Notes under the pieces: generated by a model
Database searches by the model: none
Told to the model about the DNA's origin: nothing
What the model saw: the letters and a program-made list of their open reading frames with translations, nothing else
Program-made: the position numbers and the translations under genes
Part shown: one piece after another, positions 1 to 64,000 of the stretch
Layout: the number at the start of each line of letters is the position of its first letter
Position numbering within the stretch: the first letter of the stretch is position 1
Origin: Chara braunii
Taxonomy: Eukaryota > Plantae > Charophyceae
Direction of reading: 5' to 3'
Assembly: GCA_003427395.1 (NCBI GenBank)
Contig: BFEA01000017.1
Span: 1,595,868-1,659,867, forward strand
DNA length: 64,000 bases

Positions 1-2
1 CT

Positions 3-4
<2 letters not shown>

Positions 5-67
<63 letters not shown>
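5..67. repeat. (CA)n microsatellite
   Basis: Pure CA dinucleotide run. Similar runs: (GA)n 2878-2911, (CT)n 8974-9052, (GA)n 13420-13483, (TG)n 43918-43977, 46401-46475 and 50329-50416. Confidence 0.97.
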
Positions 68-72
<5 letters not shown>

Positions 73-1651
73 AACAAGACCCAGTTCTTCACCAACAAAT
101 AGGATTGTTGGGGCCTTGGATGAGTCTCTAAGAGCCATTGGTCAATCGTTAGACTGGAGTCGGATCATGACAGACATCTGCGACGGACCGTCAAGATTCC
201 AGCCTTCCAGATGCTTGAGATGAGTCTGATGACAATAACATTCAAGAACGGTTACCTATTTATGATTGCTATCCATACCTCGTTGTTTGTGAATAATCAC
301 TTCGGATCCATTATTTCCATCCAGAAGCGGCTGAGACCCCAGCTGGCAGGGCACTGTACCGCTTCTATCCTTTGCACTGTGCCCTGCTGTCCTGACTCCT
401 GAATCCTGAATCTGGACCCCCTGACATCTAACTTGATCTACGCAAAGCAGTTGGTGTGGACTCTGGGAGAGATTTGGGGGCAATGGTTTCAACTTTCAAG
501 TAGGGAGTTACTCACTGTTACTGTAATCCTTTTGTGGAAACACAAGACTTAGTAGCAAGTAACTGCCACTGTCTGCCAGTGGGCCGAACTTGAATACATT
601 GCATGTGGACTCAGTGGCGTTCCACCCAGTCTCATCATGGCAATGATGGCATGCCTTACAATGGCAAGCTTCATCTCTGTCCCAACTACTGGTAGTCAGC
701 TGCCTGAGGCCCTGAGGCCCTCAGATCACTTACAAGTTACTACCCTCGGGGAGGAGCTGCTGACCGACCGAACCTTCACAGCTCCGAGCTCTCATCCGAG
801 CATAGTCTGTCATGAAGTCCCGACGGGGACTCTACCAATCATAACTTCATAAGCCAGCAGGGCCCATCCAACTGTAACCCAGCACCCGTCCCAACTCCCT
901 TCACTCCTCACACACTACTACCCTTGCTGCCGTGAAGTTCGCATAAATCCCATGCGGCCATGCCCTGCCACCTCCCTTTCCCCATGGACAGGGAAATTGA
1001 GGGAAATTCAGGGAACCCTTATCACCATGTACCAGCCTGCAGTCTCTGGAGTCTGTACTTTCCGATCGTTGTGATGCTGCAGTAACTGCAGTAACTGACG
1101 CATATCTGCTACAGTAACTGCAGCAGACTAGCACTAGCTTTCCAGTGAGTCCCACCTCCCTCTCCCCCTTGAAGACCCAGACTATTTCCCTCCAAACTGC
1201 AGCAATGCAGGCATTGCAGGGGTAGGAGTCCGTAGGACCACTGGGGAAATGCAGTAGGTGACTCGGGGAAGAGGGACTGTATGGGACTCTCCCCCTATGG
1301 TCCCACGCCGTAGGCCTGTAGGCCTGCCTAGGGGAAATACAATAGGCCCTGGGGCCCTGGGGGGTCTATTCCATAAGCCTGGGTGGATCTTCTCATTGAG
1401 TACTATGGCAATGCACCTGTCAGTGACTGTCGGTGACTGCATCTGTGGCCCGATTCCGCCTTTTCAACAGGGTGGACACTGGACAGTGGACACTGGGCAT
1501 AACTGCCAGTCTGCCACAGTGTCAGGAGTCAGGACATCTGAGGTCAGTGAGGTGTGGAGGGGATGACTGGACTCTCGAGGAAGTCAGAGACTCAGAGCCT
1601 CAGAGGAACTTACAAGCCTGGGGGTGCTTTGCCAGCTTTGGGGGGCCGGAC

Positions 1652-1783
1652 TAGTTTGACAACAGGTACTTTGACTCGGTATCATTTGGCTCAACATAGT
1701 TTGAAATGGGATAGTTTGACTCGAGATAGTTTGACTCGACAATGTCGACATATTTACGGTGTTTGAGAGAGAATTTGACTCAC
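1652..1783. repeat. 15-bp-period degenerate tandem repeat (AGTTTGACTCG core)
   Basis: TTTGACTC-like core recurs at about 1654, 1669, 1684, 1699, 1714, 1729 and again about 1773. Confidence 0.7.
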
Positions 1784-2839
1784 CTACCTAGGGCATCATT
1801 CTTGTATAGCGAGAGCTGCGACCCCCCGTGTCACCTCAGATTGAGCAGCGGGAACCAGCCTGCAGCACAAGCACTGGACTGGTGCAGAACGTTGAGTCCT
1901 GAGACTCCTGACAACAGTGACAAGCCCTTAGAAAACAAGCACACCCGTAGCCGTGTAGAGCCACCTGCCCCTGCAATAGTGATTGTAATATCCAGTTGCT
2001 GTTGCGAGCATTCAATGTATTACTAATATGTATGCTAGATTTGAATTGAGAGGCGAAGACTCCACCCGCGGAAAACTCCCTTCACCGTACTATCAAGCGT
2101 CATAAGGGCGATGTCCATCAAGATGAATAATCGAATAGAACAGCACGATGTCCATGAAGACGATGACGAATAATCAGACATCGAATAAATGATTACACTA
2201 ACGACAGTGCAGAATCTCTGCAGATAGCAGAAGACAACTGTAACAAAATTAATTGAACATCGCCACAGGGGCAGTCTCCCTAGTACTACCAGTCTAGTAC
2301 CAGATTAGCGCAGTAATTGAGCACAGCATGGATTCAAATTTCAATAAGGTGGGAAGCACCGGAGGCTGAGGAAGCTGGGATCAGGAAGGGAAAAAGACGC
2401 AGAGAATTCAGTCGTAACGCAGACCATAATGGAGGATGACAACATTGGCAAGTTCTCCAAAGACCGGGGAAGGTTCACGGAAGGTTCATGGAAGGTTCTC
2501 AACTTCTCAGAACAATCGTGAGAACGTTCCGAGAGGTCGCAACGAGTAAGATGAGTGAAAATATGGAAGGTTCTTGAGGGAAGAAAAGCCGACCGTAGGA
2601 TGGTTTCGCCTTGAAATCGTAGAGGAGTCCTGTAGGCCGTGCTTAAGGGATTATTAGGCAATGACAAGCTCAGACTGTAGCTACCATGCGTTGCCTGCAT
2701 TGCCAGGTACTATCCAGTGTCCACTGAACCGGAACGGGATGGGTCTTCGGTAGGACTGAGAAGGGAGGGGAATTTAGAGACAAGGTTGTGCCACTTGTGT
2801 GTGTGTGTGTGTGTGTCTGACACTCTGTGTGTGTGTGTG

Positions 2840-2875
2840 CTGTCTCTTATACACATCTAGATGTGTATAAGAGAC

Positions 2876-2877
<2 letters not shown>
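2840..2877. other. Nextera mate-pair junction adapter (assembly artefact)
   Basis: Exact CTGTCTCTTATACACATCTAGATGTGTATAAGAGACAG (two inverted Tn5 mosaic ends), lying between microsatellites. Confidence 0.99.
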
Positions 2878-2912
<35 letters not shown>

Positions 2913-3111
2913 GTCATGCTGCCCCGCAATGATAGCAAGCAGTAAGAATGATCCTCCAATGCGGCTCAATCTTCCTCTGCGTTGGACAATCTTGTTCATG
3001 TGAAGGATCTAGCTCCATGGCTAGGGGGCCTCCACCTGTAGCTCCAGCTCCAAGCAATCAATGGCTTGGGACCCTTCACGCCACAGCATGTCTGTGCACT
3101 GTACCGGTCGA

Positions 3112-3113
<2 letters not shown>

Positions 3114-3171
<58 letters not shown>

Positions 3172-3215
3172 TATTATTATTATTATTATTATTATATTCT
3201 TATTACTATTATTAT
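3114..3215. repeat. (ATT)n microsatellite
   Basis: Trinucleotide run; it explains the poly-Ile/Leu ORFs. Confidence 0.97.
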
Positions 3216-3912
3216 TGCTTGGCCTGTTCTGTAAGTCCACAGCCAGTGACACCTGACGTGGCAACCAAAGAGGGAAATTAAGAAAAAAAGAAAAAAAAAA
3301 AGAAGCCTGTCCCATACCGACAGCATGGCAAATCCATCACCTTTTGACGGTTCGCCTGCTCCAATCTGCGGTGAAATCTCCCCTACAAACCAATTAAATT
3401 TCTACAACTGTTACTGTCCTTCTTTGGCCTCATCGCAGAGGAAGCCTTTCTTACTTCTTCTTCTGTTTCTTTGTTTTGTTTTTTTTTGAAGAAAACTTTC
3501 GACTGCCACAGCTGGCCCATTGTGTTTTTTTTGTTTTTTTTGTTTTTCGCGAAAGGGGATTTTTTAATGTATCCCCTAACTTCGTTTCAGCCCAATGCAT
3601 GGGAATCGAAGTCATCAGCTGCCTATCAACAGCAGCATCTATTAAATGTCCAATTTTTTTTTAATTACTTTTTTTTTTTTTTTTAAAGCTGTCTATAAAA
3701 CAGCTGCATCTGTTAACCTTCTCTATCTTCTCTTTTTTTCTTTTTTTTTGTCTTTTGTTTTTTTTAACATGTGCTCCTTTTTCCCACAAGGATCGCACTT
3801 ATTCCACTTCTCATAATACTGTGCGTTTTACTGTCCAAATTCATTTCCACTGCCCCACCAAAGTTCGTATTAACATGCTTAACATTCCACTTCAGCGATT
3901 CCCCCTCCCCCN

Positions 3913-4045
3913 ACTACACCGCTGATGAACGTGAGGTTCTCGCAGTAGTTTATGCTACTCGGCACTAGCGTCACTACCTGCACGGGGCACCATTCACGGT
4001 GCGCACGCTGTCTCTTATACACATCTAGATGTGTATAAGAGACAG
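3913..4045 (+). other. Chimeric insert: Gypsy RNase H fragment plus Nextera junction adapter
   Basis: 3913-4007 matches 33664-33758, including the same premature TAG, and is followed by the exact adapter at 4008-4045. Confidence 0.93.
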
Positions 4046-4076
<31 letters not shown>

Positions 4077-6476
4077 GGAGAGAGGGAGAGAGGGAGAGAG
4101 GGAGAGAGGGAGAGCGAGGGTAAAGAAGCGAAGATTTTTTATGGGCATGTAGAGTCATTGTAGACTTCGCATGAAGAGTAGGAGGATTTTTCTCAGTTTT
4201 TCCTCAGCTTTAGGTGACATACTATGGAGATGGACACTGTCAGTTGAAGTCTTGAAGATGAGGGCAAAAAGTCACCAGCCACTTACTACCTACACTCTAC
4301 AGATATTAGGATACATTCATTTTTACATAGAATTTTAAATGAAAATGTGACATAACATCAAAGGACCACCCAGGTCACCAGGTGTAATTCAGCTGCTGAC
4401 GTATTAGCATGTCGACTTCCAGTCTTCCAGTCTTCCAGTCTTTCCAGAGCATTACAAGTTTGAACCTACAAGTCTGAGTCTGTGAGCTAAACATAGAATC
4501 AGCTCCATCTGAATAATGATCCCATCCAGAGAGCAGTGAGAACACTGAGAATCGTGCGTCAGAAAACCATGGCCCTCCATTTTTTATAACAGATCGCATC
4601 CTCCGCCGCATGGCACCGCTGCCAATGCCTGCCACTGCGTGATCCCGTCAAGGCCCCCAAGGGTGCTAGAGCCTAGAACGATTGCTTGACCGGGTTGACC
4701 CCGACAACAACAGAGTCGGACAGACACTAATTATGCGTGTTTATTCCGCACCCAATAAGTTGTATCTAAGTTTTAACTTATCGAACTGCTTGCATTCCTC
4801 GAGGGTCTCCTCTCCTCGTGTTCCATGGGCAGCGTGTACTCGGCATGAGGTCAGCGCAGGAGTAACTCCGCTGATTCGCTGATTGGGACATCGATGTGAC
4901 GCTGCGTTGATGTCGACGTTCTCGTTATGCGTCTAGACTTCTCTCTAAAGATCTTGTAGAATCGGTGTAGATAGACGGGGTCCATTACAAAGATGCATTC
5001 TTTCCTTTGCTTGAGGAGGAGTACGTGCGCATCTTTCACTTTTTTTGCAGATGATGTTGATGAACTACTGGGCTGTTTCGTGGAAACACTCTTGCACAGG
5101 TGCGCAAACTGTCGGGCTGTCAGCAAACGGCACACTGGTACAAGGGTACAGTACGTGAAAAAGTACTACTGTACTAGATTGACATCAGGCTGGGACTAGT
5201 CCCAGACTGGGAACTGGACAAGAAGCTTGAAGACTCCGCGCCGAGTCGCGGTAACAGCTGTGGTGATGCTGATCGAACTTAAAAGACGCCGCCGCTCTCC
5301 GCGGCAGTCTAGTGCATCTGCCCCACCTTACCCATGATCCTGCCCTCTGTGGCGCGATTGGGGGACGTCGGGACGACACAGACGAGGAATGTGAACAGAG
5401 GGTGCAAAAAGCCGTGCAAATGATGGACCAAACAAAACTGTGTGAGTTTGGTTGGTGAAGCGTCTGCAAATACTCCGCTCTATTTGGCGATAGTATGTAC
5501 TATGTACCAGTACGTCACCACAGACACCACGCGTCAATTTGATAAGTGTACCAATAGAACCCTGGAAGGGTAATAAATTGTGTTTGACTGTATTTGACCG
5601 GTTGACGGCTTCTAGACTTGCGCTGACTCCGCTGAGGCACTCCATCTTACCTCTCTTGAGTACTTTCTCTTCTCAGTGTTCTCACTCCCCAATACAGAGT
5701 GGGGAAGGAAACCACCATGTACCGTATATACAACACTGCACCTCTCTCTCCCTCCTCCTCTTCCCCCTTCATACTGTACTTGTTCACCATTGAAGTGACA
5801 CCAACATCTAGACGACCAACCGGCAGGTTGAGGAGCCCTGCTGGGCCTGCTTTAATCTTTCAAACTGGTCAATCTAAGTGGCTACCTGTAGCCTGTAGGT
5901 TGACTGNNNNNNNNNNNNNNNNNNNNNNNNNNNNNNNNNNNNNNNNNNNNNNNNNNNNNNNNNNNNNNNNNNNNNNNNNNNNNNNNNNNNNNNNNNNNNN
6001 NNNNNNNNNNNNNNNNNNNNNNNNNNNNNNNNNNNNNNNNNNNNNNNNNNNNNNNNNNNNNNNNNNNNNNNNNNNNNNNNNNNNNNNNNNNNNNNNNNNN
6101 NNNNNNNNNNNNNNNNNNNNNNNNNNNNNNNNNNNNNNNNNNNNNNNNNNNNNNNNNNNNNNNNNNNNNNNNNNNNNNNNNNNNNNNNNNNNNNNNNNNN
6201 NNNNNNNNNNNNNNNNNNNNNNNNNNNNNNNNNNNNNNNNNNNNNNNNNNNNNNNNNNNNNNNNNNNNNNNNNNNNNNNNNNNNNNNNNNNNNNNNNNNN
6301 NNNNNNNNNNNNNNNNNNNNNNNNNNNNNNNNNNNNNNNNNNNNNNNNNNNNNNNNNNNNNNNNNNNNNNNNNNNNNNNNNNNNNNNNNNNNNNNNNNNN
6401 NNNNNNNNNNNNNNNNNNNNNNNNNNNNNNNNNNNNNNNNNNNNNNNNNNNNNNNNNNNNNNNNNNNNNNNNNNNN

Positions 6477-6643
6477 GCGTCACTACCTGCACGGGGCACC
6501 ATTCACGGTGCGCACGTACAACTCTGTTGTCCAGGCTTTTCTGACAAAGTCGAAGCTCACTCCTCGACAGGCTCGCTGGTGGCGCGACCTATCCGAGTTT
6601 AGTTTCTGTCTCTTATACACATCTAGATGTGTATAAGAGACAG
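6477..6643 (+). other. Chimeric insert: Gypsy RNase H fragment plus Nextera junction adapter
   Basis: 6477-6605 is nearly identical to ~33719-33847. The adapter is at 6606-6643, flanked by an N-gap and GA/poly-G runs. Confidence 0.93.
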
Positions 6644-6706
<63 letters not shown>

Positions 6707-7807
6707 TCATGTGTGATCTGAGAGTCTGAGACCCTCTGATTGTCTGTAAACCCTTCTCTGAACGTGGGCCGAGTCATGGAGAGTGAGAGTGTCTGCGATG
6801 GCCTAAAGGATATTGTCCGTAGAAACTCCAGGCCCGCCCACTTCCGACGCCTGCTATGCTCCTTTCTCCGACTCCCTTCAGGCTTCAGACTACAGGGGGC
6901 GGAAGAGATGGGAGCCGCCACGGGGGATGGGAGAGGATGGGATTAAGGGGAAGATACACTGAGGAAGGGTGAAAGGAGCCTCAGGAGGAGAAGGCAGTGA
7001 GAATATGACAGACATAAGAGGACGGATGAGCGGAGGAGAGTGCCGGAGCACCCTGGGCAAAGTCGCATTCCCATCAACACATCCATGTTTGACTTCTACT
7101 AATCTTGATTGTACATATTCATTTCAATCATTTCATGTTTAACTTTCTGTAGCATCTGTACCAATCAGTAGTTGAGTCCACACCAGGTCCTCCACTGTCC
7201 TCCAATTCTTGTGACCCTTCCTGTGTCCTGACTCCTGACAGCCCATGCGCAAACTCCCTAGTCTTCTACTCGCCGCGAGCCAAGCATACCACATGATACC
7301 AGATGTGGCCAAGTAGGGATCCCTGGCGGACGACGTGGCAACTGGAGTCTGGCGATAACAAACCATTGCAGCCGAATCGGCAGTAACCTACTAACCTCTG
7401 CTTCGTACCTACTACCCTGGCAGCGGTTTGCTAGGCCGTATAATTTGAACGCAGTTCAAGACTTCGCTTCACCGATGATAGACCCATAGGGCGGAACTGT
7501 TTGATGCACTGCGACGCGACTGCCTAATTTGCAACCAGAGGTCCGCTACATTCGAGCTTCCCCTAATGTAAATCAGTTCACAACTTCACAGTCAGGTCCG
7601 CATTCAGCGAGAGTGTGAACACATTCACAGTCCTATTTGCAGTTTGTTGGTGAAAGGTGGAGTCCTACACTTGCAAATTGCAACGATGGCCGGTTGCCAG
7701 TTGGGACTCATTCAAGCTGTCCCAGGAGTTCTGGCATTGTCGTCAAGCAGGTGACTTGTGAAGCTATGGACCCCAACTTGAAGGATCGTGAATGCAAGGA
7801 CGCCGGA

Positions 7808-7873
7808 CGGCATTCATTCTGGTGCTTCCAGCATAGCGCTCGGCATTCATTCTGGTGCTTCCAGCATAGCGCT
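7808..7873. repeat. Perfect 33-bp tandem duplication
   Basis: CGGCATTCATTCTGGTGCTTCCAGCATAGCGCT x2. Confidence 0.95.
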
Positions 7874-8973
7874 CGTCGGGAGTCATCGTCACTGTAATAT
7901 GTCCGAAGACCGGCACTAGGACCACAGGAGCTCTTGATGATCAATGATCATCACCAAAGAAAGAGCGACTGATTTGGAGACGAAAGTAGTTGTTCTAAAT
8001 TCTAATACCATTGGAGTCGATTGGACGAACCAAGCCTGAAACAGCTCGAATCCTGCCTATAATTGCAGTCCGTTGCCAAGATGGGATTCCAGCCCCATGA
8101 GTTGGACCCCTAATTGTGCTGCTAGGGACCCTTGAACGCCAGGCCCAAAGTCCCAAAGGCCCAAACTTCCCCCAAAGGACATCATCGAATCATTGGAATC
8201 ATTGGAATGCAATGCATAACGGCACGCGGCTCTGCGTTAGGAATCGCAAAAAACCGTCGAGGACGGAATTAACCTAAGTAGACTAACAGAGCAGTGGCTA
8301 GCACCTTGTAATAGTTGACGTCAAGATTAACCATTTTGATATACTAGTAGTCCTACGGAGGGGTTTTGGGGTTCAGCCTGAGGGTAAAGTGATTGAATGT
8401 CAGCAACTTAAAGTTGGTTGAGTGGAGGGTGGGTCAGCCCGGTCAGGAAGCGACGGTCCCAACGGAGCAATGGTCACTCTGGCAAAGCAGCCAGACTGAG
8501 TGAAAATGATTCCATCTGCGGTAACTGAGAGGGCCCTCTCCTAAGACTCCCCAATAAACTGAGAACAACCCGCACCCACTGCACCCAGTGGCACCCACCC
8601 ACCCTCCCCTGGCCCCAATAAACTGAGCAACCCCTCGGCGCTTGCAACAAGTAGGGCGGCACAAGCAAGGCAGGATAAAGTCGGAAATGATAAGATATAG
8701 TTCATCTCAGCCTTCGAGGCAGTAGCCCTAAGGACCCTAACTGTTCTTCCCTTATGATTTCTTCCTTGGATTTCTCCAGAAGCCTTGAAGTTCCTTTTTT
8801 TGGCTCCTTTCATGTCCTTGAGCTCGTCGCTTCTAACTTCCTATTCCAATTCAGGCCCGGAGCCCTTCCTTCCCCCCNNNNNNNNNNNNNNNNNNNNNNN
8901 NNNNNNNNNNNNNNNNNNNNNNNNNNNNNNNNNNNNNNNNNNNNNNNNNNNNNNNNNNNNNNNNNNNNNNNNN

Positions 8974-9056
<83 letters not shown>

Positions 9057-11295
9057 AGCTCGCTCGCTTGCCCGCTCTCTCTCTCTCTCTCCCCCCCTGG
9101 CTTGGTGTTTGGGACATTTTCTGTATCATCCGTGAAGATATACAGTCGCAACGTGACCAACTCGAGGAGGGATTAGTAAGGTTCCCCCCATCTAGAACTT
9201 TTTTTTTTGTGGTTTCGTCCACCCTGGCTTTTTTTTTTTTTTTTTTTCCATCTTTTTCTTTTCCTTTCAGTCAACTATTATTATTATTGTTCATTAGTTA
9301 GAGTGATACAATACAGAGGACTATAGCGTTGACCTTGACACTGGGTTGACCTTTGCCCAGCGTACGTCACAGTCGTAAGGAGGAACACGAGTAACGAGTG
9401 TGCAGCAGTTGCAGGAATTTACAGGAAAGAAAACAAACAAAGAAAGGAAAAAAAAAAAAAAAAAAGAAAGAAAGAAAGAAAGAAGAAGAAGACTGTAGAT
9501 TGATCGTCACATCACAGTGTACTGAGTGTAGACCTAAACACAAACACATTCATTCTAGGTTTCGGCCAATTCATCGTCAGGATTTTCAGATATTTTATTC
9601 TTTCGTGCCAGCCATCTCTTTCGGGTGACCTTTGAGAATTTGCCTCTTGCCCGGGTTGCCCCTCTTTTGGCCTGCTGGTCGCCGTTCAATTAATATATCC
9701 TTAGACTCCGTCAGACTGTCACACTTGTGACTTATCTATGCACAGCCTCCCTTTAAGTTACGGTTAATATTTCAGTCCCCGAATGTCCCTTCGGTCCCTT
9801 CCGTCCCAGAGGGTTCCCCTTCACTCCCATAGGCTCCCTCCACAGAGTCCACTGTCGTTCAGAAAATTCGGCTTCCAAAGTTGTTGCAGAAGCCAGTGGG
9901 AAATACCAAATACCACCTTCGACATTTCACATGTCAATGACGGGGCATTGTGCGTGCACTTGGCCATAGTTACGTTCATATACGTTGTGCCAATCTGGGA
10001 GCTATTTCAATACGTACGGTAATGCTATCTTTTGTCAACTGCATTCGGCGGTAATTACGTTCAGGTTCAGCCAAGTTGAACTCCAACTGTGCGCAAGCAG
10101 CCAAGGTCCGGTCCATTGTAAACAGAGCCACCATCGTGCTGCTGTCGAATCGGAGTCATCGCCATAATTGACGCCACAGTCACTGCCATTTCACCGCTGC
10201 CAAGCATCAGCCTGAGGTGAAATTGACCATCGACAAAGCCTCCACTGTCCAGGGCCGCTCCGATCTACATTACATTGTCAACGGGATGCGGATGAGGATC
10301 CCTCTATCCCTGCTCCCACCGCCTTCAAGCTCCCTCCCTCTCTTGGCCACAGCAAACGGAGCTAAAGTAAGTGACACTGTTGAGTTAAAGTAAGTGACAC
10401 TGTCACAGTGCCGTTCATATAATATCTCATCTGCACTGCAAAGTACGGCCACAGATATCATTCAGGGGGGTGATCGGATATGGCTGCAAATTCCGTGACA
10501 CGAGGAGGGAACAGGGAGAGGGAAGCCGACCGTCTCGATCCGTAGTAGCAACTGCAAAGTCTGCAATTGGTCAGACCTTCCAGTGGAAAAGCAGGACAAG
10601 CAGGAAAATCCTTCACTACAGATTGCTTGGCGTCGACGCGCCGTGGAGAAATGGGCCAAATGATGGCAGAGTGAGTGCAACGACGGGACCACGAGAAAAA
10701 GGCAACAGCAGTTCTTAGTCAGCTTCAAGAGAGTCAGTGTGCAGCAGTTCGCATATCTTCCTTTGGCTCATTTCTCGACGGGACCAAGGAAAGAGAAGGA
10801 CACGCTGCCGACGCCAGACCAAGAAATTTTCAAACCAGCCGAACATCAGTAGCACAGCAGCAGCGATGGCAGATGGCAGACAGAAAAAAAAGGGGCAACC
10901 ATGATACGAGAGTCTGCATCTGTGAAAGAGTTTTCATTTACTGATCAGTGATCTCCCTTTCGGTTCCAAACTCTGCAGCTGATAGTCCAACAAATTTTCA
11001 TTTATTTATCTGAGACTCCCTTCCTGATCCAATCGCTCTGGGACGGCCTCTACTCCCTTGCTTTTCACGCTGGCCTTTCCATTGCTGCTGACCAGTCTGA
11101 GAGTGGAAGGTCGAGCCTGTGAGGTACACGTAAAATGAAGCTCAGCCTGTTGGAGGATCGCTCACTGACACTCACAGTCCCATCGCACTCACACTCATTC
11201 ATCATGTCATTCACATTCATTCATGACCGGCGGAGGGGTAGTTAGTCACACTCGTTCAGGCCAAGTCAACGCCTTAAATTTTCCGACCGGCGATA

Positions 11296-11405
11296 GACTT
11301 TGAGGGTTTTGAGGGGTTTTGAGGGGGGTTGAGGGGTTTTGAGGGGGGTTTGAGGGGGTTTGAGGGGGGTTTGAGGGGGTTTTAGGGGTTTTGAGGGTTT
11401 TGAAG
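11296..11405 (+). repeat. Telomere-like G-rich minisatellite (TTTGAGGG+)n
   Basis: About 10 copies of TT(T)GAGGG(GGG), one of them TTTTAGGGG. Confidence 0.8.
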
Positions 11406-11715
11406 TTTCATTCTCGTAAGTCAAACCAGGTTGACAATGTCTGCTCGGAGTCTCAGAGGCCATTTTTTAAAAGTCAACCCCTTCATCATCCTTTTCTGCT
11501 GGCACTACTTTATCTAAGGAATCGTACGGATCGCCCTCTGGCCCTCTGGTGAGTCAGAGCTCTTCTACTCACAGTCTCACAGAGTCACAATCTGCTCCAG
11601 GATTACCTCTAAGTTTAACTTAGTGTTGTTTCGTAAATTCCCTAGAATTTCAAACTTAAGACGCAGGTTCGACACACTTCCACAAGCGCATTCGGTAAAT
11701 GTTCCGGGGACTCGG

Positions 11716-11850
11716 AGGCAAGTTCGGTAAATCTTCCGGCAAGGCAAATCAGGCAAGTTCGGTAAATCTTCCGGCGAGGCAAATCAGGCAAGTTCGGTAA
11801 ATCTTCCGGCGAGGCAAATCAGGCAAGTTTGGTAAATCGTCCGGAGGTAA
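11716..11850. repeat. 35-bp tandem repeat (~3.5 copies) with decayed flanking copies
   Basis: Unit AGGCAAGTTCGGTAAATCTTCCGGCGAGGCAAATC; the CGGTAAATCTTCCG-like core also occurs at ~11693 and ~11846. Confidence 0.9.
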
Positions 11851-12522
11851 AACTTCCGGAGGCAAGTTCAGTAAAACGTCGGGGATGTTTGGGAAATTGG
11901 GAAAGCGTTAGTAGAGCTTCGGAGTCCGTCTATGATGTAAGAACGATGGGCGAGCTTGTGGAAGTTAAAAAAACTACGGTAACTTTCATATTAACTGAGT
12001 TACTAGTTGGAGAACTGTTACAGTGACAGACTAGTATGGTTTTCGGTAAAGGGTGAAATTCAATGTAAGTTAAAAAAAAAGTTACTGTAACGATCCTGGA
12101 GTTTAACTGCAGTAAGTTGGACAAATCTGGAGTGACTCAGAGTGAGAGTGGGGCATCGGAGACTTCAGGGGTGCGTCTGATCTGATAACAGAAGGAAAAC
12201 AGACCAGCTGAGGTCCTTCTGTTGTTGGAGTGTAAGTTCCCGCCTTGCCTGCATATTAGGCGAGGCTGAGTTTCAGCAAGACTGAGTTCTTTTTGATTAA
12301 ATTAGTGTATTTTTAAACAAGCGGTGTGTGTTACGTGTGTGCAGGGCGAGAGGAGAGAAGGAGAATGAAGAGGAGGAGAATGAGGAAAAGACAAAGATGA
12401 AGAAGAGCTCTGGCTGACATCACGGTTGGGATGTACAGCTGTAGGAGGAGGGGTGAAAGGGTCTTAAGAAGGGCAGAGGAGGAGTGGGGGGGGGGGGTGG
12501 GAGAGGGAAGACAGAAATTTCT

Positions 12523-12560
12523 CTGTCTCTTATACACATCTAGATGTGTATAAGAGACAG
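12523..12560. other. Nextera mate-pair junction adapter (assembly artefact)
   Basis: Exact 38-bp adapter close to an N-gap. Confidence 0.99.
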
Positions 12561-13419
12561 CCCCTGAGGATGTCAGAATCTCTGACACACTGCNNNNNNN
12601 NNNNNNNNNNNNNNNNNNNNNNNNNNNNNNNNNNNNNNNNNNNNNNNNNNNNNNNNNNNNNNNNNNNNNNNNNNNNNNNNNNNNNNNNNNNNNNNNNNNN
12701 NNNNNNNNNNNNNNNNNNNNNNNNNNNNNNNNNNNNNNNNNNNNNNNNNNNNNNNNNNNNNNNNNNNNNNNNNNNNNNNNNNNNNNNNNNNNNNNNNNNN
12801 NNNNNNNNNNNNNNNNNNNNNNNNNNNNNNNNNNNNNNNNNNNNNNNNNNNNNNNNNNNNNNNNNNNNNNNNNNNNNNNNNNNNNNNNNNNNNNNNNNNN
12901 NNNNNNNNNNNNNNNNNNNNNNNNNNNNNNNNNNNNNNNNNNNNNNNNNNNNNNNNNNNNNNNNNNNNNNNNNNNNNNNNNNNNNNNNNNNNNNNNNNNN
13001 NNNNNNNNNNNNNNNNNNNNNNNNNNNNNNNNNNNNNNNNNNNNNNNNNNNNNNNNNNNNNNNNNNNNNNNNNNNNNNNNNNNNNNNNNNNNNNNNNNNN
13101 NNNNNNNNNNNNNNNNNNNNNNNNNNNNNNNNNNNNNNNNNNNNNNNNNNNNNNNNNNNNNNNNNNNNNNNNNNNNNNNNNNNNNNNNNNNNNNNNNNNN
13201 NNNNNNNNNNNNNNNNNNNNNNNNNNNNNNNNNNNNNNNNNNNNNNNNNNNNNNNNNNNNNNNNNNNNNNNNNNNNNNNNNNNNNNNNNNNNNNNNNNNN
13301 NNNNNNNNNNNNNNNNNNNNNNNNNNNNNNNNNNNNNNNNNNNNNNNNNNNNNNNNNNNNNNNNNNNNNNNNNNNNNNNNNNNNNNNNNNNNNNNNNNNN
13401 NNNNNNNNNNNNNNNNNNN

Positions 13420-13485
<66 letters not shown>

Positions 13486-14091
13486 GGTGGAACAAAGACT
13501 TGCAAAGCACATGTTGTGTAGGTATGGCTGTGTGGTAATGCGTGCTGCGATTCCTGCGAATGGACGAATGTCTGTCATGACTAGGAGAAAGAAGTGGAAA
13601 GGAAAGACAACAACAACAGTACACATGAGCATGCATATGTGTCACAGCAGGTGTCCCTCCCTTTTTCCGCCATGATGGATGACCCGCAGGGGGTTGTAGA
13701 CTTGTAAGTATAGACTTTGAACCTAGGTTCCTCCCACCTGGTCATTGACAATGTCCTTTATCCAAACGAGGCCTTGCTGGCAACCCACTCACACCACAAA
13801 TAGTATAATTATTAATTATCGCATTACGGTTGAAATGGGGTTTTCTGCTTGAAAATGGTTTTGTGCTATATTAAATGATAGAAATGGAAATTCAAGGTAA
13901 GAGTTCGTAAGACTAGTAACTGCCTTTTTCTCTCCTTGACTATTTGCTAACAAAGGTGGACTTTGCAATCTGGCTTAATGCTTGGATTTCTATATAATAA
14001 TATATTACTTTTTTTTTTGGCATGACAGACTAAAGGGGTTTAACTTTTCAAATTAGTAAATCTTCACAGATATTGTACTGCTGGCAAAACC

Positions 14092-14122
<31 letters not shown>

Positions 14123-26937: not shown

Positions 26938-26949
26938 TGGTATCAGAGC
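26938..26949 (+). promoter_or_regulatory. Primer-binding site complementary to initiator tRNA-Met
   Basis: TGGTATCAGAGC directly after ...CA-C. Confidence 0.92.
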
Positions 26950-28314
26950 GGGAACGTTCCCCGCTCCCACCCACCACACCGCATAGCAGAAAAAACTGCA
27001 AAACCCAACAGTGGGTTTTTTGGCTGTTTTTCGGGCGGTTTTCCACGAAAACAACGGGAAAAAAAGGTTAGGAAAAGGTGCAGCAGCAAGGAGTGTCGCG
27101 TGGTGAGAAAAGACAAGCAGTGTCACGGCGCATGAGCGCAAGCGCCAACGCCAAGGCCAACACACACACACACACACGCGCCACGTGCCCCGCTGCCTCG
27201 TCCCACCCTCGCTTCGCTCCCATATTATTTATTATTCAAGATCCAGGATATAGCAGCTACCAGGGTTTGAACCTGGGCAGCTACTGGCCATGCGCGTGCG
27301 TAGCCACCTCTATAACACACTGGCCACAGTGTGTGCATGGCCTACTAAGGCGGCATGCTCATGTTGAAGACGTGCCGTGCCAGTTATTTACCCCCCCCCC
27401 CGGTCGAGCAGCGGTCAGCACAACAACAGCGGGCAGGCAACTATTTCTCCCCCCCCCACTGCAGTGGAGAGACACCGGGCTGCCGCTGCCTGTGCCCGTG
27501 GCCATCTGCAGTGCCACGTGGCAGCCTGCTGTGGACCGTGAAGACCCCCTGATCAGGGGCTGCTCTACAGTGGTGAGGGTCTGCTCACACAACACACCTT
27601 GGATCTGCAGTGCTGCTGCTAGGGGCTGATCAAGATCCCAGCCCCCTCCCTCCTCCAGTTGGCTTGCTGCAGTGAAGGCCAAGACCCTACTGGTCTTGGT
27701 ATACCTTGTGCCCTTCGAGACACCAAGGGCCAGGTGTCACCTCTCTCTTCCCTCCCCCGTACTAATTCACTTTCTCTACCTTTTATCTCTCCTCTTACTC
27801 ACCCCCTCTACTTCTTCCTCTTCTACCTCACTCAGTTCCTTCTAATCACTCTCACTACTCATACCCCTCTCCCCACCCCACCTTTTCTCCCACCACCCAC
27901 TATTTTACTCTATTTTATTTATTTATTTTCTTTTTTTTTCTCCTCTTTTCTCTTTGCTTATTGATTCCTCTCCACCTTTCTCATCCCTTTCTCTCTCATT
28001 CGCTCACCCTCCTCTCCCCCAACAACAACCCCATCTCCCCCTTCACTCTTTTTCTCTTTTTCACCTATTTCTCTCTTTTCTCCTTCACTTTTTCATCCCC
28101 CTTCCCCCCAACTTTGAAATTTTTCTGTTTTCTTTTTTTATCTTTCTTTTTTTATCTTTCTTTTGATTTATATTTCCTTTTTTTTCTTAAAATTCGAATT
28201 ATCTTATTACCCACTTTTTTTTCTCATTTTCTGATTTATTTCATTTTTTTTTTTTTTATTCTGAAAATTTGAATTACTTTGCAGCACTTAATTTCTCTTC
28301 ACCTCCTCATCTAC

Positions 28315-28345
<31 letters not shown>

Positions 28346-28899
28346 TTATTTCTTTATTTATTTTCTGAAATTTTAATTTGCAGCATTTTGAAACTTAGTG
28401 TGTTTATCTTGGTCTCTCCTTTCCCTTGGCACGTTCTTGACCCCATGGGGGGCAAGGAAATGTTGCCGAAAATTTCAAAAAGATAAATATTATTTCTCTC
28501 TTCACATTTTGTTTCCTTATTTCTTTAATTATTTTTATTATCTATTTATTTATTTATTTCTCTCGAAATTTTATTGTTTATTTTTTTTTTTCTTCCCTTC
28601 CCCCTCCATGGTTGCTATTCTCTTTTCTTAATTAGGTCACCGATACCCTATCCTAACCACTCAAATCCCAGTTAGGGTTTTCTTAGGGTTTTTCTAGGGT
28701 TTAGGGTTCTTCTTACCCCCTACTTCCCATTTTCATTCGGGCACCCTGGACCCGAGTCACCCTTCCCCCTTTGCGGGCACCTGCGCTCGACTCACTAACG
28801 CCGCTTGTCGCTTTCTACTGCAGAACCCCGCCTATGCCCTCCGCTCACGCGGACCTCCTCCGGCCCCCTCCAATCCGGCCCGTCACCTCCCCATGGTCG

Positions 28900-30440
28900 A
28901 CGACGTGTCATAAGGCGCTGACGCGGCGACGACATCGGCACCCGGCTCCATACCCGTGTCTGCGGACCAGGGTCATCAACCCCAGGGGGATCTGCACACC
29001 CTCCTCACCTCCCTCCTTGCGCCCTTACAGGCGTAGGTGGCGACTCTTGCCGCTGGTCTGCGGGAACTCCAGGACGCTGGTCGTCCTTCCTCTCCCCACT
29101 CTCTCTCTTACCCTGGCTCCCAGTCCGGGTCCTCTGTCCTCCGACATGGTGGCCAAGGCGGAGCTTCCTCCTCCGCTACCCCCGACCCGGCCATCGTGGT
29201 GACCGTCCACACTCCTAGCGCGACGACCGCCACGGGTCAGGCCTTCCCTCACCCTACGGACACACCCGCCCAGATTCCGGTCACTACGGCCACGGGACCA
29301 CAACCCTCTGTCGCGTTCTCAGCTTTTCCGGATGCCCCGCTTCTCCCTCCCCTTCGCACAACCACAATGTCACCTGGCTCTACCCCTCATGGGATGCCCC
29401 GCGCTGCTCGTGCGTCCACTTCCCCCACTCTTCCTTCTACCACTCCTCGTGCGATCTACGTTCGGCGTCTCGAGGACGAGTTTGCCCAGACTCGGGCCGA
29501 CCTCGCCCTCTTACGCCTTCAACCACCCCTACTCTTACAGGTGGCCGCGCCTTCGGGCGCACCCCCTTCTTCCTTTACTCTTTCATTCATGCAGGCTCAC
29601 TTCCCCCGCCCTGCACCCCTCCACCCCATCCTACCTCCTTCCTACTCCCTCAGTTGTTGCGACCTCTTCTACCACAGCTCCCTCGCAGCCTGCCGCTGTT
29701 TCCCTCGCCGCTCCACCATGAGGCTCGGACATACAATCAGTTGCGCCCCCTTCTCGAGGACCTGCGCCGACTTACTCGGTCGTAGCGCAGGTCTCTGCTC
29801 CCCGATCTCCTCGCCGCCGAAACATTGGTGCACCACTCGTCCACTTGATGGACATTGTCTTGTATGACGGTACGGGGATACGCGTGTCTCGGTCGCTGCA
29901 GTCTGCCACCCACGCTCCAGCTCATGGGCGTCCCACCCGGCATGTGGGTGGCTCACCTCTCCACTCGCCTGCACGGCGGTCCTTTCGACGCCTGGGAAGA
30001 TTTCTACACTCACCCCCTTCATGAGGGTCGGACCCCGACCTTCATGGATTTTCAGGCGCTCCTCGAGGATCGCTTCGGAGCCCGACATGACGTGACTGAC
30101 TTCGTCGAGCGTGTCGTCACTACACGCTGGTCCGGCTCTGGTGGTGCTACCGGCCTCGACCGCCACGTCCTGGTCTTTCAGGACGCCCGCCTCATTTGTG
30201 ATGTAGCGTTCCTCCCCGAGGCTGCCCTTATTGATCGCTTCTTGGACAGCCTTCCCCTTGATTACCGCTCTCAGTTATGGCGGTATGACTTCACATCGGC
30301 CTCGCAGGCTACGAGGCCGCCAAGGCTCATGAGCGGATGTGGGTCCGTCTTCACCCCGCTTCCTCCTCCCAGCCCCAACATACAGGCTACGCTCCATCCT
30401 CCTCTTACGGCGCTTCCCAGCGCCGTTCTCCTTTCAACTG
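28900..30440 (+). pseudogene. gag: gag-like region, frameshifted
   Basis: Position between PBS and protease; Pro/Ser/Thr-rich N-terminal part, then WEDFYTH...FMDFQALLEDRFG...LIDRFLDSLPLDYR resembling a retrotransposon capsid domain. Confidence 0.65.
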
Positions 30441-30774
30441 CCGTTTCGTCAAAATATACATCTTTTATTTTTTGAACGAAATTGAAACCGAGTTTTTTGG
30501 CGGAAAACTCGCCGAAATTTGTTGTTCCTGAGGGTCCAGCGTTTGTAAAATGCTGGACCCCCTGGCTGTACATGGACCTAGCTTGAGACCAGGTACCTTT
30601 AGGCAGTCCTGTCTGGAGGTGCCTGGCCTCAAGCTAGGTCCATGTACAGCGAGGGGGTTCAGCGTTTGTAAAACGCTGGACCCTCAGGAACAACAAATTT
30701 TGAAGAGTTTTCAGCCAAAAAACTCGGTTTCAATTTCGTTCAAAAAATAAAAAATGTCCATTTTGACGAAATGG
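30441..30774. repeat. 334-bp near-perfect palindrome (foldback) inside the Gypsy element
   Basis: Arms of ~165 bp pair around a centre at 30607/30608, e.g. TTTTTTGAACGAAATTGAAACCGAGTTTTTTGGC with GCCAAAAAACTCGGTTTCAATTTCGTTCAAAAAA. Confidence 0.95.
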
Positions 30775-31599
30775 TCGTTTTTCCACGGTTTTCCCCGCCG
30801 TACCGCGCAGCAGGGCCACCACTTCTCGCGCCGCTTCAGCGCGCTCGAGTATGGTGAGCGGGACGTTGTTGCCCCATTGTCGCCTGAGGGTGACCATAGT
30901 AGCGACGAGTCGACGACCTCGACCTCTGTGAGGCCATCCACTACCACCTAGAGGACTCTACCCTCCCTATAGTCGAGCGTTTATAACTCGCCCTCTCCAC
31001 CCTCTCCTGGGCACGCAGCCGCTCTGGTCACGCTGGCGCATCGCCCCCTGAGGTCCCTCAGCAAGACCTCCCTCATGTCTTTGTCCCTCCTCACGGTGTC
31101 TTTTCCGCTGAGGAGCGCACGGGCATTTTGGGACGGTGTGGGTGTTTGCACTGCCGCCAAGACGGTCATACCTCCTCGCGGTGCGCTTACACCGCCGCCC
31201 TCGACCGCCACTACGCTGAGCTCTCTCTCCAGCGTCGTGCTTAGTCCCCCCCCGGCGCCTCGCATCCCCGCGGCGTCTCCTAACCACGGTGCAGTCTACA
31301 CCTGCGCCCTCCTCAGTAGTCAGCTTCCCGACATCTCCGTCGCGGTTTGCCCCTCTCGCTACTGGAGTTGAGGTATCGCAGGACCCGATAGAGTGTACTC
31401 ATCCCTCTGTCGCAATGCCGTTTGCGCCTTCGCAGACCACCGTGTCCCCTCCTACCTCGTTGCGACTACCGACACGTCGAGCCACTCGGTCCGCCCGTTG
31501 CAGCGAGCATCTTGCGACTCGCAAGGACGTTGTGTTCTCCCTTTTGGACTTGAGCATGCTCCAGTCTCGTCAGGAGCAACTCACCCTCCATGTCGCTGC

Positions 31600-34500
31600 A
31601 CTGCGTCACCTTCTCACCATTCTCTCTGACCCTGATCGCACCCTCCCGATCATTCCAGTACGACTCGGGACCCCCACGAGGGTGTACTCTGCGTTGTAGG
31701 ATTCCGGTTCTTAGGGCGACTTCACCCACGTGTGGTGAAAGAAGCCCGCTTACCCACAACAGGGTCTTCGACTCCCATCTCCGTCATCCTAGGGGATGAC
31801 AAGACCCAGAGCTTCTTCGATCAGACGGTCACCGACCTCCCTTTCTTCATCACTATCGAGCCGACTGATCGTCCCCCGGCGTCTCGTCGCCACCGCTCCT
31901 CTGCACATTTCGATGTGATGGAGACAGGGTACAATTTCATTCTCGGTACTCCGTGGTCTCGTCAGTTCCGCAGCACCGAGGCTGATTGGGCAACCAACAC
32001 TCTCGTTCTCAGAACGAAGTGTGGACAGATGTACTCTGTACCTTGCGACACCACGGCCCGATCCACCTCCCCTGGAGCCTCGTGCCCACACGATCTCCGA
32101 CTATCACCGTCACCTCGCCTCGGCATTTCGCCCACTTCATCCGACAGGACGACGTCACCTTCTTTACGGTGAACATTACGGATCTCTTGCACTATGATCC
32201 AACCTATCCAGACACCGAGCTCATCTCTCTGGAGCCAGATCCTCCTTCTATCTTCATGACCTCCATCTCTACTTCCCTCCCTCCGTCGTCTGTCGAGTCG
32301 ACCCCACCGTCGCGCCCTGATGTTGACGCTGAGGAACTCGCACGCTATACGGTCGACCTAAAGCCCGCAGTTCGTGACCACATTCGAGAGTACCACGACA
32401 TTTTCCCATCGTCGTTCTCCTACGCCGGCATCCCACCGATGTGCGACGTCGAGCATTCCATCCAGCTTGTGCCTGACTATCGTGTTCACCACCAGACACC
32501 CTACAGACTCTCGATCCCCGAGGTCACCGAACTCACGCGTCAGTTTGAGGAGCTCCTGAGACTGGGTTTCATTAAACCCAGCAACTCCCCGTGGCGTGCA
32601 CCCGTCCTTTTTGCTCGCAAAGCGGATGGAACTCTCCGTCTCTACATCGATTATTGTGGGCTCAACCACTACACGCTTAAGAAGAGCTACCCCATGCCTC
32701 GTTCCGACGAGCTGTTCGACCGCCTAGCAGGCAACCGCTTCTTTACGAAGATTGATCTTCATTACGAAGATTGATCTTCGTAGCGATTACCATCAGATCC
32801 ACGTCGCTGCAACAGACCGGCCGAAGACAGCGTTCCGATCGCGCTTCGGCCACTATGAGTTTACGGTGATGTCATTCGGCCCCACCAATGCACCCGCTAC
32901 CTTCCAGAGGGCGATGAATGACATCTTCGGGGACATCCTGGAGCAGTACGTTCTCGTTTACCTCGACGATATCTTGATCTACATTCGTACCCTTGAGGAG
33001 CATCTCAAACACCTCAGCGACGTCCTTGACCGCTTGCATCGACATGGTTTTTACGCCATGCTGAGCAAGTGCCGCTTTGCCCAGCACAAAGTGGATTTCT
33101 TAGGACACTATATGTCTGATCAGGGTCTCCATATGGACGACGCGAAGATCACTGCTATTGCGGAGTGGCCCGTCCCCACATCCGCCAAGCAGCTTCACAG
33201 CTTCCTAGGCCTCACTAGCTACTATAGTAATTCCATCCAGGGATACGCTAGGTATTCCTACGTCCTTATCTTCACCCTCCTCCGGAAGAACCCGCCATGG
33301 GCTTGGACACCCTTCCACGAGAACGCCCTCCGCGCCCTCAAGAAGGCGCTGACATGTGCACCGGTTTTTCACCTACCCAATTTTGATCGCTATTTGATCC
33401 TTACCACCGATGCGTCGGACTTTGTTGTAGGAGCAATGCTTTCTCATATTTTCCCTTCTCTCCTAATTCCTATCATCCTTGCATCTCTCGCTTCCCACCC
33501 CCTACCCCTACCACTGCTTCCCGCCTGACGCCTACTAGTCCCGCTACTGACAAGTCTTCTATTGACTATTCTCCTACCATCGCCGAGGACGGTACTGTCG
33601 AGTCTCGCTCAGGTGATTGTCCGATAGTCTTCTACTCCTGTCAGCTCCTGCCCGCCGAGATAAACTACACCGCTGATGAACGTGAGGTTCTCGCAGTAGT
33701 TTATGCTACTCGGCACTAGCGTCACTACCTGCACGGGGCACCATTCACGGTGCGCACGAACAACTCTGTTGTCCAGGCTTTTCTGACAAAGTCGAAGCTC
33801 ACTCCTCGACAGGCTCGCTGGTGGCGCGACCTATCCGAGTTTAATTTCACCACTAAGCATATCAAGGGCGAGACCAATCGGGTCGCAAATGCCTTATCCC
33901 GACGCCCTGACCATAACCTGGAGCAAATCCAGCTCGCTGCCATCTCGGTCACCACCGTCTACCACTCGGTGACCGACGAGTTTCGCACTCAGTACCGCCA
34001 CTGCCCCGACTATCACGACATCCATGCGACCCTTCGGAGTGGCAAAACCGTCCCGAACTACTCTCTCGGGGACAACGGTCTTGTGTACTTGCACGGTTCA
34101 CAGGGCACCAGAGAGCCCCGTATTTGTGTTCCCTCCACTGGATAGCTACGTGTCCGGGCAGTAGCAGAGTTCCATGACCAAGCAGCCGCCGGTCATATGG
34201 GCTTCCACAACACATTGGCTCGTGTGAGCCGCCTGTACATCTGGCCGAAGCGCAAGGACTTTGTGAAGAACTACGTCGCAGAGTGTCCCACCTGTCAGGA
34301 GGTGAACAGTATGAACCACTTGCCTTATGGTTTGCTCCAGCCTCTAACTATCCCTGAGGGTCGTTGGGAGTCCATCTCGATGGACTTTCTCAGTCCTCTT
34401 CGTCCTCCGACCCCCCGCGGTCATGATGCTATTGTGGTCGTCGTCGACCACTTCATGAAGCGTACACGCTTTGTTCCGTGCCGCAATGCCATCAATGCAC

Positions 34501-35629
34501 GTGAGGTTGCCAACATCGTGTCTAACCGAGTCGTGCCTGACCACGACTTACCTCAGAGCATCATATCTGACTGTGACTCGCGCTTTACCAGTCACTTCTG
34601 GCGACGGCTCCACTCGGTGTACGGCACCCAGCTCCGCTTCTCCTCTTCTTACCATCCCCAGACTGATAATCAGACCGAGGTCACGAACAGGACTCTCGGA
34701 GATATTCTCCGAAAGATTGTTTGTGACGACCAGCAGTGGGATCTTCATCTTGCCCACGCGGAGATAGCCTACAACCACGCCGTCTCGCCAGCCACGGGGA
34801 CGTCGCCTTACTATTGCAACCTCGGTTATCACCCTCGTGTCCCCGCGGACTTCCTTCGACCATCACAGATGCACCCCGACACGAGTTGTCCCACGCTGGA
34901 TGATTGGGTTGCACACATGACGTCGATCATGAAGACCGCGCATGAGCACATATCCGTTTCCCAGACTCGCATGGCAGCACGTGTGAGCCGATCGAGGATT
35001 CAAAGTCAGTGATGATGTGCTTATCGATGTCCGCCACTTACAGCTCGAAGCGGACACGCTTCGCAAGTTCCAGCGTCACTTTTTTGGCCCATGCTGCATT
35101 TTCCAAGCCGTCGGTTCTGATACGGCTTTGAGCCCGGTCAGCTTCCGTGTGAAGCTGCCCGGCTACCTACGTCAGGCTCGTGTGCACGATGTCTACCACG
35201 TCTCGTTACTGCCTCCCTACCGCAGACCGTCTGAGCGTTTCGTCGGACGACCATACGAGTGGCCTCCACCCATCATGGTGGACGGCCAAGGAGTTCCTCG
35301 TCTCAGACATCATTGGTCGTCGAGTCACCGACGACAACCCTCCTCACGTCGAGTATCTCGTACGTTAGAAGGGTTACCCTGATGAGGAGGCTACTTGGGA
35401 GGCCCTCGAGCACTTGCAGCACGCTCGCATGTTGGTGTGTGCCTATGACCGTGCTCGTCGTGCTGGGTTGACTGCTCCTCCTCAGCCCACTGACCCTCCT
35501 CCTTCTCCGTCGGCTGAGGAGACCGCTGAAGTTGAGCCCGCTTCATCTGAGACAGACCTTCAGCAGCAGCCGGATGCTTCTGAGCGTCCACAGTGCACTC
35601 GTCGTCATCCTGCTCGATACGACAATTGA
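31600..35629 (+). pseudogene. pol: pol polyprotein remnant: aspartic protease, reverse transcriptase, RNase H, integrase, chromodomain
   Basis: PR: SAL*DSGS (~31690) and FILGTPW. RT: [32 protein letters not shown] (~32960). RNase H: TDASD and NYTADEREVLA. INT: GHMG...CPTC, WESISMDF, YHPQTDNQTE. Chromodomain: EYLVR*KGYPDEEATWE (~35350-35400). Confidence 0.96.
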
Positions 35630-36299
35630 CTCTTACTCATCTTCCCACATCTTTGACTTCTCATTACTCCATCCACTCCAGTTTCGCTATTTAAGCTCAT
35701 CGACGTTGCAGCTCTTCCTCGACGGCATTTCAGACTTCTCATCATGGACGACATCGGCAGCTTCACGGCCTTCGTCGCGATCAGCTCTGCCTACTTAGAC
35801 GTCGTCACTCTATTACCACCTTACCCTGTACAGTACCCTGGTTGTGTCGCATGATGGTCTCCCTTCGCCGGGTTCCTCTGAGTTGGTCTCTCCCTTGGTA
35901 TACGCATAGGGATCGGGACCGTAGCGTTGCCCTCGCTTCCCAACTTACGGATCCAACTCCAACTTCCCCCACCTTAGGAGTCATTTGCATGATTCTCTTA
36001 CCCATCACTTTTCTACCCTCTGTCGGCCCTCGCACCCTAGTTAGGCAGCCTTGCATGCTTCATCTAGGTGCACCCGGTATACCAGGCTCCCTTATTCCCT
36101 TGCATGGTCGACCCTTCATAGCTGCCACCCCTTTACTCGAGCATTACCCGCCCTGATGGTCTATCTGTTAGGGTCATTGGTTATGTTCGCTCCCAATTCC
36201 CTACCCTCATTGAGCCTGATGACATGTGTCTCCCTGTCATTATGGGTGGATGCCCTTAGGAGTTTATCGACCCCTAGGCTGCATTCACCACCCTCAGAG

Positions 36300-36753
36300 A
36301 CCATCCCCTGCCATAATAATCGGGATGCCAACTGGAAGGAAGCCTTTAATATGCTCAAAGAATTGTTGTTTTTTTATTACTTCATTTGGGCCATATACAC
36401 ACAATATTGTTACTATCTCTAGTTCCAACATTGCTAATATATTATATATAGACCCATTTTTCTTCTTCCTTGTCTTCAGCCCAATGTACTGGCTCTATCC
36501 TTGAACCAGGAGGTATCCAAATGGCCACCCCTGAGCTACCTGGTCTCAGGGCATGAGCTTTGAAGGCCCTATGGGGCCAGATTTGTTTACGGGTATGGTT
36601 ATGATCTGGGTTATCCATAAGATGAGTTTCCTGGATGCATATTGCATCAGGCCAATCCCTGTCATCTACCCCTTTTAATTGCTCATATATGGTCTGACGT
36701 TTTGCCTGTTTGGCTAATGCTAATCCATTTACGTTGAGTGATCGAAGATCCAA
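36300..36753 (-). pseudogene. LINE ORF2 N-terminus: APE-type endonuclease, truncated
   Basis: LRSLNVNGL...DAICIQETHL...SSGVAIW, then IPIIMAGD at ~36310, where the sequence abuts the Gypsy 3' region. Confidence 0.88.
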
Positions 36754-36869
36754 ATCTGTCTCTCTTCTTAGCTGTTTTCATTTCTTATCTTTATTGTAAA
36801 AGGCATTTAATATATTAACACCTTCCATCACTTCAAGTTGCTATCCATTTTCACTTGTATGGAGCTTTT

Positions 36870-39730
36870 CTACAAGTTCATCCATTGGGCTGAATCCAAG
36901 GTATCCCGTTCTCCTAACATTTCGTTGAGAAGTATTCTAGATAGCACGACTGTAACATCCGCCTTTGACCAAAAACTACTCTCCTTGATCTTCAACAACT
37001 GAAGTTCCGCAATAGTACCTTGGGACAGCCAGCACAAATTGGCAGTACGGGACTGATCAAATTTGAGATATACATCCCTCAGTGCCATACTTTGAGCTTT
37101 TGTATTCATAATCAGCACTGAAGTACCCCCTGGCGGAAAGTGTTCCAGGAAAAATTCAGCAATTTTTGTCTTAAACCTGGCCATCTCTGACAGCCTTCCC
37201 CCCAAAATACCGGCTACTGTTCCTGGCATGGTTATTTCTCCATGCACTACCCCTTTCGATTCTGACAGACCTATCTCCCACTCCCCCTCCTTTCTTCTTA
37301 CGGGGAGCACCAGGATACCTGGTCTGGAAATCGCCTGTTCTGCATATCCCTTGACCTTGAGTTGCCGTATTTTTTGTCTTTTACTGATCAGTGGTCCTTC
37401 GGGGAGAGGAACTGTGGGGGGCAGAGGAGGTTTTGGATACTGATTCTGCTTTGAGTTCTCCTTTTGACTGTCCCTTTCCTTATTTAGATCCTCCTGTCCC
37501 TCTGTCGTATCATCGTCCTTTGTTATCTTTCCCTTGCCTTGTGAACTTGAGTTGTCCTCCTTGATTATGATTGACAATTCTGGAGAGGGGTCAGAAGGAT
37601 CCTACCCACCCATTGTGCTCGTGCTGGAGTTATTCTGCTTGTGTGGTTCCCCTCTTCTTGCTGCCTTTTTTCAGACCACTGCGGAGACCCATTGTTTGCT
37701 GTCAGATCGGGGCACGGGACTGACTGATAGGTAAGCAGTAAAACCTTGTTTTCTACACCTTTCCCTCCTTCCCCACTCCCTTCCTTTTGATGTTTTTGCT
37801 GAAGGGGAGACTGTACTGAGATCTGGTCTGAGTTTCGAGTGGCTGATACCTGAAGAATCTGTTGTGATTTATTTTCTTTTTGCTGCTCAACAGCCTGATC
37901 TGTAAAAGGGACGGGACTAGTGCCTTGCTGTGGTTTTCCTATGTGAGTTGGCAGTGGACTGAATTTCTGCCGCTGTGACATTCCTTCTCTGTCATCAGTC
38001 GACGACCTCTTATTCTGATCCATACACAGAGCCATTTCACTCTGAGGCAGTTCAAGGATTATATGCGGGTCTGTGCTCTCGGATTCTTGAGACTGGTAAT
38101 CCCACTCCATTAAAGATGATCTTTTAGTGATCTCCCTTGACTGCTCCCCTGAATGCGAGAGCAGTATGAATTTTCTTTCCCCCGTGATCAGTGAGACCAC
38201 TTCCTTCAATTTCACCCCTTCAACAGGACCTAGGTTACTACTGGGAGATTGTTGTGTCATTGCTGACCCTTCGGACAGACCTCCCAGTCGCTGCATTGAG
38301 GAAGGGAGCAATTTTGTCACCAATTCTGAGAAAGATTTTGTTAATTTGCCTTTTGTGGCGCTGCTATTTTTTGTCACTTGCCCTGTATCGATGACTTCTG
38401 CATTGGATTCTGCATTGGTGAGTATAGTTTTCTCTTTTACCAAATGACCTTGCTCTCCCTCATTTTGTCTTAATTGATCTGTAGTAATTTGGTTGTCTCG
38501 AAGGAGTTATTGCTGGTGGGACAAAGGCTGAAATCTGGCTATCACTACTGGCAGCAGTCGATAAAGGACCTGCTGCCAGCTAACTCCCTCTGGCAGGCCA
38601 TTACCCAGTACAATTCTCAGACTTTCACTAGTTTCCAAAAGGGGGACCAGATCCCGGTAAGAGGTGTCCCAGAACTCTTCAGATAGGCCTGTGTATTTTA
38701 CTCTTAGACTGTCCAGAAGCCAATCCGCAATGGTTGCCAAATCCACCCTCTGGCCCACCTCTTTCTCATTCTGCTTCACTACTGCAGTGATATCCGGGGG
38801 GGGGGGTGCCCTTGGGATATGATCCAGTCCCATGGGCTCGGGCCCAAAAGCATCCTTTAGTGCGTCAATCTCCATGGGGATCGGGCTTGTGGTTTTGACA
38901 GTCTGTGAAAGTTTTTTTCCCCCTTGAGATCTGTTCTGTTTTTCCCCCAGATCTTGCTGTTTCGAAGACGAGGAAGAAGCCTGGGCACTATGAACGTGTG
39001 CCTGAGATTTTCCTGTGTTTACAGGCCTGTACGCCATGGAGGCAGACTTACTTGACGTAGGAAGGTAAGCTGCTGCCTGTGGACCCACTTGACGGTATTG
39101 CGGCTGTTTTTTTTTTTTTTTAAGCATTTTCGTCTGTTCTTTTTTCTAGGTTCCCATTTGCCACACTTACCTCCTGGGGACCTTGAAGACAATTGTCTCC
39201 CTGACCTCCCTGTCTCATTTGTTCAGTCGTCAAAGAAGAACCAGCAGAGTTGGATGAGCTAACCTCAGCCATCGATCCTGATGAGTTAGCTCCCAAATTT
39301 TGAGCTGCTGCCATGCCTTTTGGCTTGGAGTTCTGTTGACTTTTGTTCAGTCTGTCTAACGGGCCATTGCTATGAGGGATCCACTCCGCTGGTGGTCGAG
39401 AAGAACGGCGAGGATCACCTCTTCCTTCCCAGGTCCAACCACATGGTTGCCCATTTTGGGTTAATTCATCAATATATACCCAGCCCTCGTAGCCTGGGAG
39501 TACCGGCAGCCATCGATTGGGTCTATGCGAATCCCTCCTCAGTTGACCGTCCCTAGTGACAATGTGTTGTGGGTGTTGTGGGCAGGCAGTCTCGGTGCTA
39601 CGACTTGTCCAAGGTTTTTAGTCCCCATGCTCCCATGTTCAGAACCACGGGCAGAGAAGTGCGGGAACGGCGACAAGCAGAGGGAATTACCATCTAGATG
39701 TGATCTCTGCAACTGAAAGATCTTCACCAT
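36870..39730 (-). pseudogene. Probable LINE ORF1 region, fragmented
   Basis: Series of long same-strand ORFs (235, 292, 206 and 64 aa; Q/S/K-rich) directly upstream of the endonuclease ORF; no domain recognised. Confidence 0.55.
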
Positions 39731-40246
39731 ATAATATTATTTGGTCATGCTTCCACTGTGACAGTGCTCGTCACCTCCAGCAATCGCCTGTCTCGTCACA
39801 GTGGAGGAGTTTGCAAAGTATCCAAACAGTTACTCCAGATGATGTTACTTGGTTATTGCCTACTAGATGAATTGACCAAGTATAAATCTAAGACTTGCTA
39901 TGTAATAGGGTCGGATAACTTGGATTGATTCGTGGAGATGCCTTTGAGTCACCATCCATCTTAATCCCTATTGCAAGTGGACAGCCAGGCACTGCAGGCA
40001 GGTGACAACACAAGGAGCAAGGCAGAGCAGGTAGCACTGTCTCAGCTTAGCAAAGGGCGGGCAGGAACATCAAGGCAGTGAGGCAGTCTGCAAGGCAACC
40101 ATTAAAGCACGAGTACATCCAGATATCGGCCGAGGGCGCCTGTCAATGTTTTTTTATCCACGGTGCGTCTGCACTGTGTTTTTTGGATGGCCTCTCGTAG
40201 GCGACGAGTTTCTTTTCAGCAAGGCTGGGGCCGTGTACTAGCAGAC

Positions 40247-40429
40247 TAAACCACTAGTACGTTTGCTGCTTCAGAAATGAGGGAAAACGCCAGCTCCAGA
40301 AGAATTTGAAGCCCGGGCCCGACGACGGTTGCCATTGATAAATCTAATCGGCGGCCGTCCTTTCGTTTTGGCCTCCTGAAAGGTCGGAGGCTCGCTATTT
40401 TCCGAAACGACAAAGCTTCTAGTGGTTTA
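40247..40429. mobile_element. ~183-bp MITE-like element
   Basis: Terminal TAAACCACTAG...CTAGTGGTTTA, extending as an imperfect IR for ~30 bp; superfamily unclear. Confidence 0.55.
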
Positions 40430-41267
40430 AGCAAGCATCCAGTGCACACGCAAGAAAAGCAGATAGATCGACAGCAGGGCAAGGGAGCCAAGTGGGAGGG
40501 AGGCAGGAAATTCAATGCAATACAAGACAAGCATGCATGGTGAGAAGTTGCGAATCATCGGCCAGGCAGTCTAACAAATACGTTAAACACGATGCGCAGT
40601 GAATTAACACGTTTGCACACCTGGTCCACAGGAAGAACTCTGGAAATAGTAAGTTCACTTAACCATCAGGAGTCAGAGAGTACCTTTGGTGAAAGTCTGT
40701 CACCACCAGGGAACACAGAGACACAGGCATCATGAATATAGAAGCCCCACACTATTTGGCACACCTCAAAGGTGTGCGTGTGTGTGGATATTACGTAGCA
40801 TCAAACTTCCGCGACGTGTCGTGGCATGTTGTGTCAAAAGTATGGTAACCCTTGAAAATGAGCCCGCAGCCTGGTATGTCCATGAAATGGCATGAAACAA
40901 GCGCACATAAAGTCATGCACTTGCCATAAAAGCAACTAATCACAAAGCAAAAACAAAAAGCCAAACAGCAGCAAGCCAAAAGGCAGAAAGGCAAAGGCAG
41001 CAATGCACAAAAGACGGTAAAGCAAAGGGGGGAAAGCAACAAGGCATAGGACGAGCAGCGGGCAGCAAGGGACACAGGCTGGAGGGCATGGGGGAGGCGA
41101 GTGGGCAAACACAGCACAAGGCAGTGAGGCACAAAAGACAGCCCAACAAAAGACACAGGCTGGACGGAACGGGGGAGGTGGGTGGGCAGACAAACACCAC
41201 AAGCCAGCAAGCCGAAAATGAAAGAGCGAAAAAAAAAAAAAAAAAAAAAAAAAAAACAGATGATGAA

Positions 41268-41323
41268 AGATTATTTCATCGGAGTTGCACCGACTCGTCA
41301 GGAGGCTGAACCCTCGACAATCT
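41268..41323 (-). ncRNA. Type III hammerhead ribozyme, intact catalytic core
   Basis: Minus strand: AGAUUGUC / GAGG-GUUCAG-CCUC / CUGACGA / GUCGG-UGCAACU-CCGAU / GAAA / UAAUCU. All three stems pair; predicted GUC cleavage lies between 41316 and 41315. Confidence 0.88.
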
Positions 41324-42144
41324 CCGGGATCTCCATATAGCATAATAGCAGGCAATGGCTCAGTGAAGCACGAGGCGACGCTGCAGGGGCAACTCAACTG
41401 CAAAGCGTCAAAGCGAACTGCATAGATCAACACGGCAAGCGGACAGGCAGCAAAGCAACCGCACAACGACAAGCAACAGCACCACGACACGCAGCAGAAC
41501 TGCAGCACTGGCAAAACTGCACATCACACAAGCAAAATGCACAGGAGGATGGGGTACGCAGATGGACAATAAGTCAACAGCGGAACGACGCACAGGGCAA
41601 AACTGGCAACACAGCCAAACTACACAACAACACACCAACTGCAAAGAACGACGTGAGAAGCAAGCGGGATGGGCAGCAAGGCAGCTGCGGAGCATAGACA
41701 AGGCAGTCCACACAGCCGATGAGGAGCAACGCCATCAAAGACCGACTTACACCAGAAGTAGAGCCACGCAGACTGTCGGTCCCCACCACCCGTTGACCCA
41801 GGAAGCCACCCTCGACGGACACCTACCATCAGTCATAGACTCATAGACCATATCCACCACAGGCATTGCATGCAGCGCATCTCCCCTAGGAGGCTAGGAG
41901 TCCTGCAGGCACCTCAGACAACCGACCACTGACTATTTAGCACTTCTTAAAGGTGCTCACCTCGACCCACAGAAAGAGAGAGAGCAAGAGAAAGGAAAAA
42001 CATAGATACAGAAACATGATTGTGTGCGTGTGTGTGTTTGTATGAGCGTGTGCATGTGCGTGTGTTTGGGGGGGAGTAGACCTCCGTGACAGTATTGCGG
42101 CTGCAACCTGCATGTTGCATCAAAAAGTACGTCAAAGAAATAAC

Positions 42145-43001
42145 CATGGCAACCGGCTGGACGTCTGGACCAGAATCCAGACGGTCCGGTTGTCTGGGTC
42201 TGGGTCCGGTGTCTGGTCCGGTAGGTCTGGATTGGGCCCAATTTTGAAATATTCGAAATTTTTTTGGGGGGGGCCTAGGACGTTTTCCGGTCCTAGTCTG
42301 CCCCCAGAAAATGCCCCCGGTATTTTTTGGCCGTTTCAGGGCCTACCGGACACAGCCAGACTCTTCCAACAGCTCCCTCTGCTGTTGTACTCCACTGGTA
42401 GTTCATCGGATGAGGACGAGTCTGATACTCTGATTCCAAAAATGAAGCGCTGGCTGCAAAGCGCCACAGAACATCAAGCNNNNNNNNNNNNNNNNNNNNN
42501 NNNNNNNNNNNNNNNNNNNNNNNNNNNNNNNNNNNNNNNNNNNNNNNNNNNNNNNNNNNNNNNNNNNNNNNNNNNNNNNNNNNNNNNNNNNNNNNNNNNN
42601 NNNNNNNNNNNNNNNNNNNNNNNNNNNNNNNNNNNNNNNNNNNNNNNNNNNNNNNNNNNNNNNNNNNNNNNNNNNNNNNNNNNNNNNNNNNNNNNNTAGT
42701 GTTGTGTGTGCCTTTGTGAATGTCTGTGACAGTATTGACTCTATTGAGCTGTCAAGTTGTGAATAGTCAAAGACAGTAAGCTGTGGTTAGTACCGCTTAT
42801 TACTAATGCTTTTTTTTTTCTTTTTTTCTTTTTTTGTTCAGTCCGGACATTTTTGTGTCTGCTGTACCCGTCCAGACGGTCCGGGTCCGGTCATGTCCAG
42901 TTGTCCGGTGCCTGTCCGGAATACCGGACGTCTGGACCAGTCCAGACAAATGTATGGGCCTCAGTCCAGACATGTCCGGGTCCGGGTCCGCGGTTGCCAT
43001 G
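42145..43001. mobile_element. hAT-like non-autonomous element (contains an N-gap)
   Basis: TIR CATGGCAACCG...CGGTTGCCATG, 8-bp TSD GAAATAAC (42137-42144 and 43002-43009), subterminal GTCCGG/GTCTGG repeats. Confidence 0.9.
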
Positions 43002-43179
43002 GAAATAACACTCCTTAAAAGGGATTGCAGCCAGGTTTGCCTAAGGAAGGAATGCAAACATGCAAAGGCCACGAAGTGCAGAAGAATAAACGACAGGAAA
43101 AAGTACAAAGTAAAGAAACTTTAATTTGTCTTTTTTTTTAAAAACAAAGCAAAAAGAAAAGAAAAAAAACTATGACGAC

Positions 43180-43235
43180 AGACTGATTCGTCGAACTTGC
43201 ACCAACTCATCAAGAGGCTGAATCCTCGACAATTT
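43180..43235 (-). ncRNA. Type III hammerhead ribozyme copy, core mutated
   Basis: AAAUUGUC GAGG AUUCAG CCUC UUGAUGA GUUGG UGCAAGU UCGAC GAAU CAGUCU; C3>U and A15.1>U. Confidence 0.75.
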
Positions 43236-43916
43236 GTGGAATCCCCTTATTCATATTTTGACTCATGAACTCTTTTAACCCCTGTTGTAACCGAACCACT
43301 AGCCGCACAAGCAGCAAGGCAAGGGCGAGGCAACAAGGTGATGGGCGGCAAGCAGCAGCAAGGTACATACTAGACTGAAGGGTCACTGAGGGAGAGGTGG
43401 GTGGGCAGACAAACAACAAGGCAAGCAGTAAGGCAGCAATATGAGCAGCAGGCCATAAGGGGATGCAACAGAGCAAGGCTATAAGGAAGACGAATGACTA
43501 AACAAGCATTACGACCCATTGAGCAGCGGCCAACCAAGCAGTAGGGCAAGAAGGCAATCAGGCAACACAGCAGCAAGGCACAAAGCAGCGAGGCAGCGAG
43601 GCAAATGGCAGTCAAACGACAAGACAAGCATCATGGAAAGACACGGCCAGCAGCACGGAAAAAGACTAGTGCACAAGTGGATGAAAAAAAAGGCTGGGAG
43701 TCGGCACAGGCAAAGCAGTCGACGCAACCAACACAGTTCAAAGCAGATTCATACAGAGCTCATCACCTAGTACTCACATCACACATAGAACTGTTTTTGG
43801 CTGTGTTGCCTGCTTTATCTGTGATGACAATGCAGTCCTCACCTCCCTCGGAGCCAGCAACCCGCTTTGAGGGGAACGTCTGTCATCACCCAAGGAACTT
43901 GCGGATACGGACATCC

Positions 43917-43985
<69 letters not shown>

Positions 43986-46397
43986 CGTGTGTCCGTGTGT
44001 GTGCGTGTGTGTTGAGATGTGTGTGTATACACACATGTATAGGTTATCCTTAACGCGATACATCGCGTTCACCATCCATGCAGTCACTATCAGACTATTC
44101 CGCAAGTAATCACAACAGGGGTAGGGAGTTTGGATACGTCGGTAGCCAGGCACAGCCATACTTCGGAATTTCCGCTGATATCAACTAGATTCTGTAAGCA
44201 CACAATATTTCAGAGGAACCGCGAAGTAGGTGAGCGAAGAAGGGGAGGGGGAAGACAACAGGGGGAAGAAAAAAGGGAAAGGAAAGAGGATCGCGAAACG
44301 AGGATGTACTTCGTTTATGGACTTCATGCAAATGCTCCTCAAAGCAAGCCATGTTCAGTCACAAATCGATACGACAATCAAAGATTATTTTGCCCATTTT
44401 TCAAAGAAGCGAAGGGACCTGCCTAATAGCATTATTACTGATCACACCAAACGTTAGTTCGTCACACCATGCAAAAAGGAGAAAGGAAGGACTTCTGGCT
44501 GAATCCCAAATGCTCGTGTTTATTAGCGCTGCTCCTTCCCCAAGGATACCGAATCAGCAGAACCATCAGTCTCTCTTTCATTCGAACAAGTACACTCAGC
44601 AAAACAACATGATCCCCAAAACTACTACATACTAATCACCAGGTCTTCATGTCTCCAGGTCTTCTTTATCAGCGACGAACTTGGGTAGCACCTTCCTCCT
44701 TCCCCATACTAATATGCTCACGGACGGAAGTTCGAGCACCACGGTGTAGCCTCACTCGCAATTATTCCTACCAACAACCGATCCCCCCTGGACCCTAGAT
44801 TACTTGTCAATCGTTGAGTACGCAATCCTCACACATTTGTTCCTCCGAAGAGAGTATGATCACCACGGTAGAGTCGTGCCCCCTACTATTCCCAACACCA
44901 ATCGATCAATCCATAGATATGTATGAACTGCCAAGCATCGAGCATGCACCCCATGCCATCCTCCCAGCCAAACGTTTCATCAGAGCGCTCAACAATTAGA
45001 AACGATCGAGTGGCACCCGATCGCACATAGTACTCCGAGGATTTCACGCAGCGAGCTACTAATACGGATTCGTCACGACCCTCAATCCAACCCGACGCTT
45101 CAGATCTTTATCTTCATACAGAGGAGACCGCTTTAATCCACAGCGCACTTTCAGCGGCAGCATCCTTGTGTGACAACTTTGACAGAACAGTCGCACATCC
45201 ACCCACATCAAGACGCAGAATCCTAATCAATTGGACGAGTCTTCAGAGCGCAGTTCCTAGCATTAGCACACAGGGACCATCACAAATACAGGGATCCGAT
45301 GGAACGGAGGTAAGTACATGTGGATGATTCATGTGAGATCCAGTCAAACTATGATTAACACCCCTTATAACTTCCGACAGCCAAGATTACCACATAAAGG
45401 GTAGGCTGAGGATGCAAGATTTGTAGATGACAAAGCTAGGGACTGTGGCATATTCCCTTAAACATGTTTTTCGCCATGTAGCCATGTAATAGCTCATCAG
45501 AGGGATTAGAATAGCATTTGCAAATACAATCGCATAGCGAAGTTTCCTTAGGGGCAAGTATACCACACTCATGAAAAAATGGAGAAGGGAGAGGGAGAGG
45601 GGAGGGTATGGGATTGGGAGTATTGAAGACCGAGATACATCACCTCTTGCGGCACATCTTCATCATTCTCGCCAGTAGGCTGTTGCGCGAGCATCTCGTC
45701 AATATCATAGGGGTATTCCATCATGTGACCTTTTCAATCTCTACCTAAACTGATCTTTGGTCTGCACGAGATAGCGATCCCGAGCGGAAAGATGGAGATT
45801 TGAAGCGGGAAGGAGATGGCGAGGGCAATTGAGTATGGAGTGCCGCGTGGGGGAAGATAGGCAGTGAGTCTCACCGAAAAAGAAGGCGTGAGTGCGAGGA
45901 GCGGGGAGAAGGAAACAACTGTCATGGATTCCGAATCAGGCAGCGTGACAAGGTAGCAAACCGCATCAGGCAGTCAAGCGGTACTCGCATAACACGCAGT
46001 ATCGATCGCATGTGGAGTCGATACGCGAGATATACGAGAAACCGGTCAAAAAACGCTGGAGAGTTCGTGAGGGATAATACCAGGATCGGGAATTCATAAA
46101 TAGGGCCGACTATCTTGGTTCAGCCGGCATTTTCCTGGTTCCTCAAAAAATGGGCGCGGTGTCTCAAAAGGACTCAGAAGTAAGTGGCTCCTGGGCGAGA
46201 GATCTTATTCGTCCTATGCTCATTTTTATTTTTTTTTCATGTTTTCTTTTTTTTCTTTTTCTCACCTTTAGCAATCTGAGCCCAGTCGTATGTATGGGTG
46301 GGGTTTCACACTATGGGCTAACCCTTAGGAAACGTTCTTTTCGAAGCAGGGTAGGGCCTATTACTTCTGGGGAGGGCCGCCTGGTGAGCATATACCC

Positions 46398-46477
<80 letters not shown>

Positions 46478-46634
46478 GCGAAATCCCAGAGTATGCTATG
46501 TCACTCCACAAATTTGAAGGTATGTCGTATACCAGATCAGACCATAATGAACCCAACCTTGCATGCTCCTATGAGCCAACGACTAGAAAGAAACAAAGAC
46601 AGGCAACACCAAGGATACACAGAAAAGTAGTTAT

Positions 46635-46690
46635 AGACAGTTTCGTTGGACTCGCACCACCTCATAAGGAGGCTGAACCCTCGACGGTCT
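46635..46690 (-). ncRNA. Type III hammerhead ribozyme copy, core mutated
   Basis: AGACCGUC GAGG GUUCAG CCUC CUUAUGA GGUGG UGCGAGU CCAAC GAAA CUGUCU; G5>U. Confidence 0.78.
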
Positions 46691-46837
46691 GCAGGGCCTC
46701 CTCATAAGTTAACGGGTCTGAGTCATAACCAGCTTCAAACCAAGCATCCCCAAGCTGTTTTAATTTGAGTAATTACACCTCATGTTCCCGACGAATCGCA
46801 TGATTCGCATCATATTTGAAGTTTCCATTTTTATCTC

Positions 46838-49400
46838 TTTTTTTTTTTTTTTTTTTTTTTTTGAANAACCCAATCAGGTGCTAGATGTGCTGATGAGAGC
46901 AGACACCTCTAGCACCGGCGGGGAGGCTCCATCTATTGGTGGGGAGCGTCACCTGCTGGGAACCGGGCCCAGCGTCCCATTGGATACATCATTGTGTCAC
47001 CATGTTTATTGGGCTTATGGCCATTACAGTTCTTGCTCCGGAGCATCCTACTTTCCCTCTGGGCTGCATATGTTACCCTTCCAATTTGCTGAGCTCCTGC
47101 TACCCTGTGGCCTAGCCTCACCCAGGATGGTGTCCACCGTGCTTTGATATCTACAGTCCTCTTACTACCAGTGGCAGAACTCCTATCCTCGGTGATTGCA
47201 GGCCCCCTGCTGTTGCACAACAGTTCTAATTACCCCCCATTACCCAGCTGTAGATTACGCTATGCTTCATACCTACCTGAAGGATGTTTCAGACCCGTAA
47301 TCCCATGGAAGCAGCTGATGTGTGTTTCTAGTTGCCCCCCATTACTCATTACGCAGCTGTACTCCCAGGTCCAACGGCGCTGTAGCACACCTGGCAACTG
47401 GTCTTGTCCTTGTTTTGTCGAAGAGGAGGGCGAGGGTCGTGGCTGCTGCTCCTGTGGAGCACCCCTGTCCTTTCCTGGTATCGATGTGTTGTCATTTGCT
47501 GTCATGTGCTTGGTCCTGTTCTGTGGAGACCCTGGGGAGTCGCTGACTTCGCTCCTGCTCTCTCCATTTCCCCGTTCCTCTTCTCCAGTGCTGTATCTTG
47601 TGTGACCTCTGCTATCTGATGGCTGCAAACTGTCACCCTGAACTGCCGTCCTCAGTCTCACTTTTCCCAGAATGTAGGGAATAAGGTGTCGAAGGGAGGG
47701 GGGATGGGGGAGGCAGGAGGAGGGATGGGAGTTGGGGGGGTGCGGGAGGGGGCTGCTGAGGGAGGGTGGAGTGGGCTGGGAAGATGGGGACTGAGCTTCA
47801 GCCCAGGAGGTGCGCCTGTCGGGGCCCAAGCAGGGGGCGATCCCAGGATTGTCATGCCACCAACACGAAGTTAGGTTGCAGGTAGGGGACCTGGAAACTA
47901 TGGTAGGGTCTCCTTTGCCAAGATGACTCTGAGCTTCGCCAGTGTTTCCACCGGATGTTGAGGTTGGCGTCCAGATCAGAGAATCTTCTGTGCGGGTCCT
48001 TGCCAAGTCTGGAGGTAGGCTTCCTTAAGGATTGCTTTGACCGTGTGATCATTTTCCTCCCGATAACTCCATATGAACTTTTTCCAAGCAGCTTGGGTGT
48101 GGGATCTGATATCCTCTTCTATCACTTGTTGGGCTTGTATCAACCCAAACTGATGGTCTTTTCTTTCGAAAGCACATCTGGCTCTCCAGGCCAGCATAAG
48201 GACCTGCAATCTCATATAAGAGAATAGGTTGGTTGCATAAGGAGACCATTGTGATTGCGAGGGGTGTTTTTTCCCAAGCAGCAGCAAACCCAGATCCCAC
48301 AGGATATACAGACCCGTGAGGGAGTGGAAGGCAGCGTCCCACCACTGCCATAGTTGGGTGACCATGGGGCAAGCGAGCAGGCAGTGTTCCAGCGTGGCCC
48401 GAGCCGGCGGTGATGATCTGCCACAGTAGGTACAAATGGGTGACAGCAGCCCTCTTTGTTCCAGGTCCGTTCGCGAAACCAACCAATCAGGGGTAGGCAG
48501 GCAGCGGTGCAGGATCTGCCATTGGAGGGCTCTTTGGCTGGTGGGCATGATTTTGACACAATCGGCCCATGGTGGGTTGTCCATCGACCCCGGCTGTAGA
48601 GGAGAGTCGCGTTCCCATCTTGTCAGTAGTGTTTGGTTTATTGTGGATGTGGGGCACGAGGTTCTGTATCCTCCTTTGACCGTGTAGTCCCATATATGCA
48701 TGGTTTTCACTCCTGGCCATTCCCATTCCGCCGGGTCGAAAGGCAGCATGGCGACTGGAATTGAGGATTCATATACAAAGAGCGCTTCATGGGGGTCCCC
48801 TACCACACGCACATGCATCAGTCCCACCCAATGTTCTGTCTCGTCTAGGTCCTCATTCCTCGCGAGTTTAGAGAACCTGGCGCCTAGTTCGTGGGGGACA
48901 TATGCTTCCAATGAGCAGCTGCCATTGTCGTTTTTGTGGATTCTATATATGGTCGGTGGCCTAGGAAGGTCTGCATATTTAATAACCCAGTCGTCCTGCC
49001 GGAACATCGGGCCAGCTTGGAGGGTGAGCCTCCAGGCTAGGGGAAGGGCCTCCTTGATCTTCTGCAACCTGTCTCCTACATTCCTTGCACGTTTGAGCCT
49101 ATACCCTTCAAAAAACACAAGTCCCATTGGTCGAAAAGAATCAGAGACTTTTTGGCTTTCTGAGGAGACAGAGCACTTTTGTTTCCCCCTTGTTTTTTTG
49201 AAAAGGGTGATCATGGCCTTGAGATATCATTGTCGAACTGACCGGACCCAGGGAATTGGGAATAAGACTAATCAGTTGATTTCGTCATCCATCTGGTTCC
49301 ACCAGAACTGGAACACAGGTGTGTATTTCAACAGTTCATGGGTGTACCAACTGAGCAAGGGCAGTTGGTACTTTCTGTCAGTTTCTGAGCATTTTTTCTG
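46838..49400 (-). mobile_element. 5'-truncated L1/Tx1-like LINE (ORF2 C-terminus, 3' UTR, poly(A))
   Basis: 412-aa ORF with zf-RVT-like motif (WQILHRCLPT...CTYCG...TLEHCLLACP), a hairpin-rich 3' tail at 46876-46979 and a poly(T) run on + at 46838-46862. Confidence 0.85.
47976..49214 (-). pseudogene. LINE ORF2 C-terminal fragment with CCHC zinc-binding region
   Basis: YTVKGGY, LQWQILHRCLPT, CxxC...EHCLLAC, WRAR motifs typical of L1-clade ORF2 ends. Confidence 0.88.
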
Positions 49401-50326
49401 AATTTTTCATGTTCGTTTAAGATAAATAACAGAGGCATGTGCGAACTCTGCAAATGGGCAAAACGTTGTAAGGCATGCAGAGCAGCATGTGACACACGGA
49501 GGCAGAAAGGCAAGCATATGGGCACACAACAACACAGCTCAGCATTCAGCATGGTATGCATTAGACAGCATATAACAAGGGTTACAACTTGAAGGCAACA
49601 AAGTAGCAGGGCAAGGCGCAGAGCAGCACAGCACCAAGGCAAGAGAACAACAAAGCAGCAAGGCAACAAGGCAGTGAGAAAGCAAGGCATCAAGGCATCA
49701 AGGCAGCGAGGCATCAAAGCAGCAAACGAACAAGGCAGCAAGGCAAACAGTAGGGCAGCGCAGCGAGCGGCAAGGGATTAATGCAGCAAGGCAAGAAAAC
49801 CAGCAAAGGCAGCACAGTGAGCAATAAGGGAACAGGGCACTGAACAGTATGGCTAGCAGGTGGTAGGCAGGTGGCACACCAACCAGCAAGAGACATAGCA
49901 ACTCAGGAACCCACGGACAGTACCCTGTTCACATCATACGGAAAACCCAGCAGATTGGAGGTTGATGCTACTGGTTTTTCAAAAAAAAAAAAAAAAAAAA
50001 AAGCGGTTGATGGCACCATCAAGACCCACTAAGTCACCCGACAACTGTCTGTCACCAGCTGACGATACAGAGAAACAGGCATCCAAAACACAGCCACCCG
50101 CTTCACAGTTATGCAGGCACTTTGTACAAACAGTCACCGACCATTTGGCACAACCTAAAGGTACAGTAACTACAATTCTATACTTAGAAATCACGCAGGA
50201 AAAGGCCAAACCACATAGCAAGTAGACAACAACATAAAGAAAACTCTTTGGAGAACAAGAAAAAGGATTTATAATGATGACCATCATGATGATAACAATA
50301 ACAACAGTCATAATAATAATGATATC

Positions 50327-50416
<90 letters not shown>

Positions 50417-50613
50417 NNNNNNNNNNNNNNNNNNNNNNNNNNNNNNNNNNNNNNNNNNNNNNNNNNNNNNNNNNNNNNNNNNNNNNNNNNNNNNNNNNNN
50501 NNNNNNNNNNNNNNNNNNNNNNNNNNNNNNNNNNNNNNNNNNNNNNNNNNNNNNNNNNNNNNNNNNNNNNNNNNNNNNNNNNNNNNNNNNNNNNNNNCTT
50601 TGCAACGCTGTCT

Positions 50614-50654
<41 letters not shown>

Positions 50655-51824
50655 TTGCCCGGATTCCCTGAAATGTCTAAGTCTGGTCCGAAAAGTTGTA
50701 CAGCAACAAGGCCCCGGTTAACGACGCTCGCCATTTCTGGCCATTGGTTTACGGCACCATTTCTTAATCCATCCAAGTGGGACTTCGCCCCTGATGACTG
50801 GTCACTAAAGGAGAATCCTCGTGGATAGTACCTCACCTCTGGAACTAACTGACATTTCCCTTTTGACTCTTTTTCTTTCATATCCTTGTTCTTTTCTGTC
50901 CTGGCAAGAATAGTCCAGTTTCCCTCCAAGAGGCTACCTTTCCCTTCTGCCGGTCTATGTAGATGGGAACCTAACACGTGTTCCATTCTCCCTTGCTGTC
51001 ACCGAAAGGATAACGACATTTCCCTGTCCTGGAGTGTGAAAGAAAAGAAATATTACCTTCAAGTTTCCCTTCTGGCTGTCTATATATGGTAGCGTAACAC
51101 GTGTTCCTAGCCAGATCCTGGGAGGACACTTAGGGCCGACGGAAACGTGTGTTATGGCACTGCTGAGGAAGAACGAACCTGGTCACGAAACTATCCACAG
51201 CCATGCTAACCACAGACCGACATATGGACAGCTGGACCTCGCATTTGGTCTCACCAGAAGCACAGATGGGTCTGACACGAACATCTATTCCTGCTACCGG
51301 GTCTTCGCCCGAATAGAACGTCTGGTAATTATTGCCGTACGTCGACAGAAAGCTACACTAAGTACAGATATAATGACCAGGCGTTCTATTTGAGAGAAGA
51401 GGGCAGTCGCACGACTTGCTGATTTGTCAAGGTTATATCCCTGTCATCCGGGGGGAAGTCCCACTTGCATGGATTAAGAAATGCAAGCCGTAGATCATGA
51501 AAGTCATCTATGGACCTTATTATCTCTTAATCTATGCAAGTGGGATCCTGTCTCGGGAGTTTTCTGTCTTAGGAGAGACACCCCAATGATTGGCACCCAC
51601 ACATGGAAATTATTATGACATCATGATACTACAAGAAAAAACAAAAGCACCTGCAGTATAGACTGTACACTTCAGTGTATAGCACTTCAGGGCAAAGAGC
51701 AAATTGAATACTATTAATAAATCTTCGAACACTGGACTGAATGCCATCATTGCACATCCAATGTGTTAGGAAGTCTGAGAACGTGAAGCACGGCGCCAAA
51801 TTATTTCCTTGAATAATCACCTAG

Positions 51825-52550
51825 ATTTAGAATGTTTACAGTAAAAAGTTACTAACTTAAAGAACTCCCTTCTCCGGGAGGTCTCCACCTAGTACTAGTC
51901 AATCATGGACTCCGAGGCTATAGTAGGGGATAAACATGTCACATAGTCGTGAATCTTGGGTGCCAAATCAAGTCGGGGTGTAGTTTGTAAAACCATCAGG
52001 TGCAAAAATACTGGTAGATGATTTATAATGTTTAGAGCAAAATGTTACCAACTTAAAGAACCCCCTGGTCCGGGAGGTCTCTCCCTGGTACTAGTAAATC
52101 ATGGAGGCTATATAAGCGGATACAATGTCACATAGTCGTGATTTTGGGTGCCAAATCCAGTCAGGGTGGAGTTTGTAAGACAATCAGGTGCAATACTGGT
52201 AGATAATTTAGAATGTTTAGAGTAAAAAGTTACTAACTTAAAGAACTCCCTGGTATTAGTCAATCATGGAGGCTATATTAAGGGATATACATGTCACGTA
52301 GCCATGAATTTTGTGTGCCAAATGAAGTCGGGGTGGAGTTTGTAAGACCATTAGGTGCAATACTGGTAGATGATTTATAATGTTTAGAGCAAAAGTTAGT
52401 ACCCCTGGTCCGGGAGGTCTCTCCCTGGTACTAGTCAATCAGGGAGGCTATATTAGGGGATATACATGTCACGTAGTCATGCATGTTTTGTGCCAAATGA
52501 AGTCGGGGTGGAGTTTGTAAAACCATCAGGTGCAATACTGGTAGATAATG
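51825..52550. repeat. Tandem repeat, four diverged ~165-195-bp units
   Basis: Recurring blocks AATGTTTAGAG, CCGGGAGGTCTC, ATGTCACATAGTC, GGAGTTTGTAA, CAGGTGCAATACTGGTAGAT. Confidence 0.92.
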
Positions 52551-52904
52551 TTGTCAACCCTCCCAGTAGGCCTTCCAAAGTTTTAGTCAAAAACTCAAAC
52601 CTGATTATCTATCATGTCTGCTGATTATGTTGGGACGTTGGACCCGATTTCCAGCAGGTGTTGCTCCCCACCAATAGACTGGAGCCTTCTACATGTGTGT
52701 GTGTGTGAGGGGGGGGGGGACCCGTATCATAATGGTCTCTTTTCTCGTTTTTGTCCCTCTTTGTTTTGGTGTTGTGACACTGTTGTCCCTTCGTTTTGCA
52801 AGATCCTACTGACCAATGCTTTGTTTTTGAACGTTTTTCTTTTTTTTTTGTCAAACGAAAGTGTCCGGCTCACCACACCTTATCATATTTTTTATTTTTT
52901 TTAA

Positions 52905-53095
52905 AGATAGACTGCCTTGAGATATCCTCTTTGAAGTGACCGGCCCCAGGTAATTCAAAATGATGTTATTTGGTTCGTCTGACGGTAGAATGATGTTATT
53001 CGGTTTGTCTGACAGTATCTCGATTCGAACTTGGGTCTGCATTTCAACAGTTCATGGGACCGGTGTATGAACTGAGCTATGCCCGTTGGTGCCGC
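52905..53095 (-). mobile_element. Short LINE ORF2 fragment related to 49210-49370
   Basis: Shares GCCTTGAGATATC, TGACCGG and ATTTCAACAGTTCATGGG...AACTGAGC...GTTGGT with the 49.2-49.4 kb LINE segment. Confidence 0.7.
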
Positions 53096-53681
53096 ACCTT
53101 ATCATGAGAGTTCTCATGAAGAAAATATTACGTTGTCGACTACAGAAATAAAAGGGGCATTGCCAAGTACTTTCAACTCACACCCCATGCTGAGAATAGG
53201 CACCTTTAGCAGTTTTTAAAAAATGGGGAAAAAAATTGAAAAAAACAAAAGGTAACCCTAAAAGGCCAAAAGTGCATTCACTACAGCGGCTAATGACTGG
53301 CGCAGTTTTAAACCAACGCTAAACTTGCACATTTTCAAACTCACAAATAAATGTCACACTACCTATTAACCTCTTATCTAAGTCTAGTTTTTTGTCAATC
53401 GTTGCAGTTTGTCTTGTCTTTTATGTTTTCTCAAACTAAGCTATGATTATACTGCCGTATTCTTCACTCATAAATGCCACACTACCTAACCTCTTATCTA
53501 AGTCCAGTGTTTTGCCGATCGTTGTAGTTATGGGTTCACACCGACCTCCACCCGTGTCTAAGCACCTCAGCTTTCTCCCTAACCCCGGGCAATGGATGAC
53601 AAATCCTATCCAGGGGGCCAAGCCGACTATCTCAGCTGGTGAACCCGTAGTGAGCCGCAGAAGGCTATGGGGGCTTGAAAT

Positions 53682-53760
53682 AGAGACGGTCGGGAATCAA
53701 ACCCACAGCCTCCTGAATGCCACTTTCGTGCTCTACCAACTGAGCTAGGGCCACGGCCCC
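53682..53760 (-). pseudogene. tRNA-like sequence (Ala-like; pseudogene or SINE head)
   Basis: GGGGCCGT(GGCCCT)AGCTCAGTTGGTAGAGCACGAAAGTGGCATTCAGGAGGCTGTGGGTTTGATTCCCGACCGTCTCT: A box and B box present, anticodon stem disrupted. Confidence 0.7.
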
Positions 53761-54653
53761 CGGCCGCTTTGTCTTTTCTTGCCTATTTCAAACTAAAAGT
53801 TGGACACAGCCACAGTTTCCTCGAAATAGGAAGAAACAAAATGCCGCCTAGAGTTCTCAGACCGGTTGTGCAAGCGTTGTGTTGCCGCTCTGCAGCCAGC
53901 TCATGACTTGAATGTCCGTTCTCCTTTTCACCCCCCACCACGGGGCAGATATGCAAACTCTGAAGTTCTGAGCTGTGTCGCATATTCAAAATAGTTACTT
54001 GCAGTGCAGCACCGAGAAAAGTCTGTTTCAACTTTCAAGTGATAAAAAATGCTCGTCAACACTGACTCCCTGGGGCAACGCATTTCACGGATCCAAAGGA
54101 GTGCACATATTGGGCCATCAAGCCCCATAACTCAACCCAATCCTCATCTTTTTTTGTTTTTTTTCACACACAAATATGCCATACAAAAAGTTGTGTCTAA
54201 GTGTCTGCTGTGTTGCAGTTGCAGTCTATCAGAGAGTTGATGTACTTGTAATCCATTGCCAGAACTCTGGAGGTGTGTCGAAGATGCAAGTGACTTGAGA
54301 GTGTGTACTTTGTCATTTAGAACATCTCAATCCATCAGGGACCGAAGAACAGTAAACCACCAGTTCGCTCAAAGCAGAGTGTTGCTCTTACGGGTTTATG
54401 CGGTTAGAGCATTTCGATTCAGGTCTGAGCTGGCAGCAAAAGCAGCAGGTCACTCTGAAAACGTGCAGTTCCAGGCTCGTGAGCTTGGAAGGTAGCTTCG
54501 TCAACTTAGGCTCGTGGTTTTAAGAGAGGGGGGGGGGAGGGGGGCGGCGGGGGGGAGGGGAGAATAGAAGAACAGGTTTAAACTTTATGTTCTGGATAAA
54601 GAAATGATTGGCAAACGTTCCTTGTCTTTTTTTTAATGTTTTTTTTCTTTTTC

Positions 54654-54759
54654 AATTTGAACCATATCTCTGTTTATTTGTGTCTTCCTTGTACTGTTGT
54701 ATAGGGGCCGTGCTAATCTTATCTTTATCATTCCTCTTTTAATGGATGTCTCAAAGGAT
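54654..54759 (-). pseudogene. U6: Near full-length decayed U6 snRNA copy with an A-rich 3' flank
   Basis: ATCCTTTGAGACATCCATTAAAAGAGGAATGATAAAGATAAGATTAGCACGGCCCCT...AAGGAAGACACAAATAAACAGAGATATGGTTCAAATT aligns end to end with plant U6. The ACAGAGA box is mutated and there is no T-run terminator. Confidence 0.9.
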
Positions 54760-55466
54760 AGTTTCCTCTTTCCTTCCTGTTTTGAAAGGAGCCGTCCTCC
54801 CTCAAGCCTTTGCTGAAAGGGGGGGTTCCTTTCTCAATACCCAAAGGTCGTTCGCCGTACTCTCAAGACATGCTATTTGTACGAAGTAGCTTGGAAGGCG
54901 GAACGGCGCAATTGGATGCAGTGGGAGTGCGTGCGGCTGCGGTGGCAGCGTTTCGGCAGGTCCAAGAGCTTCAGCAGGTTTCGGTGGATTCATCTACGAC
55001 ACAAGGCAGATGGACGATCGTTCATTTCAAGTTTCGTTTTCTCACTTATAGTTGGGTTCCATTGGTTATATGTCAGGTCGTGTTCTCGTTTAAGGCTTGC
55101 AATGTCACGGAGTTTTCTTGTATGAATGGGATTCACAGTTTCTTGATAATTTTAAGCGCTGGGGTATGTCTGCAGTAGTTTAGGGCGACACTCACAGGGT
55201 TGGATGATATGTGAGACCCGGTGAAGAGCAAACTAGAGTTGTATCCATTGGGTGTGTGGTGGGAAAAGCGTCTAGGCAACAAAGGCTCTTTACAGCGTTT
55301 TGGATAGCGAGGTTGAGAGGGTAACCCTATTGTTTAGTCCTCTGTCCCAGCCTTTAGTCATTGATTGATCTTGTAGTTTGATATTCCGTAGGTTTTTGTT
55401 ATCTGGGTTGTTGCAAAGCCCTGAAGCCCGATGGGGGGTGGCGCCATTAGCGGGAGTGGGAGACTC

Positions 55467-58400
55467 TTTTTTTTTTTTTTTTATATATGGAACAGCTCCC
55501 ATCTATTCGTGGGGAGCAGCACGTGCTGGGAACCGGGCCCAGCGTCCCATATAGAAATTTACATAGAATCGAAAATTGAAATACCGGGGCCATTACCCGG
55601 CTTTGGCTCAGAAAAATTGGGGAGCTATTCAGAAATGACTACGACAAACATCAGGGATAAGCAAAATTCAAAAACCGACTCAAAAATAACCCCTCATCAA
55701 TCCTCTTTACCTCACTCCGGCAAGACTTACTGCAGCAGAGCCACCATCTCCGCTGCCACTATACCCTATTTCCATCCTACCAGCTAGCCCCCTCACTAGC
55801 AGGACACGTGATATCCCGCCATCTCTTTCTCCCACTCACCTTTTTTTGAGTTTGGAAATTTGGGGTACCGGGGCCGTCACCCGGCTTCGGCTCAGAAAGT
55901 TAAAGCTACTTTTTTTTTCTGAGAACCGGGCTCAGCGTCCCTCATATGAAAATGAAGATGATCATGATGATGATGATAATGATGTTTATGCTAATGTAGT
56001 AGACTATGCTATATCAGCTATTCTGGCCTCCTAAACCTAGCGTAACTCCTAGCCTTCCTTGAACCAGGACTTTAATAGCTCAGAGACAATCCCAACCAAA
56101 CCAACGTCTCCCATAGCTGATCTCTTCTCGCCACCTAGCAGCCCCCCCCGGTTCACCACTGGATTGCCTTCCTCCCTCGGCAAAACCCCGATCTCTCTAC
56201 AAGACCTCACGCTCCTGCAAATTGCAGGTCACAGGGCAACGCCCCAGCTCCGGCCAACGGATATCAGTCCGGGCTCGACCCTCTCTAAACTCCTCTATCC
56301 CAGATATGTACGTAAGCCAGATGCTACCACAAATCCAGAACACCAAAAAGCTTGATATAGCATAACAAAGATGAGGTATGAGAAATAGACCGCCAAGATC
56401 CTACAAAGCTCAAAAACCCTCGAACTCCCTAACCCACCCTTCCAAAATTCCTCAAAATTGCCTTACTCCCTGCCGAGCTCTTCCAGGCCTCACGCCCCCA
56501 CTTCCTGCTGGGTTACAGGGCAGCACAACTCACCCCAGCTCCGGCCAGCGTCGTCCCTACAGCAAACCTTGGTTGTCCCGTAAGATGCCCATCCCAAAGC
56601 ATCCCCAGATCACTCCACTAGGCCTCACGCTCCTGCTTCAATCAGATTACAGGGCAACACCCCAGCACCGGCCAGCGTCGTTCTGGCATCGAACAACCAC
56701 AGATCACCAAGTATAGCAACATCAGGGTAACCCCGAAGAACTTAAGGTCCCTCTGACATAAAATTTTAGTAAGAACTGCACAAACAACAGAAAACCTGCC
56801 CTCCCCGCAACTATTGAAGAAGACCACAGGTCTCGTATTCAGCCATCAATCCAACACACGGTTGGTCTCATACCCTCCCATGCTGGAGTTACAGGACACT
56901 ACCAAGCCCCGGTACCGACCATCCTAGTGTAGACGGTAAGGAGTGTCTTCCTCCCTCGGCAACTCCTCATAGCCGCATGCCCCTATGGTAACAGGGATAA
57001 ACCCCAGCTACGGCCACGTCGAAAGTGCTGGTTATGTCTTCCTCCCTCGACAAAACTCCCCAAACCTCATGCTCCTCCCAGGTCACAGAGCAGAACGTTC
57101 CAGCACCGGCCTGCGTTGTCCCAGCCCCTTCCTTCTGACCTACTATCAAAACCCACGGCTCCCCCTCCGTTGCCCCCCCTTCCCACCTCTTACCCAGCAG
57201 CCCTCTTGGAGATCTACCCATGGAAAATAAGAACGTAAAAACGAGCCCATCGGCCTATATGAAAGAAGTCTCAGTAAGTAAATCTATCTGAAAAAAGGAG
57301 CTGATTGCACACACCTCCCAAGCCCATCCAACCTTACTCCGGTAAGACTTACTGCAGTGGAGCCACCATCTCCCCTGCTGCTATACCCTATTTCCACCCT
57401 GCAGTTAGCCCCTTCCCGCAGAGCGCGTCCTTTCCCCCCATCATACCATCATAACCCCCGCAACCAGTACCTTCCTTAGATGAAAAGATAGGATGTACAA
57501 CCGTCTGATCTTTTCCAATTAGCATACCCTTCAAATTTGCAATAAGAGCTCAGTTATAGAAGTTAAAATTAGAAAAAAAAAATAGAAAAAAATTACGAAT
57601 CTATCTGGAGCATCTTTTTAAGGTTAAAATCTGAGATGAGATTACGATGAATCTAGGATGAGATCGTGTAAGAGTATCCTGTAAATTGTTCAATATTGAA
57701 ATCACGAATGTCAAAAAACAAGAAAGTAATTTGGATCGTAATTCCGATCATAATAAAAGTCCTTATTGAAGATAGTAACTATATGGCAAGTGGATAATAG
57801 AATTTTCGCCGAAAATCACGGAATTCACAGAAAATCGCCTCAAGCAATCTCAGGCGTATCAAGAAAAAAGACATCTGAATATCCACCAAAAATCAGTCCA
57901 AACCAGTTGATCATCCAACGTCAAAAATAAACAAGAACATACCAGATGATCAACTTGTAAAAGAACAGATCGAAAATCAGTTTAAAAAACCTTAGTAAAC
58001 ATCAAATTACGAGATGCAGGTAGACCTAGAGAAAACCTTCAATCAGAGCGTACGAAATTCCGAAACAGGTTTAATAAGACTTCCAACCCCGACGATATCA
58101 AACACGATGCCCCTTCCAACACACCCCTTCCTCCTCACAACCTCACCTCCCCCTTCATCGGCTCCCTTCTTCATGTCCTCGCAACTCAGCCTCATGCTAG
58201 CTAAACAATCACCACGTCGATAAAAGGTCGAACGATGAAGATTATCGGACCACAGCAAAACTCACCTTCTCCAGTGGATTATGCTGCGTTGTACACTAAA
58301 CTATTGAACCCGCCAATAGTCGCTCACAGGTAGTCACGAAGGTGTGAGGGGCACGCAGGATAGAGCACCTTGATATCCCTCCTTTCAACGTGATGCTCCC

Positions 58401-59159
58401 TCTTACACAACCTTCCTCTTATACTCAACATAAGAGTCGCACCCACCCACCATAGCCCTCCTCCCCATGTGAAATCGCACGAACCAAACGTGAAGATAAA
58501 AATATGGAAAAACACCGCCCAACAACTTCCGGACACGTCCGCCAGATAGGGTATCCCACCCCAGCTAACGATAGAAAAACAACAGAGGAGGATAGTGCGC
58601 AACCATGAAGAAACACTGTGAAGGAGCGATGCATAATCCCTCCTCACCATCGCCTCCCCCTCGCGCCGCTCATCTCCGTAGACGCACCGTTCGTCCCCGT
58701 GTGAACGCGCCGTTTCGAAATCGGTGCACGAAGCTCCGGCCACGCCTAGTCTCGTTATAGCCACCTCGTGCCATGTTGCACCCCTCGCGACATCCCTCCT
58801 CACAGAGGAGGATAGTGCGCAGCCATGAAGAAACACAGTGAAGAAGCGATGCATAATCCCTCCTCACCATCGCCTCCCCCTCGCGCCGCTCATCTCCATA
58901 GACGCACTATTCGTCCCCGTGTGAACGCAACGTTTCGAAACCGGTGCACGAAGCTCCAGCCGCACCTAGTCTCGTTATAGCCACCAAAATCCACACGACC
59001 GTCCTCACCTCGTGCCATGCTGCACCCCTCGCGAAGGAGCGATGCATAATCCCTCCTCACCATCACCTCCCCCTCGCGCCGCTCATCTCCGTAGACACAC
59101 CGTCCGTCCCCGTGTGAACGCGCCACATCATATGCAGACTATCCTGGTACAGAAGCCGC
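55467..59159 (-). mobile_element. Non-autonomous non-LTR retroposon (~3.7 kb) with poly(A) and 18-bp TSD
   Basis: TSD AGCGGGAGTGGGAGACTC at 55449-55466 and 59160-59177; poly(T) at 55467-55482; 3' tail shared with the LINE at 46.9 kb; no recognisable ORF. Confidence 0.82.
58583..59123. repeat. ~220-bp tandem monomers (2.5 copies)
   Basis: CAGAGGAGGATAGTGCGC...GCGATGCATAATCCCTCCTCACCATC...CCCCGTGTGAACGC repeated at ~58583, ~58803 and ~59033 (partial). Confidence 0.93.
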
Positions 59160-60271
59160 AGCGGGAGTGGGAGACTCACTGGTGGCGGTGGGAACGTGTC
59201 CCAGGCGTGAAGGGTAAATAATTGTCCGCCATAGCTTTATCGTTTGCGTTGGTGTTGAGTTTTCATGTATGATTGAGTTTCATAGTTTCTTGTTATTCGT
59301 ATGTGTCAGGTACGTATGTAGTAGTTCAGGGTGATACTCTCAGGGCAGGGATGATATGTGAGACCTGGTAAAGAGCAAACTAGAGTTGTATCCATTGGGT
59401 GCGTGGTGGGAAACCCCCGTCTAGGCAACAAAGGCGCTTTACAGCGTTTGGATAGTGAGGTTGAGAGGGTAACCCTATTATCTAGTCCTTTGTTCCAGCC
59501 CTTAGTTATGGATTGCACTTTTGATTGATATTTCGTAGGTTTTTGGTATTTGGGTTGTTGCGAAGCCCTGAAGCCCGATGGGAGGCAACGCCATTAGCGG
59601 GAATGGGAGACCCACTAGTGGCGGTGGGAACGTGCCCCAGGCGTGAAGGGTTAATAATTGTCCGCCATAGTTTCGCTTTAGCTGGGTTGTGTTCTCATCT
59701 GTCGATTGCTTTGGTGTTGAATTCCCATATACGACCGAGTTTCACAGTTTCTCGTTATTCTTAAGTGTCGGGATACGTTTGCAATAGTTTAGGGTGATAC
59801 TCTCAGGGTAGGGATGATATGAGAGACCCGGTGAAGAGCAAACTAGAGTTGTATCTATTGGGTGCGTGGTAAAAAAAAAAAAAAAAAAAAAACAGTTTCC
59901 TGATTTTCTGAACTTCTCCTGCTCTTTTCTTAAATTCCCCCAGCAATAACGTCCAAGACGAAGGAGGGGGAAATAGTTTGCATCAGTAGGTATCTGGGAC
60001 CTACCACAGGGGGAAAAGGTTTTCCCCTCTTTCAATAACATGCTCAGTCAATCCTCGAGAGTCCATAATAATCAATGTTGGCAGGCGTCTCTCAGATGCT
60101 TTCCTGATATCCTCTTGAATTATTTTGTACATGAGATGGTGCACCCATTTTCCATCAGGTGACACACTCCCCACCAATAGATGGAGCCACTCCCCGGGTG
60201 CTAGCGGTGTCTGCTTTTACCAGCACCACTAGCACCAGAGGGGGGGTGTTTTTTATATATTAAAAAAAAAG

Positions 60272-60641
60272 CTAGGTTGTTGGATCGGACGTCCGGGACC
60301 CCCCTGACCGTCCGGGATGTCCGACCGAACGTCTGGTCGGACGTCTGACCGGACAGGGTATGTCCGACCTAGCGCGCAAAAAAAAAAAGAAAAAAAAAAA
60401 NAACTTTCTCAGAAAAATCTGAAAACAATATATGTTATGTAACATAACAATACAAGCAACGTTTGCCTTGGAGTCATGTTCAAATTCGCATCCAATCATG
60501 AGTTAAAAATCAAAAACCGAAAACAAAATATTTTATTTTTTTTTCAAAAAAAAAAAATTATTTTTCCGGACGACGGGGGTACCGGACGTATGGGGAGACG
60601 GCCGGGGGAGACGGCCGGCCCCCGGACCATTGGTAACCTAG
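60272..60641. mobile_element. hAT-like MITE (~370 bp)
   Basis: Termini CTAGGTT...AACCTAG, flanked by AAAAAAAG on both sides (8 bp, low complexity), with subterminal CGGAC/GTCCG repeats like those of the 42.1-kb element. Confidence 0.65.
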
Positions 60642-61322
60642 AAAAAAAGACAAAATCTTTTACAGAATGAGGGTGGACAGCAGCTTCTAGTTCAATTGGC
60701 TACCATGAGAATTATTGTTGGGAAATGTAGGCGATCCCAACCCTCTGAACCCCTTAGGGGCAAACAATGGGAAAACTTGGGAAAAGTAATAGATGCCCCT
60801 CATCTGAAACCCTTAGACGTTCTTTTGCCCCTAAACTGGGCAGATCGTGTAGTCTGCCCCCAAAAAACACTTGATTTCACTCGTCACCATCCTCTCAAGT
60901 CATGAGGGCCTTTGAAAGATGGCACCCATGTCTCATCGAAAATGCCTCTCCCAGTCCGGGACTAGGGTGGAAGACTTCAAGAAGGTTTATTTATTTTTAT
61001 TTTTTGGGGGGAGGAGAGGGGTGGCAAAAGCGTACAAAAGTTTCGGACGAGGGGCATCTATTACTTTTCCCATTGTTTGTTCATTTTCGTAATTCTCTAT
61101 CTTTCACTCATGATTCGCGCCGCTCGTGATTACAATGATTTTTTAATGTTTCTCCATTATGTTTTAACTTTCAAGTTAAGCTCGCACATTCCAAACACAA
61201 TTCATAATCACCGTACTCATAATTATTGTGGGTGTCTGTATATGGTCATGCTATAGTGTTTGTCTGCCTCCATCCTTTCGTGAGGCGTAAGAGGTCAATG
61301 TTCTGAGGGGTCTACTATTCAC

Positions 61323-64000
61323 GTGGGAGAGAAAAAAGGATACGGTAACCTCGTTAGTATGTGCAGACGACTCTGTACTGGGAGAACGACAGTGGGGAAA
61401 GCCACTACAGCGACATGGAAACCCTGGGAGATGATCAGCGAAATCCCTTACTCACTGCTAGGTCACAAGGACGAAGTTGACAGAATCGTCTTCAGCTTAG
61501 CCGCCTTCATGAGGGAGGAATGGCTGGGCAAGGATGAGGACGAGACGTTGGAAAAGTTGAAGAAGGAAAAGGAGATGAAGGAAGAGAAGAAAAAGGAGAA
61601 GGAAGAGATAGCGAAAAAGACCCCCAACCCCGCCACCTGAGTCAATCAATAGTCCCACATCCGAGCTAACCGTTACAAACAGTAATGGATAAACATCCCA
61701 ACGACCAACTGGATAGTGGGTGCAAACAACAACGCAAAAATATTCAGACCCACCACTGAAGCTGACACTCTCAAGGAAACCAGAAAAGTTGAGAAAACAA
61801 CCCGAACTCACCTGCGTATCATGGAATATCAACGGTCTGGCCGCCATACTAGACAACCCAACGAAATGGAGGAACCTCATTGAAACCATAGGTTGGTTCG
61901 GTCCCAACCCCCCAAACATAACATGCCTCCAAGAAACACACCTAACCAACAACAGCGAACACAACAAACTACAATTAGCCCTCATCATTAAACTAACCTA
62001 CGTCAAAACAGTCATTTGGTCCAAAGCTGCAAACAATGGATCAGCTGGAATTGTCGTCCTCCTACATCAAAAATTTACAGTCAGTGAAGCAGTAAAAATA
62101 CATAATGTCAATCGAGACAATACCTGAGGTAGATGGATCAAACTTGACATCAATTTCAAGGAAGAAGAGATATCTCTCATAGGCATATATGGTCCGAACA
62201 CACCACAAGATAAAAAGTCATTCCTACTTTCAATCGAACAACTCATTCTCACACTAACACCCATTATCATCATGGGAGATTGGAACTCAATTCAGAACCT
62301 CAATCTAGATAACATATCTCACTCCCAAGACCCCACACCCCAAACTAACAGTGTAGAATTAAACGAATTCGTGATTAGGAAAAACCTACTGGACCCATAC
62401 CGCCTCCTCTACCCTGAAATCAAGAGATACTCCTGCATCAGAAAAACCTAACAGGGCAGAACATCCTTCTCCAGGATCGGCTTCCTCCTAGCCTTAGACT
62501 CATTAACAGGAGTCATACAAGATTGTACTATTCACAACAGCCCATGTAAAGGATTAGACCACAAAGTCATAACTCTAGCCATCAGACTCACTAAAGAGGG
62601 ATACATAGGCAAGAGTTTCTACTGCTTCAACAATGCCCTCCTCACCACCAAAGCATTCCAATCATAGCTACAAACTATACTAACCTCACAAACACACTTA
62701 CTACCCAACGAGGACATATTCACCAAGTTCCCACAAATCATTAAAAACATTATCACAAGGACATCACAATTATCCAAAAGACTAGCCTCACAAAGAAAGG
62801 AAAGGTAAGAGACCCTAAGAAATGCAATAGACATAGCATAAATAAACCTACAAAAACTCCACATTCATAATTTTATGCGGAACTATTTGATAAATCTATG
62901 GAAGAATTAGCCGAATGGACTAAACTCAAGCTCAACAGCCTCCAATTAAGGGTCAGGGTGAAAGATTGGGAACTGAACGAAAAAATGTTTAAATTTTTCT
63001 TCCAGAAGATAAAAGTCAACCACAGAAATTCCAAAATAGAATGCCTACACGACGAGAACGGTAACCCAACCACAGAAACCACGAAACTGATCAACATTGC
63101 AGCCACCTTCTGCAAAAAACTCTACACCTCCAAAACACTAGTACGCGGGAACAGCACAATGAATAGGGCAAGATAAAAATTTTGAACCCACCTAGACCAA
63201 TCCCTCTCAAGTGAAACAACCAAATCTTTAGAAGAACCCATATCTTTAGAAGAACTACACAAAGCCCTTATCGACCTCAAACCCAACAAGGCCCCAGGTA
63301 GAGATGGACCATCTAAGGAATTTTGGATCGCACGCTGGCACATCCTAGGACCACTCCTCCTGAAATTCCTCACCAGAGCATGGGAAGAAGAATCAATAGG
63401 CCCAAACCTGAGTACAGGGGTGGTAACACTCCTATACAAAAAGGGCGACAGATAGCACATTAAAAACTACAGACCCATTTTCTCTACTAAATATAGCATA
63501 CAAGATCCTAGCTAAACTCCTAGCCACCAGAATAAACAGAGTCACGGGAGGATGTTTTCACCTAGACCAAACAGGGTTCATACCAGGGAGACTCATTCTA
63601 GATAACGTAATGTCTTTGTGTGAATCGGCACGAATAATCAATAAAAAACGGATCGCAACAGCCATCCTATTTTTCAACTTTGAAAAAAACAACGACCAAG
63701 TAAATTGGGACTTTCTGCAGGCAAGCATGGGGAAATGGGAGTAGGCCCAGTGTTTCGAAAATGGGTGAGAATACTCTACAACGACGCACAAAGGGATTGT
63801 CCAAGTCAACGGTTTCCTTTCGAGCCCTTACCCAATGACAAGGTCAGTGAGATAAGGGGACCCATTGGCAGCACCAATCTTCCTCTTTGTTATGGAGGCC
63901 ATCGCTGCCTTCCCAAGAAATGATAGATCCATCGAGAGGATAGGAAACATCATAAACGAACGAGGTCAATCCCTCCACATCTCTACGACTCTCCTATTCG
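61323..64000 (+). mobile_element. Decayed L1/Tx1-like LINE (end of ORF1 and ORF2), running off the window end
   Basis: K/E-rich ORF fragment at 61323-61640 followed by an EN-RT pseudogene. Confidence 0.9.
61720..64000 (+). pseudogene. LINE ORF2: APE endonuclease plus reverse transcriptase, multiple stops and frameshifts
   Basis: EN: SWNINGL, CLQETHL, IYGPN, IMGDWN, LDHK. RT: KAPGRDG, LYKKGD, NYRPISL, DQTGFIPGRLILDN, FNFEK, VR*GDPL. Confidence 0.95.

Follow-up and report, generated by a model that had tools for sequence, protein, structure and literature searches.

Hammerhead motifs on the minus strand

The analyzed window, a 64-kb stretch of Chara braunii DNA, carries on its minus strand three copies of a 56-nt motif, HH1 (41268-41323), HH2 (43180-43235), and HH3 (46635-46690), exactly where the first-pass annotation had located them and nowhere else. 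A search with a 25-nt core pattern, allowing up to 3 mismatches, recovered the same three sites and gave 0 hits in 100 shuffles. A model built from the three copies, which scores HH1 at 99.8 bits, found no additional hammerhead in the 64 kb; a presumed second copy in the head of the element was rejected. The Rfam model RF00008 (Hammerhead_3) aligns end to end with all three motifs, covering model positions 1-54, with scores of 32.6 bits for HH1, 25.9 bits for HH3, and 19.5 bits for HH2 (E values of 5.4e-4, 0.042, and 2.8, respectively, in an 8-kb search). A covariance-model match, as sought in the first-pass annotation, was thus obtained for every copy, but all these scores remain under the gathering score of 48.5 bits, as does that of the intact-core hammerhead on an independent contig, L001 (37.1 bits).

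The end-to-end alignment bears out the proposed type III topology, with stem I (GAGG/CCUC, 4 bp) closed by the loop GUUCAG, stem II (5 bp) closed by a 7-nt loop, and stem III open. Standard pairs occupy 91.7% of the 48 pair cells in the three motifs, compared to 33 to 58% when the partners are slid. The conserved core (C3 U4 G5 A6 N7 G8 A9, G12 A13 A14, A15.1-U16.1, and H17) is present in HH1 and in the L001 copy and in neither HH2 nor HH3, so that the description of copy 1 as the only complete one in the window holds. HH1 retains CUGACGA, GAAA, and GUC, with a G-U pair at 10.1-11.1; its cleavage site is predicted between 41316 and 41315, and its hammerhead fold has a free energy of -12.8 kcal/mol, compared to -14.5 kcal/mol for the minimum-free-energy structure. 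HH2 reads UUGAUGA (C3>U) and GAAU (A15.1>U), whereas HH3 reads CUUAUGA (G5>U) and has one mismatch in stem II; because of these changes, both are presumed to be inactive. The structure-compatible stem variation noted previously is only partly upheld: the two stem pairs with three states each are genuine, but their covariation score was reached by 223 of 500 shuffles and is not significant with three sequences. Judged by their sequences, the three motifs are genuine type III hammerheads, most of them mutated.

An array of noncoding elements separated by (CA)n tracts

Each hammerhead resides in a noncoding element of ∼1.0 to 1.3 kb that carries a single copy of it at a constant internal position, ∼700 nt from the 5' end and 150 to 480 nt from the 3' end, in agreement with the earlier suggestion of a ribozyme-bearing noncoding retroelement family. 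The elements are arranged head to tail, all on one strand, and the hammerhead strand is A-poor (11 to 13% A). Element E1 (40788-42020, minus strand; ∼1.23 kb, 11% A) is collinear over its full length with the copy on L001. It consists of a 5' head, a TG-rich region with an 8-nt periodicity (about 41340-41730), a pre-hammerhead block, HH1, a T28 tract (41229-41256), a CT/TG-rich region, and a 3' terminal block that carries a small hairpin. Element E2, on the same strand, is represented by its 5' and central part (43003-43917), with a TG-rich region (about 43300-43640) and HH2, and by a 3' terminal part (42066-42143) that contains the same conserved 3' block as E1 and L001. The two parts are separated by a nested DNA-transposon-like insertion (42144-43002), which breaks E2 at 43003; its 12-nt terminal inverted repeats (42144-42155 and 42991-43002) are perfect, and the target duplication is AAATAA (6 to 8 bp). 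An assembly gap (42480-42696) lies within this inverted-repeat element, between copies 1 and 2; no DNA contig spans it, so its length is nominal, and it touches no hammerhead and affects no element boundary.

The third hammerhead belongs to E3, whose 3' part (46476-46837, minus strand) includes HH3, 148 nt of upstream sequence, and a 149-nt tail that extends to the (CA)n tract. Farther along, E3a (49400-50328, minus strand) comprises the family head, which aligns with those of E1 and L001, and a TG-rich region (49590-49850). E3a may be the 5' part of E3, split off by a nested poly(A) LINE fragment (46838-49399, minus strand) with a zf-RVT open reading frame (ORF) at 47976-49214, a 3' tail at 46838-46980, and an A25 tract at 46838-46862; no target duplication of this LINE was found. 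At the other end of the array, the next element, E0, extends from 40770 downwards. The spacings between the hammerheads (1,912 and 3,455 nt) come from independent, diverged elements and nested insertions. The window also contains a Gypsy element, with ORFs at about 29 to 35 kb, and the closest relatives of its reverse transcriptase are all Chara braunii proteins (62 to 88% identity).

A (CA)n tract was found at every element junction. On the minus strand, these are a short (CA)n-like tract that separates the 3' end of E1 from the E0 head (40771-40787), a decayed tract where the 3' end of E2 faces the 5' end of E1 (42021-42065), and microsatellites at the 5' end of E2 (43918-44026), the 3' end of E3 (46401-46475), and the 5' end of E3a (50329-50416), the last of which runs into an assembly gap (50417-50597) and resumes at 50609-50653. 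The 3' end of the element is defined, with the conserved hairpin-bearing block ending ∼17 to 22 nt ahead of the tract, and the 5' ends vary by about 50 to 190 nt and likewise adjoin (CA)n, in 5 of the 5 junctions. The tract could alternatively be a templated 3' tail instead of a target; its presence at the 5' junctions fits a target preference better. Integrated copies always contain an uncut hammerhead, with the upstream strand of stem III present. Compared to dinucleotide shuffles, the predicted folds of the element RNA show no excess of secondary structure (z = +1.0 and +1.4), and they are not rod-like.

Conservation, abundance, and transcription of the family

No other module of the element is nearly as well conserved as the hammerhead. 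Its 56 nt show a mean identity of 81% among the copies (93% between E1 and L001), compared to 40 to 61% elsewhere in the element, and the family-wide majority letters restore both CUGAUGA and C11.1, which is the preferential core conservation expected from the first-pass annotation. At position 17, family members have C, A, or U, with no G at the reporting threshold of at least 10% of reads or depth. Over the whole element, E1, E2, and E3 are 50 to 55% identical, whereas E1 and L001 share 63%, so that neighbors in the array are less similar to each other than E1 is to a copy on another contig.

The hammerhead core is present in the Chara braunii genome in roughly 10^4 to 10^5 copies: the DNA word depth summed over the core is about 1.9e5 to 5.5e5, compared to about 5 to 12 for single-copy contigs. 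Two more family fragments were recognized in the 159 kb of other Chara DNA that was examined. RNA depth reaches 120 to 300 over the core and is about 0 to 2 in the flanks, and nearly all of the reads are only partial fits; paralogues elsewhere are transcribed, and E1 has no locus-specific transcription. In these oligo-dT libraries, which behave as unstranded and yield reads from paralogues, read starts do not pile up at 41315, and many reads pass uncut across the site. Given the core changes in HH2 and HH3 and the lack of locus-specific transcription of the HH1 element, the elements at this locus are dead.

Origin of the array and relation to known retroelements

The reading that we favor, with a probability of about 60%, is that all three motifs descend, as relics, from a single type III hammerhead and lie inside old copies of an abundant noncoding, A-poor, (CA)n-inserting retroposon, and that the array arose by serial insertion with a Chlamys-type reverse transcriptase acting in trans. 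In source copies, the ribozyme would process transcripts of head-to-tail arrays, whether read-through or multimeric, into RNA of unit length, which might be religated into circles. The RNA would then be copied in trans, most plausibly by the reverse transcriptase of the Chlamys Penelope-like elements of C. braunii, and the array would have grown through separate, independent rounds of target-primed reverse transcription, all into the same (CA)n microsatellite. Such serial insertion would fix the orientation, placing all three hammerheads on the same strand, and it fits the head-to-tail order and the (CA)n tracts at the junctions. The choice of mobilizer is based on published data (Craig, Yushenova, Rodriguez, and Arkhipova 2021, PMC8557442): canonical hammerheads were reported from Chlamys-2_cBra and the PLE-X families of C. 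braunii, with (CA)n and (C)n as insertion sites of Chlamys elements. Neither the window nor the 159 kb of further Chara DNA that was examined contained a Penelope-like ORF (reverse transcriptase or GIY-YIG). Chlamys elements would be the likeliest mobilizers, and the present elements can be, at most, nonautonomous dependants of Penelope-like elements.

It is unlikely, albeit the most serious of the competing origins, that there is no separate family and that these are 5'-truncated derivatives of autonomous Chlamys elements with hammerheads, representing their 3' UTR or pseudo-LTR portions. Penelope-like elements usually show strong 5' truncation and partial tandems, as might be reflected in the variable 5' ends described above; among the Chlamys elements, the hammerhead of Chlamys-2_cBra is 3' located, and tandem repeats occur in several families (PMC8557442). 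However, E1, E3a, E0, and L001 all have the same noncoding head beside a 5' (CA)n tract and lack any upstream coding remnant, which argues for a defined short unit and not for random truncation of a 4- to 8-kb element. The defined 3' block with its small hairpin and the variable 5' ends correspond to the layout of "stringent" LINE/SINE pairs. Together with the absence of LTRs, they could indicate a SINE-like non-LTR element moved by a LINE reverse transcriptase that reads the 3' stem-loop and (CA)n tail, with the hammerhead as a passenger or processing signal. This origin is less probable still: the LINE fragments in the window end in poly(A) and not in (CA)n, the 5' junctions favor a target preference over a templated tail, and the only published (CA)n-targeting retroelements found for C. 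braunii are Penelope-like (PMC8557442).

The first-pass annotation drew an analogy with retrozymes whose tandem hammerheads release ∼1-kb monomers. In its classical plant form, hammerheads in two LTRs free a circularizing ∼1-kb monomer that is moved by Gypsy elements, and the type III ribozyme, the ∼1-kb units, and the Gypsy element in the window are all compatible with it. The analogy fails in the structure of the array, and this origin is the least probable of all: similarity around the hammerheads extends over just 60 to 110 nt (77 to 84%), with no long direct repeats or LTRs; neighbors are diverged; two of the three cores are mutated; the flanks are microsatellites and not 4-bp duplications; and the RNA lacks excess structure. 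A search for a tRNA-Met primer-binding site (PBS) found none in the elements; the sole exact match, at 26938, precedes the Gypsy ORFs by a short distance and is far from the hammerheads, and the only match in the element region has two mismatches and falls inside the nested transposon. It is nearly as improbable that a conserved repeat segment merely resembles a hammerhead and was never catalytic. The subthreshold Rfam scores, the 4-bp stem I, the lack of a cleavage signature in the unstranded oligo-dT reads, which come from paralogues, and the nonsignificant covariation among three copies could be taken that way; on the other hand, all 13 core nucleotides, the three helices, and a GUH site occur together in HH1, in L001, and in the family majority, position 17 is only C, U, or A, and no other part of these highly diverged elements is as well conserved as the motif.

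The favored reading, that of a noncoding (CA)n-inserting retroposon, can be extended to a third architectural class of retrozymes, defined by a type III hammerhead and a non-LTR, microsatellite-targeting, noncoding organization, with RNA cut from arrays, circularized, and copied by a Chlamys Penelope-like reverse transcriptase primed on (CA)n. This extension is speculative and probably incorrect in its full form; if true, circularization and (CA)n-primed copying would explain why the internal ribozyme is uncut and why (CA)n occurs at both ends, and the occurrence of such a class in a streptophyte alga would connect plant LTR retrozymes, with their type III hammerheads, to the hammerheads found in Penelope-like elements.

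In plants, type III hammerheads are tied to LTR retrozymes and viroid-like RNAs, whereas type I hammerheads are found in Penelope-like elements and animal retrozymes. Features of both camps meet in the present Chara braunii family, which is abundant, transcribed, and non-LTR and has a type III hammerhead. Among the algae, Chara is closely related to land plants, and the family could show how ribozyme-bearing nonautonomous retroelements originated in the green lineage. Because the family scores under the Rfam gathering score, tens of thousands of ribozyme motifs in this genome escape standard pipelines. The locus itself contains decayed copies only and is of value as an illustration of serial insertion into a single (CA)n microsatellite. 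The suggestion that the family may be undescribed in this lineage needs to be narrowed: hammerhead-bearing, (CA)n-targeting Chlamys elements were published in 2021 (PMC8557442), but our literature search found no description of the present noncoding family.

By their published description, the hammerhead-bearing Chlamys elements (Chlamys-2_cBra and the PLE-X type) share with this family the host genome, a hammerhead in the 3' region, a (CA)n bias, frequent 5' truncation, a head-to-tail arrangement, and a very high copy number (PMC8557442); in contrast to them, the present elements are only ∼1.0 to 1.3 kb long and encode no gag-like ORF, reverse transcriptase, or GIY-YIG domain. Plant LTR retrozymes (Cervera, Urbina, and de la Pena 2016, PMC4918200) are similarly type III, noncoding, ∼1 kb long, and nonautonomous, with abundant RNA, but they have a hammerhead in each LTR, a PBS, a polypurine tract, and 4-bp target duplications, whereas the elements described here have a single hammerhead, microsatellite flanks, a hammerhead strand with 11 to 13% A, and RNA with no excess structure. 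Lacking LTRs, a PBS, and a predicted rod-like fold, they resemble retrozymes, but not those of the classical plant kind. The HDV-like ribozymes of R2-type elements (PMC3774820) also are self-cleaving ribozymes in target-primed retroelements and can free the element RNA from a cotranscript. They are located at the extreme 5' end and stay whole after cleavage, whereas cleavage at the internal hammerhead would remove its own upstream stem III strand, so that simple 5'-end processing cannot explain its inheritance. Metazoan non-LTR retrozymes, proposed to be nonautonomous Penelope-like sequences (PMC7229834; bioRxiv 10.64898/2026.07.22.740005), are likewise noncoding hammerhead repeats without LTRs, with a presumed Penelope-like dependence and head-to-tail copies from which unit-length RNA would be cut out. 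However, they are type I, about 150 to 400 nt long, and organized in near-identical tandem units, whereas the Chara elements are type III units of ∼1.1 kb, whose diverged, independent neighbors (50 to 55% identity) are split by (CA)n.

Hammerhead motifs and their integrity

The three 56-nt motifs that the first-pass annotation described as hammerhead ribozymes are present on the minus strand at positions 41268-41323, 43180-43235, and 46635-46690 (copies 1, 2, and 3, respectively). Allowing up to 3 mismatches, a 25-nt core pattern matches these three sites only, with no match in 100 shuffles. The order of stems and core (stem III 5' strand, GUC, stem I, CUGAUGA, stem II, GAAA, stem III 3' strand) bears out the proposed type III topology; stem I consists of GAGG/CCUC closed by the loop GUUCAG, and stem II has 5 bp and a 7-nt loop. 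In the Rfam check suggested at the time, Hammerhead_3 aligns to all three copies over their full length, scoring 32.6 bits for copy 1, 19.5 for copy 2, and 25.9 for copy 3. Because all these scores are below the gathering score of 48.5, a default Rfam scan of the window at gathering thresholds returned no match. No further copy was recovered when the whole window was searched, filters off, with a covariance model derived from these three.

Copy 1 has the complete core that had been ascribed to it, with every core nucleotide present and the C at N7 being permitted; its stem III is, however, AU-rich, and 10.1 pairs with 11.1 as G-U. The core substitutions reported for the other copies are C3>U and A15.1>U in copy 2 and G5>U in copy 3, all of which would abolish activity according to established hammerhead biochemistry. 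The locus is a set of three decayed copies with an intact core in only one of them. Standard pairs occupy 91.7% of the pair cells in the three copies, versus 33 to 58% with the partners slid. Both of the stem pairs described as occurring in three states are real, but with n = 3 their covariation is not significant, its score being equaled or exceeded in 223 of 500 shuffles.

Two other candidates were rejected. A fourth hammerhead relic, spotted by eye at ∼41787-41833 in the head of E1 (the element holding copy 1), gives no match to the family model and has no hammerhead fold; its local alignment does not stand out from that of shuffles (39/500; 186/500 for L001, an independent contig with an E1-like element). 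A marginal family-model match at 36837-36925 (E = 2.1) is in frame of a LINE ORF1/APE region and was taken as noise. A LINE 5' region at 36442-39314 (minus strand) comprises three consecutive ORF1-like ORFs that match no Pfam family; after them an apurinic-type endonuclease ORF begins (36442-36753, minus strand), recognized by eye only.

Organization of the elements

Similarity among the three hammerhead sites spans only 60 to 110 nt. Exact-pattern scans found no match in the viral and prokaryotic genome collections and a single contig, L001 (BFBZ01011546.1; 1,534 bp), in the metagenome collection; its collinearity with E1 over >1.1 kb delimits the latter to positions 42020-40788 (minus strand). 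From 5' to 3', E1 comprises a head, a TG-rich stretch of 8-nt periodicity, ∼25 conserved nt before the hammerhead, the hammerhead itself, a T-rich tract (T28), a CT/TG-rich stretch, and a 3' block that includes a small hairpin and ends 17 to 22 nt before (CA)n. The elements around copies 2 and 3 (E2, with its nested transposon removed, and E3) have the same layout. All of them have defined 3' ends, and their 5' ends abut (CA)n at somewhat differing element positions. The A content of the hammerhead strand is 11 to 13%, and neither a protein-family match nor a long conserved ORF was found within the elements.

E2 is interrupted by a DNA-transposon-like insertion whose perfect 12-nt inverted repeats lie at 42144-42155 (CCATGGCAACCG) and 42991-43002 (complement of the former); a direct AAATAA duplication also bounds it. 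When it is excised, the sequence downstream of copy 2 runs into a 3' block alignable with other family members. The assembly gap at 42480-42696 falls within this insertion; no DNA contig bridges it, and the hammerhead finding is independent of it. An additional family head (50328-49400), possibly the 5' part of E3, is separated from copy 3 by a nested poly(A) LINE, for which the target duplication sought in order to join the two parts was not found. The poly(A)-ended 3' tail of this LINE is supplied by a short repeat family with four copies in the window that are 75 to 92% identical (46847-46980, 60131-60270, 52631-52687, and 55499-55550).

The 2.4-kb stretch at 44027-46400 (minus strand), located between two (CA)n tracts, contains no hammerhead; at its 3' end it has a perfect 8-bp hairpin (AACGCGAT/ATCGCGTT) ∼20 nt before (CA)n, a layout shared with the hammerhead elements. 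The stretch could be a related element that targets (CA)n. Within E0, the next element downstream of E1, a 38-nt inverted repeat pair with a spacing of 107 nt (40247-40429; TAAACCACTAG... / ...CTAGTGGTTTA) looks like a miniature inverted-repeat insertion. Elsewhere, the window contains a Gypsy-type LTR retrotransposon (26938-35012, plus strand) with an exact tRNA-Met PBS (26938-26949), an RVT_1 and RNase H ORF (32752-33528, plus strand), and an integrase ORF (34197-35012, plus strand). The closest relatives of its RT ORF are all Chara braunii proteins (62 to 88% identity), and the best matches outside this species show ≤52% identity. There are also two U6 snRNA-like matches on the minus strand, at 54651-54759 (41.1 bits) and 23010-23072 (36.3 bits), against an Rfam gathering score of 44.

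L001 carries an intact hammerhead with a GUA site (37.1 bits). Its positions 1-86 are identical to positions 1449-1534, so it was assembled from either a tandem array or a circular molecule; the 1,448-bp unit includes a whole hammerhead element and a ∼290-nt spacer between two (CA)n tracts. Two further family fragments were found in the other Chara DNA examined (159 kb from gene look-ups). One of them, a short-tailed copy at positions 21343-21510 of the locus L006, is 5'-truncated inside the hammerhead: it begins at CUGAUGA, is joined on its 5' side to (TAGA)n, and ends at (TA)n after a ∼100-nt tail. Its sequence agrees with the majority flank of the RNA reads; the end of the tail is repeated at L006 21151-21169, adjoining a (GT)n-like tract. 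The other is a long-type copy, interrupted within the hammerhead by what appears to be another insertion.

Divergence, abundance, and transcription

E1, E2, and E3 are mutually ∼50 to 55% identical, whereas E1 and L001 share 63% identity overall and 93% in the hammerhead. The lower identity among the neighbors argues for independent insertions rather than a single tandem event; judging from these comparisons, they would represent diverged subfamilies inserted into one (CA)n locus. Mean hammerhead identity among four element copies is 81%, compared with 40 to 61% elsewhere in the elements. The first-pass annotation had named a lack of preferential core conservation as grounds for refutation; the conservation observed instead favors a selected ribozyme.

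One DNA run and three oligo-dT RNA runs with the same species label were mapped on 40900-43700. The summed DNA word depth of the hammerhead core is ∼1.9e5 to 5.5e5, versus ∼5 to 12 for single-copy contigs, a rough indication of 10^4 to 10^5 family copies. Spurious ORFs extending across the hammerhead were also used to look for more copies; this gave no candidate and is uninformative on copy number. The majority letters of the family restore CUGAUGA (41297) and C11.1 (41278); position 17 is C or U in the family reads and A in L001, and G never occurs at the reporting threshold.

RNA depth is 120 to 300 over the hammerhead core and ∼0 to 2 in the flanks. Nearly all the reads are partial fits with 90 to 95% likeness, indicating that they come from paralogues and that the window locus itself has no detectable transcription. 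In these libraries, which were poly(A)-selected and show unstranded behavior, neither read starts nor read ends pile up at the predicted cleavage site (41316/41315 in copy 1), many reads cross this site uncut, and no back-joints occur at the hammerhead. Such libraries are unsuited for detecting either a read-start pile or a back-joint, so the lack of these is no evidence against cleavage. In each run, ∼100 to 130 reads match the hammerhead only beginning with loop 1, their upstream sequence being a different one (window positions 41311-41323). This alternative sequence agrees well among the reads (0.83 to 0.9) and lacks the stem I 5' strand; these reads represent a transcribed variant or a chimera, unable to form the same ribozyme.

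Proposed mobility and comparison with known retrozymes

Microsatellite flanks together with 3' ends that are defined and 5' ends that vary form the signature of target-primed reverse transcription. If the (CA)n target were strand-specific, this would fix the orientation of the elements and hence place all copies on one strand. Where source copies stand head to tail, their multimeric or read-through transcripts could be trimmed by the ribozyme into single units and perhaps then circularized, and the element RNA would be copied into (CA)n by a trans-acting RT. Given the type III topology, cleavage parts the hammerhead from its own upstream stem III strand. Every integrated copy retains this strand, along with the conserved upstream sequence; therefore, the template RNA was either uncut at the site or re-ligated.

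The likeliest source of such an RT, by inference, would be the Chlamys Penelope-like elements. Craig et al. (2021, PMC8557442) report (CA)n and (C)n as targets of Chlamys elements, very high copy numbers of these in the C. braunii genome, and canonical hammerheads in two C. braunii subclades. A Penelope-type ORF was not detected by Pfam among ten long ORFs of the window, and neither the window nor any of the other Chara loci retrieved contains a match to the GIY-YIG motif. The LINE fragments of the window end in poly(A), which speaks mildly against a LINE partner.

Of the earlier proposal of a retrozyme-like family, the non-coding hammerhead family stands, but the tandem arrangement of plant retrozymes does not, as the defining features of plant LTR retrozymes are absent. 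Its suggestion that the family might be undescribed holds insofar as the literature search found no description of this non-coding family, but hammerhead-containing Penelope-like elements of C. braunii have been published (PMC8557442). A viroid-like rod structure was not supported: compared with shuffled sequences, the RNA of the elements shows no stronger folding (z = +1.0 and +1.4). Assignment to the plant LTR retrozymes was rejected: the Chara elements have neither LTRs nor a PBS and, unlike those retrozymes, are not flanked by 4-bp duplications. In the current literature, hammerheads of type III are placed with the plant LTR retrozymes, and those of type I with Penelope-like elements and the non-LTR retrozymes of animals (bioRxiv 10.64898/2026.07.22.740005; PMC11722881). 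The Chara family, being type III, non-LTR, non-coding, and microsatellite-associated, falls outside both the plant LTR and the animal non-LTR definitions.
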